From a virus (taxonomy: Duplodnaviria; Caudoviricetes): a stretch of DNA of 64,000 nucleotides. Location of the stretch: the IMG/VR virus record IMGVR_UViG_3300025913_000034, positions 863 through 64,862 of that record; one strand, 5' to 3'. The notes under the pieces are model-generated. The model saw nothing but the letters and a program-made list of their open reading frames with translations, was not told where the DNA came from and searched no databases. The translations under genes and the position numbers were made by a program. Below, piece after piece: positions 1 through 64,000 of the stretch; the stretch's first letter is position 1, and each line of letters opens with the position of its first letter.

Positions 1-354
1 GGCGACGTCGTGCGCAAGGCTGCCCGCGCTGCGGAACACCAGCGTGCCGGACGGGCCTCCACGTGGCAGGACGACGGCATGCGGCAGCCCCGCAGCGTCG
101 TGTACCTGATTGATGCGCCGTCGGTGCGCAACAGGAAGCGGCACCCCGACGAGAAGCCCCTCGCCACCGTCATACCGCTGGTCCGCGAGTGCACACCACT
201 CGGCGGTCTGGTCCTGGACCCGTTTGCGGGGTCCGGCTCCACGCTCGACGCGGCCCGCCAGTGCGGCCGGCGGTCGGTCGGGATCGAGAAGAACGAGCGG
301 TACGCCGAGGCCGCCGCAAAGCGGCTGAGTCAGCCAGTACTGGAGGCATCATGA
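1..354 (+). CDS. DNA N6-adenine/N4-cytosine methyltransferase, C-terminal part (5' truncated by window)
   Basis: HPDEKP followed by the SAM-binding motif [11 protein letters not shown] and GIE, typical of beta-class MTases; frame is open from base 1. Confidence 0.9.
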
Positions 355-2515
355 CCGCCCGCCCCGTCCCGCGCGCGCAGCTGCCCGCCGACGCGACATG
401 CGTCCTGACCGCCGGCGGCGCCCCGCCGGACGAGCTGGAGCTGGCGCAGATCGAGCAGTTCCGGACCTTCCTGCGCTCCCACAAGGACATCGGCGAGACC
501 AAGGCCTGCGTCGTCACCTACGGCGACGGCAACTGCCCCCACATCCCCGACCGGGCGTACCCGGCCGACCCGAACCCGCACCTGGAGGCGTGACCATGGT
601 CGCCACGACCCCGTCCGGAAAGGTCATTACCTGCGACGGCTGCGGAGCTCCCATCGAGGAGGTCCGCGACGACATGAAGCACCCGGTGCTGTACCCGCAC
701 CAGTGGGCCGAGAAGAACGTGATCTACATCGTGTGCTCACCGCTGCCCGACGGCACCCAGCCATGCCTGAACCTCGCACGTCTGGCCGACGAGCTGTTCG
801 AAACCACCAAGTGCCGCGTCCCCGGCTGTACCGGCGACCGCTGCCACACCGCAAGGAGGAGCCAGACGTGACAACCGCTCCTGACCCGCAGACCACGCTG
901 ACCGCACGTGAGATCGCGCGCAAACACCTGACCGTCGACGGCATCACCCTCACCCCGGCCGACATCGTCGACGCCGTCAAGGCCTACTTCGGCGACGGCC
1001 TGGACACCGACACGCTCCAGTCCTGGTGCCTGGCACTGCGGGACGAACTGTCCCGCGCGAACGTCACCACCACGGTGTCCATGTCCTGGCCAGATGAGCA
1101 GCCGCCGACCCCGCTGGGCGCCCCCGAGCTGGAGACGGAGAACGCCCGACTGCGGGAAGAGCTCGAGGCAGCCCGGATACGGCTAGACCTGCTGGCCCTT
1201 CCCGTCACCACCGACGGACTACGCGCCGTCCTTGCGGTCGTCGAGCGGCGGGAAGCCGCGGAGTCCGGGATCCCCGAGCGTCAGGCGCAGCTGCTCGCGG
1301 CCATCCGCCGAGACGGCGGCGACTGGTCGCCGATGCGCGCATGCGACCAGCTGCGAATCGACGGCCACGTCGTCACACGCGAACGCGCCCAACAGATCAT
1401 GAAGCAGCTGGCCGAGCGCGGCTACCTGGAGCCAATCCGACCCCGCGCATACACCTACCGGCTCGTGACGTCTCAGCCGACGCCCCAGTGCACCAGCCAC
1501 GCGCACCCGGACTTCGTTGAAGACCAGACCATCCGTTGCGAGTTGCCGGCCGATCACACCTGGCACCGCAACGGTGAGAGGACGTGGATGCCGTGACCGC
1601 GCTCCCGTCCAAGCCCGTCTGGACCCGTGTCGACCCCTGGGAGTGGTCCGTCGTCGTGACCCTCGCCAGCGGCACCGAGCGGACGCGCCGCGTCTGCAAG
1701 ACCCGCTTCAAGGATCGGGGCCGCAAGGAGTGGTTCGTCCTGGACGACGGCCACGAGCCCTGGTGGCTGGCCTCGAACATCGACGACGCCAAGGACGAGT
1801 TCCTGCTGGCCTGGCACGGCTGGCGCCGCCCCTTCGGGTTCGTCGACGGCGACGGGACCCGGCCGATCTACGGCAAGAACGGCCTGCGCCGCGAGCGCTC
1901 CGTGATCCTTGCGGAGATCAAGGCCGCATACCGCGCCGAGCGGAGGGCTGGACGGTGACCGCGCTTGAGAACCTGGGGCAACTCATCGGCCCGGGCGCTG
2001 CCGAGGCCTTCAGCGAAGCCTTGATCAAGGCCCACGAGATTGGCGTACAGTCCGCACGCCAGTTTCCCAAGGTCGAGATCTACCGCTGGGTCTGCCCCGT
2101 CTGCAACGGCGCCGGCCGCTGCGAGTCCGGCGAACGCTGCCTGCACTGCCACGGCAACGGCCTCACCAACGACATCGGCGGCTGGGACCCCACCGAATGC
2201 ACACCCGCGCCCCGGCCGCCTGCTGTTATGGCCCGGCCCTGCGCCGACTGCGCATACCGGCCCGGCAGCCCCGAGGACGAATCCTCCATGACCATCAAGC
2301 TGCCCGGCCCGGACGAGCCGTTCTTCTGCCACTACGGCCTACACCGCATCGGCGACGGCTACGTCAACACCGCCACCATGGGCGAACTCCCGCTCGGCGC
2401 GATGCTGTGCGCCGGCTGGTGGGCGACCGCCAACGGGCAGCCCCGGCCCGAGAAGCCGTTCCGCGACCCCGGCGGCAACGACCGGCGCGCCGACGCACCG
2501 GAGCGTGCCCGATGA
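351..2515 (+). other. Run of small overlapping phage early genes (351-593, 596-871, 868-1596, 1593-1958, 1955-2515)
   Basis: ATGA/GTGA start-stop overlaps; CxxC motifs in 596-871 and 1955-2515 (CPVCNGAG, CLHCHGNG); winged-helix-like C-terminal segment in 868-1596. Confidence 0.7.
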
Positions 2516-2844
2516 CGCGCCAAGGAGACCGCCGCCGCTTCGCGATCGTCGGAGTCCTGGCCGAACGCGGCCCGTCCACCGCGATCAGCCTCTGCCACGC
2601 GCTGCACCGCGGTCCCGGCACGATCTACCCCGACCTGGTGGCACTGGAACAGCAGGGCCGCGTCGTCAGCTACTGGGGCGACGCCGTACCCGGAACCGAG
2701 CTGCGGCGCCGCATGTACCGGCTGGCCACCGACGACGAACGCCGCGACCACCAGCGCCGCCGCGAACAGCTGGAGGCGGCGAAGCGCGCACCCGCGAAGC
2801 CTCCGCTGCGCGTCGTACCGAAGCCCTGCGGCGGTGCGGCATGA
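2512..2844 (+). CDS. Winged helix-turn-helix (PadR/MarR-like) DNA-binding protein
   Basis: LAERGPSTAISLCHALHRGPGTIYPDLVALEQQGRVVSYW...RRRMYRL pattern. Confidence 0.75.
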   Translation: MTRQGDRRRFAIVGVLAERGPSTAISLCHALHRGPGTIYPDLVALEQQGRVVSYWGDAVPGTELRRRMYRLATDDERRDHQRRREQLEAAKRAPAKPPLRVVPKPCGGAA

Positions 2845-3185
2845 GCCGCCGCGCCGACCGCCGCCGCGAGGTCATCGAATGCCAGCTGCTACACGGCCCC
2901 GCGACAGTCCGGCAGCTGGCCCGCGTACTCCGGCGCCCGCAGCTCCTCATCTGGGACGACCTGACCGCTATGGAGAAAGCCGGCGCCGTCATCACCGAGT
3001 GGGTGCAACGCCCGGGCTGGCCCGACGGCGCGAAGGTCGCCGCCTACCGACTGCCGACGCTCGCCGAGACAGACACGCAGGCCGCGTATCAGGCCGCGAT
3101 GGAACAGCGGATACGCGCCGCGTTCCAGGCCCGGGCCGAACAGGTCGCGCCCGACACCACGACAACCCCAGGGGGAACATCATGA
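2841..3185 (+). CDS. Winged HTH protein, paralog of 2512-2844
   Basis: LLHGPATVRQLARVLRR...IWDDLTAMEKAGAVITEW...AYRL aligns by eye with the upstream ORF. Confidence 0.7.
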   Translation: MSRRADRRREVIECQLLHGPATVRQLARVLRRPQLLIWDDLTAMEKAGAVITEWVQRPGWPDGAKVAAYRLPTLAETDTQAAYQAAMEQRIRAAFQARAEQVAPDTTTTPGGTS

Positions 3186-6100
3186 ACGGCCAACCCGAGC
3201 CGCCCACCGCGCTTGACCACGCCACCAGCCGCTGGCACGAGACCAACATCGCCATCGGCGAAGCCTCCGGTCACGGCAACCCGCCCGACCCGTACCGCTA
3301 CGCCGCACTCCTGGACGCCCGCGCCGGCTGGTGGGACCACCTCGGCCAGCTCGCCGACCGCGCTGCCGGCACCGGCCCGGGCGTCATCCGCGACCTCTAT
3401 GCCATCGCCTGCACCTACGCGGCCGAGCTCGACCGCCAGGGCGCCGCCGAGGTCCGGTTCCGGCACCGCATCCCCACGCTGCACCCCGGTGCCGAAGCGA
3501 CCCGTCTCGGCCTGGATGGCGAGCCCGGCCACCGCTGCGAACAGTGCTGGCGCCCGTGGCAGATGGACCGTGACGGCGCCTGCGAGGCCTGCCCCGACCT
3601 GATCTGGGGGATCACGCCGCACAGCCGGGACGAGGCCTCCGCCTACCCGCCGGGGCAGCCGTGGGAGCCGGTGGCCCGGTACCCGGAGGACGACGAATGA
3701 TCCTCACCACCAAGACCGAGGTCGACGAGGGTAAGCGCGCGCTCGTCGAGGAAGTCGACGAGGCCGCCGCCGCCATCGCACGCTGGCAGGCCGACCCCAC
3801 CGATAGGAAGCGGTTCACCGCCGCTGACAACGCGATGATGCGGGCCGGCGCCGCGCTCGCCGAGTACGAGCAGACGCTGAAGACCTGGGCGGCCGGACCG
3901 AGCACAGTCGGACAGGAGAAGCGATGAGCACCGACACGCCGCCGCCACGCGAAGCCCGGCTTCCCAGCGGCACCTACGAAGGCAGCTGGTACGACGACCA
4001 GCCGATCACCGCGCAGCAACTGGCCGGGCTCAGCGACAGCGTTGAGTCCGGCGAGTTGCCCAGCTACTCGCGGTTCGTCGTACGTAAAGTGCTGGCCGAG
4101 GTCGAGCGGCTCGGTGGCGAGCTCGGGCAGCTCCTCGAGGAGAAGGCCGCCGCATTCGTCGACGCCACCACGATGTTCCGCGGCCTGACCATCCGCGATG
4201 GACAGGCCCACCTCGAGATCGAACCGGCCCGCGAGATGATCCTGATCTGGTGCGCCTCGGTCCGGGCCATGCTCGACGAACACCTGGCCCAGAACTACAC
4301 CGAGACCGAACTGGAGATGCCGGCGAACTCGGTGTCGCTGGACATCCAGGACGGCCAGAACCCCACCGACTCCTACACGCTCACGCTCCAACGCCGGTAC
4401 GGCAAGACGCCGCACCAGCTGCGGATGGAGGCCGAACGGGAACGGGACGAGCTGCGCGAACGGCTCGCCGAGATCGGCGGATTGCGGCCTGACCGCGAAG
4501 TCGGCATCCAGCGTCCCGGCGAAGAAGTCGAGCAGTGGTGCGGCTACTCGGACCTTCAGGTCCAGGCGTCGGCGGCCGATACGGGCGCGAAGTTTATGGA
4601 GCGAACTGCATACCGGACCAGTTGGACTGAGGTGACCCACCGTGTCTGAGCCGATGAGCGACGCCCGCCTGGAGCAGCTTGCCGGACTGGCCGAGCTGCC
4701 GTGCAGTTGCAACGACGCTGACTGCGGCAACTACACCAGCGCGCTGACAGCCGTCGAGACGCTGGAGCTGGTGGCCGAGGCGAAGCGGGCCAGCGCCGAG
4801 CTGGCGAAGCTGCGCCCCGAGTACGGCGTCCGCGTCAGATACACCAGCACGCGCATACGCGAAGAAGCCATCAGCGACAACGCCGGCGACGCCCGCGAGC
4901 AGGCCGCGAAGGTTGCCGAGAACCCCAACGTGGTGAGCGCGGTGCCGCTCAAGCGTCCGGCCGGCGAGTGGGAGGAGCTGGGCGCTGATGCCTGAGCTGA
5001 TCAGCGTGGCCGTCGCGCTCGCCGCCGCCTACGTCCTCGGCTGGTGCGGACGCGGTGAGCGGGAGAAGCGGCTCGCGCGGCAGCCCAAGACGCTCAAGCA
5101 GCTCGCGCGCGAACAGGGCGTGAAGCCGTGGACGAGCATCGACGACATGCCGACGGCGCGGCACGACCTGTTCAGCGCCGAGGACCTGGCCAGGTGGGAT
5201 GCGGCGGTCCGGGAGGCGAGAGGGCAGTGACGAAGCGAAAGCGGAAGCCGAAGCGGAAGGTCGCTCCCGGGTGGTGGTGGCGATTCCCGGTGATGTGTGC
5301 GGTGCTGGCGCTGCCCGTGCTGCCGATGCTGGGGCCCGGATGGGTGCTCGCGCACGTCTCAGACCTCGTTGCGAGGGTGCCATGACCAAGGCACCACGCA
5401 CGCTTCCCGAGCAGATCCCGAACATCGACGACGTGCGCGCCGGCCGCGCCATCATCCGCACGCCACGAGGCGTCTACATGGCCGCCGAAGTCGCCGAGAA
5501 GCTGAAGAAGGCTGCGAAGCCGGACGACCCGTGGAGCAGCCCCTACGCACTGTTCGGCGTACCGATCTACGTGGTGCCGCCGGCGCGTAAGGCCCCGTGG
5601 CGGGTCCGTGCCTGGCGGCGACTACGGAAGGCGGCCGGACGATGAGCGACCCAACCCCGGTGAACGGCGTCATGCCCCAGCGCTACCACCAGCGCGAATG
5701 GCTGAAGGAGTTCGGCCACCCCCAGGCGCACGTCCACGCGGCCCAGTGGCTACACGCCGAGGACAAACGAGACCTCGACGCGATCCAAGCGCTCACCGAA
5801 CACGGACATCAACTCGGCGAGAAGCTGACCGTCTGGCCGACATTCCCTGGCACCGGCGGCAACGTCGAGATCGGTAGCTGGGTCATGCGGGACCGGCACG
5901 GCAACGTGTTCGTGATGTTCGACGAGCACTTCAGGAACCGCTACGAGGAGTGCCATGACGCCGGTCATTGAGAACACGATCACCGACCTGACCAGTATCG
6001 CCGTCTTCGTCACCGCCTGGTGGGTGCTCGTCATCGGCGTCGCCCGCGAGATCGGATGGTGGCCGCGGTGAACACCCCGATGCACGCCGCCGATCTGCTG

Positions 6101-6918
6101 ACGATCGTCGCCACCGGCAACGGCCAGGACGTCCTCGACGCCGTAGAAGCGATGACCGTCCTACACGGCCAGTTCCTGACCGCGCTCATGATGCGCACCG
6201 TCCTGGACCGGCTCGACGCCGAGAAGCTCATGCGGCTCGGCGACTGGGACTTCGGAGGCGAGTCGATGCGGTGGACACCCGAGCCGGCCGAGCCCGTCGA
6301 CGGCGTCGCGACACTGGCCGCAGCCGAGCCGACCAATCCCGCAGCGACAAAGGAGCGACCGTCATGACCAGCATCGCTGGCGACAATCCGGCCAGCCGTC
6401 GGCCGCGATCGCGAACCAAGACGGCCGCCGAGTGGGGCGGCCACCACTGGATCGCGTTCCTCCTGGCGGGAATCGCCGTAGGGCCATTCCTTGCCAGGTT
6501 TTCCTCCCCGTGGGACAGCCCCCTCAGGACCGCAGTCACAGCGGTCATGGCCCTGGCCCTCTTCCTAGGGCTGCGACACGACGCGAAGCTGTGCGAGCGG
6601 TGCGCCGTCCGGATGCCGTTGGACGGCAACGCTGAAGCGGCACGACACGCGCGACAGCTGCACCTGATGCACCGCCCTGCCCTGTGGCTCGCCCTCGTTC
6701 TTGCCGGGCTTCCCATGACGTTCCTGCCGCCGTGGTGGGCGGCGTTCGCTGGTGAGGTCGCCGCCGTGCCGTTGTCGATGTATGCGTGGGTGTCCTCGCG
6801 TACCCACCGGCGGCTCTACCCGTGGTGCCCGCGCTGCAACTGGGGCGACGGCGGCGACGGGATCCGAGAACCGAGCCCGGACCCGTCCATCGACGCACCC
6901 AGCCCGCAGATGGCCTGA
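3182..6918 (+). other. Run of hypothetical early genes (3182-3700, 3697-3927, 3924-4649, 4642-4995, 4988-5230, 5382-5645, 5642-5971, about 6068-6367, 6364-6918 membrane protein)
   Basis: Tightly coupled ORFs with GC3-biased codons; hydrophobic segments in 6364-6918. Confidence 0.65.
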
Positions 6919-7376
6919 TGGGTGCACCAACAACCGACGAGAAAGAGGTCCACGTGGCGACCGAGAACCCCGCGGTGCGACCGGGCCACGGCCCCGGCGT
7001 GCCCGGCGCCATGCACCTGGAGGCCTTCGGCCAGAGCATCGCCGACGCATTCGGTAAGTGCCCGTACCAGGTCGGATCCTCGACGACCAGCAAGACCTGG
7101 CGCGACGTCGACGTGCGGCTGATCCTTGACGACGACCAGTTCCACGCGCTGTTCCCCGGCTTCGCTACGGCGAACCACGTCGACGCCTTCTGGTCGCTGA
7201 TCTGCGCCGCGCTGTCCGAGCTCGGCCGGGCCCGCACCGGGCTCCCGATCGACTTTCAGATCCAGTCGATGACCGAGGCGAACGAGAAGTACCCGGGCGG
7301 GATCCGCAACCCGCTGATGCTGATACGGGCCCGCGACGAGCACAAGCCCACCATGAAGGAGGCCAGCCGTGCATGA
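6918..7376 (+). CDS. Minimal nucleotidyltransferase (Pol beta superfamily-like)
   Basis: hGS...DhDh signature YQVGSSTTSKTWRDVDVRLIL, with a possible third Asp in LPIDFQI; alternative start GTG 6954. Confidence 0.65.
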   Translation: MGAPTTDEKEVHVATENPAVRPGHGPGVPGAMHLEAFGQSIADAFGKCPYQVGSSTTSKTWRDVDVRLILDDDQFHALFPGFATANHVDAFWSLICAALSELGRARTGLPIDFQIQSMTEANEKYPGGIRNPLMLIRARDEHKPTMKEASRA

Positions 7377-7977
7377 CCCGTACGTCGTGGCATGGGAGAT
7401 CAAGCGCCCGTGGCCCAGCAGCTACCAGACGAACAACCGCCGGCGCCGCTACTGGCCAGCGATGATCACCGTATGGCACTACGAACCCGACGGCCACAAC
7501 TGGGGCACCAAATGCAACCGCCGCGGCCACTGGCGCTGGCACGTGCACCACTACCGCGTCCAGGTGCGTCCCCTGCAGCACCTGCGCCGCAGGGTTCTGA
7601 CGCGCTGCGCCTGGTGCGGCGGTCGAAGCCGCAAACACGACTGCGTCAACTTCGGGACCTCCTGGAACGGCGTCCGCAGCCGCTGGTGGCGCAGCGAGGC
7701 CGGCCTCATGCACCACGACTGCCACACCGTCTGGGGCGTCAGCCGCAAGTGCCTATGCGAGGTCCCGGACGTCAGCGACGGCTACGGCAGGTGCCGCCAC
7801 TGCGACAAGTTCCGCGCATGGGGCGCCGACGTCAGCGAAGCCGACCTGCTCCTCGCCGAGCTCCCAACCGGCAGCCGGATCCCGGTCGAGCTGCGGCCCC
7901 GACTCGAAGCGATCTGGGACGAACGGCTCCGGGCCCGTGGCGTCGACCCCTCGACCACCGTTAAGCCGTGGAGGTAG
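7369..7977 (+). CDS. Hypothetical Cys/His/Trp-rich protein
   Basis: ORF with CAWC and CRHC motifs, overlapping its neighbours. Confidence 0.65.
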   Translation: MHDPYVVAWEIKRPWPSSYQTNNRRRRYWPAMITVWHYEPDGHNWGTKCNRRGHWRWHVHHYRVQVRPLQHLRRRVLTRCAWCGGRSRKHDCVNFGTSWNGVRSRWWRSEAGLMHHDCHTVWGVSRKCLCEVPDVSDGYGRCRHCDKFRAWGADVSEADLLLAELPTGSRIPVELRPRLEAIWDERLRARGVDPSTTVKPWR

Positions 7978-7979
7978 CG

Positions 7980-8966
7980 ATGGAGGAGCAACCCAGGATC
8001 GCGCTCGCCGACTACCTCCAGGAGTCCGAGATCGAGACACACATCCTCGTCCAGGAGGAAGACTCCGTCCGGGCGGACTGGTGGCGCGCCAGCTGCGGAC
8101 TCCACGACTGGTACACCACCGGCAGCAGGCCCAACGTCGAGGACGCCGCTGCCCATCACGTTGCCTGGGACCACACAGCATGCGCGGCCCTCGACCCCGA
8201 CTCACCCGCCGACGCCCCGCTGTACTGCCGCATGCTCCCCGGTCACGGCGACGACCACGCGAACGGCGGCCGCTGCTGGGCCAACGACCGGCCGCCGGCC
8301 GTGACGCCGAACCGCCGTGAAGCGGCCGCGCCGATTACGCGGCCCGCCTCGCACTACTTCGCCGATGAGCGCAGCCGCAAGGCCTTCCTCGCGCTTTTCG
8401 GCGATGAGCTGGACGCCTGGTTCACGCCCGACTTCGCGCAGTACGTCCGCACCGGCAGCTACCCGGCGGCCGGCGGCGTGCAGCAGCCGGAAACGAGCAT
8501 CAGCGCCGCGCCAGAGCTCGAAGAGATCCGCGCCCGCAACCGGCGCCTGGCGGACGTCCCCTTCCAGACACACGGCACGATCCACGGGCGCGCCTGCATC
8601 CCCTGCGAACTAGTGCGGGCCATCAGCGACGTGACCGCGCTGCTGGAGATCGTGGACGGGCTCAGCGCAGTACCCGACACGACGCCCTTCGCGATGCAGC
8701 AGCCAGAGTACGAAGCCGAGAACCGGCGACTGTGGGAGGACCTTGCCCGGGCCAACCTGGCGCGTGGCGAAGCCGACCTGCGCGTCGCTCAGCTGCGGCT
8801 TGTACTGAGCTCGACACTGCGGGCGTTCACCAAGAAACGACGCCGGCGCGGCCGCGAAACGCTGCGAACCAACTGGATCGAGGCGGCGACCATCGAACGT
8901 GGGTGGCGCGTCTTCGAGGAGACAAGGCGAACGGGGGCGCCTGGGCAACTGGGGCGCAAGCCATGA
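7980..8966 (+). CDS. Hypothetical protein with C-terminal coiled coil
   Basis: GGAGG upstream of ATG; long ORF. Confidence 0.6.
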   Translation: MEEQPRIALADYLQESEIETHILVQEEDSVRADWWRASCGLHDWYTTGSRPNVEDAAAHHVAWDHTACAALDPDSPADAPLYCRMLPGHGDDHANGGRCWANDRPPAVTPNRREAAAPITRPASHYFADERSRKAFLALFGDELDAWFTPDFAQYVRTGSYPAAGGVQQPETSISAAPELEEIRARNRRLADVPFQTHGTIHGRACIPCELVRAISDVTALLEIVDGLSAVPDTTPFAMQQPEYEAENRRLWEDLARANLARGEADLRVAQLRLVLSSTLRAFTKKRRRRGRETLRTNWIEAATIERGWRVFEETRRTGAPGQLGRKP

Positions 8967-9734
8967 GCGACGCGTGGGCCAACGGCATCCTCGTTGCGTT
9001 CATCGCGTTCGCCTTGATCGTAACGATCGCGTTTGCCGTTACGACCGGCTATGACGACAGGGGGAAGCGGTGAAGAGGTGGGGCTGATGGAGACGGAAGG
9101 CCTGGAGTGGATCGGTTGGTTGCTGCGCGCCTGTCGGGCAGTCCGCGCCATCGGGTGGTGGGCGCGCCTTTCCCTGCGCTACGCGTTGATCACCGCCGTC
9201 ACAGATGAGGCCTCTCGCTTGGCGGCCGAGCTGGCAGCGGCAAAGCCCCCGCCCAGCGGTGCACTTCGACAGTCGCTCAGGAAGGGAATCCAATGAGCCC
9301 GCTGGACTACCTGCGTGCCATGGCCGGGCGCCGGAAGCCGGCCACCGGCGGCATCGTGCGGTACGACCCCGCGAAGCCGATCATCACGCCGAACCACTGT
9401 TACGTTCAGCGCCCAGCCCCGGAACACGCGCCGGCATATGCAAAACTGACAATTCGGCTGGGTGGCCCGACACCTGAGGACGTGCGGAGGATGGCGGAGG
9501 GCCTGCGGCTGCCCGTCTCTGCAATGCCAGGGCCAGCCAAGTGCGAACAGCAGGCACAGGCTGCAGGACGCTCGCCGGCCGCAGCCGAAACGGGGTGCCC
9601 CTGCGGCGTGATCTACAGCCGCTGCTACTACCCGGTAACGCACGCGGCACCGAGGCGCTAACCCGAACCGGCTGCGCGGCCGACCCCCGGAGCCGTAGCC
9701 TGACCGCCCAGCCTCTCCATCGAATCGGGAAACG

Positions 9735-10370
9735 ATGAGCGCCATAAACCTGGGAGACCTCCCCACCTGGATCGCAGGACTCGGAGCCTTCGCCGCGGTC
9801 GCCACGGCCCTATGGGTCGCCCACGACGGCAACACGAAGAACGAGGCCCACCGCCTCGAAGACCGCGGCCACGCCCTGACCGATTTGATCGAGGAACGTC
9901 GGCGAGCCGACAAAGCCCTGCTGGAAGAGCGTGCAATCGCCCAGGAAAACCTCGCCGACGAGCGGAAGCTCGCCGCCGGCCAGCGCCGTGCCGACCACCT
10001 GACCCGGCTGCTGCTCGAGGTCTACGACCTGTACGGCGCGTCCGTCGGGACCACCTCTGCGCCCGTGCGCAACGACGCCCTGTTCCGGATCCGGCCGCGA
10101 CTCGCCGTCCTACCGCCCGAGCTTGCCGTCGCCATCCGCATCGGAGTCAGTGACTCGACCTCAACCGAGAGCCGGCGCAACAAGGAAGCGTGGCTGCGAC
10201 ACCGGCTTGGTCTCCCCCAGGTGCCGAAGTCCAACGGGATCACCTGGGAGATCGTGAGCCGCGAAGCCGAGTTCGACCTGTGGTGGGTGCAGCAGATCGA
10301 CGCGCCCCGGCTGGACCACCATCCGTATCCGTGGCACGACTTCGATACCCTACGCAACGCCGAGGACTAA
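9735..10370 (+). CDS. Membrane-anchored coiled-coil protein
   Basis: N-terminal hydrophobic helix WIAGLGAFAAVATALWV, then EERR-rich helical repeats. Confidence 0.65.
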   Translation: MSAINLGDLPTWIAGLGAFAAVATALWVAHDGNTKNEAHRLEDRGHALTDLIEERRRADKALLEERAIAQENLADERKLAAGQRRADHLTRLLLEVYDLYGASVGTTSAPVRNDALFRIRPRLAVLPPELAVAIRIGVSDSTSTESRRNKEAWLRHRLGLPQVPKSNGITWEIVSREAEFDLWWVQQIDAPRLDHHPYPWHDFDTLRNAED

Positions 10371-10410
10371 GAACACGGTGAGGCCCGGCTCAGGCTGGCG
10401 GTCAAACCGT

Positions 10411-10439
10411 TCGCCAGCATCCTGACCAACGGCTACCGT
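10411..10439 (+). promoter_or_regulatory. Putative sigma70-type promoter of the Y-RNA/Ro60 operon
   Basis: TCGCCA (10411-16), 17-nt spacer, TACCGT (10434-39; TANNNT), about 7 nt upstream of the first Y-RNA-like element. Confidence 0.5.
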
Positions 10440-10446
10440 GAGGGAC

Positions 10447-10522
10447 GTCCAGGTGCGACGGGCAACTCGGTTACTTCTTTCGCAAAGGTGCTAAACCGAA
10501 CCGCCCATACGGATCTCTGGGC
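10447..10522 (+). ncRNA. Y-RNA-like element 1 (short, no T/D arms)
   Basis: Terminal stem GTCCAG/CTGGGC; GGTGCG...GGATCT Ro-type helix; GGTTACTTC motif shared with element 2. Confidence 0.65.
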
Positions 10523-10542
10523 ACTGAAAACAACAGAGCTTC

Positions 10543-10674
10543 CCCGCTGGGTGCGCAGGCCGTGGTTACTTCACCTGTTAAGTGAGTGTTGCCGGTTCGA
10601 GTCCGGCCGGGTTTCGGCCCGTAGCTTAATTGGCAAAGCGCTACGTCACCGCAGCCGTCTTGATCTCCGGCGGG
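10543..10674 (+). ncRNA. YrlA-type Y RNA 2 with circularly permuted tRNA-Asn(GTT)-like domain
   Basis: Terminal stem CCCGCTGG/CCGGCGGG; GGTGCG...TTGATCT; TTCAC-CTGTTAA-GTGAG anticodon arm; GCCGG-TTCGAGT-CCGGC T arm; acceptor stem closed by TTCG; GCTT-AATTGGCA-AAGC D arm. Confidence 0.88.
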
Positions 10675-10690
10675 TCCAACTTCATAAGCA

Positions 10691-10808
10691 CCTCCCGGTG
10701 CGCTGGTCGCGGGTACTTCTTGCAGAGGATCGGTTCGAATCCGAGCGCCGCTTCGGCGGTGACGACGTATGGCTACGTCAAATCCGCTGCCAACCTGACC
10801 TCGGGAGG
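10691..10808 (+). ncRNA. YrlA-type Y RNA 3
   Basis: Terminal stem CCTCCCG/CGGGAGG; GGTGCG...CTGACCT; T arm TCGG-TTCGAAT-CCGA; CGCCGC-TTCG-GCGGTG closed acceptor-like stem; GACGTA-TGGC-TACGTC at the D-arm position. Confidence 0.82.
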
Positions 10809-10822
10809 AGCACACAGACTTC

Positions 10823-10970
10823 GGTCGCGCCCGGTGCGCAGGCGGCGAGTTCATCCTTTGGGAGGACGAGGTCGCCGGTTCAAATCCGGCCCACCCCGGG
10901 AAGCCGGGGCGGTGGCTCAGCCTGGTAGAGCGCGTAAATTCTCGCAGCCGAGTTGACCTCGGGCGCGACC
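10823..10970 (+). ncRNA. YrlA-type Y RNA 4 with permuted tRNA-Pro(TGG)-like domain
   Basis: 11-bp terminal stem GGTCGCGCCCG/CGGGCGCGACC; GGTGCG...TTGACCT; TTTGGGA loop; GCCGG-TTCAAAT-CCGGC T arm; GCTC-AGCCTGGTA-GAGC D arm. Confidence 0.88.
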
Positions 10971-10978
10971 GTCTGATC

Positions 10979-11013
10979 AGGGCTCCTTCCGCACACCAGC
11001 AGGAAGGAGCCCT
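10979..11013 (+). promoter_or_regulatory. Hairpin sequestering the Ro60 Shine-Dalgarno sequence
   Basis: Perfect 12-bp inverted repeat AGGGCTCCTTCC/GGAAGGAGCCCT; the 3' arm contains GGAAGGAG just upstream of ATG 11018. Confidence 0.6.
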
Positions 11014-11017
11014 CTCC

Positions 11018-12607
11018 ATGTCGAAGTTCAACAAGCCGGTGGCGGTCGCGGCCCGCACGACCTCCCCGATCATCAGCACCACGCCGGCCACAACCCACCA
11101 GGGCGGCGCCGGCTTCGCGCGCGACGCGAAGTCGGAACTCTTCCTCCTCGCCGTCACCAACATGGTCGGCGAGAACACCTTCTACGAGACCGCCAGCGCC
11201 CGCGACACCCGCTTCGAGGAACTCGTGCACCAGGTCGCGGTCCTCGACGGCGACTGGATGCGCCGCTTCATCCCCTGGCTGCGCGCCGAAGCCAACATGC
11301 GCTCGGCGTCCCTGGTGGCCGCAGCCGAAGCCGTCCACGCGCGGCTCGCAGCCGGACTGGCCGGCGACAACCGCCAGATGATCGCCGCCGCATGCCAGCG
11401 CGCCGACGAGCCCGGCGAGATGCTCGGCTACTGGGACTCCCGCCACGGCCGCGCCATCCCGAAGCCGGTGAAGCGCGGCGTCGCCGACGCCGTACAGCGG
11501 CTCTACAACGGCAAGAGCCTGCTCAAGTACGACACCGACACCCGCGGCCACCGCTTCGGCGACGTCATCGACCGCGTCCACCCGTCGCCGGCCCCGGACA
11601 AGCCGTGGCAGGGCGACCTGTTCCGCTACGCCCTCGACCGCCGGCACGGCCGCGAGGACACACGCCTGCCGGAAGGCAACTTCACCCTGGCCGCGCGGCA
11701 GCGCCTGATGGACCTGCCGGTCGCGATGCGGCGCGAATGGCTCACCAACATCCCGGACGTCGCCGAGAAGCTGCGCGAGGCCGGCATGACGTGGGAGTCG
11801 CTCGCCGGCTGGCTCCAAGGCCCGATGGACGCCGCAGCGTGGGAGGCGATCATCCCATCCATGGGCTACATGGCGCTGCTGCGGAACCTGCGGAACTTCG
11901 ACCAGGCCGGAGTCTCCGACGAGGTGGCCGAGCAGGTCGCCGCACGCCTGGCCGACCCGGAGCAGGTGGCACGGTCCCGGCAGTTCCCCTTCCGGTTCTA
12001 CGCCGCGCACAAGAACACCGGCTCGCTGCGGTGGGGCCACGCGCTGGAGAAGGCACTGAAGTCGTCGCTGGCGAACGTGCCCGTGCTGCCCGGCCGCACG
12101 CTGGTGTTGGTGGATCAGTCGCCGTCGATGTTTCCCGGCTTCTACTACTCCACGCCGAACACCTCCGACATTGCCCTGGCGGAGAAGGCTGCGCTGTTCG
12201 GCTCGGCAATCGCGCTGCGCGCCGAGCACGCCGATCTCGTCGGCTACGGCTTCGCCAACTACAAGGTGCCGATCGGAAGGGGCGATGCGGTACTGGAGGT
12301 GATGAAGCGCTTCCACGTGGAAGACGGCACCGACACGCCGCGCGCGATGGTGGAGAACTTTGCCGGCCACGACCGGGTCCTGATCGTCACCGACGAACAG
12401 ACCGCACACTCGCGGCTGCCCGGCCGCACCGTAGAGAACGCGGTCCCGGCGAACGTGCCGGTCTACACCTGGAACCTGTCGGGCTACCGCCCGGGCCACG
12501 GGCCGTCCGGGACCGCGCGCAGGCACACCTTCGGTGGCCTCACCGACCAGGCGTTCCGCATGATCCCGCTCCTCGAGGCGGCCCAGTCCCAGTCGTGGCC
12601 GTTCTGA
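11018..12607 (+). CDS. rsr: Ro60/Rsr-like TROVE-domain RNA-binding protein with C-terminal vWA domain
   Basis: 529 aa; TROVE features (ELFLLAV..GENTFYE, LRAEANMRS, QRADEPGE, MALLRNLRNF, SRQFPFRFYAA); MIDAS-like LVDQSPSM and VTDEQ. Confidence 0.93.
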   Translation: MSKFNKPVAVAARTTSPIISTTPATTHQGGAGFARDAKSELFLLAVTNMVGENTFYETASARDTRFEELVHQVAVLDGDWMRRFIPWLRAEANMRSASLVAAAEAVHARLAAGLAGDNRQMIAAACQRADEPGEMLGYWDSRHGRAIPKPVKRGVADAVQRLYNGKSLLKYDTDTRGHRFGDVIDRVHPSPAPDKPWQGDLFRYALDRRHGREDTRLPEGNFTLAARQRLMDLPVAMRREWLTNIPDVAEKLREAGMTWESLAGWLQGPMDAAAWEAIIPSMGYMALLRNLRNFDQAGVSDEVAEQVAARLADPEQVARSRQFPFRFYAAHKNTGSLRWGHALEKALKSSLANVPVLPGRTLVLVDQSPSMFPGFYYSTPNTSDIALAEKAALFGSAIALRAEHADLVGYGFANYKVPIGRGDAVLEVMKRFHVEDGTDTPRAMVENFAGHDRVLIVTDEQTAHSRLPGRTVENAVPANVPVYTWNLSGYRPGHGPSGTARRHTFGGLTDQAFRMIPLLEAAQSQSWPF

Positions 12608-12627
12608 TTGATGGACTGCTGAATGCA

Positions 12628-12657
12628 GAGAAGCCCCGGCCGAGGCCGGGGCTTCTC
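12628..12657. terminator. Hairpin between convergent genes (likely bidirectional terminator)
   Basis: GAGAAGCCCCGGCC-GA-GGCCGGGGCTTCTC perfect inverted repeat. Confidence 0.75.
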
Positions 12658-12664
12658 CGTGCGG

Positions 12665-13318
12665 TCAGTAGTTCACCACAGTCAGGAACTCGATGTTCTG
12701 CGGGAAGATCCGGCCGCCGCGCAGCTCGACATCGGCGACGTCGGAGCCGATGACATTCCGGTAGAGCCGCTGGATCGTGCCGACCACCGGGTCCGGGAAC
12801 TCGCTGACCTCCAGCCGCACCCGGTCCCCGGGCTGCACGTGCCGCGCCGGGCCGGACAGCGCCGCCAGGACGTCGTCGGCGGTTGCCGGGGCGGTGCACA
12901 CTCGGTAGTCCAGGATGTAGTTGAAGTGGCCGGTGTGGCCACAGCCCCGGCAGACGGTGTCGTTGTGCAGGCTGTCCGGGACGTCGCCGAGGCGGTACCA
13001 GTGACCGCGGGCCGTGACCGTCACGCGGATCGCGTCCCAGCCCGCGAACCGGCCCCGGGCGTTGCGGCCGGTGGTGAACACCCGGACGCCGTCGGCCATG
13101 CCGCCGGGGAACGTCGGCAGGATCTCACGGACCCCGGTGGCCGGGTCGATGACGAGGGCGCCGGACCGCTCGGCGGCCGCGGCCGCCAGGAGCCGGTCGA
13201 GCTCGGCGAGCAGGCCGGGCGGCAGCGCGAGCAGCTGCTCGCCGTCGGCGTTCTCGACGCCGGGGTGCGCGGCGTAGAAGGCGTGGAGCCGGTCGCGGGC
13301 CGGGGTGATGGTGGGCAT
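12665..13318 (-). CDS. Hypothetical protein (CxxC motif, SH3-like C-terminus)
   Basis: AGGAG RBS; CRGCGH; VQPGDRVRL. Confidence 0.6.
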   Translation of the reverse strand: MPTITPARDRLHAFYAAHPGVENADGEQLLALPPGLLAELDRLLAAAAAERSGALVIDPATGVREILPTFPGGMADGVRVFTTGRNARGRFAGWDAIRVTVTARGHWYRLGDVPDSLHNDTVCRGCGHTGHFNYILDYRVCTAPATADDVLAALSGPARHVQPGDRVRLEVSEFPDPVVGTIQRLYRNVIGSDVADVELRGGRIFPQNIEFLTVVNY

Positions 13319-13355
13319 GCGGTTCTCCTGGTTCGGGTCGGTGGTGGCTGGCGGA

Positions 13356-13793
13356 TCAGACGCCGGCGAAGGCGTGGGCGACGGGGTGGCCCGGCAGCGT
13401 CAGCACGAGGCTGGCGGTGCGGCTGTAGGCCAGCGCCCCGGCGATCAGGTCCAGGGGGTTGCTGTAGCGGTACGTCGCCCGCAGGCGGCCGTTGACGACG
13501 GACAGGCCGCGCCGGTCGGGCTCGGTGCCGTGGTTTTCGCGGTAGGCCTTCAGCACGGCCTTGCCGAACGCGGCGGCGTAGCGGGCGTCGACCCCGAGGG
13601 TCTCCAGGTATTCGCCGGCCGTCAGCCAGCCCTGGCGGGACGCTGCGGCCCGTGCGCGGTCGGCCTGGCCGATGACGCGGTGGCCGTGCTTCTTGGCGGT
13701 GTTGCGGGCCTCGCAACGCGCCTCGGCGCGGCGTCCGGCGCGGCCGGTCAGGGTCGGGCGGTTCTGGCCCTTGCGGTAGTAGCCCTGCAGCAT
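13356..13793 (-). CDS. Hypothetical basic protein
   Basis: AAGGGGGA RBS before ATG 13793. Confidence 0.6.
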   Translation of the reverse strand: MLQGYYRKGQNRPTLTGRAGRRAEARCEARNTAKKHGHRVIGQADRARAAASRQGWLTAGEYLETLGVDARYAAAFGKAVLKAYRENHGTEPDRRGLSVVNGRLRATYRYSNPLDLIAGALAYSRTASLVLTLPGHPVAHAFAGV

Positions 13794-13880
13794 CTCGGTG
13801 TCCCCCTTGGTCGGCGTTTCCCTATGCCTCACACTCTAGGCCTCATGTGTTAGGCATGTCAACTGGACTAGGCCTACCTC

Positions 13881-14096
13881 GTGAGGCACACTGAGCCTGT
13901 GATTACCAAGGACGACCTCAGAGCCGCACGGCAGGCCTACGACAGAGCAATCGAAGAAGCCGAACGCACGCGCGCTCTTATCGTTGCCAAGGCCATCGCC
14001 GAAGGACTTCCACAGAAGGACGTCATTGAGGCCATGGAGTACAGCCGCGAGACCGTACGCCGCATCACCCAAGCAGGGCGGGAGATCATGCAGTGA
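13881..14096 (+). CDS. Small HTH DNA-binding protein
   Basis: GLPQKDVIEAMEYSRETVRRI HTH; divergent from 13793. Confidence 0.7.
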   Translation: MRHTEPVITKDDLRAARQAYDRAIEEAERTRALIVAKAIAEGLPQKDVIEAMEYSRETVRRITQAGREIMQ

Positions 14097-14679
14097 AAGG
14101 CGGAGAATCAGCCCCATGAGAGGCTATGACGTTGCCCTGATCATCGCCTGGATCCTTGTCGTCGCCATTCTGGCCCGGATGGTCAGGAACGGCCAGACGT
14201 CCGTCGCCCGGACCGGCCCCCGCGGCCGGCGTTTGCGGCCCCGGTCCGGGGACGGCGGCATGCGCGAGCGCTTTACGCCGCCGCCGCGGTACGGTCCGGG
14301 CAGCAAACCAGAGCCGGAGCCGTCTGAAGCCGAAGGAGACAGCATGGCAATCGAGGCTTATCAGCTCACGGCGCCGGATCGGTTCGCCGCCGCCCTCGCC
14401 GCCCTGACGCCGTCGGCACTGTGCACGCCGTGCGTCATCGAACTGAAGCAGGCCCGCGCCGCCGGGCAGCCGGACCCCGAGGTCCTTCCCGGTATCGTCC
14501 TGAGCATGGTCGTCATCAACGGCGCGCCGTCGCCGGCGATGCTGTGCGAAGTGCGGCACCAGCTCGACGTCGGGCCCGCCACGCCGCTGGTCGTCGCACC
14601 GGCGGACGCTGTCCGGGGACTCGACGCGGCAGTCCGCGCGCGCGGGCTGGCCGCTCCCGGGACGGCGTAGGGAGTCCCG

Positions 14680-15099
14680 GTGACGGACGATGTGGTCTTC
14701 GACGACATACACGACTTCATTGCTGCGCAGCTGGATGTGCGCGAGAAGCGTGCACACGACGCCGATTGGGCAATCGGGACCAAGTACGATCCGATTGTGG
14801 TTTCCGCCTGCGAGACGGTCAGCACCCCCCTGATGGAGCTGTACCGAGACGCGCTTCCTGAGCGCGTCTTGGCCGAGGTGGCAGCGATGCGGCGCGTGCT
14901 GAAGCGGCACCGGCGCCCGCGTAGCCCAGCCGAGATCCCCGCTGGCGTCTCTTCAGAGTGCTGCGTCGGCTGCGGCTTCCTCGGCGACACCGGGATTCCA
15001 CCGCGCACCCCGCACATCAACGACTGCCCGGAGCTCCGCGATGCTGCCGCGCCCTACGCGGGACGTCCCGGCTACAAGGAAGCGTGGAGGACGTCGTGA
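14680..15099 (+). CDS. DUF6221-like actinophage protein
   Basis: FIAAQLD...PERVLAEVAAMRRVL...AAPYAGRPGYKEAW. Confidence 0.65.
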   Translation: MTDDVVFDDIHDFIAAQLDVREKRAHDADWAIGTKYDPIVVSACETVSTPLMELYRDALPERVLAEVAAMRRVLKRHRRPRSPAEIPAGVSSECCVGCGFLGDTGIPPRTPHINDCPELRDAAAPYAGRPGYKEAWRTS

Positions 15100-15659
15100 G
15101 CGGCTTCATCAAGTACGGGAACGCCACCATTCAGTTCGGCGATGGCGAGCCGATTCCGGTCACGAACCTTGAAATCACGTCGGCCAAGACCGAGGCCGGC
15201 GGTGCCGGGCAGCAGCCGGTGCGACCCGGCGACTTCGAGGTGACCATGCAACTTCCGCTCGAAGCCGGAATCCCCATCTGCCGTGCCGTTGGCCTGCCGG
15301 AGATGGCCGACCGCATCGAGTTCCAGACGCACCCCGACCTCGCTGATCTCAACCTCCGGCTCGACGGCTACTACGACGATCCGCAGTAGGAACAGCCGCC
15401 GCCCCGTTCCGGCCGAGGTGTCTGAACGGCGGCTCCCGGTGTTCGGCAGGAAGCAGTCCCGCTAGTAAGTAGCCGCTGCGGCCTGATCTTCTTAACGCCG
15501 GTCGAGTTCGCCGGAAACGATCAGCCGTGCCATTCTGTATGTGACATAGCAGTGCCCGCGGAAGTCGCGCCGCGGGCACCAGAGCTACACCACCACCGAT
15601 CACCAGTATGCCCGGTCGATCGGAGTAACCATGCACGTCGCGACCCCAGGCGCCCAGCC

Positions 15660-15944
15660 ATGAGCTACCGGCCCTCACCCACCCCGCCGTTCGACGGCAC
15701 AGAGGCCTGCCGAGGCCTCGGAACAGACCTCTTCTTCGAGCAGACCGCCGAAGCCCGCAGCCGGGCCCGCGCCCTGTGCACCGCCTGCCCGATCCGCCAA
15801 GCCTGCCAGGACTGGGCCGTCGCCTTCGAGGAATACGGCTTCTGGGCCAACACCACCCCCGGGCAGCGCAAACGAATCCGCCGCGACCAGACCCTCGCGC
15901 TCGTCCGGCCCGAAGCCGGCGCGAAACTCCTCGCCGCCTGCTGA
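15660..15944 (+). CDS. whiB: WhiB-family Fe-S transcription factor
   Basis: Four Cys (ACRG...DLFF...CTACPIRQAC); GFWAN variant of the G[VI]WGG turn; basic tail. Confidence 0.85.
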   Translation: MSYRPSPTPPFDGTEACRGLGTDLFFEQTAEARSRARALCTACPIRQACQDWAVAFEEYGFWANTTPGQRKRIRRDQTLALVRPEAGAKLLAAC

Positions 15945-16178
15945 CCCCCTGGCATCTGGACGGCACCCCTACCGTGGGCGCCGTGGACCAGCACGCCAAC
16001 ACCCGACACGGCGTCGAAGTCGGCATGGTCATCACCCGCGCCGACGGCACCGTCACCAACATCGGCACCGTGTCCGCCGAATACCCCAGCACGCTGAGGC
16101 GCACCTGGTGGCGGCTCGTCGGCCGGCGCCGCGCCAACGCCCGGATCCGCAACGCCAACCGCAGCCGAGGAGCCTGAC

Positions 16179-16817
16179 ATGTCCTCCGTCGTCACCTACA
16201 AGGGCCTGGAGATGCTCGCCAACCGGCTGCGCGGCGCCACACCGTCGCAGGCCGAACCGCTGAACCTGGGCTGGGACACAGGTGGCTACACCGCCGCCAA
16301 GTCCGACGTCGCAGCGTTCGGCGAGGCACCTGAGAACCGCGTCGCCGGCGGATCGACCATAGCGACCACCACCACCAGCAACGACTCCTGGCAGGTCACC
16401 GGAACCATCGTCGCCACCGGCACCCGCACCATCACCGGCGTGCTGCTGTCCGACACCACGACCAAGCCGTCCGGCACCGACTCCGTTCAAGCCGGCTCCG
16501 CAGTCATCGGCTCCAGCTCCGGCAACACCATCAACGTCGGCACCGGCGCGAGCTTCGCGATCAACGAATACATCCAGATCCGCACCGAGGCCATGAAGGT
16601 CACTGGCGTATCCGGCAACGCCCTGACTGTGTCGCGCGGCCAGAACGGATCCGCCGCGCTTACCACCCTCGCCCAGAACGACCCCATCACCCGCGGCAAC
16701 CCGCCCGGCGCCACCGCCGTGGCCAACGGCAACCTGTTCCTGCACGCCGACCACGGCGCCACCGTCCTGGCCGCCGGGGACTCCATCGCCTACACCGTGA
16801 CTGTGACGGCATCCTGA
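16179..16817 (+). CDS. Putative virion structural protein (fibre/decoration-like)
   Basis: Thr/Gly/Ser-rich beta protein; N-terminus VVTYKGLEMLANRL...TAAKSD...E..R resembles phage fibre-base domains. Confidence 0.55.
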   Translation: MSSVVTYKGLEMLANRLRGATPSQAEPLNLGWDTGGYTAAKSDVAAFGEAPENRVAGGSTIATTTTSNDSWQVTGTIVATGTRTITGVLLSDTTTKPSGTDSVQAGSAVIGSSSGNTINVGTGASFAINEYIQIRTEAMKVTGVSGNALTVSRGQNGSAALTTLAQNDPITRGNPPGATAVANGNLFLHADHGATVLAAGDSIAYTVTVTAS

Positions 16818-17098
16818 TGAGCGCGGCACCCGACGGCACCGTCACCATCTCCTGCCCGACCCCCGAGGGCGACACCCTGTCCGTCACCGCCACCTGGGAC
16901 CCCGGCACCGGCGCCTTCGCCACCGACGCGATCACCTGCACCGGTGCGCAAGCCACCGGACAGGTGTGCGTCGGCGACGCCACCGGCAGCCACTACTGGA
17001 CCATGACGACCGGCGACGTCATCACCGACACCCAGCTGGCCGCCGCCGGCATCACCAACCGATCTCAGGTCCAGAGCATCAGCCTGGCACTGGTGTGA
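16817..17098 (+). CDS. Small beta-rich protein, probably structural
   Basis: TGATG coupling to the upstream gene; Thr-rich. Confidence 0.5.
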   Translation: MSAAPDGTVTISCPTPEGDTLSVTATWDPGTGAFATDAITCTGAQATGQVCVGDATGSHYWTMTTGDVITDTQLAAAGITNRSQVQSISLALV

Positions 17099-17101
17099 CC
17101 C

Positions 17102-18025
17102 GTGGCCTTCGCACGCGTCCAGAACGCCGCCGGCGGCGCTGACGACGTCTCCCTGACCGTCACGCTGCCGGCGCCACCCACCGCCGGGAACCTGCTCATC
17201 GCGGTCGCCAACGCCGACGCGACCGTCACCATCGGTGGCAGCGGCTGGAACGCCGGACCAAGCATCATCGACGGCAACGGCGCCTACCTGTGGTGGAAGA
17301 TCGCAGGATCTGGCGAGCCGTCGGCGGTGACATTCACCCCAAGCGTGTCCGACTACATCACCGCCGGGCTGCTGGAGTACTCCGGCAACAGCGCCACGCC
17401 CTACGACACCTCCAGCAGCTCCACCCACTCCGGGTCGGCCACCAACACCACCCAGGCCGCGTCGATGACCACGACCACAGGCCACGATCTCGGCATCGCA
17501 GCCGGGCTGCTGCACCAGAACCGTGGAACGCCGACCGTCGCGCCGACGTCGCCCGTGTGGAGCGGCAGTGCCACCTGGTCCAGCGTCCAGTCGGGCGGCG
17601 CGGTCTCCGGCTCCAACGTCACCGTCTGGGACTTCGTCGCAGACAACCTCGACCTTGGGCCGGCCGGTGCCGTCTCGGCATCCGTGGCCTGGTCGACGGT
17701 TTCCTGGCCCGACGCGCAGCAGCTGCTCATCGCGTTCAAGCCCGGGGCCACTACCACGTATCCGGTGGCAGTGTTCGCGACGGTCTCAACCGCCGGTGTG
17801 ACCGGCCGCCGCGTCTCGCGGCTCTGCGCGAGCCAGCTGACCACCGCCGCGGTGGTGCGGCGGCGCGTTGGCCACATCCTGCGCAAGATCCTCACCACGG
17901 GCGCGACAGTCACGGTCACGAGCCACGGGCCGCTGCGCAACGCCATCGTCACCATCGGCGCGGCCGTCGACCGCTGGATCATCGGCCCGATTCAGGACCG
18001 CTGGAAGATAGGACCAGGACAGTGA
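17102..18025 (+). CDS. Putative virion fibre/receptor-binding-like protein
   Basis: PTAGNLLIAV...YLWWKIAGSGEPS...LEYSG pattern seen in actinophage minor structural proteins. Confidence 0.55.
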   Translation: MAFARVQNAAGGADDVSLTVTLPAPPTAGNLLIAVANADATVTIGGSGWNAGPSIIDGNGAYLWWKIAGSGEPSAVTFTPSVSDYITAGLLEYSGNSATPYDTSSSSTHSGSATNTTQAASMTTTTGHDLGIAAGLLHQNRGTPTVAPTSPVWSGSATWSSVQSGGAVSGSNVTVWDFVADNLDLGPAGAVSASVAWSTVSWPDAQQLLIAFKPGATTTYPVAVFATVSTAGVTGRRVSRLCASQLTTAAVVRRRVGHILRKILTTGATVTVTSHGPLRNAIVTIGAAVDRWIIGPIQDRWKIGPGQ

Positions 18026-18345
18026 TCACACGGTCGGTGCAGGACACCGAATACCTGCCGTTCGCGGTGTCGCTGGAGGTCGACGGCCAGCCCTACAACC
18101 CCACCGGCGACCGCGTGGAGTTCGCGTTCATGCCGGTGTCGCCGGGCTCCGACCCGGGCTCCGGTGACTGGCACACCGGCTCCTGGGACACCGTCGCGCC
18201 CGAAACCTACAACGCGCAGGTGCTCGTCGGGCCCGCGAACGGCGGTGTCGCGCTGGCGGTCGGCCAGTACTACCCGTGGATCCGCATCACCGACTCGCCG
18301 GAGGTTGTCGTGCGGAAGCTGAAGGACGTGCTGGAGATCGTCTGA
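18022..18345 (+). CDS. Ig-like (BppU-N-like) virion protein
   Basis: Beta-sandwich-like sequence ending LAVGQYYPWIRITDSPEVVV. Confidence 0.5.
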   Translation: MITRSVQDTEYLPFAVSLEVDGQPYNPTGDRVEFAFMPVSPGSDPGSGDWHTGSWDTVAPETYNAQVLVGPANGGVALAVGQYYPWIRITDSPEVVVRKLKDVLEIV

Positions 18346-18431
18346 ACTGCTGGCACCGTAGCGTGTACCGCGTGCCAACTCGCTACGGCTCGGGGGCTGT
18401 AGTTCTCGCGAGGCGCTCTTAACGTTGAGTC

Positions 18432-18710
18432 ATGGAAACGCGAGAGCTTGAGCTCTTGATCGAGCTCCGTGCCGGACAGGTATCTGGCCGAAACCGCAGA
18501 GTCCGCAAGGCGCTGAAACTGAGCCAGGAGTGGATCGGTGCCCAGGTCGGCGTAACTGCGGTAACGATCTGCACCTACGAATCAGGGCGCCGGACGCCTC
18601 GCGGACAAGTGGCCGTCTCCTACGCGAGGCTGCTGCGCCAGCTCGAACGGCAAGCAGCGGCCGCAGGGCTGGATCTTTCGGCTGGTGCGATAGATCGACC
18701 ACAGGATTAG
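18432..18710 (+). CDS. XRE-family HTH regulator
   Basis: RKALKLSQEWIGAQVGVTAVTICTYESGRRTPR. Confidence 0.85.
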   Translation: METRELELLIELRAGQVSGRNRRVRKALKLSQEWIGAQVGVTAVTICTYESGRRTPRGQVAVSYARLLRQLERQAAAAGLDLSAGAIDRPQD

Positions 18711-19279
18711 GGGCGGTAGGCTTATGCCGCACCCCGTGCCTCCAACGGGGCCGCTCTCACATTCAGGCGGTGCACCCCTTCATGCGGTTCGGCCCGGCGC
18801 GGGAGCGCCCGCACGAGGAGCGCCCGCTGCGCGGCGGCACCCGCACCGCCTCGGTGCTGATCGCCTTCCACGCCCGGCCTGAGACCGACGTCGACGCGGT
18901 CGCCGCCGAGGTTGAGGACATCGTGCGCGAGCTGCTGGACGACTGGTATCGGCGGCGCGGCCACGCACTGCTCGAATCAGCGCCCGACGTGGCCTGACCG
19001 GCGTACCCTGAGAACCAGTGCAGCCCCGGCCTGACCCCCCGAGCAGGCCGGGGCGCACCGCGAGGACTCCCATCAGGGGTGTCGCACAAGGAGGGGAAGA
19101 TCGGCCCCCGCCTGCGGCGGCATGTGCCGGCCGGTTCTGGCAACCGCGAGCCAGCCTTGACACCCCGCTCGCCGAGAAGGTCCCGGGCGCGTACCGCAGC
19201 TGGCGCCCGGGACCGCCCACGTTTACGGGCTCCAGCGCGGGCTTCCCAGGACGTTGACGAAGTTCACGCGCTGGAGCAG

Positions 19280-19374
19280 TGGATCCAGCGGGCCTCGAAC
19301 CCGCTACCCCGGTCAGTCGCCGTAGCGACCGGGCGCCGAACACCGGAGCTCTGCCTGGTGAGCGTTATGGACCC
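19280..19374 (-). ncRNA. tRNA-like RNA with Ala acceptor identity and an aberrant anticodon domain
   Basis: Minus strand: GGGTCCA/TGGATCC-A acceptor (G3:U70, A73); GCTC/GAGC D arm; GCGGG-TTCGAGG-CCCGC T arm; CCGGT/ACCGG stem enclosing a 28-nt insert. Confidence 0.65.
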
Positions 19375-19381
19375 TCGATCA

Positions 19382-19454
19382 TGGACCTGACCGGATTTGA
19401 ACCGGCGACCTGCTGCCTGCCGGACAGCTGCTCTACCTGCTGAGCTACGGGCCC
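19382..19454 (-). tRNA. tRNA-Ala(GGC), atypical, CCA not encoded
   Basis: GGGCCCG TA GCTC AGCAGGTA GAGC A GCTGT CCGGCAG GCAGC AGGTC GCCGG TTCAAAT CCGGT CAGGTCC A; G3:U70; C33; C6:A67 mismatch. Confidence 0.85.
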
Positions 19455-19863
19455 TTACCTGTGCGGCAGGCCGGATGGGCAAACCCCCGGGCTGTCCCGG
19501 AACGCTGCTGTCAGCACTTCCTGCCGCGCACACCACGATACGCGCCCGGGACGACCGGCCGGGCGTACCGTGAACGCGTGGCCCACTTTGTCATCCAGAC
19601 CGACGGCGAGCACGGCACCCTGCTGGTCGACGGCGAGCAACCCAAGTTGTTCGGAGACCTGGTCGCCGTTGACATCCGGCACAATCCGCCACTCGACTAC
19701 CACGCCATCGATCCGTGGCCCCTCAGCATCCGTGCACGTGCGCAACCCGTCGTTACGGTCACGCTGCGCCTGCCGCTTGGGCCAAACGACACCCTGACGG
19801 TGGTAGAAGGGCCCAGGGTCGAAGACGTCCACGGCCCGACCGCCGACGCCGGAGCCTGACGGC

Positions 19864-20319
19864 ATGGATATCGCCGAGTTCCTGACCGCGCGCTTCAACG
19901 AGGAATACGCCGACGCGATCGCCGCGCAGGCAGCCGACCCCGCACCGTGGCGTGCGGATGCCGATGATGCCAGGTTGTCCGGGAACCGCAGCGGACATGG
20001 CTTCGGCCTCGTCATCGCCGCCGATGACGAGGCGCTGTGGGACTGCGAGGGCTCCAGCACGCTGTGCATGACCGCGCCGACCGCACGGCACGTCGCCCGC
20101 TGGGACCCGGCCCACGTCCTGCGCGAGGTGGAGGCGAAGCATGCGATTATCCGCCAGTACGTGGATGCCGTCACAGCCGCCGACGAGGAAAAGTTCGACG
20201 AGCAAGGCTATGTGGCGGACGGTATCGTCCTGGCGCTCGGTGCCGTCCTTGAGCACCTCGCCGCGCCCTACGCCGGCCACCCGGACTTCGAACCGAGGTG
20301 GTGGAAGCCCGGTCAGTAG
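19864..20319 (+). CDS. DUF6221-like protein
   Basis: EFLTARFNEE...ARHVARWDPAHVLREVEAKHAII...LAAPYAGHPDFEPRW. Confidence 0.75.
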   Translation: MDIAEFLTARFNEEYADAIAAQAADPAPWRADADDARLSGNRSGHGFGLVIAADDEALWDCEGSSTLCMTAPTARHVARWDPAHVLREVEAKHAIIRQYVDAVTAADEEKFDEQGYVADGIVLALGAVLEHLAAPYAGHPDFEPRWWKPGQ

Positions 20320-21116
20320 CGCGCCGCATTCCGATCAGCACCCGGCTCGGCGTACCGTGTGACCCACCGTTCCGAGGGGGGACACAGTGGGCACACAACC
20401 GGCACGTCGCACCGGCTGGCTCTACCAGCTGCCGCCATGGCGCGCACCCAGGCTACGCCGGCACCACCATCACCACACCGGCATTGTCGAGGCCTTCGCC
20501 CTCATGATGGGCCTGTTCCTCTACGCCCTGTTCTTCTTCGAGATCTGGATGCTCGAAGCGCTGCTGTGGGCCGCGATCTGGGGTGCCATCGGCGCGACCG
20601 CCGCCGGCCGGTGGATGTGGCGGCGCAACCCGATCGGCCGCACCATCGACCAAGCCCACGACGCCAAGCTGCGACGCCTGCCGCGCCGCTACGACCCCGA
20701 CGGCACTGCGCCGACCCTGATCGACCTCGGCGCGTTCGACGGCCGCGAACGGCCCCGCACGTAGGATCAGCACCGTGACCGACGCGGACAGCTGTAAACC
20801 GTCGCTCGCCGAGAGCCTGGACGCCGCCTCCGGCCCGCTCAGGCGGCTCGGAGCGATCAGCGCCCAGGTGAAGCTGTCGGCGATCCCCGCCGACGCCGCC
20901 TGCTGCTGCCTGTGCTCCATCTACGAGCCACACACCTGCGACGGCTGGCGCGCCAAGGATGCCGTTCGCACGGTCCCCGGCGACAAGCTCTTCGGCCACC
21001 AGCTGCCGGACGTCGAGGTCCCCGTCTGCCACGGCTGCGCCAAAGTGCAGCTCAGAACCGGCTGACAGCCTGCGGATACTGGCTCCCGACGTCAACAGCG
21101 CCTCGGGAGGCCAGAA

Positions 21117-21419
21117 GTGACAGAACAGCTCCGCATCGCCGACATCGCACGCCTACGCGGCTGCACACCGGCAACCATCAGCGCCTGGCGGGCCCAGTCC
21201 GCACCCGGCAAGCGCCTGGCCGACAACCCGTTCCCGGCCCCGGACGGCCAGGACGGCCGCTCGCCGCTGTGGAACGCCGACCGCGCCGACGAACTGGCCG
21301 CGTGGGAGCCGACGACCCCGGCCACCGCCGAGGAACCTGCGATGCCGGACGAGCCCGCAGCCGCGGAGGATCCAGCGGCCGCCGAGCGCGAGCAGAAGCG
21401 CCCCCGGCGGTTCTACTGA
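21117..21419 (+). CDS. AlpA/MerR-like HTH DNA-binding protein
   Basis: IADIARLRGCTPATISAWR...PFPAPDG..GRSPLW. Confidence 0.65.
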   Translation: MTEQLRIADIARLRGCTPATISAWRAQSAPGKRLADNPFPAPDGQDGRSPLWNADRADELAAWEPTTPATAEEPAMPDEPAAAEDPAAAEREQKRPRRFY

Positions 21420-22423
21420 TGGCGGCGGACGTAAAGAAGGAAGAGCCGAAGCTGCACGCCTACTCGGTGAACTATCGTGCGCGCGGCGACCGCGACGCCC
21501 TGATCGACCGAGGCTTCTGGATCCACAACCTGCCGCGCATTGTGCTGACGTGTCGCCTTCGCGGCCACAAGCCCGTCGTCGACGGCACCGAAGGCGGCCC
21601 CTACCGCCCCGGGTACCGCTGGGTGTGCTGTGATCGGTGCGGGCTACGGACGAACCCTCAGATGGAACTCGACCCGGACCGCTGGTCTATCGGCGACCCA
21701 TACCCGGACGTTCCTTCCGGGGCGTGGCCGGCTGCCCGCGGAACGCTCGGCGGGCAGCTGCAGCTTGGCCGCCGCCGGTCGGCAACGTTCGCCATCCACA
21801 TGGAAGTCGGGTACGGCGGCAGCGAGGACGTTCTCGCCGCCCACGTCGCACTCGGCCCCCTGGGCGCGCTGTACCTGCACACCGAAGGCTTCGGCACCGG
21901 GGTACAGCGCCGGCTGAACCCGGTCGGCTACCAATCCCGCGTCACCGAGCTCGGAGTGGCCGACGCGTTGCTTTACTGGCGCCTCTGGGCCCCGGGCGAC
22001 GGTTGGTCCCAAGACACTCCGCGGTGGCGGCACGGCTTCACCTCGGTCGGTGTGCGAGACCGACTGCTCGGGCCCGTCAGGTTCTCCTACGAGGTGCACG
22101 CGGAAGCGACCGGAACGGTCCGGATGCCCGACGGCGACGACTATCCGGTCACGCTGCGCCTGGAACGGCAGACACGCAAGCGCAAGCATGGCCGCGCCGT
22201 GCGGTGCTGGCGTGCTGACTGGTCGAGCCTCAAGGGGATCCCGATCGGCTTCGACGGCTCAATCTCAGCCGCGTCCGTACCCGTGTCCGATGCCGCCATC
22301 GAGGAGGGTGGCTGGGCCCAGTGGGCCCACGAGGCGTGCGCGGCGATCGCCGCCAACATCAGTGCCGAACGAGCCAAACGGGGATGGACAGCGGCACCCG
22401 AGGCCACTGCGGACCCCGACTGA
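21419..22423 (+). CDS. Hypothetical protein with CxxC motif
   Basis: TGATG coupling; CRLRGHKP...CCDRCG. Confidence 0.6.
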   Translation: MAADVKKEEPKLHAYSVNYRARGDRDALIDRGFWIHNLPRIVLTCRLRGHKPVVDGTEGGPYRPGYRWVCCDRCGLRTNPQMELDPDRWSIGDPYPDVPSGAWPAARGTLGGQLQLGRRRSATFAIHMEVGYGGSEDVLAAHVALGPLGALYLHTEGFGTGVQRRLNPVGYQSRVTELGVADALLYWRLWAPGDGWSQDTPRWRHGFTSVGVRDRLLGPVRFSYEVHAEATGTVRMPDGDDYPVTLRLERQTRKRKHGRAVRCWRADWSSLKGIPIGFDGSISAASVPVSDAAIEEGGWAQWAHEACAAIAANISAERAKRGWTAAPEATADPD

Positions 22424-22496
22424 CGACACCGAGGCCGCTTGAAGCCGCCGAGACGATGTGATCCTCATCAGTCACATCGGCATTCGGGAGCAGACA

Positions 22497-23189
22497 GTGG
22501 CCGAACTCGTCGTCATCGTGCCCTCGCGCGGGCGGCCGCGCAGTATCGCAGCCCTGGCGCAGGACTTCGCGGCAACCGCCGGCCCGGAAGCGCGGATGGT
22601 GGTCGCCGTCGACAACGACGATCCGGAGCTGGCGGCGTACCAGAGGCTGCCGCTGTGGGACATGCCCCAGTTCCATCTGCGCGAAGGCGGGCGGCTGCGT
22701 CTCGGTGGGACGCTGAACGAGGTCGCCGCCGAATACGTCGGCTTCTACGACGTGATCGGCTTCATGGGCGACGACCACCGGCCCCGCACTGACGGCTGGG
22801 CGCTGGAAGTGCTGACGGAGATGAAGTGGCCCGGCGCCGGCATCGTCTACGGCAATGACCTGCTCCAACGCGACCAGCTGCCTACCGCCGTCTTCATGCG
22901 GCCCGCGATCATCAAGGCTCTGGGCTGGATGGCGCTCCCGGGCCTGGTGCACCTCTATATCGATAACGTCTGGCTCGAACTGGGCCGCGCGACCGGTCAG
23001 CTTCGATACCTGCCGAACGTGGTGATCGAGCACATGCACCCGGCGGCCGGGAAAGCCCAGCGTGACGCCGGCTACGACGAGGTGAACGCTCCCGCGCTGG
23101 ACGCCGCCGACAAGGTTGTGTTCGAGCGCTGGCGCACCGAGCAGCTCGCGGCGGACGTTGAGCGGCTGCGCGCGGCAGGGATCTGCTGA
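22497..23189 (+). CDS. Glycosyltransferase (GT-A/GT2-like)
   Basis: VVIVPSRGRP, VAVDNDD, FMGDDH (DxD-like), IEHMHP. Confidence 0.85.
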   Translation: MAELVVIVPSRGRPRSIAALAQDFAATAGPEARMVVAVDNDDPELAAYQRLPLWDMPQFHLREGGRLRLGGTLNEVAAEYVGFYDVIGFMGDDHRPRTDGWALEVLTEMKWPGAGIVYGNDLLQRDQLPTAVFMRPAIIKALGWMALPGLVHLYIDNVWLELGRATGQLRYLPNVVIEHMHPAAGKAQRDAGYDEVNAPALDAADKVVFERWRTEQLAADVERLRAAGIC

Positions 23190-23758
23190 TGCGCCGCCAG
23201 CTCCGCCCGTTCTACACGCCCGAGCAGCGCGCCGCCCTGTACTCCCGCACCTACGATCACACCCGCTGGCCGGACCACGTCGAACGCGTCGCGTACACCA
23301 CCGCGGTGCTGGACCGGCTCGGCGCCGAGCTCCAGGCCGAGGAGCTCGGTGCAACGCTGAGCGTGGCGGATCTGTCCTGCGGCAACGGTGCGATCGTGAA
23401 GGGCAGCAGCCACCCCTGGGGGCGCCGCGTCCTGTCTGACATTGCAGCTGGCGGGCCGCCCATCCAGGACGCGGTCGCCGCGCTGAAGCCGGTCGACGTC
23501 TTCGTGTGCTCCGAGACCCTTGAGCACGTCGAAGACCCGGACGCGCTGCTCGCCGCGATCCGCGGCAAGGCTCGCGCGCTGCTGCTGACGACCCCGGCCG
23601 GCGAGGCCGACGACTCCAACCCCGAGCACTACTGGCCCTGGAACGTCGAGGACGTCGCCGACATGCTCAAGCGCGCCGGCTGGGACGACCGCATCGTCAC
23701 CACCTTCACCCCGCGGTCGGTGTCTCTCTACACCTTCCAGATTTGGACGTGCCGCTGA
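23189..23758 (+). CDS. Class I SAM-dependent methyltransferase
   Basis: VADLSCGNG, DVFVCSETLEHVEDP, LLLTTP. Confidence 0.85.
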   Translation: MRRQLRPFYTPEQRAALYSRTYDHTRWPDHVERVAYTTAVLDRLGAELQAEELGATLSVADLSCGNGAIVKGSSHPWGRRVLSDIAAGGPPIQDAVAALKPVDVFVCSETLEHVEDPDALLAAIRGKARALLLTTPAGEADDSNPEHYWPWNVEDVADMLKRAGWDDRIVTTFTPRSVSLYTFQIWTCR

Positions 23759-24699
23759 TGCGTGTTCTGGTCACCGGCTCTGCCGGCTTCGTGGGACGTC
23801 ATATGGTCAAGGCGTTCGCCGCGCGCGGGGACTCGGTGTTCGGGATCGACGTGGTCGACGAGCCGAACGCCGAATACTCGCTGGTTATGGACGCCCTGGA
23901 CTACTTCCGGCGGCCGTGGTCCGGGCCCGGTTTCGATCTGGCGGTGCATTGCGCGGCGACGATCGGCGGCCGCGCCGGCATCGACGGTTCGCCGCTGGCG
24001 GTGGCCACGAACGCGGCACTGGACGCCTGGTTCTTCCGGTGGCTGGAACAGGCGCAGGTGCCGCAGGCGGTGTACTTCTCCAGCTCGGCCGCATACCCGG
24101 TGGCCCTACAGAACGACATCGCAGCGGTGCAGGAGCTTCACGAGAGCCGCATTCGGCCTGACCTTCCCACTATCGGCCGCCCGGACGCGACCTATGGCTG
24201 GACGAAGTTGTTCGGCGAGGTGCTGGCGCAGACAGCCCGCTCGCGCGGCCAGCAGGTGCTGGTGGTGCGTCCGTTCTCCGGCTACGGCTCCGACCAGAGC
24301 AGCGACTACCCGTTCCCGGCGCTTCTTCGGCGTGTCCTGGACTCCAAGCCGGGCGATCACGTCGAGGTGTGGGGGAACCCGGAGTCGGCCCGCGACTGGA
24401 TCCACATCGACGACATCGTTGGCGCGGTCCTGGCGTTGCTGGCCGCCGGCGAATCGGGCCCGGTGAACCTCGGGACAGGCCGCGCAACCACCTTCCGCGC
24501 CCTGGTCGGGGAGATGGCGGGAGCCGCGTTCGGCTGGCCGCATCAGCGCCACGTGCGCAGCGTCAGCGGCCAGCCAGAAGGCGTCCTGTGGCGCGTCGCC
24601 GACGCGTCGATGATGGAGCGGTTCTACAAGCCCCAGGTCCCGCTGCACGAGGGTATCCAGCGGGCGATCGATGCGGCGCGGGCAGGCGCCGATGCCTGA
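23758..24699 (+). CDS. NAD-dependent epimerase/dehydratase (extended SDR)
   Basis: VLVTGSAGFVG, FSSSAAY, YGWTK (YxxxK), RDWIHIDD, VNLGTG. Confidence 0.92.
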   Translation: MRVLVTGSAGFVGRHMVKAFAARGDSVFGIDVVDEPNAEYSLVMDALDYFRRPWSGPGFDLAVHCAATIGGRAGIDGSPLAVATNAALDAWFFRWLEQAQVPQAVYFSSSAAYPVALQNDIAAVQELHESRIRPDLPTIGRPDATYGWTKLFGEVLAQTARSRGQQVLVVRPFSGYGSDQSSDYPFPALLRRVLDSKPGDHVEVWGNPESARDWIHIDDIVGAVLALLAAGESGPVNLGTGRATTFRALVGEMAGAAFGWPHQRHVRSVSGQPEGVLWRVADASMMERFYKPQVPLHEGIQRAIDAARAGADA

Positions 24700-25330
24700 C
24701 CGACTGTCGGTTGCGGTGGTGGTGGCGACGATCCCCGGCCGCGAGGAGCTCCTCGAGGAGGCGCTGGCATCGATCGCGGCCCAGCACCGGCAACCAGAGC
24801 AGGTGGTGGTCGAGTACGACCCGAACCGCACCGGGGCGGCGGCGACACGGAACCGGGCGCTGGCCCAGGTCGATACGGACCTGGTGGCGTGGCTCGACGA
24901 CGACGACCTGCTCCTGCGGAACCACATCGGGGCGCTGGCGCGGGTGCTCGAGCACGAGCCGGACGTCGGGCTGGTGTATCCGGCGCCGCGCGCGACCGGC
25001 CCGGAGCCGACAGCGGTGACAGTCAACGGCGTGTGGCGCAAGCCGTGGGGTGTCGAGTTCGGCCCCGAACAGGCCATGCACCTGCGCGAACGCGGCTCTT
25101 TCATCCCCATCACACACATGGTCCGCACCGCGGCGGTGCGCGCGGTCGGCGGGTTCCCCGAAGGCGTGACGCTGCCGGACGGCCGGTACCGCGGTGAGGA
25201 TGAGGCACTACTGATCGCGCTCCTGGAATCCGGCATCTGGTTCCGGCACCTGAACGTAACCACGTGGGTGTGGCGGGTCTGGGACGGTCACACCGCCGGC
25301 AAGGCCGCATCGGCGCGGGCGGCGCGGTGA
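24692..25330 (+). CDS. Glycosyltransferase family 2
   Basis: VVVATIPGR, ATRNRAL, AWLDDDD, VGGF, GED. Confidence 0.88.
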   Translation: MPDRLSVAVVVATIPGREELLEEALASIAAQHRQPEQVVVEYDPNRTGAAATRNRALAQVDTDLVAWLDDDDLLLRNHIGALARVLEHEPDVGLVYPAPRATGPEPTAVTVNGVWRKPWGVEFGPEQAMHLRERGSFIPITHMVRTAAVRAVGGFPEGVTLPDGRYRGEDEALLIALLESGIWFRHLNVTTWVWRVWDGHTAGKAASARAAR

Positions 25331-26385
25331 GCAACGACCAGGCCCCAGCGCGGCTGCCGCGCGTATTCGGGTGGCTCGCCGACATCCAGGGCTGCGGATA
25401 CTGGCGCATCATGATCCCGCTGGCTGAGCTTCAGCGACGAGGAATCGCAGACACCGCCTACAACCTGCGGATGCACTCGGAGTTCTGCGACGGCAGCCAC
25501 CCCGACAACTTGAAGGTCCGCGGCGACGGCGACCCCATCATCATGATCGGGCAGCGGCTGTGTGAACCCACCCCGTCGGCGACGTGGCGCAAGTTCGCAG
25601 ACCACCCGCGGTTCCGGCTCGTGCTGGACCTGGACGACGACCTACTGAACATCGACCCCGCGAACCGGCTCGCGCACCAGGCGTTCTCCGACCCGGACCG
25701 GCGCCGCCACCTCATCGAGAACATGGCCATCGCGCACCTGGTGACCGTGTCCACCGAGCCGCTGGCCGAGCAGGTGAGCCGGTACAACCCGAACGTGGCG
25801 GTGGTCCCGAACTTCATCGACGCGGCCGCCCTGACCTACCCCAGGCCCTCATTCGCCGGGCCCGCTGTCGGCTGGGCCGGGTCGTCGACGCACGCCGCCG
25901 ACTTCGACGCGGCACGGCCGGCGCTTCGCCGGTTCTACCGCGACAACCCGCGGGTGTGGTGGTCCTCCTTCGGCCACAACTACGGCCTGACCACCGGCGC
26001 GACACGGCTAAGGCACGCCCGCTGGCAGGACATCGTGAACAGCCCGAACCGCTACTACGAGAACTTCACCTGGGACATCGGGATCGCGCCGCTTGCGGAC
26101 ACCCTGTTCAACGCCTCGAAGTCGCACCTGAAAGCGCTGGAGTACGCCTCGATGGGGATTCCGGCGGTCGCCTCGAACCTGGCGCCGTACCGCGACATCG
26201 TCGTCGACGGCGTGACCGGGTTCCTGGCCTCCAAGCCGGGCCAGTGGGCTGATGCGCTGACGCTGCTGGCGCGGGACGAGGATCTGCGCCGCACCATGGG
26301 CGAGGCGGCCCGTCGGTGGGCTGCCGAGTGGACCATCCAGGGCAACATCGGCCGCTGGGTCGAGGTGCTGTCGACGCTGACATAG
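25327..26385 (+). CDS. Glycosyltransferase GT-B (GT4-like)
   Basis: GCGYWRI, DLDDD, VGWAGSSTH, DIGIAPL...FNASKSHLKALEY, PYRDIVVDGVTGFL. Confidence 0.88.
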   Translation: MSNDQAPARLPRVFGWLADIQGCGYWRIMIPLAELQRRGIADTAYNLRMHSEFCDGSHPDNLKVRGDGDPIIMIGQRLCEPTPSATWRKFADHPRFRLVLDLDDDLLNIDPANRLAHQAFSDPDRRRHLIENMAIAHLVTVSTEPLAEQVSRYNPNVAVVPNFIDAAALTYPRPSFAGPAVGWAGSSTHAADFDAARPALRRFYRDNPRVWWSSFGHNYGLTTGATRLRHARWQDIVNSPNRYYENFTWDIGIAPLADTLFNASKSHLKALEYASMGIPAVASNLAPYRDIVVDGVTGFLASKPGQWADALTLLARDEDLRRTMGEAARRWAAEWTIQGNIGRWVEVLSTLT

Positions 26386-26423
26386 AGCGCGGCCCCGAGC
26401 CGCCGCTGCTGCGGGGCCGCGCT
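26386..26423. terminator. Hairpin at the convergence of the glycosylation and structural operons
   Basis: AGCGCGGCCCCG/CGGGGCCGCGCT inverted repeat. Confidence 0.6.
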
Positions 26424-26439
26424 GGCCGGACGCGGTCCC

Positions 26440-27012
26440 CTACGCGCCCGGGGCCGGAGCCGGGGTGGCCGGCGGCTGGTCGACCGGCGTCCCCTCGGTG
26501 ATCTTCAGGGCGACGGCGTCGCCGGTGATGACGTCGATGGTGTCGGTGACGGTCAGGCCGTTGTTGTCGGTCGCCGTGAGCACGACGCCGACGGCCGGGC
26601 TGTTCGCGACCACCGTGACGGTCTTGCCGTCCGGCGCCGGCACCAGCGTCACCGCGGTGGTGTCCGAGGCGGTCCAGGAGATGGTGTCGCCGACGACGTC
26701 GAAGCCCTTGGCGTCGACGGCCTCGACCGCGAGGTCGACCTGCTGGGTGTCCTTCAGCTGCATGGCAGTGCCCTTTCTGATCGGCCAGCCGTCGATGACG
26801 CGCTTGCCGTTGACGATTTCGGAGACCATCCCGGCGGTGAGAACGAGCCGCACCGCGGGGTCCTCGGCGGTAAGCCACTGGTAGAACTGGTCGGCGCTGT
26901 GGAGGACGTTGTGGGTCCTCATCTGCGGCGGCACGTACATGCAGTCAGCGGCTGCGGTCCGGCTGGCGGCTTCCAGAGCGGCGATACGCAGGACTGTGCG
27001 GTCGTGGTCCAC
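26440..27012 (-). CDS. Ig-like domain protein (possible second in-frame start at 26763)
   Basis: VDAKG...ISWTASDTTAVTL pattern of Big-2-like domains. Confidence 0.55.
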   Translation of the reverse strand: MDHDRTVLRIAALEAASRTAAADCMYVPPQMRTHNVLHSADQFYQWLTAEDPAVRLVLTAGMVSEIVNGKRVIDGWPIRKGTAMQLKDTQQVDLAVEAVDAKGFDVVGDTISWTASDTTAVTLVPAPDGKTVTVVANSPAVGVVLTATDNNGLTVTDTIDVITGDAVALKITEGTPVDQPPATPAPAPGA

Positions 27013-27078
27013 CAGGTGCCTTCCTCGGGTTGGCGGGGTTCCCTCCTGATGGAATCGGCGCCGTCAACACCGCCGCCG

Positions 27079-28275
27079 TCACGCCGCCAGGCAGAACTTC
27101 GAAGGGTCGGCGCTGTTGCCCAGCACCGCTGCGCCGGCCGAGGACGGGTGCAGGTGGTCGCCGGAGTCGTATGCCGCCTTCAGCGCGCCGCCCGCGTCGA
27201 CCGCGTTGTCGAAGTCGATGATCCCGTCGGCGCCGGTGGTTCCGGACCTGACCCACGCGTTGTAGGCGGCCCACTGCGCGGCCTCGGCGGAACTGCTTCC
27301 GGCTGAGCCCACATCGGAGGTGAGCGTCGTCAGGTAGTACCGCAGGCCGGCCGCGTGCGTCGCTGCGATCAGCTTCAGCTTGGCGGCGATCAGCGTCTGC
27401 GCGGAGACCCCGGCCCGCAGGTCATTGATCCCGCCGGCGTCCACCACCGCGCACACGCCCGGCTGGCCAAGGACGTCGACCGTCCAGCGGTTCACCTCGG
27501 ACAGCGCGAAGCTCTGATCGAACGTCACGGCGCTGCCGGAGATGCCCTGATCGGTCACGGCCAGCCCGGCGGCCGCCGCCCGCTCGGCAAGGTAGTCCGG
27601 CCAGCGGGTATCGGTGTCGCCGTCGGTGCGGTACCCGTCGGTGATGCTGTCGCCGATCGCGACTACCGTCGACGGCGTACCGGCCGGGACGTCCAGGCCG
27701 TCGAGGAGCGCGTAGAAGGAGAAGCCGTTCGAGGTGGGGTAGTACTGGGTCGATGCCGCGTCAGGGCCGTTGGAGTTGTAGTTGCTCTCCTCGGCGACGT
27801 CATGGCGAGGCGCGATCATGTTCGCGCCCGGCGGCACGTAGATGCTCACAAGCAGCCGCGTCGCCGGAGCGGTCGCCAGCGGGATCGGATCCGACACCGC
27901 GGACGCGCCGGGTGCGAGCGTGAGCGCCGTGGAACCGCCGAAGGTGACGTCCAGCGGCACCGTCTCCTGCGTGGAGCCGCCGTTCATTTGCGTGCCAATG
28001 GTGACGTGGCCGATGACCGCCGCCGAGGTTGCGAAACGATCGCTCAGGTGCAGCCGCAGCTGGTCGCCGCCGAGCGACGTGCGCACGACCATCCGCAACG
28101 TCTGGCCGCCCCACGGGCCCGCAGCCGGGGCGTAGCCGAGGGCTGCGTTCCATGTTGACGTCCACCCGGTTGCGGCCGGTGCCGACGACACCAGGTGCAC
28201 TGTTGGCGTGGCCGTGCCGGCAACGCCGAAGAGCAGCAGCAGCGAGGCGAGCGCGCGAGCCGCGCGACGGATCAT
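27079..28275 (-). CDS. Secreted SGNH/GDSL hydrolase
   Basis: Signal peptide MIRRAARALASLLLLFGVAG; GDSITDG, GISG, GGIND and GDHLHP blocks. Confidence 0.88.
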   Translation of the reverse strand: MIRRAARALASLLLLFGVAGTATPTVHLVSSAPAATGWTSTWNAALGYAPAAGPWGGQTLRMVVRTSLGGDQLRLHLSDRFATSAAVIGHVTIGTQMNGGSTQETVPLDVTFGGSTALTLAPGASAVSDPIPLATAPATRLLVSIYVPPGANMIAPRHDVAEESNYNSNGPDAASTQYYPTSNGFSFYALLDGLDVPAGTPSTVVAIGDSITDGYRTDGDTDTRWPDYLAERAAAAGLAVTDQGISGSAVTFDQSFALSEVNRWTVDVLGQPGVCAVVDAGGINDLRAGVSAQTLIAAKLKLIAATHAAGLRYYLTTLTSDVGSAGSSSAEAAQWAAYNAWVRSGTTGADGIIDFDNAVDAGGALKAAYDSGDHLHPSSAGAAVLGNSADPSKFCLAA

Positions 28276-28997
28276 CAGGTCTCCCCGTAGAGGTATGCGG
28301 CCGAGCCGCCGATGAAGTTCCCGTTCAGCGGCAGCAGCGTGACCGAGGTGACGGCCACGGATTGCAGCCACAGGCCGCCGTAGGTGCCGCTGTAGCCGTC
28401 GTTGACGGCGTTCATCGACGTCGAGTGACCGGGGGTGCCCTTGAAGGTCGTGCCGGAGGCGTTCGGGATCACGAACTCTCCGGCGCCGACGTAGCCGGAC
28501 GTGGCGGTCGCCGCCGCCATGGTGCCGACCTCGACCAGGTTGGTGGCTGCGCCAGAGTTTCCGGGGCCCGAGGCCGCGTCGTGGGCCTGGCTGTTCTGCC
28601 ACAGGTAGTCGTTGCTGCTGTCGTTGTTCAGGCGAACGCACATGAACGTGGCCGGGGATGCGTTGTCGCTGCGTACGCTCCACGCCACCCGCAGCACGCT
28701 CCAGGCCGGGCCGGACGGCACCGTGAACGGGATCGAAGCCTGCGTTGTGGACAGCACCGTCTTCGCGATTAGCTGCCGCGGGTACACCCAGGCCGAGCCG
28801 TTCCAGTACGCCTCCAAGCCGGTGTCGGTCTCAAGGATCCGCATCCCGGTCACCGGCGTCGGATGGGTAGTCGAGGTGCACACGACCGACCCGAACGTCA
28901 GGTTCGCGATCTGCTGCTCGGCCGCGGCGAGACGTCTGGACAGGTCCCGGATCTTGGCCTCGAACCGCGTCTCCAACGAATCGCTGTAGTTCGTCAT
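28275..28997 (-). CDS. Minor tail protein
   Basis: N-terminal coiled coil, PVTGMRILETDTG...YWNGSAW; position at the end of the tail module. Confidence 0.7.
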   Translation of the reverse strand: MTNYSDSLETRFEAKIRDLSRRLAAAEQQIANLTFGSVVCTSTTHPTPVTGMRILETDTGLEAYWNGSAWVYPRQLIAKTVLSTTQASIPFTVPSGPAWSVLRVAWSVRSDNASPATFMCVRLNNDSSNDYLWQNSQAHDAASGPGNSGAATNLVEVGTMAAATATSGYVGAGEFVIPNASGTTFKGTPGHSTSMNAVNDGYSGTYGGLWLQSVAVTSVTLLPLNGNFIGGSAAYLYGET

Positions 28998-30136
28998 GTC
29001 GTGATGTCCCCGAACTGGAACTGCGTGGTCTCAGGGTTCCCGGAATCATTCGGCGGCTGGATCTTCCAGCCGATGATCCGCACCGTGACCTGCAGGCCCG
29101 GGGCGCCGCTGATCGGGTCGGCCGGGTGATACGGGGAGGTCGCGGCGAACTGCAGCTGATCGCCGAGCTGGATCTGGGCCGCCGTCGGTATCCCGCCGCC
29201 GGCGACCGTGATGGTGGGGATGGTGGTGCAGCCACTCAGCGCCGCGATCTTCCCGTCGGCAACCGCGTCGATCTGCGCCTGGCTGGTGACCGCCGCGGCC
29301 GTGTACGACATCGAGCTCTCCAGGAGCGGATAGCCGGATGCGACGTCGGCCGGGTTCTGGCCGTGCGCGCTGCCGGACTGCCAGGGAATCTGCCCGGACG
29401 CGCTGGCGGTGACCAGCAGGCTGTTCACAGAGTTCGACCCGACCCGCGGGAAGCCGTAGTCGGTGACGTACTGGGACGGGTAGACGAGCTGCAGGTTCGT
29501 GGCGGTCACCAGGCGCCCGATGCGCGGGGCGCCGAGGGTGAGCGTGATCTGCGGGGTGGTACCGTCGGCGCTCCAGCCCGGGGTGAAGGCGTACTCGATG
29601 CTCTGCTGCGTGCAGAACTGGTTGATGGCGTCCAGGACCTTGGTGAGGTTGGTCGCCGAGAAGCTGGCCGAGGCGTTGATGCCGGACGTCTTGGTGCCGA
29701 CGATCAGGTTCGCGACGCCGCCGTTGGTCTTGCCCAGCGCGTAGTTGAGCAGGCCCTGGACGACGGCGAACTCGTCGACGTTCGCGAAGTTCTGGTTGGC
29801 CCGGATCTCGCGGTGGCTGAACAGGCCCTCGATCTCCTCGGCTTTGATCGGCAGCTGGTTGGCGACGGCGGAGGTGTGCGGCGTGTCCCACAGGATCCCG
29901 GCCCAGATCGGCTGCCCGTCCTGGGCGACCCACAGCATGGTGCGGCGCGGTTCCAGGGCGCTGATGTACGCGGACTGGGCCACGGAGCCCAACGCACCGA
30001 GGTCGAGGTAGCCGTTCAAGACGCCCGGCTGCATCCCGCCCATGGTCGAGGAGAAGTTGGTGACGTTCAGCGGGATGGTGTCGGCGCGCAGCGCACCGGT
30101 GATGATGTCGGTTGAGAAGTAGCGGTAGGTCGACAT
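28994..30136 (-). CDS. Minor tail protein (baseplate hub/Gp37-like)
   Basis: LWVAQDGQPIWAGILW, IQLGD, VRIIGWKI; position. Confidence 0.75.
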   Translation of the reverse strand: MSTYRYFSTDIITGALRADTIPLNVTNFSSTMGGMQPGVLNGYLDLGALGSVAQSAYISALEPRRTMLWVAQDGQPIWAGILWDTPHTSAVANQLPIKAEEIEGLFSHREIRANQNFANVDEFAVVQGLLNYALGKTNGGVANLIVGTKTSGINASASFSATNLTKVLDAINQFCTQQSIEYAFTPGWSADGTTPQITLTLGAPRIGRLVTATNLQLVYPSQYVTDYGFPRVGSNSVNSLLVTASASGQIPWQSGSAHGQNPADVASGYPLLESSMSYTAAAVTSQAQIDAVADGKIAALSGCTTIPTITVAGGGIPTAAQIQLGDQLQFAATSPYHPADPISGAPGLQVTVRIIGWKIQPPNDSGNPETTQFQFGDITT

Positions 30137-30142
30137 CGGCGC

Positions 30143-31213
30143 CTACTGCTGAAGGCTCGGTGCGACCCGGATGAACGGGTAGTTCACGCTAAAGGCGTGG
30201 CCGACCGACAGGGCCAGCAGCGCAAATGTGTGAGTGCCGGCAGACGGTGTCACCCAGTTGCGCAGACTACCGCCGTCGCCGAGGTTGAGGTTGGTGGAAT
30301 CGACGCGAGTGATCGTCGCCTGAGAGGCGCCGTAGATCATCGCGGCGGCGGAGCCGTCAACGGCGAGGATGAAGCCGATGTAGTCGCCGGCCACGGTTCC
30401 GGAAGCAGGGCTCACCGACAGCCACTGTGCGAAAACCTCCACCTCGGTGACGCCGTCGCAGGTCACCGACACCGATGCCATGGTCAGGTACGAGGAGGTG
30501 TTCGTCGCGACACCGCCGGTGACCTGGCTGTACCCCGCGGCGAACGCCCCGATTTTCGGCTGCCGGGCGTTGCCGGAGCCGTCGGAGCGCTTCAGCCGCC
30601 CCGTGGACAGGTCGTCGACATACAGCCCCGCCGGCCCGCTGATGCCGCCGGAGACGTTGGCCATCGGCAGGATCCCGCCCTGCGCAACGGTGAAGACCCG
30701 CTTGTCGGTGATGTTGCCGGCGGTGATGGAGGACACGCCGGCGCCGACGGAGAGCTGCGCCAGCAGCAGCGAGTTCGCGGGCAGCGTCGGGGCGACCGGC
30801 GAGGCCGCCGGGGTGCCGGCCTGAATGTTGATCGTGCCGGTGCTGGTGTTGTTGCCGTTGTCGACGAACTGCACGATCACGTTGTCGATGCGCGGGTTCG
30901 TCGGGTCGGACGTAGTGGCCGTCAGTGTCGACGTCGTGTCCAGGCAGCCCGTATACATGCCCGCCGTGGCCGACGTCGAGCCCTGCACGAACGCCACACC
31001 CGCGTTCACGGTGACGCTCATACCGGAGGAGGCGTTGACCTGCAGCGGGTTGCCGGTGCCGTAGCGGACACCGGGCCGGGCGGCGATACCGGTCGTGCCC
31101 GACGGCGAGGCGCCGGTCAGCATCGCGGAAGTGGTCTGCAGCCGCAGGTCGTCGGCGTTGACCTGGATGCCGTCCATCCACACAGGGTTGTGTGTGGCCA
31201 CGCTCGTCACCAT
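30143..31213 (-). CDS. Minor tail protein (fibre-like)
   Basis: SGMSVTVNAGVAFV...PRID...GTPAASPVAPTLPANSLLLAQ...ITAGNITDKR. Confidence 0.78.
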   Translation of the reverse strand: MVTSVATHNPVWMDGIQVNADDLRLQTTSAMLTGASPSGTTGIAARPGVRYGTGNPLQVNASSGMSVTVNAGVAFVQGSTSATAGMYTGCLDTTSTLTATTSDPTNPRIDNVIVQFVDNGNNTSTGTINIQAGTPAASPVAPTLPANSLLLAQLSVGAGVSSITAGNITDKRVFTVAQGGILPMANVSGGISGPAGLYVDDLSTGRLKRSDGSGNARQPKIGAFAAGYSQVTGGVATNTSSYLTMASVSVTCDGVTEVEVFAQWLSVSPASGTVAGDYIGFILAVDGSAAAMIYGASQATITRVDSTNLNLGDGGSLRNWVTPSAGTHTFALLALSVGHAFSVNYPFIRVAPSLQQ

Positions 31214-31228
31214 GTCAGCGCTCTCCCA

Positions 31229-32101
31229 TCAGATCCACGCGTCCCGCCACGCCACCGTCATCTGCGCACCGGCGCCGGCGGTTCCGGTGACCTGAACTGT
31301 TGAGGAGCCCGGCTGCACAACCCACCACGAGGAGGCAAGATCAGCGGTGCGGAACACCCCGTTCAAGGTTGCTTTCTGGTTCAAGAAGTCCACGACCAGC
31401 ACGTCCGTGGACGACAGCACCAGGGCTGTGAAGCTCACCGCCTGGCCGGTGGTCTGGTTCACCACGGCCGGGCCGCTGATGGGGCCGGAGATGGTGACGG
31501 TCGGCCTGGTTTCGAAACTGCCGTTGTTCGTGATCGTCGCCGACATCGGCGGTGCGCCGGCCGGCAGTGTGAACGGCGGCGTCAGCGGCGGTGCCAGACC
31601 GGCGGCAGGCGAGCCCTGGGCGACGGTCACCGTCTGCTGGAGCGTGGAGTACTTGCGCGGGTCCGGCGCGATCAAGCCGATGGTGAAAACGACGTCGTTC
31701 AGCGTCGGGTAGGTCTCGGTGACCTGCCCGGAGCGGCGCACCAGCATCTGCTTCGGGATGGGCTCGTCGATCCGCAGCGTCGCCAGGTCGGAGACCGGCA
31801 GCACCTGCGCCAGCGCCGCGCGCGCGACGTCCCGCAGCGCCTGACTGACGGCGGTCGCCTGCACGGTCAGCGTCAAGGGGCGTCCGGCGTAGTAGGCCGG
31901 CGGGGCGTAGGCGCCGTGGTCTCCGGCGCGCTGCACAACGCCGCCGGCGGTGGGCGGCCCGTCCATCCCCTGCACGGAGATGATTACCCAGTTGGTGCCG
32001 CTGGCGTCCTGGGCTCCGAGCTCCAAGTCGATGAGGCTGCCCCACGACGGGGTGTAGATCAGGCCGCCGGTCCAGTAGCCGACCTCTGCTGGCGCCGGCA
32101 T
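31229..32101 (-). CDS. Distal tail protein (Dit-like)
   Basis: Directly follows the tape measure; LIAPDPRKYS, NNGSFETRPTVTISGP, WRDAWI. Confidence 0.8.
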   Translation of the reverse strand: MPAPAEVGYWTGGLIYTPSWGSLIDLELGAQDASGTNWVIISVQGMDGPPTAGGVVQRAGDHGAYAPPAYYAGRPLTLTVQATAVSQALRDVARAALAQVLPVSDLATLRIDEPIPKQMLVRRSGQVTETYPTLNDVVFTIGLIAPDPRKYSTLQQTVTVAQGSPAAGLAPPLTPPFTLPAGAPPMSATITNNGSFETRPTVTISGPISGPAVVNQTTGQAVSFTALVLSSTDVLVVDFLNQKATLNGVFRTADLASSWWVVQPGSSTVQVTGTAGAGAQMTVAWRDAWI

Positions 32102-32102
32102 G

Positions 32103-35100
32103 TCAGCCCACCGCCAGGGCGAGCTGCCGCATCATGTCGGCCTGCTGCTCGACCGTGGGGCGTTGCGTGCCGTTGTAGTTGATCGTGACGTTCGGCCCCA
32201 GCGGCGTCGCGCGTGTCTTCTGCGCGGTGGTCGCGGCCGGCAGCGGCATGATGGTGTCGCCGCGGTTGAGGAACGCCAGCTCCGGCCCCTTCTCGCCGAC
32301 GATCGCCACGCCGGAGGTGGTGGCGGTACCGCCGTCGGCCATCCACGGGGAGATGTGCCCGAGGTTGGGGATGCCGGGGATGCCAGCCCACGACCATATG
32401 TCGGACAGCCCGTGGGTGACGTCGTTGGTCCGGTCGACCACGAAGTTGATGCCGCCGATGATCGTGTTGATGGTGCTCTTGAAGATGCCCTCGACGGTGC
32501 CGGCGATGTCGCTCAGCCCGGTCTTCACCCAGTCCCACAGGTGGGCGCCTGCCGTGGCGAGCCGTCCCGGAAGCTTGCCGATGAAGGCGACGATGTCGTT
32601 CCAGTGCCCGATGATCAGCGAGATGCCGCCGGTGAACGGCGCGAGGATCTCAGGCCACCACCGGACGATGAAACCGGTGAAGTCATCGAAGACGCCCTTA
32701 ACGAACCCCCAGCCTTCGCTGAAGATGCGCTGCACCTCGGCGACCATGATGCCGATGAAGACCTTCAGGTCCGACAGGTGATCCCACAGGTAGCCGACCG
32801 CGACGATCACGAGGCCCACCGGGGAGATCAGCCCGAGCAGCGCCAGCGCTACCCACTTCAGCCAGCCCACGTTGTCCTGCAGGAACCCCGCGATGCCGTT
32901 CAGGATCGGCGCCAGGATCTCCAGGGCGCCGGTCAGTCCCTGGGCGATGATCGGCAGCAGCGGCTCGAGCACCTGAAGGACCGCGTTGAAGACGTTGGCG
33001 AGAGCCAGCAGCGCAGTCGTCAGCGACGGCATCATCGGCAGTAGCGCCGCCAGGAGCTTGTTCACGAACTCTGTCAGCGGCGGGACGATCGTCTTCAGCG
33101 CGGGTCCCAACGCGCCGCTCAGGGCACCCACGATCGCGCCCAGAGGGCCCAGGAGGTTGGAGACGAGGTCGAGGATGGCCTGGATGGCCTCCCCGGCGCC
33201 CCCGGCGTTGATGGTCAGGCCGTTCAGGAAGTCCGGCAGCCCCGAGGCGAGGATGTCGTGCAGCCCCTGCCCGATGGCCGACACGATCGGGCTCGCGGCC
33301 TGACCGGCCTCGGCGATGCCGTTCAGCGCGTCGGCGAACCCGGATCCGAACTGCTGCAGCAGCCCGACGCCCTCGTGCAGGATTCCGGCGATCGCGCTTT
33401 GGAACGCAGGGTTCTTTATCAGGTTCCCGACCTGTTCGCCCAGGCCGCCGATGACGCGGCCGGCCTCGCCGACCGACGTGTTGAAGATCGGCAGCAGCGG
33501 CGCGGAGTCCTTCAGCATCTGCGTCAGGCCCGGCAACATCGTCGTCTGCGCGGTCCGGGAGATCTCGCCCAGCTGCGACCTCACCGACAGCAGCTCGTTG
33601 ACGAAGTCCCGGCCGGGCTGCGTGAGCTTGGCCATGTCCTGCGCGAACTTGTCCACCGCGCCGCCGCCGGCCGACGCCGCGGCGGCGGCCGCGAGGCGCT
33701 GCTGGGTCAGCAGGTCCGACAGTGCCTGCTCGGCCCGCTGCACCTGCTGCGCGGATGCGATCCGCTGCGCGGCCGCCGCGGCGTCTGCCTTCGCCAGCGA
33801 GTTCTGGGCGTTCTGCTGGTCCTGCAGCGCCTGGGTGACGTCGTGCTGGGCGCCGGCGACCTGCTCGGCCGCCATCTCGGCGGAGTGCTGCGCGTTCAGC
33901 ACCGCCGGGGCCTTGTCGACGCCGTCCTGCTGCGCCTGGTTGGCCTTCTCCGTGGCTTCCTTCGACCGCTGCTGCGCGTCGGTGACACCTTGTTCGGCCT
34001 GCGCCAGGGCCAGCTTTGCATCAGCCAGCTGCTGCGGCGTGGTCATGCCGTTGTCCTGCGCCTGCGTCAGCGCGGTCTGGGCCTTCGTCAGGTTGCTCGC
34101 GGCCTGCTGCGCCGCCAAGTCGGCATCGGCCGCTGCGTTGCGGGCGTCGGCGATCTGGTTGGTGGCATCGGCGCGGGCCTGCGTGACGGCCTGCTGTGCC
34201 TGCTGCTCGTCGTACAGGCTGTTGGTGTAGGACTGTTCGGCCTGCTGCACGCCGTAGGTGGCGGAGACGACCTGCTGTTGCGCGGCGACGATCTGGTCCG
34301 CTGAGGACTTCGCGGCCTGGGCCGCGGCGACCTTCGCATCGGCGATCGCCTGCTCGGCGTTGCGGACGGCGACGGCGTTGGAGAACGCCGTCAGGGCCAG
34401 CTGCGCCGAGGACTGGCCGGCGCTGCTGCTCTGTGCGCCGTAGTCCTTCAGGGCGCCGATGACCGGTATGAACGCACCGGCGAGCGCGCCGACCGCCGAC
34501 CCGAGGCCGCCGAACGCGGCGGGCAGCGCCGCCAGCGCCGGGCCCAGCGTTATGACGGCGCCGACCATCATGCCGGTGGTGCTGGCCAGTGCCGAGAAGA
34601 CACCGCCGACGCTCGACGCCGCCCCGCTGACGCCGCCCATTTTCTGGTTCAGGTCGCTGAACATCGACCGGATGCGGTCGATCACCCCGGCGAAGCCGTC
34701 GAGCTGCTGCTTCGTCTCGTCGGACTTCTTCCCGACCACGTCCAGGCCGGCGGCGAGCTTCTCCGCGTCGGAGGCGAACCGGCCCTGTGCGTTGCGCAGG
34801 CGGCCGTCGGCGTCGGTCCACAGGCCGTTGGCGAGCTTGTCGCCGATCTCTGCGCCCGCGGCTTCGGCATCGGCGCCGACGTCCTGGCCGATACTGCGCA
34901 GCCGGGTACGCAGCGGCTCGGCGTTGAGCTCGGCCTCGACCGGGATTTTGATCTCGCCGGTTTCGCCGATGGCTTCGGCTTCGGCCTTGACCTCCTCGGC
35001 CAGGCCCGCGGCGTCGGCCTTGACGTGGACGTCGATCTTCTCATCCGCCCCGGCCTCGGCGGCTTTCGCGGCGACATCCTCGCGCAGCCCGGCATCATCG

Positions 35101-35234
35101 GCGGCGACCCGCAGGCGGAGTTCGAGCCCTTCGGCCGCGGCGGCGATCTTCGCGGCGAGCGAGGAGCGCAGGTCGGTGTCGTCGGCGACGAGCTCGACGT
35201 AGGCGTCGGCGACCTTGAAATAGGCCTCGGGCAT
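32103..35234 (-). CDS. Tape measure protein
   Basis: 1043 aa Ala/Gln/Gly-rich helical protein following the chaperones; C-terminal MADGG...IVGEKGPEL. Confidence 0.93.
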   Translation of the reverse strand: MPEAYFKVADAYVELVADDTDLRSSLAAKIAAAAEGLELRLRVAADDAGLREDVAAKAAEAGADEKIDVHVKADAAGLAEEVKAEAEAIGETGEIKIPVEAELNAEPLRTRLRSIGQDVGADAEAAGAEIGDKLANGLWTDADGRLRNAQGRFASDAEKLAAGLDVVGKKSDETKQQLDGFAGVIDRIRSMFSDLNQKMGGVSGAASSVGGVFSALASTTGMMVGAVITLGPALAALPAAFGGLGSAVGALAGAFIPVIGALKDYGAQSSSAGQSSAQLALTAFSNAVAVRNAEQAIADAKVAAAQAAKSSADQIVAAQQQVVSATYGVQQAEQSYTNSLYDEQQAQQAVTQARADATNQIADARNAAADADLAAQQAASNLTKAQTALTQAQDNGMTTPQQLADAKLALAQAEQGVTDAQQRSKEATEKANQAQQDGVDKAPAVLNAQHSAEMAAEQVAGAQHDVTQALQDQQNAQNSLAKADAAAAAQRIASAQQVQRAEQALSDLLTQQRLAAAAAASAGGGAVDKFAQDMAKLTQPGRDFVNELLSVRSQLGEISRTAQTTMLPGLTQMLKDSAPLLPIFNTSVGEAGRVIGGLGEQVGNLIKNPAFQSAIAGILHEGVGLLQQFGSGFADALNGIAEAGQAASPIVSAIGQGLHDILASGLPDFLNGLTINAGGAGEAIQAILDLVSNLLGPLGAIVGALSGALGPALKTIVPPLTEFVNKLLAALLPMMPSLTTALLALANVFNAVLQVLEPLLPIIAQGLTGALEILAPILNGIAGFLQDNVGWLKWVALALLGLISPVGLVIVAVGYLWDHLSDLKVFIGIMVAEVQRIFSEGWGFVKGVFDDFTGFIVRWWPEILAPFTGGISLIIGHWNDIVAFIGKLPGRLATAGAHLWDWVKTGLSDIAGTVEGIFKSTINTIIGGINFVVDRTNDVTHGLSDIWSWAGIPGIPNLGHISPWMADGGTATTSGVAIVGEKGPELAFLNRGDTIMPLPAATTAQKTRATPLGPNVTINYNGTQRPTVEQQADMMRQLALAVG

Positions 35235-35955
35235 CAGGCGGTCCCGAAGGAGATGAGGCCGCTGAGCTCCTCAGACATCGTCAACTCGGCGCGCGTGCCG
35301 CCGATGACCTTCGTTTCCGAACCGGCGCCGGCGGGACGTGCCGCCGGGGGCGCCGGCCGTACCGGGGTGGATGCCACCGCCGGGTTCTGGCGCTGTTCGT
35401 CGAGCTCGGTGTGTATCAGGGCTGCGACCGCGCCGCCGTAGGCGTGGATGCGCTGGGCGAGGCGGATGAACCGCGGCCCGGGCATCTCCCACATCCTGTC
35501 GACTCGATGAAAAACACTGAGATCGGATTCGAGGTCGTCGAGGCACGCCAGCAGCCAGAAGAGGTGGTCTACCGGCGGCGCGAGTCTTTTGGGGTGGTGT
35601 CGCCCATCACCTTCGACTGGACGATCTTTGCGATGGCGACGAGGTGGTCGTCCTTGAGGTTGAAGGTCAGGAACGCCTCGTAGGCGTCAGCGCCGAGGAC
35701 TTCCTCCAGCAGCCATGACAGGCCCCAGTTCTCGCCCTTCTTGCGGCAGTGGTCCATGTAGCGGACCGCCACCTGTGCGGGAACCTCGGCCGGGGTGGAG
35801 AAGACGGTGCCGTTGATGGTGAACGCCGGTTCCATCGCGACCGGCGCCTCGTCGGCGTCGTCTGTGGTGATCTCCAGCAGCGGCTCGCCGTCGACGGTGA
35901 CGGGCTTGCGGGCGGCAGCGGGGCGCTTGCCGGTGGCCTTGCGTGCAGGCGGCAT
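35234..35955 (-). CDS. Tail assembly chaperones G/GT joined by a -1 frameshift (G = 35569-35955)
   Basis: Slippery C CCA AAA near the end of G; the -1 frame is open (RLAPPVDHLFWLLACLDDLESDLSVFHR...) to the stop at 35234. Confidence 0.85.
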
Positions 35956-35985
35956 CCAGAGCTCCTACGAGGGGGACGGTCGGGA

Positions 35986-36549
35986 TCAGGAGGTCTGGTC
36001 GACGATGTGGAACGGCGTGATCGAGTTCGACACGTAGTGCGCGTTCCAGGTCACGCCGAAAACGTTCTGCTTGTCCTTGGCGTACAGGAACGCCACCTTC
36101 GCCGTGCTCAAGCACTTGCGCAGGACCGCGCGGCGCTTGAACGTGCCGCCGGGTGCCCAGCCGTCCATCAGCAGCGCGATGTACGTCGGCTGCGTCGCCG
36201 ACGTGGCGGTGATCGGGTCGTAGGTGGCGTAGCCGGCGCCGGTGGCCTGGGTGCCGCCGTTGAGCACCAGGCTCAGGTTGTTCAGCGTCGGCTCGGCCAG
36301 CTCGGTGGTGATGTCCAGCTCGCGCTTCGTCAGCCGGCGCCCGACCGAGTCGACGACCTGGTCGACTTCGAGTTCGGTGTAGGTCTGGTTGATCGTCAGC
36401 GTCAGGCCGCCGTTGGTGCCGCCGACGTCGGTCCACGCCGATCCCGCCGGGGTGGTGTTCACCGCCGAGTCCGCGGGCTCGGTGGCGCCGAACGCGCCGG
36501 AGTACAGGGTCGCCGGTCCCAGGACCAGATTCGCCGTGGTCACAGACAT
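35986..36549 (-). CDS. Major tail protein
   Basis: NLVLGPATLY...WTDVGGTNGG...LEVDQ...LAEPTLNNL; position. Confidence 0.88.
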   Translation of the reverse strand: MSVTTANLVLGPATLYSGAFGATEPADSAVNTTPAGSAWTDVGGTNGGLTLTINQTYTELEVDQVVDSVGRRLTKRELDITTELAEPTLNNLSLVLNGGTQATGAGYATYDPITATSATQPTYIALLMDGWAPGGTFKRRAVLRKCLSTAKVAFLYAKDKQNVFGVTWNAHYVSNSITPFHIVDQTS

Positions 36550-36567
36550 GCGGGTCAGCCTCCTGAA

Positions 36568-36998
36568 CTATCGGCCGTCGGCCGACGCTTGGTCATCTGC
36601 GAGTGTTTCCGCGGCGTCAAGAACCGCCGGGGCGGGCGAGGGGACATCGGCGGTCTGGTCGCCGGGCGCGTCGGGCTCGGCGAGGATCAGGCCTTGGGCG
36701 GCCAGGTCGGCGTATTCGGCGTCGTCGACCTCCAGCGGCATGTCGGGGCGCATGGTGGTGCGGATCCGGTGGGTCATCGGCGGAACTGCTCTCTGGACAG
36801 AGGCCACGTCACCGAGGCGAGGGCCGGGTGGCGGCCGACGGGCATGGTCTGGCCGTCGGGGATGCTGGGCGGGCACGGGATGACGCGCATGCCGGCGAAC
36901 AGGAACTCCAGCTCGGCCGGATCGTGGTGGACGAGCACCAGGCCGCCGAGGGACAGCAGTTCCCGGGACTTCTCGCCGACCATCGCGTAGCGGGCCAT
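36568..36998 (-). other. Two small tail-region genes (36568-36777, 36774-36998)
   Basis: Overlapping start/stop codons within the operon. Confidence 0.6.
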
Positions 36999-37459
36999 CA
37001 GGACTCGACCCAGTTCATGGCGACGTGCATGGTGTAGCGGGCGTAGTCGGAGGGGTCGGCGTACATCGGGCGCGGGACGTCAAGCAGATACGCAGACATC
37101 ACCCGGGCGCCGACGTAGCCGTCACGCAGCACCAGCTCGGTTTCGATGCCGACGTTTTCCACCGCGGCCCATGCCACGGTCATCGCCAGTGCGTCGGCTT
37201 TGGCCAGTGGCGGCAGGTCCGAGTTGGACTGGGTGGCCCAGCAGTCAACCTGCACCACCGGCGATGACAGCGGCACGTACATGCCGAAGCCGCCGCCGAC
37301 AGGCGTGATCTGTACGAAGCCGGTTTCGGCCCAGGACACGCTGCCGTCGGTAGCCGGCCGCGGCAGCCGCGTGCCGACCATGTCTGCGGTGATGCCGGGG
37401 ATGGTGGCCAGCCATGCGGCCGCGACCAGGCTGACGGTGGCGTGCTGCAGCGTCGTCAC
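36998..37459 (-). CDS. Tail terminator
   Basis: RLP...FVQITPVGGG...VVQVDCWA; position. Confidence 0.75.
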   Translation of the reverse strand: MTTLQHATVSLVAAAWLATIPGITADMVGTRLPRPATDGSVSWAETGFVQITPVGGGFGMYVPLSSPVVQVDCWATQSNSDLPPLAKADALAMTVAWAAVENVGIETELVLRDGYVGARVMSAYLLDVPRPMYADPSDYARYTMHVAMNWVES

Positions 37460-37911
37460 CGGCCACCGCCGGCGTTGTCGGTGGTGCGCGCCAGGAGCCG
37501 GTTCAGGGCCGCGGTCTGCTCGGCGTGCTGGGTGCGCAGCGCCGCGAACTCCTCGGTGAGCACCTGCAGCATCTCGCGGGAGGAGCAGTCCGCCTCGTAG
37601 TCGTGGTGCGCCAGCTCGCTGGCGACCTGGTCCGAGCGCTTCGCGGCGATCAACAGGATCGCGCCCTGCAGCGCCGCCACGCAGGAAAGCACCAGGTTCA
37701 GCAGGATGAACGGGTACGCGTCGAAGGCGCCGCGGCCGGATGTGGCCAGCACGACGTTCAGCACCATCCAGGCGGCGAGGAACGCCACTGCGCCGAAGAC
37801 GAAGCCCCAGGAGCCCATGGTGTTGCGCATGCGGTCGGCGGCGCGCTCGCCGCGGGTCAGCTCCCCGTCGGTGCGCACCCCGGGGTGCCGGTGCCACAGC
37901 GGGCCGGTCAT
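37456..37911 (-). CDS. DUF1003-like membrane protein
   Basis: GERAADR...MGSWGF...FDAYPFILLNLVLSCVAALQGAILL. Confidence 0.8.
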   Translation of the reverse strand: MTGPLWHRHPGVRTDGELTRGERAADRMRNTMGSWGFVFGAVAFLAAWMVLNVVLATSGRGAFDAYPFILLNLVLSCVAALQGAILLIAAKRSDQVASELAHHDYEADCSSREMLQVLTEEFAALRTQHAEQTAALNRLLARTTDNAGGGR

Positions 37912-38225
37912 GAGCGCCGCCTGTACAGCGCCGGCCGCAGGAACGGCTGCGGTTCCATGTAGCGGGTGCCCATCTCGACGTACAGCGCGTAGGTGTAGTC
38001 CAGCTCGCCTTGGTCGAGCCCGCGGGCTTTCGCATCGGCGCCGACCTGGACTGCGTAGCCGTCGGGCCGCATCCGTGTGTAGATCGAGGCCTTCAGGGCG
38101 CCGGTGTCGACCGGGCAGGCGTCGCGGGCGTCGTCGGCGATGTCCACGCCGAGGCGGGCCAGCAGATCCATGGTCGGCTCGACGAGGTGCTCCTCCCAGC
38201 CGTCGACCATCTTCACGCGGGCCAT
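37908..38225 (-). CDS. HK97 gp10-like tail completion/neck protein
   Basis: ACPVDTGALKASI...YALYVEMGTRYMEPQPFLRPAL. Confidence 0.88.
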   Translation of the reverse strand: MARVKMVDGWEEHLVEPTMDLLARLGVDIADDARDACPVDTGALKASIYTRMRPDGYAVQVGADAKARGLDQGELDYTYALYVEMGTRYMEPQPFLRPALYRRRS

Positions 38226-38557
38226 CAGCTGGTCCTGCGCAGTTCGAGCTGGGTGTCGGAGGACATGCCGGGCAACGCCGAGTTGATGACCGCGGTGACG
38301 ATGTAGATCTGGCCGGTCTTCTCGTCGCGGATGCGGTCGGCGTCGGTGATGTCGGTCTGCGAGCCGACGATCCCGTCGATGGATCGCACGATCCGCGGCG
38401 CCGGATTCCCGGGCGTGACGATCTTCTGGGTGCGTTCGATGATGGACGCGGGCACGCCGGAGGCGACGACTTGGCCGGTGGCGTAGGAGTCGCCGTAGAC
38501 CGGGTCCGTGGCGGTTCCGCGCAGGATGCTGATGGTGCAGGTCGCGACGGCGTACAT
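38225..38557 (-). CDS. Head-to-tail stopper
   Basis: Position; TDPVYGD, DRIRD..GQIYIV. Confidence 0.65.
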   Translation of the reverse strand: MYAVATCTISILRGTATDPVYGDSYATGQVVASGVPASIIERTQKIVTPGNPAPRIVRSIDGIVGSQTDITDADRIRDEKTGQIYIVTAVINSALPGMSSDTQLELRRTS

Positions 38558-38998
38558 CTACATCGCGCTCCACTGCTCGTAGAAGTCGTTGCCGGCGCTG
38601 TCCGGGTCGGAGGAGATCGGCGTGAGCCCGTCGGTGAACGGCGAGCGCACATGCAGGGAGCGGGACCTCAGCCAGGAGACGCGCTTGAGCGCCTTCGCGG
38701 CGAACGGGGCGATCCGCAGCGTGTCTTCCTTCAGCTCCACCGGCCGTGAGCCAGCGGAGATGGTGGCGAAGTCCAGCCGTGAGTACAGGTCGGGCTGGGC
38801 CAGCATCCACGCGGCCTGGTAGGCGACGGCCAGCTTCAGCCAGTACAGGTCGCGCGTGCCAATGCGCGGCAGCGCGTCGTAGGTGCGGGCCGAGAACATG
38901 TCGATGATCGCCTGGGCGCGCATCACCTGCGCGTCGGTGACGGTCTCACCGGTGTAGGTGAGAACGTCGTCGGCCTGGGCCCAGGAGTTCGTCGCCAC
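38558..38998 (-). CDS. Head-to-tail adaptor
   Basis: WAQADDV...LKLAVAYQAAWM; position after capsid genes. Confidence 0.7.
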   Translation of the reverse strand: MATNSWAQADDVLTYTGETVTDAQVMRAQAIIDMFSARTYDALPRIGTRDLYWLKLAVAYQAAWMLAQPDLYSRLDFATISAGSRPVELKEDTLRIAPFAAKALKRVSWLRSRSLHVRSPFTDGLTPISSDPDSAGNDFYEQWSAM

Positions 38999-38999
38999 G

Positions 39000-39284
39000 T
39001 CAGGGCTTCTTCTTGGCCATGCCGGTGACGTTGATGTTCGGGTACTTCTTCGCCACGGCCGCCTTCACATGGGCCTGCTGTGCTGGCGTGCCGTTCTGCG
39101 CGACCCGGGCCAGGGCGTTGCGAGCGTGGGCGGCGTCGTCGATACGGTACTGCTTCCCGGGCAGCGCGAAGCTGGCTGGCGACATCTTGGCCCGGCCGGC
39201 CTTGGTGTTCCGCTTGGCGTTGGTGGACGCCGGCAGCTTCGACGCCTTCGACGCGCTCTTCGCGGCGCTCTTCTTGGCGGCCAT
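39000..39284 (-). CDS. Small basic head-module protein
   Basis: 94 aa, Lys/Ala-rich; FALPGKQYRIDDAAHARNALARV. Confidence 0.65.
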   Translation of the reverse strand: MAAKKSAAKSASKASKLPASTNAKRNTKAGRAKMSPASFALPGKQYRIDDAAHARNALARVAQNGTPAQQAHVKAAVAKKYPNINVTGMAKKKP

Positions 39285-39901
39285 CAGTCCTCCTTGGCCG
39301 GCGGCTCGACGGTGCCGCCTGCCGGGACCGCGGTCTCCGGGCCGTGTTCGCCGGTGACGGCCGGCGCTTGCTCGGCCTGCTGGCGGTCTGCGGCGGCCGC
39401 GGCGATGTCGTGCTGGGTGATGGTCGTGCCGGGGTCGTGGTCGACGATGGCGGGCACGACCGGCACCTGATAGGTGAGGTCGGTCCAGCGGGACCGCGGC
39501 CCGTTGTCGTGTTCCTCGGTGGAGACGAGCACCACGTCGCCCTTGGGGTGCAGCCCGCGCTGCACCGCTTCCTGGATGACGCCGCCGGCGTTGGCCAGGT
39601 GCCACGGGTGGTCGTCGGCGATGCCGATGGCGCCGACGGAGAACTTCTTGGTGAATACGCCTTCGTCAGTGGGCTCGGGGGTGCGGTGTTCGATCTCGCC
39701 TTGCACGTCGCCGTCGAGCGCGGGGTGCTGGACTCGGGACGGCTCGACCGGCAGGTCGGGCAGCTCCGGCTCCGTGTCGATCTCGGTTTCGTCGGCCGCG
39801 GTGTCTTCGGGCTCGGGTTCGGCCGGCGCAGGTGTGTCGGCGGCCGCGGGCACGGTGGCGCGCTCGGCGGGCTGCGTGGTCTCCGGGGTGGGTTCGGTCA
39901 T
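39284..39901 (-). CDS. Acidic hypothetical protein after the capsid gene
   Basis: AGGAG RBS; Glu/Pro-rich. Confidence 0.65.
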   Translation of the reverse strand: MTEPTPETTQPAERATVPAAADTPAPAEPEPEDTAADETEIDTEPELPDLPVEPSRVQHPALDGDVQGEIEHRTPEPTDEGVFTKKFSVGAIGIADDHPWHLANAGGVIQEAVQRGLHPKGDVVLVSTEEHDNGPRSRWTDLTYQVPVVPAIVDHDPGTTITQHDIAAAAADRQQAEQAPAVTGEHGPETAVPAGGTVEPPAKED

Positions 39902-39977
39902 CGCCGGCTCCTGACTGTGATGGGTGGATGGTGGGCACGGGCTTCGGGACGCGCCGTGCCCACCGGTCTGGCCGGCG

Positions 39978-41036
39978 TCAGGAGCCGGAGTTGTCCTCGA
40001 GGATCGACACCGCGTTCTCGTGGCCCAGGGCGAAGCCGCGCCGCGCGCGCATCTTCAGGATCGATTCGTCGGTCAGCGCCGACAGGCCGTTGCGGCCGTC
40101 GATGAACACGCTCTCCGGGCCCGAGCGGATGCCGAGCAGCAGGAAGGACGGGACCGTCAGCATCGCCAGCGGGTTGCCGGTCGGCTTGGCCGTCGGGGCC
40201 GCGGACGTCTTCGCGCCCAGGGACCACTTCACCGGGTAGCCCATGATGTAGTCGGGCACGTTCTGTGCGCCGCCGGCGGTGCCGTTGCTGGACTCGTTGA
40301 AGATCGGACGGTTGTTGCCGTCCTTGATCCCGCGCAGCTTCTTCTTGAAGTTCGGGTGGCAGATCCACAGGGCCTGCTCTTCGTCCCAGTAGTCGCCGGA
40401 CTCGACGATCGACGCGACCGAGGACAGCAAGTCGTAGGTGGTGCCGCCGGTGCCGGTCTTGGTCAGGTTGGTGTTGGCGGTGTAGCCGGTGTTCGAGTCG
40501 GACTGGGTGAGCTGGTAGTACACCGAGTCGAACGCGCAGCCGCTGGTACCCTTCGCCGCCGTCACGGCCAGACAGGCATTGTCCAGGCCCTTGGCGTAGG
40601 CGGTGCCCCAGTCGGTCATCTTGGTGTTGATGATGTCGGCCAGGGAGTCGTCGATGTCCTCCTCGGCGATCCGGACGGCCTTGCCGAACTTCTGGACGCG
40701 CAGCACCACGTCGTCGTTGGTGTTGGTGTCCTCGCCGTAGGTGCCGCCCTTGGCGATGATGTCGACGTCGACGCCGCCGGAGCGCGGGGTGGAGCGGGTC
40801 TGCGACTTCATCGGGACCCGCTGGGCGTAGGCCTCGATGGCGGAGGTCTGCCGGACCTTCTGGATGACGTCGGAGCCGAATTCCTCGGGGATCCACGCGT
40901 CGAAGTTGTCGCGGGCGCCACCACCGGCGGAGCGGATCGGGGTGCCGTTGCGGCGCCAGCCGATGATGTCGCCGGGGTCCACGTCCTGGACGCGCGGGTC
41001 GAACAGTTCGAGGTCGGGGTGAATCAGGGAGGCCAC
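39978..41036 (-). CDS. Major capsid protein (HK97 fold)
   Basis: WIPEEF...QRVPM...KLRGIKDGNNRPIF...IMGYPV; follows the scaffold gene. Confidence 0.92.
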   Translation of the reverse strand: MASLIHPDLELFDPRVQDVDPGDIIGWRRNGTPIRSAGGGARDNFDAWIPEEFGSDVIQKVRQTSAIEAYAQRVPMKSQTRSTPRSGGVDVDIIAKGGTYGEDTNTNDDVVLRVQKFGKAVRIAEEDIDDSLADIINTKMTDWGTAYAKGLDNACLAVTAAKGTSGCAFDSVYYQLTQSDSNTGYTANTNLTKTGTGGTTYDLLSSVASIVESGDYWDEEQALWICHPNFKKKLRGIKDGNNRPIFNESSNGTAGGAQNVPDYIMGYPVKWSLGAKTSAAPTAKPTGNPLAMLTVPSFLLLGIRSGPESVFIDGRNGLSALTDESILKMRARRGFALGHENAVSILEDNSGS

Positions 41037-41203
41037 GTCGGTGCCCTTTTCGTGTGATGGGGTTCGGGTCTGGCCTGCGCCCCATCACGGGCACGCCGGT
41101 CGTGTTCGGATGACCGATCACCGGTTTCGTGCTGGCCGCGCACCATGTGCTGCGGCCTCATCAGGCAAGGTAGGGGCCCCGTCAACAGGGCCCCGACCGT
41201 TTT

Positions 41204-41986
41204 TCAGCTGGCGCGGCTACGGCTGCCGAGGATCTGTTCGGCGTAGCGCTCGCCGGTGGTCTTCGGAGCGGGCCGGGCGTTGTTCTTGCCGGCGGCGTCC
41301 AGCCGCGGGGCGCGGACCTTCGTGACCGGGGCCGGTTCGTCCTTCTTGAACAGCTCCGGGAACGCGTCCTTGATGCCGTCGATCTGGTCGTCGAGGCCGG
41401 AGACTTCGCCGTCCTCGTCGATGTCGATGTCGTCGAGGTCGAGGGTCCGCAGCAGCTTCTTGATTTTGGCGTCGCTGGTGTCGGTGAGCCCTGCGGCCAG
41501 CAGCGCGGCCTTGGCGGCGGAGTTGACGACGACCGGCTTCAGCTTCTTCTCCGCGGCCGCCGCCGCCTCCTCGCGGGCTGCTTCGAGCGCGGCTTCGGCC
41601 TCATCCGACGACGGCTTCTTCGTGGCCGTCTTCAGTTGCGTGGTGAGCTCGCGGGCCTGGGCGCGGGCGGCCTTGGATGCGGCCCGCTCCTTGTTCAGCG
41701 CCTCGGTCAGCTTGTCGATGTCCGACTGCTTGTAGGCCTTCTCGGCGGTCTTGGCCGCCGTAGGCTTCGGCTTCTCCTCTTCGGCGTCGTCGCTCTCCTC
41801 GGCGTCGTCGGTCTCGTCGTCGTCGGCCGCGCCGCCGGCGCCGCTGCCGCCTTCCAGGTCGATGCCGGTGTCGTCGTCGTCATCGTCTTCGGCGCCGCCG
41901 GCCTGGACGCGAACGGGCTTGGTGCCGTTGCGCACCCAGCCGATGATGGTGCCCGGTTCCGGGCGGTCGCTCGTCACGAGCGTCAT
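41204..41986 (-). CDS. Capsid scaffolding protein
   Basis: Acidic N-terminus, ALNKER coiled coil, IKDAFPELF; upstream of the capsid gene; GGAGG RBS. Confidence 0.85.
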   Translation of the reverse strand: MTLVTSDRPEPGTIIGWVRNGTKPVRVQAGGAEDDDDDDTGIDLEGGSGAGGAADDDETDDAEESDDAEEEKPKPTAAKTAEKAYKQSDIDKLTEALNKERAASKAARAQARELTTQLKTATKKPSSDEAEAALEAAREEAAAAAEKKLKPVVVNSAAKAALLAAGLTDTSDAKIKKLLRTLDLDDIDIDEDGEVSGLDDQIDGIKDAFPELFKKDEPAPVTKVRAPRLDAAGKNNARPAPKTTGERYAEQILGSRSRAS

Positions 41987-42056
41987 GCATGCCTCCATGA
42001 GGGTCGGCGCCTACAGCATCCCGATGAGCTGGAGATCACCCGTGCTGGCACCGTAG

Positions 42057-43121
42057 TCAGCGTGTCGACGGGGTCCGCCGAGACGGCGCGGCTGGGACAG
42101 CGCGGGTGGTGAACCGGCCGCGCCGTACCGCGGCGCGGGCGTAGGCCTGCACGGTCGCGGGTGCGTTGACGCCGCGGTTCAGGAGCCGCTGTGCCGCGCG
42201 GACACGTTCGGGCCCGGATTCGCTCGGCAACGACCAGCCCTTCAGGACGGAGCGCTGGGCTTCGCGGCGCAGTGCCGCCGGAAGGTCGACGGCGCCTGCT
42301 ACCGATCCTCTCCACACCGCGGTGCGGCATCGGCAGTGCGGGTGGATGGGCGGGGAATAGATGGGTCCGGGTGGCCAGATCCGCGGCTTGGCGGTGAACG
42401 CTGCGGCGTGTGCGGCGTCGAACGACTGGCCCGGATCGGCCACGCGCCCGGACAGTCCCAGGCATGTGAGACAGGCGTCCGGCTCGGCGATGAGCAGCCG
42501 CTGCGCGTCCAGGGCGTCGGCGACCGCGGCGATGCCGGTGTTGGCGGCACCGTTGACGGCCTGGACGGTGGCGGCTTGGGCGTCGTTCGCGGCACGGTGC
42601 GCCTTGGCAAGCGCGGCGGCAACATCCGAGAACGCCGGGCCCGCAGTGTTCAGTGCGCCGTCGGCATCGGCGATGCGCTCGGCGACGGCCGCGGGCAGCC
42701 CGGCGATCGCGCGCAGGGTGGTGTCGTCCAGGCCTGCATCGACGCCCGCGGTATTGGTGCCCGTTTCGCGACCAGCTTGGGTGATGCCGAGATCCAAGGC
42801 GCGGTTCGCGTAGCTGCGCAGTACGTCGCTTCTGCCGGCGGGAACGTCCGCGAGCTCACGGCGGATCGCGGCGATGACCTGCCCCTGCCGGATCGGGTCG
42901 GCGGCGGCGTCCAACGATCCGAACGCGGTGATCCAGGCGGTGGCGGCACGGCGCTGGATCCGGATCAGCCGGGCACGCAGCGGCAGGGCAACTGCGCGGG
43001 CGGCCAGCTGCTCCAGCGCGTACAGCTCGGCGGCGTGCAGCGCGATCTGCGCCGCCGTCGGCTGCTGCGGCTGCGCGGCGGCCGCGGTGCTACTCGGCGG
43101 CGGGGGTGGCGGGGACGGCAC
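42057..43121 (-). CDS. MuF-like minor head protein
   Basis: DACLTC...PPIHPHCRC. Confidence 0.8.
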   Translation of the reverse strand: MPSPPPPPPSSTAAAAQPQQPTAAQIALHAAELYALEQLAARAVALPLRARLIRIQRRAATAWITAFGSLDAAADPIRQGQVIAAIRRELADVPAGRSDVLRSYANRALDLGITQAGRETGTNTAGVDAGLDDTTLRAIAGLPAAVAERIADADGALNTAGPAFSDVAAALAKAHRAANDAQAATVQAVNGAANTGIAAVADALDAQRLLIAEPDACLTCLGLSGRVADPGQSFDAAHAAAFTAKPRIWPPGPIYSPPIHPHCRCRTAVWRGSVAGAVDLPAALRREAQRSVLKGWSLPSESGPERVRAAQRLLNRGVNAPATVQAYARAAVRRGRFTTRAVPAAPSRRTPSTR

Positions 43122-44850
43122 CGGCGGCGCCCTGCTTCGGTGGCGCGGGCGGCGCCGGGAACACGATCAGCGGCTTGTCGTCGTCGACGCCCGGCACCGG
43201 CAGCTCCGGGGCTGTCGGCTCTTCCTCCGGTTCGTCGATGCGGGCCGCGTTCACGGCCTCGCCGACGACTTGGGAGATCAGCACCTGGACCTGTTCCTCT
43301 TGCAGGATCCCGAACCCGAGTGCGGCACCCAACGCCTGCAGCGCCTGGCCGATCTTCAGGAGCATGTCGACCTGGACGGGCAGGTCGTCGTCTCCGTCGC
43401 CGAACCACTCCTCGATCTGCTCGGAGGTGTAGCCGGCCTCCAGGAACGCCTGCCGGACGGGCAGGCCGGCCTGCAACTTCACCATGAGGGTCTGCCAGCC
43501 GTTCTCGTCGTCGACGGTGGCCGGGGACTTCCAGTGGATGTCGACGTCGGCGTCGTCGATGCCGAGGATCAGCAGCGCGAACTCGAACAGCTCAGACCAG
43601 GTGTCGCCGTAGTACTGCTGACGGTCCTTGATCTTCTTGGTGAACGGGGCTTCCATCGCGCGCAGCGCCTCACCGGAGATGGGGGCGCCGGTCGGGTCCA
43701 GCCGGGTCAGCGGCGTGTCGGTGATCAGGCCGCCGAACCGCAGGTACAGGGTGAGGGGGTCGGTGAACACGGTGGGCTGTGCCTGGTCGAACTGGCCGAC
43801 TCCCTTGACGCCTTGGAGCCACCAGACGCTGCCGGCGTCGGCGGACAGCTGCGACTGGGGGTCGCCGGGGCGGGAGGTGGCGCCGGTGTCGAGGGCGAAC
43901 TGGAATTCGTCCTCGTCGCCGGCGGCGAGTTCGGAGGAGTCGGTGTCGCCGTCGGACAGGGCATAACGCTGGGGGAAGGCGTTGTAGTCGACGCCTGCCA
44001 TGTGCGACAGGATCAGTTTGCGGATGGCGTCTTGGACGCCGTAGAAGCCTTCGTGTTCCGGGGTTCCGTAGGGGTCGTCGTTGCGGAAGTGGAAGACGGG
44101 GATGACGCCGAACGGGTTGGTGCGCGGCCAGCCGGGGCCTTCGTCGACGTCGGCCGGGTCTGTGGTGCCGCCGATGTCGCTGTCAAAGAACGGGATCATG
44201 TCTTCGGCTTTGGGCCGGGTGATGCCGGGCTTGGACCAGTACTTCTCGATCCGGTCCGGGTAGTACAGGTCGACGCGGACCCGCTTCTGCGCGGTGAGAA
44301 CCCACTGCTTGACCGCGAAGGCCTTGCGCATGGGGTTCTCGGGGTCGTAGAAGACGCGGCAGGACCGCGGGGAGTTGTAGAAGATGTCGACGTTGCGGAT
44401 GCCGTCGGCGTCGGGGTCGTCTTCGGGCGAGGGCCACACGATCACGTAGGCGTCGCCGTACTTGCCCGCGTTCCGCATGATCGTCTTGGATTGGCGGCTC
44501 AGCTTGTTGTCGCGCCACAGGTCGTCGATCAGCGTCTGTGCGCCGGCGGTCGCCGACGTCACCGCGGCGATCTCCAGCCGTTCGGTGACGGCCTCGACCG
44601 GCTTTTTCGCGAAGTTCATGCGGAAGGCCTGGCCGGTGCGGGCCATGGCGCGGCGCAGCCGGATCGAGGCGTTGGCCTCGGCACGGGTGCCCTTGTAGTA
44701 CTGCTCGGCGGTCTCGTAGGGGCCGTCGGATTCGGCGAGTTCGGCCAGCGCCAGTTCCAGGTCCGACGACGGTTGCGTGCCGCCGTAGTCGGGCATGGCG
44801 CCGGCGCCCGGGATGACGTCCGAGACGGATCCGTCGGTGATCGACAGCAA
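43090..44850 (-). CDS. Portal protein (SPP1 gp6-like)
   Basis: YYKG, NFAKKPVEAVTERL, YGDAYVIVW, NPFGVIPVFHFRN, ISGEALR; GGAGG before TTG. Confidence 0.92.
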   Translation of the reverse strand: MLSITDGSVSDVIPGAGAMPDYGGTQPSSDLELALAELAESDGPYETAEQYYKGTRAEANASIRLRRAMARTGQAFRMNFAKKPVEAVTERLEIAAVTSATAGAQTLIDDLWRDNKLSRQSKTIMRNAGKYGDAYVIVWPSPEDDPDADGIRNVDIFYNSPRSCRVFYDPENPMRKAFAVKQWVLTAQKRVRVDLYYPDRIEKYWSKPGITRPKAEDMIPFFDSDIGGTTDPADVDEGPGWPRTNPFGVIPVFHFRNDDPYGTPEHEGFYGVQDAIRKLILSHMAGVDYNAFPQRYALSDGDTDSSELAAGDEDEFQFALDTGATSRPGDPQSQLSADAGSVWWLQGVKGVGQFDQAQPTVFTDPLTLYLRFGGLITDTPLTRLDPTGAPISGEALRAMEAPFTKKIKDRQQYYGDTWSELFEFALLILGIDDADVDIHWKSPATVDDENGWQTLMVKLQAGLPVRQAFLEAGYTSEQIEEWFGDGDDDLPVQVDMLLKIGQALQALGAALGFGILQEEQVQVLISQVVGEAVNAARIDEPEEEPTAPELPVPGVDDDKPLIVFPAPPAPPKQGAAGAVPATPAAE

Positions 44851-44905
44851 CGGGCCTTCCTCCCTGCAGGGTCAGGCCCAAGGTAGGAACGGCGTCTACA
44901 GGGGA

Positions 44906-46489
44906 TCAGTCGTCATCGTCGTCGTCGGAGTACTGCGGCTGCTTGCTGGCGGCCTTGGTTCGGCGCCGCACGGGCGGGATGAACACGTCCACGCCGGTTC
45001 CGATCGCGTCGACGAGGTCGTCGTGGGCGCCCTTGGGGAACGCGACCATCTGCTCCTCGGCGGCCAGCAGCTCCTGCTCGTGCACCACCTGCGGCAGCTT
45101 CGCAACGTCCTCGATCTCGGCGACGACTTTCCCGCCGGCGATGAGCGCGCGCGGCCTGGTCTGGTATCGCTCCAGTAGCCGGGCCGCGCGGACTTCCTTC
45201 GGCTCGGACTGGTGCTTGGTCTTCACCGGCACCGGCATGCCCTTGAGCACCATGTTCTTCCACAGCGCCGCGCCCTGGTTGGTTTCGACAACGATGCCGC
45301 GGATCTCCGGGTACTCCTCCAGGACCGCGAGCACCCAGGCGCGAAGCGGGTCGCCGGGCTGGACGCGCCGGGCCCACGCGGCCCGCACGACGCAGCGGCG
45401 GTGCGGCTTGGAGTAGGCGACCACGGCCATGGCGGTGAAGTCGGAGCTGCTCTTGTCGGTGACCGCGGGGTCAATCGACAGCAGCGCGTGGGTGAGCGCC
45501 GGCACGGTGGCGTGGGTGACGTCGCCCTCGGTCCAGTAGACGCCGTCGCGGCCCAGCGGGTCGTTGTCGTAGTTGAGTTTGTAGGAGCGGGTGTGGCGGA
45601 TCTCTTTCAGGAACGCCAGCGGCCACTTCGCCGGCCACAGGGAGCGTTCCTCGCCGGTGACGTCGTCTCTGAGGATCGCCTTGTAGTGGTGGACGCGGAT
45701 CTTCTCGTCGACGACCCACTTCGCGGGTTCCTCGCGGGGCCGGGTCTTGGTCTTCACGAGGTCGTGAATGATCGAGCCGGGCATGGTGACGGTGCCGGCG
45801 ATGACCACCCTCGCCCTGATGTTCAGCGGCAGGATCGCGTTCTGGACCGTGGCCAGCCGCTTAGCCTTCTGGTGGTCGCTGTAGTTCGACTCGTCCGGCT
45901 CGATGTCGTCCAGGATCAGCAAGTCCGGGCGGCGGTGGCCGACCTTCATACCGAGGGTCTTGGCGTCGACGCCCTTCGCGCCGAACACGAACCCCGACTT
46001 GGTGATCAGCAGGCTGCGGTTGTCGGCTTCGGTCGAGCCGGATGGGCGCCGGCGGGCCGTGCACAGGTCGGGGAAGTCGCCGCGCAGCAGCTCGTTCGTG
46101 TCGAGTTCGTGCTTGAAGCTGAGCAGGTGCATCTCGGCCTGGGTGCCGGAGTCGGCGAACGCCGCGATGAACTTCTTGTGCCCGAACGCCGCAGCCCAGA
46201 TCGGCAGCACCAGAAACAGCCACGTGGACTTGCCGGCGTCGCGGGGACAGACGTAAGCGTCGCGATCGGACTGCGGTTCGGTGGTGGGCAGCGCCCACTC
46301 TTTCGCGGCGTCGGCGAGTTCTAGGTGGAACTCCGACAGGGTGATCTGGTCGGAGGTCTCCGGTCCGCGCAGGTGATGCGGCAGGTAGGTGAGCGCGAAC
46401 AGCAGCGGGGAGAACTTGCACACCAGCTTGCGGGACTCGGCGTTCAGGAGCATCTCCGGCCGGAACGCCGGAGCGGTCGGGCCGGTCAC
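44906..46489 (-). CDS. terL: Terminase large subunit
   Basis: PRDAGKST Walker A, LLILDD Walker B, IDPA nuclease motif, HDDLVDA. Confidence 0.95.
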   Translation of the reverse strand: MTGPTAPAFRPEMLLNAESRKLVCKFSPLLFALTYLPHHLRGPETSDQITLSEFHLELADAAKEWALPTTEPQSDRDAYVCPRDAGKSTWLFLVLPIWAAAFGHKKFIAAFADSGTQAEMHLLSFKHELDTNELLRGDFPDLCTARRRPSGSTEADNRSLLITKSGFVFGAKGVDAKTLGMKVGHRRPDLLILDDIEPDESNYSDHQKAKRLATVQNAILPLNIRARVVIAGTVTMPGSIIHDLVKTKTRPREEPAKWVVDEKIRVHHYKAILRDDVTGEERSLWPAKWPLAFLKEIRHTRSYKLNYDNDPLGRDGVYWTEGDVTHATVPALTHALLSIDPAVTDKSSSDFTAMAVVAYSKPHRRCVVRAAWARRVQPGDPLRAWVLAVLEEYPEIRGIVVETNQGAALWKNMVLKGMPVPVKTKHQSEPKEVRAARLLERYQTRPRALIAGGKVVAEIEDVAKLPQVVHEQELLAAEEQMVAFPKGAHDDLVDAIGTGVDVFIPPVRRRTKAASKQPQYSDDDDDD

Positions 46490-46962
46490 ACGCCGGTCTG
46501 CTCGCGCCGCGCCTTGATCGCGGCTTCCTGCGCTTCCGCCGCCGCCTTCGCCTCGGCGATCATCGCTGCGGTGGCGGGGTCCACCTGGGCGCCCTCGCTG
46601 ACGGTGGCGTCGACCTTCGTCGGCGCGTCAGTGCCCTGTACCTTGGCCAGCCGTTCGGCCCAGCCGCGGATCTGGCCCCAGGCCTCGACGGCGGTCCGCG
46701 GCTGCTTGTGGTCGCGGGCGATGAGCAGCAGGTCGTCGATGGCGGCGTGCGCGAGCTCGGTGGCCTCGGCGCGGTGTAGCTCGACCTGCTTGGCCGGGAT
46801 GGATTCGAGCGCGTCGAGGTAGATCTCGTGGGCGCGCTGCAGGGACACTCCGAGTTCGGCGCCGATCTCGGCGTAGGTGACGTTCTGCCGGCGCAGCTCG
46901 ACGACGCGGGCTCGCCGCTCGGCGGTCTTCTCCCTGGCTTCCGGTGATCGCGTCGTTGCCAT
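46486..46962 (-). CDS. terS: Terminase small subunit
   Basis: HTH ELRRQNVTYAEIGAELGVS; GTDAPTKVD; directly upstream of terL. Confidence 0.8.
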   Translation of the reverse strand: MATTRSPEAREKTAERRARVVELRRQNVTYAEIGAELGVSLQRAHEIYLDALESIPAKQVELHRAEATELAHAAIDDLLLIARDHKQPRTAVEAWGQIRGWAERLAKVQGTDAPTKVDATVSEGAQVDPATAAMIAEAKAAAEAQEAAIKARREQTGV

Positions 46963-47160
46963 TCAAGGGTTCCTGTTCAGGAGTGCCACGGTCCCGATCT
47001 TGTGGCGTGGTTTTCAGTGTCGCGGGGGTTTCAACGGCTGTTGTCTCGGGCGCCGTCGGTTCCAACGGGACCGCCTGCTTCGTTGTCTGTTGGCGGCGTG
47101 CGCGGTGATGGTCTTGACCGGCTGCGGAGTCTGGGGGCGACCACCAGCTTCGGGAGCCTC

Positions 47161-48189
47161 ATGACGACAACGATTTTCGGGCCGGACATCTCGTCCTTCC
47201 AGCAGGGCCTGAGTTTGGCTCGGCTCGCGCAGGCCTCGTTCGTGATCGCGAAGACGACCGAGGGCACGTACTACACCGACGCGGACTATCAGGGCTGGCG
47301 TGCTCAGGCGGCGCTGCTTCGCAAGCCGTTCGTCTGGTATCACTTCCTGTCCGGGGAGCCGGCAGCGGCGCAGGCCGCGCACACCGCGGCGAACGTCGGC
47401 GACCTGGACCTGCCGGGGATGCTCGACTTCGAGCCGGAGGGTTCCTTTCATCCGACGCTGGCCCAGGCGATCGCCTACGTGGATGCGGCGCTGGCGGAGG
47501 GGCTGAATCTGCGGCTGGTGTATCTGCCGCACTGGTATTGGCAGCAGCTGGGGTCGCCGAGCCTGCAGGCGTTCCGGGACCGGAAGCTGCAGCTGGTGTC
47601 GTCGGCGTATCCGGGCGGTACCGGGGCGCCGTCGGCGATCTACCCGGGGGACGGTGCGGCGGGGTGGGCCGGCTACGGCGGGATGTATCCGCTGCTCTAC
47701 CAGTTCACGAACCAGGCGTCTGACGGCGGTAAGCCGCTGGACTACAACGCGTTCCGCGGTACTACTGCGCAGCTGCTCGCTGCTTTGGCACGGCCGTCGA
47801 CGACGCCCGCGCCGACTCCTGCACCATCATTCAGTTCGGATCCGGAGGACGATCTCATGCCCGCTTTCGCCACAGGACAGATCAACGCCGGCGCGGACGC
47901 CGTGACGGTGGTGGGTACGCCGGCGCCGAACACCAGCACGGCCGGCTGGGGGCGCGTCTGGCTTTCGTTGGCCTCGGACTTCGGGGACGCGCACGTGCGG
48001 GTGGCTGTGTGGACGCACGGCGAGGGCTGGTCGCACATCTTCGAGGACGTGCTGGTGGCGCAGTACGGCGACCGGGCGAACCCGCTGAACGGGCCGTTGC
48101 CGGACGGCGCCCAGAAGATCAGCATCAAGCGGTTGCCGGGCAGCGAGAACCTGCCGATGGCGTACCTGCTCGAGGCGATGCACAAGTGA
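47161..48189 (+). CDS. Endolysin, GH25 muramidase
   Basis: DISSFQ, AKTTEG, WYHFL, LDFE (DxE), YQFT, LDYNAF. Confidence 0.9.
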   Translation: MTTTIFGPDISSFQQGLSLARLAQASFVIAKTTEGTYYTDADYQGWRAQAALLRKPFVWYHFLSGEPAAAQAAHTAANVGDLDLPGMLDFEPEGSFHPTLAQAIAYVDAALAEGLNLRLVYLPHWYWQQLGSPSLQAFRDRKLQLVSSAYPGGTGAPSAIYPGDGAAGWAGYGGMYPLLYQFTNQASDGGKPLDYNAFRGTTAQLLAALARPSTTPAPTPAPSFSSDPEDDLMPAFATGQINAGADAVTVVGTPAPNTSTAGWGRVWLSLASDFGDAHVRVAVWTHGEGWSHIFEDVLVAQYGDRANPLNGPLPDGAQKISIKRLPGSENLPMAYLLEAMHK

Positions 48190-48515
48190 GCGCCTGGTCG
48201 AAGTATGTCGCCGAGATGGAGCGGGAGTTCGGCTCGGTCTGGCGCCGCTATCACGTGGCCGCGCAGCTGGGCCGGCTCGCGTCCGGTGTGGTGGGCAGCG
48301 TGCTGTGGACGGTGCTGCACGGCAGTGTCCACGACTGGACGGGGCTGGTGCCGGTGGTTTCGGGGGCGCTGTGGGCGACGCTGGCGCAGGTGTTCCCTCA
48401 GGTGCCGTGGCTGCTGGTGCGCAGCCGTTTCGGTTCGGGGCCGGACAAGGCGCCGGGCGGCGCGGGCACTCCCGGGGCCGGGCCGGCTGAGCCGCCGCCT
48501 GTGGTGACGGGCTGA
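48186..48515 (+). CDS. Putative holin
   Basis: Two hydrophobic helices, coupled to the endolysin. Confidence 0.55.
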   Translation: MSAWSKYVAEMEREFGSVWRRYHVAAQLGRLASGVVGSVLWTVLHGSVHDWTGLVPVVSGALWATLAQVFPQVPWLLVRSRFGSGPDKAPGGAGTPGAGPAEPPPVVTG

Positions 48516-48527
48516 ACGAGATCACGT

Positions 48528-48965
48528 GTGCGCCCAGCGCGCGGAATGGGGTGCACTGTGGCTGAGGAGCCGATGAGTGCTGGCGAGATCCGGAGCCGTT
48601 TCGAGAGCGTGGCGCAGCGATTCGGTGACGTCGATAAGCGGCTGGACCGGATGGCGCCTCTGGATTTGGTGGCCAGCGAGAACGGTCACCTTCGCGATCA
48701 GATCGCTGATGCCCGGTTGCACGCCAAGGAGCAGATCGTCGAGGTGGATCGGGCTTCTCGTGAGCGTGATGAGGATCTGGAGAAGACCGCGATGGCGGCT
48801 GTGAAGAGCGTGGCGGATGCGGGGGCCGCGGCGCGGACCGAGTTGACCGCGGCGGTGGCTGAGGTGAAGCGGGACAAGCAGACGACGTGGGGTTGGGTTC
48901 TGCAGGTCATCGGTTTCGCTGTTGCGATCGCTGCGGCTGTGATTGCCGCGAGGGGAATCCACTGA
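48528..48965 (+). CDS. Coiled-coil protein with C-terminal TM helix (lysis accessory)
   Basis: WVLQVIGFAVAIAAAVIAA C-terminus; start uncertain. Confidence 0.6.
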   Translation: MRPARGMGCTVAEEPMSAGEIRSRFESVAQRFGDVDKRLDRMAPLDLVASENGHLRDQIADARLHAKEQIVEVDRASRERDEDLEKTAMAAVKSVADAGAAARTELTAAVAEVKRDKQTTWGWVLQVIGFAVAIAAAVIAARGIH

Positions 48966-48966
48966 C

Positions 48967-49722
48967 ATGTCCGTTGCGAAGCTGAAGGCCTCTGCGGCGT
49001 TGTGGTGGGGGCGGGCGCGGGCGCACTGGGGCCGCGGGCTGGTGGCTGTGCTGTTCGTGGCGTTTGCGGTGTTCACGGTCAGCAAGCTGTATGCGGCGTC
49101 GGGGCAGCTCGACAGGCAGTCGAACATCATTTCTGGGTTGTCCACGGGCTTGTCGGGGGCCCAGTCGCAGCTGAAGGCAAACGGCATCCAGCCTTCTCAG
49201 CCGGCGCCGGCGCAGATCATCGCTCAGGCCGGCCCTCCTGGTCCGGCTGGCCCGTCAGGTCCTGGGCCGTCGGATGCGCAGGTGCAGGCGGCGGTGCAGG
49301 CGTATCTGCAGCAGCACCCGATTGCGGGGCAGCCGCCGACAACTGATCAGGTGGCGGCGGTGGTCGCGGTGTATCTGGCGCAGCATCCGCCGGCGGCGGG
49401 TCCGGCCGGGCCGGGGCCGTCTGACAGTCAGATCCAGGCGGCTGTGGCGGTGTGGGAGACGGCGCATCCGACGGTGGGCCCGTCTGGCCCGTCGGGGCCG
49501 CCTGGTCCTTCCGGGTCTCCCGGGCCGTCCGGCGTCGGCGCGACCGGTCCGCAGGGCGAGCCGGGTAGTCCTGGCGCCCCGGGTCCGTCGGGGCCGGCCG
49601 GGGCGTCCGGTCCGGCGCCGTCGGGGTGGGTGTATGTGGAGACGCCGCCGATCGGGAATCCGAAGACACACACCTGCGTGCCCTCGACTGCGGGCCCGTC
49701 GCCGTACTACTCGTGTAGCTGA
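48967..49722 (+). CDS. Membrane-anchored collagen-like protein
   Basis: N-terminal TM helix; Gly-X-Y runs ([19 protein letters not shown]...); repeated [10 protein letters not shown] unit. Confidence 0.8.
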
Positions 49723-50330
49723 ACAGTCGAAAGCGGCTTCACCCTGCGGGGTGGCGCCGCTTCTGTCGTGTCCGGGCTTGCGCCCGCTGTACGAACGTTC
49801 GATGATCGCGGCGTGCCCCGCGATGCCCAGCTGATCCCGGCCCCGCCGCCGCGGTGGCCGAAGCAGGATCCGGCCGGCCGCGGCGCGATCTGGATCCGCA
49901 TTGCCGGCCGCTGGCTGCCTGGCCACGTCCAGCGCTGGTACCGGGTGCCGCCCGACGGCTGGGGCTGTTGGGTGACGTACCACGCCGACCCGGAGCACCC
50001 GACGATCGCGCCGGAGTGGGGCCACTTCCGCTACGACCCGGAGGCGATCCTGGACCGGAAGGCGTGGCCTCAGCCGCCAGCGGAGTCCTGAGCGGCCAAC
50101 TGCTCTCGCGCCTCCTTCGACGCCGCCGCGTCTAGCTTGAGCCGGTTCGGGCCGGGCCGTAGCGCCGGATGCCGGTTGATCGCGACCGCCAGCTCACTCA
50201 TCCGCTGGTGCATTGCATTCCAGGCGTCGCCGGCGAGAGTCGGGAGGTCGCGCTCGGCCGTGTAAAAGTCGAGCTTGAGCGCGATCAGGTCGGCGGGGAT
50301 CTCGGTGTCGGACACGCGCTGATCATGCCA

Positions 50331-50379
50331 GACACCCCGACGCCCGGCCGCATGGTAGGCGGCCGGGCGTCGGGGTGTC
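50331..50379. terminator. 20-bp-stem hairpin downstream of the conjugation-module operon
   Basis: GACACCCCGACGCCCGGCCG/CGGCCGGGCGTCGGGGTGTC. Confidence 0.65.
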
Positions 50380-50522
50380 AGCGTGGTGTCATCAGTTTCC
50401 GCAGCCGCCGCCGGTGCCAGCGCAGTTCCCAGACGTGGATGCGGTGCCGCCAGCCGGCCTGCTCGTAGGACCCTTGCAGGGCGCGCAGCTGGCGGAGGAT
50501 CCGGCCGGCGTCGCCGCCGAGG

Positions 50523-51128
50523 TCAGTTGCGGTTGCAGTCCTCATCGGTCACCTTCCGGGACTCCGAGACCAGATCGGGCCGCGTCATCGGGCCGCCGCC
50601 GGTCTCGTCCCAGCCGATCGTCACCCGTTCCCGCCACCAGTCTGTCGTGCAGTAGTGGGTCGTGGGGAACAGGCTACCGGCGCCGTTGGTGCCGCCGCCG
50701 GAGGTTGCCGAGGACGTTTCGGCCGTGTACGGGCCGCCGAGGGTGAAGGCGTGTTCCAGGTGCGTGGATATGCGCAGCCGGTCCACGCCGACGCCGAGCT
50801 TCGCGCATTTCCACTGGACCTGGCCGGCGATGCCTTCTTTGCTGGCGGAGACCAGGAACGTCGCCGATCCGCTCTGGCTGAAGCCGAACCAGACCTTGCA
50901 GCCGTCGAAGTCGTCGCTGGTGTGGACGTGTCCGCCGTCGCCGGCATCGCCGGCCGCCGCGGTGGAGCTCGGGGCTACGGCGACCGTCCCGCCGGTGGTT
51001 CCTCCCGAGCTGCCGCCGGAGGATCCGGAGCCGCCGCCGGCGTCGCTGCCGCTGGTGCTGCTCTGGCACGCGGCCAGCCCGGTCGCCAGGACCGCGGCGG
51101 CCGCCAGTGTACCTATTCGTGTTCTCAC
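50523..51128 (-). CDS. Lipoprotein
   Basis: Signal peptide with lipobox LAAC, then a Gly/Ser linker. Confidence 0.8.
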   Translation of the reverse strand: MRTRIGTLAAAAVLATGLAACQSSTSGSDAGGGSGSSGGSSGGTTGGTVAVAPSSTAAAGDAGDGGHVHTSDDFDGCKVWFGFSQSGSATFLVSASKEGIAGQVQWKCAKLGVGVDRLRISTHLEHAFTLGGPYTAETSSATSGGGTNGAGSLFPTTHYCTTDWWRERVTIGWDETGGGPMTRPDLVSESRKVTDEDCNRN

Positions 51129-51227
51129 TGTTCCCCCTGGTTGTTGCCGGTTTCATGCCGGCGGTTGTCGTGGTGGTGGCACTACAAAAGGGCGTCGACG
51201 CCCGGCCGCGGTACCGGCCGGCTTCTC

Positions 51228-51974
51228 CTACCAGTGCAGAATCCAGCCCTTGCAGGTGAAGCATGGGACTTGCGCCTTGACCTCGCGTCCGCCTTTCTGC
51301 TGCACCGTGACGATGACGCTTCCCTTGTTCCCGCACGGCGGGCACACCAGCGAGTCCCACCGGTCGGGGGCGTTCTGGCCCGGGCCGTGGTTCGGTACCG
51401 CCCACGAGTGCGAGCACGGGGCGATCCCGATCACCGTTTTGACGCGGCCTTTGCCCTGGGTGAGCGGGCGTGTCCCCTTTCCGCGGCACCAGTCGCAGCC
51501 GAGCCGTTGCAGCCCAACGGCTTTGCGCGGCGTCGGCATCCGCGGAACCCCGGACGTGGACCCGGCCATCTGGCCGCCCGGTCCGCGCTTGGACTTGCGG
51601 GCCAGGTTCGGGTTGGTGCCCGCAGCCGTTTTCGCCGCCGAGGCCTTCCCCATGGGGGCGGTCCGGCCGGCGCGGTCCGACTTGCGCTTCGCGGCGCGGG
51701 CCGCACTCCGCTTCGCGCGGTCCGGCTCGACCTCGCCCGGGCGGTAGGTGCGGGCCTTGCGGCTGCCGTCCAGGCGCCAGCCCTTCTTGGTGCGGCGCAT
51801 GCCGCGGGACGTCACTTCGCCGGTGCGCGGATTGCGGCTGGCCGAGGCGACCATCCCAACGCCGAGCCGACGCTTGAAGCCGCGGACCGGGTGCGGGTGG
51901 TTGCGTTCGGGGCCGAACAGTATGCGCAGGGCAACGCGGTGCGGCGCCCACCCCGAGGACTTGCGCCGCCCCAT
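51228..51974 (-). CDS. Basic protein with DnaJ-type zinc-finger motifs
   Basis: CDWCRGKG, CPPCGNKG, CFTCKG; start overlaps the traB stop. Confidence 0.65.
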   Translation of the reverse strand: MGRRKSSGWAPHRVALRILFGPERNHPHPVRGFKRRLGVGMVASASRNPRTGEVTSRGMRRTKKGWRLDGSRKARTYRPGEVEPDRAKRSAARAAKRKSDRAGRTAPMGKASAAKTAAGTNPNLARKSKRGPGGQMAGSTSGVPRMPTPRKAVGLQRLGCDWCRGKGTRPLTQGKGRVKTVIGIAPCSHSWAVPNHGPGQNAPDRWDSLVCPPCGNKGSVIVTVQQKGGREVKAQVPCFTCKGWILHW

Positions 51975-54166
51975 CACGCCTCCTTCGACCGCGGGGCCGG
52001 GACCGTGCACACGAAGCGCTCCGAGCGTCCGTCGGCGTCCCGCTCGGATATCGCACCCAGGTGAGCCTTGAAGGCGGTCAGCGCCGTAGTGCAGCGGTCC
52101 CGGGATCCGAACGTGGGCAGCCGGTAGGCCATGAGCTCCTTCACCGTGGCCGAGCCCATCGAGCAGAACAGGGCCCAGATGTCCCGGAACTCCGGCTCAA
52201 CCTCGGTCTTGTCCGGGTAGCGGGGCGCACTGACGTCGCGCAGCCGCGGCGGCGAGGATGGGCTGCCGGTGGTGCGCTGGCCGCCGCCGGGGCCACCGGG
52301 GTTACGGGGGTCGCAGCGGCCGTTCAGGATCGCCTCCATCGCCACGGCAGTGCGCTCGTCCAGAGCCGGCCGGTCGTCCTCGTGTTCCTCGATCACCTGC
52401 ATGATCCGCTCAGGGGTGATCATGTAGCCGCGTCCGACCGACGGCCGCGGGTATTCCGGGGTGCGGGGCCGGAACATCCCGGACAGTGGCAGCGTGGTCT
52501 CGTCGGCGCGCCAGCCGTCGCCGTGGGCGCCCTGGCCGAGGATCACGTTCGTCTGCGTGGCCGAGCGGGTGCGGTAGCAGGCGACGTTGGTGAACTGCCC
52601 GGACCCGTCGGTGGTGTCGCCGAGGGCCTTGCCCGACGGGGACTGTGTGGCGGCGATGATGTAGATGCCCAGGGCCCGGGCGACCTGCATGAGCCGCAGC
52701 CACAGCTCGAACAGGGTCTTGTCCAGGCGCATCATCTCGGCCAGCTCGTCCATCAGCAGCACGATCGCCGGGCCGTGGCGGTTCGGGTCCCACTCCTTCA
52801 CCGGCTTGCCGGTGCGCTCCCGCTCCTCCTTCAGGATCTGCCCGCGTTCCTCCATCGCGGCGCCGAGCGCGCGCAGCAGCAGCGCGGCATCGTCAATGCC
52901 GAATGCGGCCCGGTAGGCGACCCGCTCATACGGGCCGAGTTCCAGTTGGCCCGGCTTCAAATCCATCAGCACCATGACGGCGTTCTTCATCGACGCGACC
53001 GCGCAGGCGATGACGTTGACCCCGATGGATTTCCCGCCGTCGGTGATTCCGGCGTACAGGGTGTGGCGGCCCTTGAGCCGGAAAGCGATCGCTTCCAGGG
53101 CTTCGTCGATACCGATGTTCACCGGCTGCGTAATGTCGTCGGTATTCGGGCCCGGCCACATATGGACTTCGTCGAGGGCGGATTCCTCGCCGTCGGTGAC
53201 ACGGATTTCCCACCGGTTCCCGATCGCGGTGGGGATGATCTGCACGGCCCGGCATTTCAGGTTGTTCCGCAGGGTTTCGGTGCGGGCCAGCAGCCACCGG
53301 TAGCTGATGTTCTTGGAGTCAGGCGTGTAAATGTAGGTCATCCACGCGTCTTCTCCGAGGCGGCGGATCACGTCGACCTGGATGGGTTCGACGGCGATGG
53401 AGGCGAACGCGGCGTGCAGTCGCGCCGCCTCATCGGACAGGGTGCCGATGCCGGTGCCGACGGGGGTGCCGACGGCAAGCGCCGGGGTGCCGACGGGCGC
53501 CGGCGGCATCGGCGCCGCGGCGGCGGCCTCCATCCAGTCGACGGCGGCGTCGGCGGCGGCCTGCTTGGTGTGTCGGCGCCAGCCAATGGAGCCGAGGGTG
53601 CCGACGGCGCCGAGGAGGAATGAGGCCATCGCCGAGATACCGGAGAAGCCGGCGCCGACGGCGGCGGCGCCGGAGAATCCGACGAGGGAGCCGACGAGCA
53701 GTCCATGGGTGAGGTGCCGGTCTGCTTCGTTGCCGTGGAAGTGGTGCGCGAGCCAGGATCCGACCGGGAACAGGCCTCCGCCTCCGAGGAACGGCAGCAT
53801 CAGCCAGATGTGGTTCGGCTCCAGGTTTGCCCACCAGCCGCACGCCGAGTAGCCGACCGTGGTGAGTGCCGGCCACAGATGGTAGTGGCCGATGATCTCC
53901 ACGATCTGCGGGTGCGGACGCGGCAGGTGGCGCTGGTCGTGCAGCGCGGCGATGTGCAGCGGCATCGGGGCGTAGGCGGGGTGCTGGCCGTGGAAGGCGA
54001 CAGCATCAGCGCTGTGAGCTGGGATAATACTGCCTTCGTAGATCGTGCCGCTCGGGTGACGCGACACGGCAGGCGCGTCGGGGACGGGTTGTATCTCCGA
54101 CCCGGGCCGGGAAAACGGGCCCGGCAGCGTGTCGTGTCGTGTGTCGTGTGTCGCGTCGAGGCTCAC
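51974..54166 (-). CDS. traB: TraB-like FtsK/SpoIIIE DNA translocase
   Basis: N-terminal TM helices; Walker A AGITDGGKS; DLKPG; Walker B LLMDE; ARALGI..IAATQSP; short C-terminal wHTH-like domain. Confidence 0.88.
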   Translation of the reverse strand: MSLDATHDTRHDTLPGPFSRPGSEIQPVPDAPAVSRHPSGTIYEGSIIPAHSADAVAFHGQHPAYAPMPLHIAALHDQRHLPRPHPQIVEIIGHYHLWPALTTVGYSACGWWANLEPNHIWLMLPFLGGGGLFPVGSWLAHHFHGNEADRHLTHGLLVGSLVGFSGAAAVGAGFSGISAMASFLLGAVGTLGSIGWRRHTKQAAADAAVDWMEAAAAAPMPPAPVGTPALAVGTPVGTGIGTLSDEAARLHAAFASIAVEPIQVDVIRRLGEDAWMTYIYTPDSKNISYRWLLARTETLRNNLKCRAVQIIPTAIGNRWEIRVTDGEESALDEVHMWPGPNTDDITQPVNIGIDEALEAIAFRLKGRHTLYAGITDGGKSIGVNVIACAVASMKNAVMVLMDLKPGQLELGPYERVAYRAAFGIDDAALLLRALGAAMEERGQILKEERERTGKPVKEWDPNRHGPAIVLLMDELAEMMRLDKTLFELWLRLMQVARALGIYIIAATQSPSGKALGDTTDGSGQFTNVACYRTRSATQTNVILGQGAHGDGWRADETTLPLSGMFRPRTPEYPRPSVGRGYMITPERIMQVIEEHEDDRPALDERTAVAMEAILNGRCDPRNPGGPGGGQRTTGSPSSPPRLRDVSAPRYPDKTEVEPEFRDIWALFCSMGSATVKELMAYRLPTFGSRDRCTTALTAFKAHLGAISERDADGRSERFVCTVPAPRSKEA

Positions 54167-55227
54167 CGGTTCACCGCCTCGCGCTCGTCAGCGTCCCAGG
54201 GCGTTGCGTTGTGGAGCTCTTCGGTGGCCTTGCGGACGTCGCGGGCGCGGGACTTGCCGAGGGTGCCGAGCCCTGCGCGCTCGATCGCGTCGGCCAGCTG
54301 CGGCGCGTTGGGCTCAGCGCCGTGGGTGCCGATGTGGGCCCGGTAGAGCGGCAGGGCGGCGGCGGCCCACTGGTCGATGTTGCGCTTGGCGGCGGCGCCG
54401 GCAGTGGCCATGTCGATGACGTCGGCACCGCGGTCGGCACTTCCATCGGCGCCGGTGCCGACGGGTTCGTCGGCGGTCGGCGCCGCCGTCGGCACTTCGT
54501 CGGCGCCCCGGTCGGCACCCGTCGGCGGTGCCGATGGTGCCGTCGGCGCCTTCGTCGGCGCCTTCCTTGTCGGCGCCGATGGCTTCTCGTCGGCACTCTG
54601 CGCGGTGCCGATGGAGGCGCCGTCGGCACCGCTGCCGGAGGCGAGCGAGTGCAGATGCAGGAGCCGGTCGACGATGAACGGCGGCAGGGACAAGATCACA
54701 ACGAGGAGGGCGATCGGCACCCAGGTGGGCAGCATCGCCCCGGCGAGCACGAGCACGTGATAGGCGAAGTTACCGCCGACCGACAGATACAAGGCGTGGC
54801 GGGCATTCCGCTTCGCAGCGCCATGCGCGGGATGTGCGGCCGGGACGAGATTCCCGAACTGGATGCTGGTGATGGCGTATCCGTCCAGGCACGCCGGCAG
54901 CAGCCACGCGAGATAGACCGGGACCCGGCCGAGCCGGGCGAGATTGAAAAGAGTGGGGGCGGAAAGGGCGGCGGCGCAAAGGCCGGCGAAAGCAACGCCG
55001 ACGGTGACGATACGGCGTGCCCGATGTGACAGCGCCGGGATCGGGTCGCTGTTCCTGCTGCGCTTCTTTGCCTTACCTTGGGACGTGTCCACGCTGATTC
55101 CTGAGATCGCGTGCGGCAAAGGAGCCCGGCCGCCCTTCCCGGCGGTCGGGCTCTTTGGCCCCAAGCCCGGGCCAATCCTAGCTTCGATGGTGGCGGCGGC
55201 AGAATTCTGATTCATCAAAAGCTCCAT
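54163..55227 (-). CDS. Spd-like (DUF2637-type) membrane protein
   Basis: Four TM helices (LFNLARLG...LAWLLPACLDG...LSVGGN), low-complexity linker, C-terminal HTH-like segment; coupled to traB. Confidence 0.7.
   Translation of the reverse strand: MELLMNQNSAAATIEARIGPGLGPKSPTAGKGGRAPLPHAISGISVDTSQGKAKKRSRNSDPIPALSHRARRIVTVGVAFAGLCAAALSAPTLFNLARLGRVPVYLAWLLPACLDGYAITSIQFGNLVPAAHPAHGAAKRNARHALYLSVGGNFAYHVLVLAGAMLPTWVPIALLVVILSLPPFIVDRLLHLHSLASGSGADGASIGTAQSADEKPSAPTRKAPTKAPTAPSAPPTGADRGADEVPTAAPTADEPVGTGADGSADRGADVIDMATAGAAAKRNIDQWAAAALPLYRAHIGTHGAEPNAPQLADAIERAGLGTLGKSRARDVRKATEELHNATPWDADEREAVNR
54421..54629 (+). repeat. Cluster of GTCGGC(A/G)C octamers (clt/TRS-like)
   Basis: 11 copies counted by eye (54421, 54433, 54476, 54488, 54499, 54511, 54542, 54554, 54569, 54589, 54622) in different codon frames. 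Confidence 0.7.
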
Positions 55228-55520
55228 GCGGCGGCCCTTCGCATGAGGGCGGGGGCGGCGCGTACGGGCAGGCATGCGGCGGTTGCGGCGACGCCGGCGG
55301 CGAGGATCAGCAGGACGTAGGGGGCGGGGACGGTGGGGTGCGCGACGGCCCACGAGCCGATCCCGGCTGCGGCGAGCCGGCGGCCGTGGAGTGCGGCGAG
55401 GTAGGTCAGGCGCAGGGTTTCAACGTCGGGGCAGCCGGGGGCGGCGCCGAGGAAGGCCAGGGTGCCGAATCCGGCGAGGGCGGCGCCGAGCAGGAGCAAA
55501 GCGACTGTGACGGTGGTCAT
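55215..55520 (-). CDS. Small membrane protein (Spd-like)
   Basis: Hydrophobic helices; AGGAG RBS. Confidence 0.55.
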   Translation of the reverse strand: MTTVTVALLLLGAALAGFGTLAFLGAAPGCPDVETLRLTYLAALHGRRLAAAGIGSWAVAHPTVPAPYVLLILAAGVAATAACLPVRAAPALMRRAAAWSF

Positions 55521-55646
55521 GGCTTGGTGTCTCCTCTCGGTGTTGTGCATCTGGCGTGGGTCTTGTGGGTCTGGCTTGTGGATGTGGGGCCCGGCTGTCG
55601 CAGGTGGCTTGGGGACCCATCCCTGCGGCGGCCGGGAGTTGGTGGG

Positions 55647-55922
55647 TCAGCCGCGCTCGCGTGTCTGCTGCTCCGGTTTGGGCTTGGGGGTGCAGCGTGC
55701 TTGCCGGAGCAGCAGCTGCATAAGGCCGCCGATCTCGGGCTTGGGCAGCGTGGCGAGTTCGTCGATCAGAACGACTTGCGACACGCTGGCGGACTCAGCG
55801 AGTCGAGAGCGCCGTTCGGCCACCAGGCGCAGAATGTCGGTCTGCACGTCAGCGTCGTAGACGACGACAGTGCCGTCTGCGGTAGCGCCAATGGCGAGCT
55901 GTTCGTGGTCGGGTCCGCTCAT
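55647..55922 (-). CDS. Mini FtsK/TraB-like fragment lacking Walker A
   Basis: LVAERRSRL...VVLIDELATL...LMQLLLRQAR parallels TraB AMEERGQIL...LLMDELAEM...LMQVAR. Confidence 0.55.
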   Translation of the reverse strand: MSGPDHEQLAIGATADGTVVVYDADVQTDILRLVAERRSRLAESASVSQVVLIDELATLPKPEIGGLMQLLLRQARCTPKPKPEQQTRERG

Positions 55923-56251
55923 CGCGCACCACCGATCCCGTGCCGCGCGAGGAATCCCACAACGGCACGTCCCGTCTCGGTCAGCGCCACGCCGTTGCCC
56001 TCGCATGCCGGGCAGGCGATCCACTTGGGCGGGCAGTCGTCGAGCGCCGCGAAGTAGGCCACGGATCCGCCGGAGTACGGATCGCTCGGAACGTAGTTCG
56101 GGCGCAGCGTGTCCATACGCTGCTCCCACTCAGCGAGCGCATCGGTGTTGGGCACGATGCCGTCTTCGCAGTCGGTGCAGGGTGCTTCCACCGAGTTGAG
56201 GAGCGCCAGCAAACGGCGGCCATTGCTGGCGCGGCGGAGGGAAGTCTTCAT
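55919..56251 (-). CDS. Zinc-finger protein
   Basis: CTDCEDG...CPACEGNG. Confidence 0.7.
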   Translation of the reverse strand: MKTSLRRASNGRRLLALLNSVEAPCTDCEDGIVPNTDALAEWEQRMDTLRPNYVPSDPYSGGSVAYFAALDDCPPKWIACPACEGNGVALTETGRAVVGFLARHGIGGAR

Positions 56252-56688
56252 CGCGCACCGCGCTTTCCGTTGACGCGGATGTCGCTGGCCCTGAGGCCGG
56301 GCTGGTCCTTCAGGACGTCAACCATTCGGGCGGCGCCTTCGGGGGCGTCGAACCGCTCGGTGACGCGGGTTCGGGTGATGCCGGAGTGCCAGGACACGGT
56401 GACCTTCGTGTTGTCGGCGGTCATTGCAGCTCTCCCTTCCGGGGCGTGGAACCCGGCCGCCGCGGCGAGCTTGGGGGCTTCTAGCCGTGGCGGCCGGGGC
56501 TTGTGGGTCAGCCGCGGCGTCCACCCGCGCGGGCTCTTGCTGCGGGCGGCGCGGTCCGCTGCGGTCTGCTCGGCGGCGGCCATGTCGTAGAACATCTCGG
56601 CGCTGTTGTGCCGGCCCTCGGCGGCGGCCTTGTCGCCGGCCTGGTTGTACGCCTCGGCCTCGCTGGTGTTCTTCTTGAGCAGTGCCAT
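56248..56688 (-). CDS. Hypothetical protein
   Basis: AAAGGA RBS; coupled to the downstream ORF. Confidence 0.55.
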   Translation of the reverse strand: MALLKKNTSEAEAYNQAGDKAAAEGRHNSAEMFYDMAAAEQTAADRAARSKSPRGWTPRLTHKPRPPRLEAPKLAAAAGFHAPEGRAAMTADNTKVTVSWHSGITRTRVTERFDAPEGAARMVDVLKDQPGLRASDIRVNGKRGAR

Positions 56689-56745
56689 AGTTCAGTCCTT
56701 TCGTGGTTGTCCGGCTGTGTTCGGTGACGGCCGGGGGCTTGTGGG

Positions 56746-57192
56746 TTAGAGCGCGACGCGCTGCGCGTCGCCGATGATGCGGTCGTGGTCGAAAGCGAGG
56801 GATCCCGCGGTGGACATGAGCTCGGCGACAGGAACCCACTCGGCCTCGGTCGCGTCGTCGCCGGCGGTCGGTGTCGGCGTGTCCGGAAGGCAGGCGGTGT
56901 AGGCGAAGCCGACGTAGCGTCCGCGGGGGTCCCGGTCGGGGTCGGCGTAGACGCCGACGAACTGCAGCTCCTCGGTGATGCTCAGGCCGGTTTCCTCGGC
57001 GAGCTCGCGGCGGCCCGCGGCCAGGGTCTCCTCGCCGACGTCGACGTGTCCGCCGGGCAGCGCCCAGCAGCCTTCGTAGGGGTCCCAGCCGCGACGGATG
57101 ACGAGGACGTGCAGGTCCCCGTCCCGCTGGCCGAACAACACGACGTCGACGACCAGGCGGGCGGTCTCGGGGGTGGTGTCGGTGCTGGTCAT
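56746..57192 (-). CDS. Nudix hydrolase
   Basis: Nudix box GGHVDVGEETLAAGRRELAEETGL; RDPR; LAFDH. Confidence 0.93.
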   Translation of the reverse strand: MTSTDTTPETARLVVDVVLFGQRDGDLHVLVIRRGWDPYEGCWALPGGHVDVGEETLAAGRRELAEETGLSITEELQFVGVYADPDRDPRGRYVGFAYTACLPDTPTPTAGDDATEAEWVPVAELMSTAGSLAFDHDRIIGDAQRVAL

Positions 57193-57320
57193 GGCTCTCC
57201 TTCTGGTGCTGCCGGGTGTGCCGGATCGTCCGGTTATCTTGTCAGCATTCTGCTTGAAAGTTCAGCGTAGACCTCGCCGAAAAACTTGTCCACAGGATGC
57301 GTATCCGCCAGAATCGGCCC

Positions 57321-57569
57321 ATGGCCGGCTACCTCAGCACCTCCGACGTTGCGACGCTGCTCGGGGTTCAGTCGTCCACCGTGCGGTTCCTGCGCGCCGA
57401 ATCCAGGCCGGGCCATCGGTACGCCGCCGACCCCTTCCCGGAGCCGGACCTCGTCATCGCCCGCTCGCCCGCGTGGTCTGAGGACCGCGCGGGCGAGATC
57501 TTGGCGTGGAACGAACGACGCCCCGGGCAAGGCGCAGGGGGCGGACGGCCGCGCAAAAACGACCCCTAA
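57321..57569 (+). CDS. AlpA/MerR-like HTH regulator, divergent from the conjugation operon
   Basis: STSDVATLLGVQSSTVR...PFPEPD...RSPAW...RPGQG; similar to 21117-21419. Confidence 0.7.
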   Translation: MAGYLSTSDVATLLGVQSSTVRFLRAESRPGHRYAADPFPEPDLVIARSPAWSEDRAGEILAWNERRPGQGAGGGRPRKNDP

Positions 57570-58249
57570 CGCACCGACGCCCGGACCGGATGGCCGGGCG
57601 CCGGGTCCTCAGGCATCGATCCGGCGAGGTCTCGCGGCGGTCGAATCCATGTCCTGCTCGTCGGTGCCGGGCGCATAGGGCCCGCGGAACGGTGTTCCGT
57701 CGACAGCGTCGCCGTAGAACCGCAGTGGTCCGAGGTCGTGAATGCGTGTGCCGGCCCGCAGCTGCTCGGCGACCACCTCCAGGTGCCGCCCGTTCAGGCC
57801 GCGGGGCATGGGCCGTCGGCCGTCGGCGTACTCGTCGGCGACCGCGGCGAGCTCGTCAAGGCTGCCGGCATACACGGTGAGGTCGCCGACGCGGTTGGTG
57901 CGGACGGTCATGAGGCGGTTTCGGCCGCGGCCTGTCGGGTGCGGTGCGGCTGCCATGCGCCGTCAGAGCCCTGACGCAGGTCGATGCTGATGAGCGTCAG
58001 GCCCCGGTGTGTGGCCTCCCACGTTTCCTGGGCGACACGGTCGGCGAGTCCCCAGGACGGCTTGGTCTCGTAGGTGTGTTTGGGGTGGACCATTTCGGGG
58101 TCCGCGATTTCCCAGGTGTATCGCAGGGTCCATCCGCGGGCGGGTTCGGTAGCTGGAGGTGTCATAGTGGTGACGGTAGGAGTTCGAGGCCTGCGCTGCG
58201 ACGACGAAAAAGGCGTCATTCCGGCGTCATTTCTGGGTATCGTCAGGCT

Positions 58250-58981
58250 ATGGCACCCAACACCACACTCAAGGCCGTCCGGATGGGCCTGCGCCTAAGC
58301 CAGGACGGCTTCGCCAAGGCGATACAAGAGGCCGGCGAGCGCATCGGCGCCCGGAACCAGTGCTCAAAGCGGTTGGTACAGCGGTGGGAGGCCGGCGAGG
58401 TTTCGCATCCGCACCCCGAGCACGCGCGCGCCCTGGAGGCAGTGACAGGCCTTCCCGCTGCCAGCCTCGGCTTCGCATGGCCGGTGCCCGACGCACCAAT
58501 ACCGGAGGCAATCCCCGCAGACTCGGCAGGGGCGCTGTCGGGGATCTGGTTGTCGCGGTACGAGTACCACTCGACATCGCGGGATGCCGACTTCCTCGGC
58601 TGGCACTACATTGCGCTGGTCCACACCGGCGACCGCCTGCAGGGCCGGTCTCTGCCGGGCTCCAGCAGCAGCGTCTTGCACCTGGACTTCACGGTTACCG
58701 GGCAGGTCGCCACCGGCACATGGACGGAACACACGCATCCGACCAGCTACTACTCGGGCGCGGTCTATCACGGCGCGATTCAGCTGCTCGCGGATCCGAC
58801 GGGCCGGCGTCTGGCCGGGCAGTGGGTGGGCTTCGGCCGGGTCGGCCAGGTGAACACCGGCCGGTGGGAGCTGACGCTGCGGGACAAGTCGCTGGGGAAG
58901 GGCGCGCTGGCGCGATGGGATCGGCGGCCGGAGGAGGCGGGGGGTGCGGCTGCGGACGAAACGCGGGACGCGGCGCGGTGA
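58250..58981 (+). CDS. XRE-family regulator with a C-terminal beta domain
   Basis: LKAVRMGLRLSQDGFA...SKRLVQRWEAGEV; LSGIWLSRYEY. Confidence 0.82.
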   Translation: MAPNTTLKAVRMGLRLSQDGFAKAIQEAGERIGARNQCSKRLVQRWEAGEVSHPHPEHARALEAVTGLPAASLGFAWPVPDAPIPEAIPADSAGALSGIWLSRYEYHSTSRDADFLGWHYIALVHTGDRLQGRSLPGSSSSVLHLDFTVTGQVATGTWTEHTHPTSYYSGAVYHGAIQLLADPTGRRLAGQWVGFGRVGQVNTGRWELTLRDKSLGKGALARWDRRPEEAGGAAADETRDAAR

Positions 58982-59014
58982 CCTACGGCCCTTCGCAAGC
59001 GGGGCGCGCTGCGC

Positions 59015-59300
59015 TTGGGAGATTTCCGGGAGATGATCTTGTGGAAGTTATGTATACCCAAGTATCCACATGTATCTATGTGTCTCGCTAAGTGCCATGT
59101 CATTCGGGGCGTCCATAGCCAGTTAGGCGCTGACCAGGGGCGCCCCGCACTATTTTGCCATGTGGGCCGTAGGAAGCAGCAGACCGTAACCCGCATTCAG
59201 CACTCGGGAAGAGATGCATCTAGACCGTACGGGTCTGAATATCAAGCGCTGTGCACGAGGCGCAGGCCGCCCTTTTGGGAGACAAACGGGAGACGATCTT
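59015..59300. mobile_element. Putative attP region
   Basis: 26-nt direct repeats TTGGGAGA-N4-CGGGAGAYGATCTT at 59015 and 59275; GTAT at a 10-bp period (59052, 59062, 59072); lower GC; adjacent to the integrase 3' end. Confidence 0.7.
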
Positions 59301-60489
59301 GCCGGGCAGCCACTGCGACAAGGTCTGGGCGCTCCCGGCACAGCCGGTCCCACCGCGCCTGAAGCGCGGCCACGATCTCCTGCTCCATGGCCTCGCTCGT
59401 GTGCGAGTAGACACCCTCGACGCCCTGGAGCTGATGCCCCATACGCTCCTCGGCGGCGATGCGCGGTGCTCCGTCCTCGTCGATCCACACCTTGTGGCTG
59501 TGACGCAGGCCGTGCATGGTGAGGCCCTTCGCACCCTCAACGGCCGGCACCGCGGGCTTGCGGACTTTGCTGCCGTTGTACGTGGCCTCACGACCGTTCA
59601 CGGCCTCGGAGAATGCCAGCTGACCGAAGCCCGACCGGCGCGGGTGGGCGCCCTTTGCTCCGAGGAAGAGGTGCACCTGATCCACCGGCAGCGTGTCGAG
59701 AAAGTCGCGCAGGATAGTCACCAAGAACGGGGGGATCGGCAGTGTGCGGCGGCTGCCGTACTTCGGCTCCTTCTCCTCGAAGCTCCCGTCGTCGTGCTCG
59801 ACCAGCTGCCACTCGACGCGGACCGCGCCCCGCTCCAGCCAGACGAACTCGCGCTTGAGTCCGACCAGCTCACCCCAGCGCATGCCCGTGAAGGCGGCCA
59901 GGACGGCCAGGACGAACGCCCACTCCCCGCGCAGGACGCGCAGGTTGTTCGCCACGCGCAGCACGTCCGCTTCGTAGACCCAGACCTTCTCGGTGTGCGT
60001 TCGACGCTTGTAGCGACCGCGGCGCTTGCGCCTCTGCGCGGGGTTGAAGTCGATGAGCCCCTCGTAGACGGCGTCTTCGAGCATCGTGACGAGCAGTCCA
60101 CGGGTGACGGACAGGGTGTTGGGCTTCATGCCGCCCTCGGCAAGCGCGGTCGCCCAGGCTTCGACCTTCAACGGCTTAATGTCCGCCAGCGGGCGGTCGC
60201 CCCAGGCCGGCACCAGGTGGATGCGCAGACGGGTGCGGTAGCGCTCCATGGTCAGGCTGGAGACGTCTTGGGCGTCGATCCAGCGCTCGGCCCAGTCCTT
60301 GAACAAGATCTTGCCGCGCTCTGGGTCTTTCCAGATGCCGCGCCGGATATCGGCTTCCTGCTCGCGGCCGTAGTTGACGGCGGCGTCTCGGGTGGCGAAT
60401 CCGGGCTCTGAGTCCCAGCTGCCGTCGGGGAGTTGGAAGCGGGCCCGCCACGGATAGGGGCCCTTGCCGCGTTTCTCTGCGTAGGCCAT
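59242..60489 (-). CDS. int: Tyrosine integrase
   Basis: Arm-binding N-terminus (WRARF...GFATR..A); TGMRWGEL; HGLRHSH; RMGH; VYSH. Confidence 0.95.
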   Translation of the reverse strand: MAYAEKRGKGPYPWRARFQLPDGSWDSEPGFATRDAAVNYGREQEADIRRGIWKDPERGKILFKDWAERWIDAQDVSSLTMERYRTRLRIHLVPAWGDRPLADIKPLKVEAWATALAEGGMKPNTLSVTRGLLVTMLEDAVYEGLIDFNPAQRRKRRGRYKRRTHTEKVWVYEADVLRVANNLRVLRGEWAFVLAVLAAFTGMRWGELVGLKREFVWLERGAVRVEWQLVEHDDGSFEEKEPKYGSRRTLPIPPFLVTILRDFLDTLPVDQVHLFLGAKGAHPRRSGFGQLAFSEAVNGREATYNGSKVRKPAVPAVEGAKGLTMHGLRHSHKVWIDEDGAPRIAAEERMGHQLQGVEGVYSHTSEAMEQEIVAALQARWDRLCRERPDLVAVAARQDRLPFVSQKGGLRLVHSA

Positions 60490-60584
60490 CGTCGATGCCT
60501 CCTGGGTGTAAGTCGGCTGAACTGCGCCGGGAGAGGGTAAACGCAGTCCATGCCGGCTCTACACGGTACGGCTCGGGATGTCGG

Positions 60585-60953
60585 TCAGGTACCTGTTCGT
60601 CCGCGCCGGACGGGGAAGTTGGTGACGACGCCGAGCGAGGGGTGGCTTTCGTTCAGGGCGTCGGCGCGGCCGGCTTGGTAGCCGAGTTCGAACAGTCGGT
60701 CGCCGAGCTTTTGGGGCTCGATGACGATGTACTGGACCAGCCAGACGACCAGGGTCGTACAGGCTGCCGAGACGAGTAGGAGGGTGATGTTCTGCATTGC
60801 CCGGCTGGCGGCGTTGCTGTGGTCACCGGTAAAGGCGCAGGTGATGATCCAGGCGCCTGCTAATCCCCAGAGGGTGGCTACCACCCCCCCGTGGAGCCTT
60901 CTACAACGTTGGAGACTCGGGACGTTCGTTCGGTTTGAGGTTCCTTCGGACAT
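60585..60953 (-). CDS. Two-TM membrane protein co-oriented with repressor and integrase
   Basis: Two hydrophobic helices; AGGGG RBS. Confidence 0.6.
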   Translation of the reverse strand: MSEGTSNRTNVPSLQRCRRLHGGVVATLWGLAGAWIITCAFTGDHSNAASRAMQNITLLLVSAACTTLVVWLVQYIVIEPQKLGDRLFELGYQAGRADALNESHPSLGVVTNFPVRRGRTGT

Positions 60954-61045
60954 TTCCCCTCGCTCACCCGTTGACCACTGAGTAGCTGATCGGGCCACCG
61001 AGTCAACTCCCGGAGTAAAGGGAGAGTCAAGAGTAAAGGTACTGA

Positions 61046-61489
61046 TCAGGCCTGCTTCCGGCGGCGAGGTTCCTCAGGGTTCTTCCTTCTCTCTCGCAAT
61101 GCCTGGAGGGTATGGATCAATGCCTCCTTGTCGGCATCGCTGAGAATATTGTCAGCCAAGATTCGCTCCTCCGGCGTGGGGGGCGCCTGCGGAGGCTCCG
61201 GCTCACCGTCCAGGCCCACCTCTCCGGGGAGAACCAGCCCGGAAGCGACAAAGAGGTCGCGAGGCGGCAAGCCCAGGGCGGGCGCCACCTTCCGCAGGTT
61301 TTCCAGGCTCGGGTCGCCGTCCTCCTGGATCCAGCGCCGTAAAAGGCTGTCGTGGACACTGCTCATCCGGGCGAGGGTCGGAACGTCCAGGTCTCCGTTG
61401 GATCGCACATAGTTGGCGACCCGCATCGCTTCCTTGAAGTACGCGGCGAACTGCTGCCGGCGTCTCCGATCCTCATCCGTAAGGGCCAC
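61046..61489 (-). CDS. Immunity repressor (XRE HTH)
   Basis: LARMSSVHDSLLRRWI...PSLENLRKVAPALG; divergent from Cro/Xis; start uncertain. Confidence 0.8.
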   Translation of the reverse strand: MALTDEDRRRRQQFAAYFKEAMRVANYVRSNGDLDVPTLARMSSVHDSLLRRWIQEDGDPSLENLRKVAPALGLPPRDLFVASGLVLPGEVGLDGEPEPPQAPPTPEERILADNILSDADKEALIHTLQALRERRKNPEEPRRRKQA

Positions 61490-61506
61490 GCGGACACTGT
61501 ATCGCC

Positions 61507-61722
61507 CATGCATGTCTGCGTGAAAGTGAACCTCAGACATTAAGACGCAGGTCAAACGTGCAGGCGCCTGAGGCTTCTGGGACATGCATGTCCTGCCGTG
61601 ACCTGTGTGTTTACGACAGCGCCACCAGCGCGCAACCACGCCCTATGGCACGCATGCACACAGGGCGCCTCTTTCTCATGCGTGCATTCAAGTACACGCA
61701 AGTGTTGCGCACGCATGCGTGC
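61507..61722. promoter_or_regulatory. Operator-like palindromes of the genetic switch
   Basis: GACATGCATGTC (61581), GCACGCATGCAC (61648), GCACGCATGCGTGC (61709), CATGCATGTC (61507). Confidence 0.6.
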
Positions 61723-61740
61723 TCGCAGTAGTGTCCCGCC

Positions 61741-62034
61741 ATGACGACAGACGCGGAGCCCCTCCGACGCGAACCTCGGACCATCGAGCTCATCGGCGAC
61801 AAGTTCGAGGTACTCGCGCAGGACTTCGGCTGGATGACCAACGGCAAGTACGACTACGAGCGCATAGCCCACGAGCTGGCCCTTTCCGAGAAGCAGGCGC
61901 GCCGGGTGCTGACCGCACAGGCACGCCCGAGCACCACCTTCATCGGAGGGCTGATCACGGCCACCCACGATCTCGTCGGCTTCCGGCGCGTGTTCCGAGT
62001 CGTCAACCTCAGCGACCCCATCGGAAAGGTCTAG
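61741..62034 (+). CDS. Cro-like HTH protein
   Basis: RIAHELALSEKQARRVL...RPSTTFI; position opposite the repressor. Confidence 0.65.
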   Translation: MTTDAEPLRREPRTIELIGDKFEVLAQDFGWMTNGKYDYERIAHELALSEKQARRVLTAQARPSTTFIGGLITATHDLVGFRRVFRVVNLSDPIGKV

Positions 62035-62039
62035 GAGCG

Positions 62040-62279
62040 ATGACCACCAGCACCGTCAAGGTCTACACGGCCGAACAGGTGGCGGAGATCCTGCGCTGCA
62101 ACAAGGTGACCGTCTACCGCTGGGCCCGCAAGGGCCTGATCGGGGACGGCCCCCTCGCGGGGCAGCGGATCTACCGCTTTACGCAGAAGCACATCGACGA
62201 CTTCCTCAGCGGCGCTACCCGGACCGCTGCGGCCGAGGTCGAGAAGCCCACGCGCAACCCCAAGTACGCCGGAAAGTAG
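62040..62279 (+). CDS. xis: Excisionase-like HTH protein
   Basis: YTAEQVAEILRCNKVTVYRWARKG...YRFTQKHIDDFL. Confidence 0.8.
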   Translation: MTTSTVKVYTAEQVAEILRCNKVTVYRWARKGLIGDGPLAGQRIYRFTQKHIDDFLSGATRTAAAEVEKPTRNPKYAGK

Positions 62280-62363
62280 CGAGCCCGCGTCCGCGCTAAC
62301 GGACCGGGCTCAGGACCAGCAAGACCGATTCGAACCGCTAAGCACGAAAGGAACTGGTCACCC

Positions 62364-64000
62364 ATGAGGGTACCGCTCAAGCCCCGCCCGCACGAACAGG
62401 GCATCCACCGCACCGACAGCTCGGCCCGCCGCACCGCGGCGCCGTGGCCCGGACGCGAGGCCGACCGCGAGATCAGCTTCGAGGACATCAAGGCGCTGCC
62501 CGACCCGGACTGGATCGGCCGCAGCCCCGAGGGCGCCTACGCGCTCGACGCCGAGCTGCTGGAGCCGCTGCCGCTGGCCGACTGGGCGATGTGGCTCGAC
62601 GCCGAGTGGTTCGGCGTGAGCAAGTCCTGGTCGCAGCTGGCGGTCCGCACCACCGCCGAGCTGACCGGCCTGGAGCGCGACTGGGGCGTGGCGGCGTGCA
62701 TGCTGACCGCGCCGCTCATCGACGAGTGCGAGGCGTTCGAGGCCGAGCTGAAGGCGCAGGTGGCGTCGTGAAGGGCCCCGAGGACATCCGGACCAAAGCC
62801 ATCGCCCTGCTCGTGGAGAAGATCCACGAGATCGAGGCCGAGTCCGACCGGCAGACCAAGCAGCACACCGCCGCCATGGCCAGCCCGGCCGCGCTGATGG
62901 CCTTCCAGACCTACAGCGACCACCGCGAGGCCGCGGCGCTGAACCACCAGCTGGCGTACCGCTGTGAGCAGCTATGCGAGGAGATCACCGGCGCGCTGCT
63001 GTTCGACGAGCTCGACGCGCAGGACGAGACCGCCGAACAGGCCGCACTCGACGCTGGCCAGCACCAGGGCGACAAGATGCGCACCTCCAACGTCCTGCGC
63101 GCGCTGGCCGATCAGCTCGACGCTCTTGGCGACCTCCTCAACCATCCGATCACCGTGACGACCTACGACTTTGGCTACAAGCACGAGGTTGCCATCCAGC
63201 CGTTCGGCGACGACGACCAGCGCGACGTCGCGCTGGTGTACGCGCTCGCCACCAAGCTGGGTGCCGAGGCCAACGTCCGGACGCTCGACGAGACAAAGGT
63301 CTCCGTCCAGTTCGCAACCGAGTTCAGCGGCGTGCAACTCGAGATGTTCTCGCACGCGGACTGCAAGGCTGCGGACAGAGCCGCACACGAGGCGTCCCGC
63401 CCGACTCTGGCCGAGCAGTTGCGCAAGTGCGGCGCCGAGCAGGCCGCACAAGACGCTGATGCCGACGCCTTCCACGCCCAGCGCCGCGCCGACGAGGCCG
63501 AGGACGGTGCGCTGTGACCACCGCCAGCCTGACCCGGGAGCTCTCCACCACCCCCGCGCACCTGATCACGGCCCTCAGCCTCGCCAACGCCCGGGTCGCC
63601 CACGGCCTGACAGCGTACCCGTACAGCATGCAGACCGGCGGCTACACCCTCGACCAGCTCGACGGCGAGAACTGCGGCGCCTGCGGCGGCCAGTTCCGCG
63701 CCGGCGGCGTCGACCACCCGGTGTTCCACGAGCAGGTCGCCGAGTGGCGCGTGTACCGGCACGTCATGTGCCCGAAGGCGGGTGCGTCGCAATGACCGCC
63801 CTCTACATCAACGGCATCCGCGTGACCCAAAAGGTCGCCGCCGAGCTGCTGGCGCTCGCGCCAGAGTTCCCGGCCGGCTTCACCGCCGACGACGCGCTGG
63901 CCGCGATCCGCTCGGTCCTGGCCGCCCACGGCTGCGACCTGACGGCGTGCCTGGCGGACCTGGCGTTCCAGTACGGCGACCACATGGCCGAGACGGCGGC
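62364..64000 (+). other. Early-gene run (62364-62771, 62768-63517, 63514-63795, 63792 to window end)
   Basis: GTGA/ATGA-coupled ORFs similar in style to 1-10 kb. Confidence 0.65.

What the first reader, a model, noticed from the sequence alone, without database searches (positions are those of the whole stretch)
10479..10863. Each Y RNA displays a different canonical anticodon loop: possible tRNA decoy panel
Seen: at the equivalent position each unit has a 7-nt loop fitting Y-U-NNN-R-N: TT-CGC-AA (10479), CT-GTT-AA (10575), CT-TGC-AG (10719), TT-TGG-GA (10857), i.e. Ala, Asn, Ala and Pro anticodons. Units 2 and 4 are complete circularly permuted tRNAs (anticodon arm, T arm, loop-sealed acceptor, D arm) that cannot be aminoacylated. 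The stems under the loops in units 1 and 3 are only about 3 bp and are weaker evidence. Known: in described YrlA the Ro-binding stem occupies the anticodon-arm position, and anti-phage anticodon nucleases and toxins cut specific tRNAs. Inference: Ro60-protected decoys that titrate anticodon nucleases, synthetases or modification enzymes, diversified by capture of different tRNAs.
Basis: partly seen in the sequence, partly recalled or inferred. Interest (0 to 1): 0.85.

Follow-up and report, generated by a model that had tools for sequence, protein, structure and literature searches.

The report
Phage Y RNAs carrying whole permuted tRNAs
Upstream of a phage Ro60 gene lie four small Y RNAs, two of which contain a complete rearranged tRNA with a genuine anticodon arm, a part that published descriptions of these RNAs label as a variable arm; the proposed decoy role remains untested.

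Summary
The window is most of a 64.9-kb temperate actinophage genome. Positions 10447-10967 hold four tandem Y-RNA-like units directly upstream of a Ro60/TROVE gene (11018-12607).

All four 7-nt loops are at the stated coordinates. Only units 2 (CUGUUAA) and 4 (UUUGGGA) stand up as anticodon arms.

- **Conservation.** I chose 80 distinct homologous units by motif spacing alone. In 76 of them the element is a 5-bp stem plus a 7-nt loop. Loop positions: C32 in 71/76, U33 in 71/76, R37 in 67/76, A38 in 74/76.
- **Branch point.** Covariation shows that stem pairs 27-43 and 28-42 use the two bases just after the D arm. The Ro-binding stem therefore branches between nt 28 and 29.
- **tRNA test.** After rejoining in silico, ARAGORN of 82 units tRNAs. 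Window unit 2 is called Asn(GUU) and unit 4 Pro(UGG).
- **Triplet.** It is the fastest-changing part, at about the rate of fourfold-degenerate sites.
- **Units 1 and 3.** They are not supported as anticodon mimics.

Chen et al. 2014 call this element the "V" arm. A competitive-inhibitor role for YrlA is already in print in generic form. The "decoy panel" is plausible but untested. My verdict is a new variant of a known kind, of moderate to high interest.

The parts
10447..10522 (+). Unit 1: short Y-RNA-like unit with no T, acceptor or D arm.
   Evidence: Sequence. MFE draws a closing stem and an apical 5-bp stem plus triloop, z -0.37. It shares the U-Y-G-C-A-R apex with 12 of 65 distinct T-arm-less units.
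10543..10674 (+). Unit 2: YrlA-type Y RNA holding a permuted tRNA. Lower anticodon stem 10572-10574 with 10582-10584; loop CTGTTAA 10575-10581; nt 42-43 at 10585-10586 pair with nt 28-27 at 10642-10641; variable loop 10587-10590; T arm 10591-10607; sealed acceptor 10608-10621 (5 bp + UUCG); D arm 10624-10639; nt 26 at 10640.
   Evidence: Rfam YrlA local match, 37.3 bits, 10587-10639. Pair counts on homologues. ARAGORN calls tRNA-Asn(GTT) after un-permuting. Loop-masked body is nearest to Streptomyces tRNA-Asn.
10691..10808 (+). Unit 3: degenerate tRNA-like unit.
   Evidence: MFE, z -2.17. The only close homologue is L001 2682-2787, with an identical hairpin. 0 of 61 other-spacing units give an anticodon-like MFE loop.
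10826..10967 (+). Unit 4: YrlA-type Y RNA holding a permuted tRNA. Lower anticodon stem 10854-10856 with 10864-10866; loop TTTGGGA 10857-10863; nt 42-43 at 10867-10868 pair with nt 28-27 at 10934-10933; variable loop AGGTC 10869-10873; T arm 10874-10890; sealed acceptor 10891-10912 (9 bp with one mismatch, GAAG); nt 8-9 at 10913-10914; D arm 10915-10931; nt 26 at 10932.
   Evidence: Rfam YrlA full-length match, 36.6 bits, 10845-10965, which draws the ACG/CGU pairing. ARAGORN calls tRNA-Pro(TGG) after un-permuting. Loop-masked body: Phe 0.83, Pro(TGG) 0.81.
10980..11012 (+). GC-rich hairpin between the array and the Ro60 start. Its 3' arm contains the Shine-Dalgarno-like GGAAGGAG at 11002-11009.
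   Evidence: Sequence; drawn in the MFE of the whole spacer. Role not tested.
11018..12607 (+). Ro60 (TROVE) gene, 529 aa.
   Evidence: Pfam TROVE 1.6e-18. It is 43-66% identical to 16 viral and 80 actinobacterial homologues, nearly all preceded by Y-like units.

Best explanation
The 10447-10967 spacer encodes four tandem Y RNAs, probably co-transcribed with the phage's Ro60 gene and cut into units.

Each unit has a basal stem and a conserved GGUGCG(A/C) stem that should bind Ro60. This binding is inferred from the family, not shown here.

In units 2 and 4 the far end is a whole tRNA in permuted order. The strand entering from the Ro stem becomes anticodon-stem bases 29-31. It then runs through the 7-nt loop, bases 39-43, the variable loop, the T arm, a loop-sealed acceptor stem, the D arm, base 26 and bases 27-28. 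Bases 27-28 pair back with 42-43 before the strand returns to the Ro stem. The Ro stem is therefore a side branch of an otherwise intact anticodon arm.

The most likely function is a whole-tRNA look-alike at the effector end of a Ro60 particle. The arm completes the L-shape, so that tRNA-recognising proteins accept and stabilise the RNA or are tethered to Ro60. Candidates are modification enzymes, RNase P, the CCA enzyme and PNPase-type partners.

On this reading the loop frame (C32, U33, A37/G37, A38) is under selection but the triplet is not. The different 'anticodons' come from different tRNA ancestors (Asn-like, Pro-like) plus drift, not from a designed panel.

Shown here: the anatomy, its conservation and covariation, and the speed of triplet change. 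Inferred: Ro60 binding, processing and the partner.

The confidence of 0.55 is for the whole statement. I put the anatomy at about 0.85-0.9 and the 'triplet is not read' mechanism at about 0.45-0.5.
For: Family and setting:
- TROVE gene directly downstream.
- Sub-threshold but specific Rfam YrlA matches to units 2 and 4, E 1.7e-06 and 2.7e-06.
- The same layout occurs in most of the 96 related loci.

Anticodon arm:
- 76 of 80 spacing-selected units have a 5-bp stem plus 7-nt loop with C32/U33/A38 in at least 93%.
- The composite stem pairs in 98.3% of cells. 4 of 5 pairs show compensatory changes, and 0 of 500 shuffles reach the covariation score of 0.529. With the 3' partners slid, 25-61% of cells pair.
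- The two trans pairs are 100% paired: GC 64, AU 16, CG 2 for one; GC 74, CG 4, AU 2, UA 1 for the other.

Whole-tRNA test:
- ARAGORN of 82 un-permuted units tRNAs of 70-73 nt, with the join at either 26/27 or 28/29.
- In native order it already miscalls 14 of them.
- In 3 of 5 GenBank phage records examined, a feature annotated as tRNA begins with the Y-unit motifs, including UUAC-UUC.

Loop follows tRNA habits: G36 goes with G37 in 4 of 4 rows against 2 of 72 (Fisher 1.2e-05, not corrected for relatedness).

Triplet unconstrained:
- In 11 sister pairs it differs at 12 of 33 sites. The neighbouring Ro60 gene differs at 0.15 per fourfold site, and every other class of site in the unit differs at 0 to 0.20 per site.
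- Parsimony steps on the Ro60 tree are 20, 19 and 13 at positions 34-36. Fourfold sites have mean 12.3 and 90th percentile 18.

Precedent: YrlA is modified by TruB and DusA, and M. smegmatis YrlA is cut by RNase P with CCA added (PMC4201824, sections 6 and 10 read, section 8 passages). In the Salmonella crystal structure the AC stem has a kink at the conserved UA (preprint 10.1101/312249, passages).
Against: - No experiment or read data shows that these RNAs are made, cut or bound by Ro60.
- The 3D arrangement of the three-way junction is not known.
- Energy-based folding alone does not favour the 7-nt loop.
- C37, which tRNAs do not have (recalled), occurs in 9 of 76 rows, so the mimicry is imperfect.
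- A fast triplet fits an arms race as well as drift. Several sister pairs differ at two or three of the three positions at once, which independent neutral changes make unlikely.
- Positions 35-36 are U-rich and G-poor in genomes of about 70% G+C, so they are not wholly free.
- All Rfam YrlA scores are below the gathering score.
Confidence: 0.55

Rival explanations
1. Decoy or bait panel. Ro60-protected anticodon stem-loops of chosen identity soak up or sense anticodon-directed nucleases, synthetases or modification enzymes, and the triplets diversify under an arms race.
For: - The arm is an accurate anticodon-arm copy with an exposed loop.
- The triplet is the fastest-changing part, with multi-base switches between sister species.
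- Loop and body agree in identity for units 2 and 4.
- Across all units, the nearest real tRNA has the same isotype in 8.2 of 79, against 3.94 +/- 1.57 with shuffled labels; 16 of 2000 shuffles reach the observed value.
- Viral arrays interleave genuine tRNAs with Y units.
- An RNA ligase gene sits next to the Ro-like gene in phage JustBecause.
- Phage LeBron carries Ro-like, RNA ligase and polynucleotide kinase genes (PMC13148394, passages).
- A competitive-inhibitor role for YrlA against an anticodon nuclease has been suggested (PMC7790460, section 17 passage).
Against: - No nuclease or partner is known.
- The rates at positions 34-36 fall within the range of fourfold-degenerate sites, so positive selection is not shown.
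- 9 of 76 loops carry C37.
- The same arm sits in chromosomal Streptomyces loci with unrelated neighbours.
- I found no RNA-repair gene among the 56 ORFs of this phage that I scanned.
- Salmonella YrlA was not cut by the DNA-damage-induced nuclease (PMC7790460, passage).
Confidence: 0.2
2. The published reading: the hairpin is an enlarged variable (V) arm, as in class II tRNAs. The Ro-binding stem alone stands in for the anticodon arm, and the loop's likeness to an anticodon loop is incidental.
For: - Chen et al. 2014 model it this way and note that the conserved YUAY begins the V loop (PMC4201824, section 6).
- In the Salmonella structure the AC stem runs on into the Ro module (10.1101/312249, passages).
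- Units with other spacing have irregular hairpins with loops of 3-12 nt.
Against: - A normal 4-5 nt variable loop, such as AGGUC, still follows the hairpin before the T stem.
- The hairpin's 3' strand continues into the two covarying pairs with bases 27-28, making one 5-bp stem.
- Loop size and C32, U33 and A38 are conserved.
- tRNA finders read it as the anticodon arm.
Confidence: 0.1
3. Split functional tRNA. After RNase P cleavage in the acceptor cap and CCA addition, the two base-paired pieces form a chargeable tRNA with a real anticodon, used in or outside translation.
For: - M. smegmatis YrlA is cut by RNase P and gains CCA (PMC4201824, section 8 passages and section 10).
- Most chromosomal units have exactly 7 acceptor pairs.
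- Un-permuted units pass ARAGORN.
Against: - The window's acceptor stems are 5, 6 and 9 bp, closed by stable tetraloops.
- A bulky Ro stem leaves the anticodon stem at 28/29.
- Triplets drift freely and C37 occurs.
- No charging has been reported in the texts I read.
Confidence: 0.04
4. Chance resemblance, or a relic with no selected role.
For: Units 1 and 3 fit the loop rule only through choice of register.
Against: For the unit 2/4 class, stem covariation and loop-frame conservation hold across 76 of 80 distinct units from different species and viruses. 0 of 500 shuffles reach the observed scores.
Confidence: 0.02

Closest known systems
YrlA-type bacterial and phage Y RNAs (Chen et al. 2014, RNA 20:1715; Rfam RF02553)
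   Same: Encoded just upstream of, and on the same strand as, a Ro60 orthologue. Several Y RNAs per locus. A Ro-binding stem plus a tRNA-like module in the order T arm, sealed acceptor stem, D arm. A conserved YUAY element. Already reported in phages.
   Different: Here the 'V' stem-loop is a canonical anticodon arm whose top two pairs come from the strand after the D arm. Salmonella YrlA is described as lacking an anticodon loop. The 5' motif reads GGUGCG(A/C), not GNCGAA. Scores are below Rfam's gathering score. There are four units in tandem.
Salmonella Typhimurium YrlA crystal structure (Wang et al. 2018; PDB 6cu1 as cited in preprint 10.1101/312249)
   Same: An L-shaped tRNA mimic. The anticodon-stem top is formed by the strand after the D arm and the strand before the variable loop. 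A conserved UA lies at a kink in that stem.
   Different: In Salmonella the stem simply continues into the Ro module. Here it forks at that point into a 3-bp stem with a 7-nt loop and the Ro stem.
Circularly permuted and split tRNA genes of algae and archaea (recalled; alluded to in the discussion of 10.1101/312249)
   Same: The 3' half of the tRNA is encoded upstream of the 5' half, and the acceptor ends are joined by a short linker.
   Different: Those are processed into ordinary linear tRNAs. Here the break carries a long Ro60-binding stem, and nothing suggests re-ligation.
tmRNA and viral tRNA-like structures
   Same: Non-tRNA molecules that copy the tRNA fold to engage tRNA enzymes.
   Different: Those have free CCA ends and are charged. 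These units have a sealed acceptor stem and, unlike tmRNA, a true anticodon arm.

Membership tests
YrlA Y RNA (Chen 2014 / Rfam RF02553) | Encoded within about 2 kb of a Ro60 orthologue, on the same strand | tested here: met
   The array at 10447-10967 (+) ends 50 nt before the TROVE ORF at 11018-12607 (+).
YrlA Y RNA (Chen 2014 / Rfam RF02553) | 5' motif GNCGAAN0-1G, thought to contact Ro60 | tested here: inconclusive
   The units read GGUGCGA-C (unit 1), GGUGCGC-A (units 2 and 4) and GGUGCGC-U (unit 3). Among 80 homologues, 37 have GCGAAGG-type and 43 GCGCAGG-type. This is related to the published motif but not a literal match.
YrlA Y RNA (Chen 2014 / Rfam RF02553) | Conserved T arm and D arm with an acceptor-like hairpin between them | tested here: met
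   Met for units 2 and 4: Rfam alignment and consensus with covariation on 82 units. Unit 3 has a 4-bp T arm and no true D arm. Unit 1 has none of these.
YrlA Y RNA (Chen 2014 / Rfam RF02553) | Score at or above Rfam's gathering score (69 bits) | tested here: not met
   37.3 and 36.6 bits in the window. 34.7-47 bits for 12 matches in 9 related loci.
YrlA Y RNA (Chen 2014 / Rfam RF02553) | Bound and stabilised by Ro60 | not testable with these tools
   Needs immunoprecipitation.
tRNA (RF00005) | Contiguous cloverleaf with free acceptor ends | tested here: not met
   ARAGORN finds no tRNA in 10300-11020. Rfam tRNA scores 16.5 bits against a gathering score of 29.
tRNA (RF00005) | All four arms with standard sizes once the order is restored | tested here: met
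   81 of 82 un-permuted units are called tRNA, at 70-73 nt. I built the constructs from alignment columns chosen with the expected structure in mind.
Class II tRNA variable arm (published 'V' reading) | Hairpin lies between the anticodon stem and the T stem, with only 1-2 nt before the T stem (recalled definition) | tested here: not met
   4-5 nt follow the hairpin. Its 3' strand continues into pairs 42-28 and 43-27.
Anticodon stem-loop | 5-bp stem, 7-nt loop, U33, purine 37 | tested here: met
   Composite stem 98.3% paired. 7-nt loop in 76 of 80; U33 71/76; R37 67/76, with 9 C37 exceptions. Not met for units 1 and 3.

The most novel reading that the evidence does not exclude
Actinobacteria and their phages keep Ro60-tethered, sealed tRNA copies with a real and fast-switching anticodon loop as baits. 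Each bait intercepts or reports an anticodon-directed nuclease or other anticodon reader. Tandem arrays, sometimes interleaved with genuine tRNA genes, would then form a changeable panel of specificities.
Probability: 0.17. Interest if true: 0.85.

Novelty: new variant of a known kind. Interest (0 to 1): 0.6.

Why it matters
Y RNAs and Ro60 are conserved from bacteria to humans, yet the partner of the bacterial tRNA-like module is unknown.

If a large actinobacterial and phage branch carries a full anticodon arm, with the Ro stem as a side branch at nt 28/29, three things follow:
- **Partner candidates.** The list of candidate partners widens to enzymes that read anticodon loops.
- **A testable hypothesis.** The competitive-inhibitor and decoy idea becomes testable with triplet swaps.
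- **Annotation errors.** It explains why tRNA finders and GenBank records list Y-RNA halves as tRNA genes next to Ro-like genes. This inflates phage tRNA counts.

It also fits the proposal that these RNAs arose from tandem tRNA transcripts.

Tried and rejected
**Folding by energy.**
- Single-unit z-scores were weak: -0.37, -1.58, -2.17 and -1.86.
- RNAalifold on 82 units drew the basal stem, Ro stem, T arm, acceptor and D arm, but not the hairpin.
- MFE of isolated segments gave a 7-nt loop in 14 of 80 long-spacing units, of which 6 fit the loop rule.
- I therefore rest the structure on pair counts, not on energies.

**Local-hairpin model.** I replaced it with the composite stem after the trans pairs proved 100% paired with compensatory changes.

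**Positive selection on the triplet.**
- 12 of 33 sites differ in sister pairs, against about 5 expected at the fourfold-site rate.
- Tree-wide steps lie inside the fourfold-site range.
- Fourfold sites are themselves biased in these genomes. Selection is not shown.

**Capture of whole tRNAs.** The enrichment is modest and not corrected for relatedness.

**Expression.**
- One RNA-library contig (X24, 151 nt, 5 differences) lies on 10623-10768, and one (X7, 190 nt, 0 differences) lies on 11245-11400.
- These are contigs from libraries that may hold DNA, so they are no proof of transcription. Parts without cover mean nothing.
- The habitat labels of the runs were not used.

**Promoters and terminators.** No sigma-70-like promoter was found on 9600-13400. 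The 3 terminator-like sites are all on the minus strand, against 1.8 expected by chance.

**RNA-repair neighbours.**
- No ligase, kinase or RtcB family appeared among the 56 window ORFs scanned. The remaining ORFs, mostly in the structural block, were not scanned.
- Flanks of three Streptomyces loci share no conserved partner.

**Work not done.**
- I built no covariance model and made no wide taxonomic survey.
- Units with other spacing were not un-permuted as a control.
- No 3D model was made.

**Literature.**
- Searches.
- I found no text calling the V stem-loop an anticodon arm, and no paper that holds 'Y RNA', 'Streptomyces' and 'Ro60' together (0 papers).
- The two reviews PMC10870794 and PMC6047535 are not held.
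- Figures and supplements of Chen 2014 (Tables S1 and S2, Figs S1 and S4) could not be seen. They may already draw this loop.
Full report
**Setting.** The window is bases 863-64862 of a single 64,862-bp virus record, 69% G+C.
- It carries phage structural genes: tape measure 32103-35234, portal 43090-44850, large terminase 44906-46489 and major head protein 39978-41036, all on the minus strand.
- It also carries a tyrosine integrase at 59242-60489, so it is a temperate actinophage.
- A 647-nt spacer (10371-11017) precedes a 529-aa ORF at 11018-12607 with a TROVE domain (Pfam 1.6e-18). This is a Ro60 orthologue.
- ARAGORN finds one tRNA in the window, tRNA-Ala(GGC) at 19382-19454 (-), and none in the spacer.
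- At gathering thresholds Rfam finds only that tRNA.
- In E-value mode on 10300-11050, Rfam gives two YrlA matches below the gathering score of 69: 37.3 bits at 10587-10639 and 36.6 bits at 10845-10965. It also gives a 16.5-bit tRNA match at 10833-10893.

**The observation.** Each unit opens with GGUGCG(A/C) and closes on a 3' strand ending in a GAUCUC- or GACCUC-like motif. By MFE the units span 10447-10522, 10543-10674, 10691-10808 and 10826-10967.
- Unit 1 has no T, acceptor or D arm.
- Unit 3 has a 4-bp T arm, a UUCG-capped acceptor stem and a plain hairpin instead of a D arm.
- Units 2 and 4 have all the arms.

**Homologues.**
- The Ro60 protein retrieved 16 viral loci (43-66% identity). 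In the genome collection, 358 stretches encode a relative, and the best 80 were kept; they are mostly Streptomyces.
- A motif scan (T-loop GGTTCRANTCC plus GGYGCGN within 62 nt upstream) found 151 units. 141 have distinct 5' halves.
- To avoid choosing by pairing, I split them by spacing alone: 80 with 44-46 nt and 61 with other spacings.

**The arm in the long-spacing class, to which units 2 and 4 belong.**
- 76 of 80 rows align without gaps to a 5-bp stem and 7-nt loop.
- Loop letters: position 32 C in 71/76; 33 U in 71/76; 37 A 61, G 6, C 9; 38 A in 74/76.
- The three middle columns have the highest entropies of the 5' half (1.58, 1.67 and 1.26 bits), with 20 different triplets. CUU (16), GUU (14) and CAU (13) lead.
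- Position 36 is U in 58 of 80 rows.
- Stem cells pair in 95.7%, and two pairs show compensatory changes (25 and 17 cells). 0 of 500 shuffles of the scored hairpin-plus-T-arm structure reach the observed value. With the 3' partners slid, 36-63% of cells pair.
- G36 goes with G37 in 4 of 4 rows against 2 of 72 (Fisher 1.2e-05, relatedness not corrected). This is the pattern of tRNAs that carry m1G37 (recalled). Window unit 4 adds a fifth case.

**Where the tRNA is broken.** On 82 full-length units (A2), RNAalifold recovers five helices, with compensatory changes in 22 of 31 pairs: the basal stem, the Ro stem, the T arm, a 7-bp acceptor hairpin and the D arm. It does not draw the hairpin.
- Counting pairs directly, the local hairpin pairs in 96.3% of cells, but its two outer pairs use invariant U's (U-G 73 and U-A 2; U-G 64 and U-A 16).
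- Bases 42 and 43 pair instead with the two bases that follow the D arm and base 26. Both pairs are 100% paired with full compensation: GC 64, AU 16, CG 2 for one and GC 74, CG 4, AU 2, UA 1 for the other.
- The composite stem takes 27-28 from the post-D strand and 29-31 from the incoming strand. It pairs in 98.3% of cells, and 4 of 5 pairs are compensatory. The covariation score is 0.529, against 0.393 for the local hairpin. 0 of 500 shuffles reach it, and slid partners pair in 25-61% of cells.
- In the window this reads C10641-G10586, U10642-A10585, C10572-G10584, A10573-U10583 and C10574-G10582 for unit 2.
- For unit 4 it reads C10933-G10868, G10934-C10867, U10854-A10866, C10855-G10865 and C10856-G10864. 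This removes the A-C mismatch of the local reading of unit 4.
- The Ro stem is thus a branch between nt 28 and 29 of an intact anticodon arm.
- This agrees with the Salmonella structure, in which the AC stem is built from the same two strands and kinks at the conserved UA (preprint 10.1101/312249, passages). It differs in that the stem here forks.

**Is it a whole tRNA?** In a script I restored the order (acceptor 5' strand, D arm, 26, then the arm, variable loop, T arm, acceptor 3' strand).
- ARAGORN then called 81 of 82 units tRNAs of 70-73 nt, with the join at 26/27 or at 28/29.
- With the 26/27 join, the anticodon equalled the aligned triplet in 77. The remaining called units sit in misaligned rows.
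- Unit 2 is called Asn(GTT). Unit 4 is called Pro(TGG) with the 26/27 join. With the 28/29 join, its misaligned row gave an odd call.
- In native order ARAGORN already of the 82, and several units in the loci themselves.
- In 3 of 5 GenBank phage records examined, a feature annotated as tRNA begins with the Y-unit motifs (a 5' GCG-type motif followed by UUAC-UUC). They are VanLee tRNA-Arg(tct), GiJojo tRNA-Arg(cct) and JustBecause tRNA-Cys.
- These constructs were cut at columns I chose knowing the expected structure, and ARAGORN is permissive.

**Units 1 and 3.**
- MFE closes both loops to triloops.
- Unit 3's only close relative, L001, has the same hairpin, so nothing covaries.
- 0 of 61 other-spacing units yield an MFE 7-nt Y-U-NNN-R-N loop.
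- Of the T-arm-less units, 21 of 66 have a UUC-anchored 4-bp stem around exactly 7 nt, and 16 of those fit the rule.
- 12 of 65 T-arm-less units, unit 1 among them, share a U-Y-G-C-A-R apex, against 1.27 expected by shuffling.
- These are real conserved hairpins but not convincing anticodon arms.

**How the triplet evolves.**
- I took 11 reciprocal-nearest pairs of loci (mean divergence at Ro60 fourfold sites 0.15). Positions 34-36 differ at 12 of 33 sites (0.36).
- In the same pairs, positions 32-33 differ at 0 of 22 sites, the stems at 0.04-0.06 per site, the T arm at 0.03 and the acceptor cap at 12 of 61 sites (0.20).
- Some pairs differ at all three positions, or swap stem and triplet together while the rest of the unit is identical.
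- On the Ro60 tree of 63 loci, parsimony steps are 20, 19 and 13 at positions 34, 35 and 36. The 55 fourfold sites have mean 12.3, 90th percentile 18 and maximum 26.
- The triplet is therefore at, or slightly above, a roughly neutral rate. It is unconstrained or mildly diversifying, and this test cannot tell which.

**Origin.**
- With the 7-nt loop masked, unit 2's restored body is closest to Streptomyces tRNA-Asn (0.75, rank 1 of 41). Unit 4's is closest to Phe (0.83) and then Pro-UGG (0.81).
- Over 79 units, the nearest tRNA has the same isotype in 8.2, against 3.94 +/- 1.57 for shuffled labels; 16 of 2000 shuffles reach the observed value. Relatedness inflates this.
- Several body types therefore exist, but within orthologues the triplet changes on a constant body.

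**What is in print.**
- Chen et al. [quoted passage not shown]
- Wang et al. state that Salmonella YrlA 'lacks the anticodon loop'. They call most YrlAs circularly permuted tRNAs with closed acceptor stems and cite a dimeric-tRNA origin model (10.1101/312249, passages).
- Hughes et al. suggest that the tRNA-like domain may competitively inhibit an anticodon nuclease (PMC7790460, section 17 passage).
- I could not see the figures or supplements, or two reviews.

**Verdict.**
- The permuted-tRNA reading is supported and sharpened.
- The decoy panel is a reasonable hypothesis, partly anticipated in print and untested.
- The best-supported account is a Ro60-tethered whole-tRNA mimic whose loop frame is selected and whose triplet is free.

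Noticed in passing
window 10980-11012: A GC-rich hairpin (GGGCUCCUUCC ... GGAAGGAGCCC) lies between unit 4 and the Ro60 start codon. Its 3' arm holds the Shine-Dalgarno-like GGAAGGAG (11002-11009). It could be a processing site, a terminator without a U-tract, or a translational switch.
   Followed up: partly
L098 2123-2194 (Gordonia phage VanLee); L097 2269-2343 (Streptomyces phage GiJojo); L161 254-324 (Streptomyces phage JustBecause): Features annotated as tRNA-Arg(tct), tRNA-Arg(cct) and tRNA-Cys begin with the Y-unit motifs (a 5' GCG-type motif followed by UUAC-UUC) and look like 5' halves of Y RNA units. If so, phage tRNA counts next to Ro-like genes are inflated.
   Followed up: partly
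L159 876-1286 (Gordonia phage Neville): Four short 'hypothetical protein' ORFs are annotated over what looks like a Y RNA array: UUAC-UUC motifs at 941, 1081 and 1166, and T loops at 964 and 1194.
   Followed up: partly
L161 648-1400; PMC13148394: An annotated RNA ligase gene sits directly upstream of the Ro-like gene in phage JustBecause. Mycobacteriophage LeBron carries Ro-like, RNA ligase and polynucleotide kinase genes. This links some phage Ro60 loci to RNA repair. No such gene was found among the ORFs scanned in this window.
   Followed up: partly
L006, L013, L014; L097, L160: In several viral contigs and phages, genuine tRNA genes and Y units are interleaved in one cluster around the Ro60 gene.
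   Followed up: partly
L007 2595-2740: Rfam's tRNA model scores 46.5 bits on a stretch made of the 5' tRNA half of one Y unit and the 3' tRNA half of the next unit, with the spacer as an insertion. This echoes the dimeric-tRNA origin model.
   Followed up: no
window 19382-19454 (-), 10481-10483, 10721-10723: The phage's only true tRNA is Ala(GGC). The apex triplets of units 1 and 3 (CGC, UGC) would be the other two Ala anticodons. This may be coincidence, since U-Y-G-C-A-R is a conserved apex in a subgroup of T-arm-less units.
   Followed up: partly
L023/L046 and L075/L076 (class A units): Two hairpin forms recur: UUCGA-CUCAUAA-UCGGG and UUCCA-CUGUUAA-UGGGG. They differ in stem and triplet together between sister loci whose units are otherwise identical or nearly so. 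This suggests cassette-like exchange or gene conversion.
   Followed up: no
all unit classes, e.g. window 10567-10572, 10714-10719: The UAC-UUC element is nearly invariant in every class of unit, including those without a tRNA body. A conserved ..GU.. follows the D arm. These junction linkers are more conserved than pairing alone requires.
   Followed up: no
window 10847 to 10588 (runs X2, X3): Metagenome contigs join the 5' part of a unit-4-like sequence to a unit-2-like T arm, with 19 other letters between. Related phages seem to carry recombined or differently tipped units.
   Followed up: no

What the first reader, a model, noticed from the sequence alone, without database searches (positions are those of the whole stretch)
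50523..59300. A virion-forming temperate phage carrying an AICE-type conjugation module
Seen: between the lysis cassette and attP/integrase lies a leftward operon of Nudix hydrolase, Zn-finger proteins, Spd-like membrane proteins, a membrane-anchored FtsK ATPase and a lipoprotein, with a divergent HTH regulator. No separate Rep, integrase or boundary repeat was recognised for this block; the only integrase belongs with the phage repressor/Cro/Xis switch. Known: actinomycete plasmids and AICEs such as pSAM2 transfer dsDNA with a single TraB translocase plus Spd proteins, and pSAM2 encodes a Nudix conjugal-immunity protein (Pif). Inference: a phage-AICE hybrid that could spread both by particles and by hypha-to-hypha transfer of the excised circle, bypassing receptors.
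Basis: partly seen in the sequence, partly recalled or inferred. Interest (0 to 1): 0.87.

Follow-up and report, generated by a model that had tools for sequence, protein, structure and literature searches.

The report
Phage-borne TraB/SpdB-like DNA transfer cassette
A temperate actinomycete phage carries, as a conserved part of its own genome, a membrane DNA pump, a spread-type membrane protein and a repeat array that together look like the plasmid DNA-transfer system of Streptomyces, hinting that such phages may also move as naked DNA between hyphae.

Summary
Window 50523-57569 encodes a lipoprotein, a Cys-rich basic protein, a 730-aa membrane-anchored FtsK-type translocase, two membrane proteins, a Zn-ribbon protein, a Nudix hydrolase and a divergent Xis-like HTH. 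It lies between a lysis cassette/terminase and the record's only integrase.

New evidence:
- The translocase has TM helices, an FtsK alpha/beta motor and a C-terminal winged helix.
- The gene just upstream belongs to a divergent DUF2637 branch, and DUF2637 proteins are homologous to pIJ101 SpdB.
- Thirteen same-orientation GCCGAC cores (six full GTGCCGAC) lie in 261 bp upstream of the translocase, in two codon phases. The array is conserved in relatives and is built like clt arrays, which the same scan recovered at real traB genes.
- The cassette recurs in a syntenic relative and in a complete 95-kb phage with unrelated head genes.
- Its wider clade consists of viral contigs, phage Gilgamesh and Streptomycetaceae genome loci, 9 of 12 with a terminase nearby.

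It is therefore not an inserted AICE. It is a phage-specific lineage of Tra/Spd-like modules, and it does not nest in the sampled TraB or FtsK groups. Rep and Kor were not found. Nudix linkage varies. Transfer is untested. The plasmid-phage pZL12 is a precedent.

The parts
50331..50379 (-). Perfect 21-nt inverted repeat with a 7-nt loop. Likely terminator that closes the cassette operon.
   Evidence: the repeat finder I9. It has no T tail, so the consensus terminator scan did not list it.
50523..51128 (-). Putative lipoprotein, 201 aa.
   Evidence: Signal peptide and LAAC lipobox read from the translation. NCBIfam lipo_SCO4651 gives E 0.007 over the N-terminus only. Among the relatives it is found only in L002, at 99%.
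51228..52010 (-). Basic, Cys-rich (CxxC) protein, 260 aa. It is the conserved downstream partner of the translocase.
   Evidence: DnaJ_CXXCXGXG E 1.3e-3, below the cut-off. Found at 37-92% identity directly after the translocase in L002-L007 and L035 and in G304-G306.
51974..54166 (-). Membrane-anchored FtsK/TraB-type dsDNA translocase, 730 aa. It has TM helices, an alpha/beta motor and a C-terminal winged helix.
   Evidence: Pfam FtsK_SpoIIIE 3.2e-12. The AF2 model shows helices 98-217, a motor at 245-620 and a wHTH at 650-725. Foldseek's best hit is the FtsK motor 6t8o, E 4e-13. The isolated C-terminal domain folds as a winged helix. Placement in the tree.
53454..53605 (-). Four copies of the 8-mer in the opposite orientation (GTCGGCAC on the coding strand), inside the linker after the TM region of the translocase.
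   Evidence: One inverted copy at a similar offset in L003 and in L004.
54400..54660 (-). clt-like array. It holds 13 GCCGAC cores, 6 of them full GTGCCGAC, all in the orientation of the translocase gene. The array is embedded in the linker-coding part of the upstream gene.
   Evidence: 13 cores in 261 bp against about 1.8 per kb per orientation in the window. They fall in two codon phases, 7 and 6. GTGCCGAC occurs 19 times in the window against a shuffle mean of 7.8 and a maximum of 17. It is the strongest local 8-mer cluster in the window. The array is conserved in L002, L003 and L004.
54163..55227 (-). SpdB-superfamily (divergent DUF2637) membrane protein, about 354 aa: TM core, low-complexity linker and a conserved C-terminal region. 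The longest ORF extends to 55353.
   Evidence: No Pfam hit of its own. Atlas score 0.90 to DUF2637 clusters. 33 of 80 homologues hit DUF2637. Its family profile against the DUF2637 group gives hhalign 94%. That group against pIJ101 SpdB gives 95.6%.
55215..55550 (-). Small membrane protein, 111 aa, with three hydrophobic segments.
   Evidence: Hydropathy and GC3 of 0.86. No family hit.
55919..56251 (-). Small CxxC protein, 110 aa.
   Evidence: Anti-TRAP-like Zn-ribbon, E 2e-6, below the cut-off.
56248..56688 (-). 146-aa protein of unknown function, in the operon.
   Evidence: GC3 of 0.88. No family hit.
56746..57192 (-). Nudix hydrolase, 148 aa. First gene of the leftward operon.
   Evidence: Pfam NUDIX 1.7e-24. 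phrog_1198 1.1e-24. The nearest NCBIfam models are ADP-ribose-type Nudix families, all far below their cut-offs.
57297..57569 (+). Divergent 90-aa HTH protein, possibly an excisionase.
   Evidence: Xis_Gifsy_1 E 0.006 only. 47% identical over 60 aa to an ORF in L005.
59242..60489 (-). Tyrosine integrase. It is the only one in the record.
   Evidence: Pfam Phage_int_M and Phage_integrase. phrog_1 5e-51. Single PF00589 match in the 64,862-bp record.
44906..46489 (-). Large terminase. It marks the start of the virion module that runs leftward to about 28275.
   Evidence: phrog_38 1.4e-66; portal, scaffold, major capsid protein, tape measure and tail proteins. 46-50% identical to Streptomyces phages Yara and Wentworth.
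47002..49722 (+). Lysis cassette: an endolysin and two membrane-anchored proteins.
   Evidence: phrog_3084 4.7e-38. TM segments in 48528-48965 and 48943-49722.

Best explanation
The block is a conserved cassette of the phage itself. It encodes a plasmid-type double-stranded-DNA transfer and spread apparatus.

Proposed mechanism (inferred, not shown):
1. A pump with a membrane anchor, a hexameric FtsK-type motor and a C-terminal winged helix loads on the phage genome.
2. It loads at an array of same-orientation GTGCCGAC/GCCGAC repeats that lies about 230-500 bp upstream of its own gene.
3. Together with an SpdB-superfamily membrane protein, and probably the small TM protein, the Cys-rich basic protein and the lipoprotein, it pushes the excised or replicating phage DNA through hyphal cross-walls or into a touching hypha.
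4. No virion or receptor is needed for this route.

The integrase and the Xis-like protein would supply the circular substrate and re-integrate it.

Shown here: the domain architecture, the homologies, the repeat array and its conservation, and the fact that the cassette is part of phage genomes.

Inferred: that the winged helix binds the array, that DNA is pumped, and in which direction and at what stage of the phage's life.
For: Architecture.
- FtsK_SpoIIIE domain.
- AF2 model with TM helices, an alpha/beta motor and a C-terminal wHTH at pLDDT 80-91.
- Foldseek best hit is the FtsK motor, E 4e-13, followed by the conjugation coupling protein TcpA.
- The isolated C-terminal domain matches MarR/ArsR/MecI winged helices: probability 1.0, TM 0.5-0.6, E about 0.02.
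- TraB is described with this same architecture, and its wHTH helix alpha3 reads 8-bp repeats (passages of PMC3583192; PMC4447253).

Partner protein.
- 33 of 80 homologues of the upstream protein hit Pfam DUF2637.
- Its family profile against DUF2637-type neighbours of related pumps gives hhalign 94%, E 1.4e-7.
- Those neighbours against pIJ101 SpdB give 95.6%, E 1.2e-8.
- pIJ101 SpdB also hits them by phmmer and by HMM.

Cis site.
- 13 GCCGAC cores in 261 bp, all in one orientation and in two codon phases. A single peptide repeat therefore does not explain them.
- It is the strongest 8-mer cluster in the window, and the count exceeds all 100 shuffles.
- The same motif sits at the same place in L002, L003 and L004, although the host protein is only 46-61% identical there.
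- Positive control: the same scan finds CTGACACC/GGTGTGAC arrays at the 3' end of NF041214 traB genes. This matches the TraA-footprinted TGACACC repeats of the pWTY27 clt.
- Across 42 related loci, the most significant 8-mer cluster lies within -1200 to +700 of the pump's start in 24. About 4.4 are expected from the area alone. At least nine different motifs are involved.

Integral to phages.
- Synteny with G304.
- The cassette is present in the complete phage G306.
- A TerL lies within the fetched flanks in 25 of 48 clade loci, including 9 of 12 Streptomycetaceae genome loci.
- Depth in run X1 is flat, 41-76, across all 30 bins of 45001-64000. X1 may be the source sample, so this is not independent.
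Against: - No experiment. DNA binding, pumping and transfer are all inferred.
- The pump does not group with the sampled TraB or Tra proteins. Deep nodes of the tree are weak, 84/83 and 93/78.
- NCBIfam plasmid_TraB gives 42 bits against a cut-off of 800. Chromosomal FtsK scores higher on that model.
- The array is upstream of the gene and inside a coding linker. Known clt arrays lie at or beyond the 3' end of traB.
- In 2 of the 24 loci (L018, L045) all copies are in one frame and could be a peptide repeat.
- The Gilgamesh subgroup shows no array and no DUF2637 neighbour.
- The window protein itself has no direct Pfam DUF2637 hit. Its profile does not match pIJ101 SpdB directly, hhalign 0.1%.
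- The recognition helix varies among relatives that share the motif.
- Another protein could read the repeats. One candidate is the C-terminal region of the SpdB-like protein. Another is a Rep: RepAM of pMEA300 binds 8-bp repeats inside its own gene (PMC2440964).
Confidence: 0.55

Rival explanations
1. Vertical-inheritance role. The pump acts like FtsK/SffA at sporulation or vegetative septa. It clears or sorts phage DNA, or the lysogen's chromosome near the prophage, into spores or compartments. It would then secure inheritance, not horizontal transfer.
For: The motor is FtsK-like in fold. The tree does not separate the clade from chromosomal FtsK with strong support. About 130-kb Streptomyces 'plasmids' carry Gilgamesh-type pumps, which suggests extrachromosomal prophages that would need partitioning. 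Authors of Streptomyces phage papers link phage FtsK-like proteins to host development or replication (passages in PMC13587820 and PMC11536984).
Against: The window phage has an integrase, so as a prophage it would ride with the chromosome. The partner is of the SpdB superfamily, which is tied to plasmid spread. No FtsK gamma domain was found by Pfam. A dense array next to the gene fits a single loading site better than dispersed, chromosome-wide guide motifs of the KOPS kind (that comparison is recalled, from no call).
Confidence: 0.15
2. Host manipulation or exclusion. The membrane ATPase and its partners act on other DNA or on the host. They might expel or block superinfecting phage or plasmid DNA, or disturb septation. 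The repeats would then be a by-product of a low-complexity linker, or an operator.
For: PHROGs files phage FtsK/SpoIIIE-like proteins under 'moron, auxiliary metabolic gene and host takeover'. The cassette lies between lysis genes and the integrase, where lysogeny-expressed genes often sit; that placement rule is recalled. A Nudix gene heads the operon, and pSAM2's Nudix protein Pif blocks redundant transfer (PMC2440964).
Against: PADLOC gives only generic ATPase similarity, SspH and mads_8 at 32-34 bits. The array is orientation-pure, lies in two codon phases, and is conserved while the encoded peptide drifts. Lineage-specific motifs recur at the same place in at least nine lineages.
Confidence: 0.12
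3. The repeat array is a replication origin or a partition site read by a protein other than the pump. Its closeness to the pump gene would then be coincidental or regulatory.
For: RepAM of pMEA300 binds multiple identical 8-bp repeats inside its own coding sequence (PMC2440964). No replication initiator was identified among the window ORFs that were scanned.
Against: The array follows the pump and SpdB-like pair across phages with different virion genes, and presumably different replication genes (G304 against G306). The motif changes with the pump lineage. Spacing is irregular, 12-33 nt, as in the control clt arrays, 9-41 nt. It is not helically phased as iterons usually are; that property of iterons is recalled.
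Confidence: 0.1
4. The block is a separate AICE or island inserted into, or assembled next to, the phage.
For: The gene content recalls AICEs: Int, Xis-like, Nudix and an FtsK-type Tra (review passages in PMC2440964). The record is a metagenome contig that IMG/VR classes as linear.
Against: No flanking direct repeats and one integrase only. GC content is even across the borders, 0.69-0.72. Independent assemblies cover the junctions: L002 runs across the left border and G304 keeps the whole order. The cassette sits in a complete phage genome with terminal repeats. Depth in X1 is flat.
Confidence: 0.03

Closest known systems
TraB/Tra, clt and Spd system of Streptomyces plasmids and AICEs (pSVH1, pIJ101, pWTY27, pSAM2)
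   Same: One membrane-anchored FtsK-type dsDNA pump with a C-terminal winged helix. An adjacent array of short direct repeats with irregular spacing. A membrane partner of the SpdB superfamily. Nudix and integrase genes nearby, as in many AICEs (for the known systems; for this one).
   Different: The pump lies outside the sampled TraB and Tra groups and far below the NCBIfam TraB cut-off. The array and the SpdB-like gene are upstream of the pump, not downstream. No Rep, no GntR Kor and no own att sites were found. The carrier is a tailed phage.
Streptomyces plasmid-phage pZL12 / phiZL12 (Zhong et al. 2010, J Bacteriol 192:3747)
   Same: [quoted passage not shown] This is as cited in PMC3583192. 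See also the paper's title in reference lists and the mentions in PMC4487206 and PMC7157519.
   Different: pZL12 is kept as a plasmid with ParAB, whereas the window phage has an integrase. I could not read the paper, which is not held. I did not obtain the pZL12 sequence, so the relation between its Tra and this clade is unknown.
FtsK-like DNA translocase of Streptomyces phage Gilgamesh (gp10)
   Same: The nearest protein in a cultured phage: 35% identical over half the length and in the same broad clade. The phage is temperate, with a tyrosine integrase and a TerL within 7 kb.
   Different: It has no DUF2637-like neighbour and no repeat array near the gene. TerL is on the other strand. The genome is 129 kb.
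Chromosomal FtsK / SpoIIIE
   Same: The alpha/beta motor fold, a membrane anchor and a C-terminal DNA-reading domain.
   Different: No Ftsk_gamma (PF09397) hit. About 27-32% identity over a quarter to a third of the length to FtsK-like sequences. A separate clade in the tree. A dense local repeat array rather than dispersed guide motifs.

Membership tests
Streptomyces conjugative translocase TraB/Tra | FtsK/SpoIIIE-type motor domain | tested here: met
   Pfam PF01580, E 3.2e-12, 46.8 bits against a cut-off of 24. Foldseek matches the FtsK motor at E 4e-13.
Streptomyces conjugative translocase TraB/Tra | N-terminal membrane association | tested here: met
   Hydrophobic segments at 152-188. Long helices at 98-217 in the model. 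No dedicated TM predictor was available.
Streptomyces conjugative translocase TraB/Tra | [quoted passage not shown] | tested here: met
   The full-length model has H-H-H-beta-hairpin at 650-725, pLDDT 80-91. The domain folded alone has pLDDT 78.8. It matches MarR/ArsR/MecI winged helices at E about 0.02, TM 0.5-0.6.
Streptomyces conjugative translocase TraB/Tra | Cognate clt: a cluster of short (7-9 bp) direct repeats next to the gene | tested here: inconclusive
   An array is present and conserved, and the method recovers real clt repeats. But the array is upstream and lies in coding DNA, and binding was not tested.
Streptomyces conjugative translocase TraB/Tra | Sequence membership (NCBIfam NF041214 plasmid_TraB, or grouping with known Tra in a tree) | tested here: not met
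   42.2 bits against a cut-off of 800. Chromosomal FtsK scores 65-68 bits on the same model. In the tree it is apart from NF041214 TraB and from pIJ101 Tra (38 rows, drawn from 37 of the loci held at that point).
Streptomyces conjugative translocase TraB/Tra | Mediates transfer of clt-bearing dsDNA between mycelia | not testable with these tools
   Needs mating assays.
AICE (Int + Rep + Tra between att sites, as used in PMC3218068) | Integrase next to an att site | tested here: met
   One tyrosine integrase. attP and attB were not located.
AICE (Int + Rep + Tra between att sites, as used in PMC3218068) | Replication initiator (RepSA, RepAM or Prim-Pol) | tested here: inconclusive
   PF09250 Prim-Pol gave no match, and its control genomes did ring. 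PF12307 RepAM gave no match, but its control rang nowhere. RepSA was not tested. None was seen in the ORFs scanned.
AICE (Int + Rep + Tra between att sites, as used in PMC3218068) | Element bounded by its own direct repeats, separable from its neighbours | tested here: not met
   No repeat of 14 nt or more flanks the block. The block is syntenic inside phage genomes.
AICE (Int + Rep + Tra between att sites, as used in PMC3218068) | GntR/Kor-type repressor and a Pif-like Nudix | tested here: inconclusive
   No GntR hit in the ORFs scanned. A Nudix is present, but its relation to Pif was not tested and its linkage to the cassette varies.
DUF2637 / SpdB membrane proteins | Match to Pfam PF10935 | tested here: not met
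   The window protein itself has no hit at E 0.05 or better.
DUF2637 / SpdB membrane proteins | Homology by profile and through intermediates | tested here: met
   33 of 80 homologues hit PF10935, best E 7e-13. hhalign gives 94% to the DUF2637 group. That group against pIJ101 SpdB gives 95.6%. Direct comparison to SpdB fails. Atlas score is 0.90.
Temperate tailed phage | Terminase, portal, capsid, tape measure, endolysin, integrase and repressor in one replicon | tested here: met
   The record is an IMG/VR virus contig with CheckV completeness of 90%.

The most novel reading that the evidence does not exclude
A whole clade of temperate actinomycete phages has a second, virion-free route of spread. 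It includes Streptomyces, Kitasatospora and Streptosporangiaceae prophages. A phage-specific TraB-like pump and an SpdB-like partner recognise a lineage-specific repeat array on the phage genome. They move the genome as double-stranded DNA through cross-walls or into neighbouring hyphae. Infection or lysogeny would then spread within and between mycelia without receptors.
Probability: 0.4. Interest if true: 0.9.

Novelty: new variant of a known kind. Interest (0 to 1): 0.72.

Why it matters
Phages and conjugative elements are usually treated as using separate routes. In mycelial bacteria, a phage that can pump its genome across septa or into touching hyphae would escape receptor-based resistance. 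It would change how plaques, lysogeny and defence work in a multicellular host, and it would blur the line between prophage and AICE.

The data give directly testable parts:
- a 261-bp candidate cis site;
- a winged helix that could be tested for binding to it;
- an SpdB-like partner;
- related prophages in named culture-collection strains (locus titles).

The data also show that an 'FtsK-like' gene next to a terminase is a recurrent architecture in uncultivated prophages. Cultured phages barely represent it. The window's SpdB-like protein has no match in 50,697 phage records. Among the 30 listed of 82 matching records, the pump's only Streptomyces-phage match is Gilgamesh.

Searches of the held library found no paper that describes this pairing in phages. 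pZL12 is the one functional precedent, and it is known here only through citations.

Tried and rejected
- attB / host site. BLAST of 60480-61060 against the Streptosporangiaceae MAG that holds L035 found nothing. Against 251 genomes of its order it gave only 20-50-nt, noise-level matches. No integration site was found. One of those genomes (G319) is flagged unpublished.
- att repeats inside the window: none.
- Complex prediction of pump residues 60-345 with the SpdB-like protein: no verdict, score 0.00. This is not evidence either way.
- The look-up of sequencing runs: no RNA holder listed.
- Read laying. Logan contigs are 3.2 kb or shorter. All listed joints but two X4 ones have only 20-23 letters on the shorter side, and I treat them as noise. 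No listed contig bridges the 50.3-kb border.
- Co-variation of the recognition helix with the motif: inconclusive.
- The consensus promoter and terminator scan was uninformative.
- Rfam found only the tRNA, and no Y RNA beside the TROVE gene.
- PADLOC: no specific system.
- Looking for pZL12 by searching a chromosomal FtsK motor against the phage records. No Streptomyces record appeared among the 40 rows listed of 396. The pZL12 paper is not held.
- DUF2637-bearing cultured phages SF3 and TurkishDelight have no annotated FtsK-like neighbour.
- A literature search for 'DUF2637' gave 2 papers, and I did not open either.
- Supplementary files were not consulted. AICE and phage gene tables in the supplements of PMC3218068 and PMC9513070 might list phage-linked Tra genes.
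- The HMMs used were built partly from proteins of the same loci (A4 and A5). Matches in L010, L020, L023, L025, L036, L037, L039-L041, L043, L047 and the window are therefore by construction.

Full report
**What the window is.** The window is bases 863-64862 of a 64,862-bp IMG/VR virus record. IMG/VR classes it as linear, and CheckV rates it 90% complete. GC content is about 70% throughout. I called genes by third-position GC.
- A virion module runs leftward from the small and large terminase genes (46962 to 44906). It continues through portal, scaffold, major capsid protein, tape measure and tail proteins to about 28275.
- An endolysin and two membrane-anchored proteins lie on the other strand at 47002-49722.
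- A tyrosine integrase is at 59242-60489. A repressor-like gene and an HTH gene are at 61046-62034.
- Phage-type genes lie on both sides of the integrase. The contig therefore looks like the phage form of the genome, not like a prophage with host flanks.
- TerL is 46-50% identical to Streptomyces phages Yara and Wentworth. No close cultured relative exists in that collection.

**The observation.** Coordinates and scores are given under the observation check. The FtsK_SpoIIIE and NUDIX assignments are above the Pfam cut-offs. The two 'Zn-finger' assignments and the lipoprotein rest on sub-threshold hits and on motifs visible in the translation. A perfect 21-nt hairpin at 50331-50379 ends the operon. 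There is one integrase in the record, and no candidate att repeats flank the block.

**The pump.** An AlphaFold model built on 19 relatives has mean pLDDT 67.7. It shows long helices at 98-217, an alpha/beta motor at 245-620 and a C-terminal winged helix at 650-725, the last with pLDDT 80-91.
- Foldseek puts the FtsK motor first (6t8o, E 4e-13). The FtsK-like conjugation coupling protein TcpA comes next.
- The C-terminal 96 residues folded alone have pLDDT 78.8. They match MarR/ArsR/MecI winged helices at E about 0.02 and TM 0.5-0.6. This is a generic winged-helix match, not specifically the FtsK gamma domain.
- This is the architecture reported for TraB (PMC4447253 and PMC3583192, passages).

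**Where the pump sits among relatives.** The word-indexed search of the large protein collection, limited to proteins of 401-1278 residues, found 21 relatives at 37-83% identity.
- I built a careful tree of motor domains with 38 rows, using 37 of the loci then held and leaving near-duplicates out.
- The window groups with L003, L004, L007 and L005 (support 100/100).
- That group sits inside a 23-row clade of viral contigs, phage Gilgamesh and Streptomycetaceae genome loci (support 84/83).
- The clade is apart from NF041214 TraB, pIJ101 Tra, chromosomal FtsK, short AICE-like Tra proteins and EccC. Deep nodes are weak.
- NCBIfam plasmid_TraB gives the window protein 42 bits, less than it gives chromosomal FtsK. 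That hit says nothing specific.
- Of the 12 genome loci in the clade, 9 have a TerL 1.4-5.6 kb downstream on the same strand, so they too are prophages.

**The partner.** The gene just upstream (54163-55227) has a TM core, a low-complexity linker and a conserved C-terminal region.
- It has no Pfam hit of its own.
- A full-library phmmer search found 176 representatives. Of the 80 I aligned, 33 hit DUF2637.
- The profile of this family matches the DUF2637-type proteins that precede related pumps at hhalign 94%.
- Those proteins match pIJ101 SpdB at 95.6%. SpdB also hits them directly.
- The direct comparison of the window's family with the single SpdB sequence fails. The link is therefore transitive.
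- A DUF2637-like ORF lies directly upstream on the same strand in 27 of 48 clade loci. In 5 more, no upstream sequence is held (some matches are by construction, see Tried and rejected).

**The repeat array.** GTGCCGAC is the most locally clustered 8-mer of the whole window.
- It occurs 19 times in the window, against a shuffle mean of 7.8 and a maximum of 17. Eleven of the 19 lie in 53454-54629.
- In 54400-54660 there are 13 GCCGAC cores, all in the orientation of the pump gene and only one in reverse. They fall in two codon phases, 7 and 6, and encode xAD in one phase and APT/VPT in the other. One peptide repeat cannot produce this pattern. It points to selection on the DNA.
- Four inverted copies lie about 560-705 bp into the pump gene.
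- The same motif sits at the same place in L002, L003 and L004. L004 has 10 direct copies within about 180 bp (12 counting two inverted ones), in two frames.
- L005 and L007 have CGCCGAC-type arrays there instead.

**Control and generality of the array.** The same scan on NF041214 traB loci returns CTGACACC/GGTGTGAC arrays right at the 3' end of traB. That motif contains the TGACACC repeats of the pWTY27 clt, which TraA footprints (PMC3583192).
- Across 42 clade loci, the most significant 8-mer cluster lies within -1200 to +700 of the pump's start in 24. About 4.4 are expected from the area alone, and one more lies just after the stop.
- The motifs differ between at least nine lineages.
- Caveats: the loci are related to one another. 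L018 and L045 are in-frame throughout. The Gilgamesh subgroup has no array.

**Is the block part of the phage?** Yes.
- G304 (45 kb) shares the virion module, with major capsid protein 87%, portal 67% and TerL 69% identical. The cassette follows in the same order.
- G306 is 95,441 bp, is classed as having direct terminal repeats, and is rated 100% complete by CheckV. Its TerL, capsid and tape measure are of other families. It still carries the SpdB-like gene, the pump (63%) and the Cys-rich gene.
- L002 is a separate assembly at 98% identity and runs across the left border.
- Depth in the best-holding run is flat over 45-64 kb. That run may be the source sample.
- The conserved core is the SpdB-like gene with its array, the pump and the Cys-rich basic protein. 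The lipoprotein, the Nudix and the integrase are variable neighbours.

**Reading.** The cassette works like the Streptomyces Tra/clt/Spd system in every feature I could test in silico. By sequence, however, it is a separate, phage-borne lineage, and the gene order and the position of the array differ.
- Most likely it moves phage dsDNA across septa or between hyphae. I put that at about 0.55.
- Rivals are a septal sorting role, host manipulation or exclusion, and an array that serves replication.
- An inserted AICE or a misassembly is very unlikely.

**Prior knowledge.**
- Papers on Streptomyces phages mention FtsK-like genes only in passing (passages).
- AICE surveys treat FtsK-domain hits in prophages as background (passage of PMC3218068).
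- pZL12 is a plasmid-phage whose conjugal transfer needs a tra gene. I know it only from citing papers, because the paper itself is not held.
- My searches found no description of the SpdB-like, pump and array cassette in phages.

Noticed in passing
window 11018-12607 (+); L007/L035/G306 and L045: A TROVE (Ro60-like) protein, Pfam 1.6e-18. Its 54-56% relatives lie right after the pump cassette in G306/L007/L035 and in a Kitasatospora prophage, L045. G306 also has an RNA-ligase-type gene, phrog_562. Rfam finds no Y RNA in the window.
   Followed up: partly
window 19382-19454 (-): The only tRNA is tRNA-Ala(GGC), in the middle of the rightward early region. It is not next to the integrase.
   Followed up: no
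window 23189-26385 (+): A run of sugar-modifying genes: methyltransferase-like, NAD-dependent epimerase, and family-2 and family-1 glycosyltransferases.
   Followed up: no
window 48943-49722 (+): A membrane-anchored protein in the lysis cassette with collagen-like G-P-S repeats. These show as 9-nt periodic DNA repeats at 49477-49610.
   Followed up: no
L041/L053 11125-11203: In the Streptomyces prophage group L037-L044, four GGGTCGGA copies lie within 80 bp directly after the pump's stop codon. That is the classical clt position.
   Followed up: partly
PLSDB records H31-H35: Five Streptomyces 'plasmids' of 130-133 kb carry pumps 30-37% identical to the window's. They are the size of phage Gilgamesh (129 kb), so they may be plasmid-prophages.
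   Followed up: no
L038: A 4.5-kb contig binned as Gemmatimonadales carries a pump and a DUF2637 gene nearly identical to those of Streptomyces prophages. A binning error is likely.
   Followed up: no
window 19864-20319 (+): A DUF6221 protein, Pfam 2.2e-25. It has relatives near the pump in several Streptomyces prophage loci.
   Followed up: no
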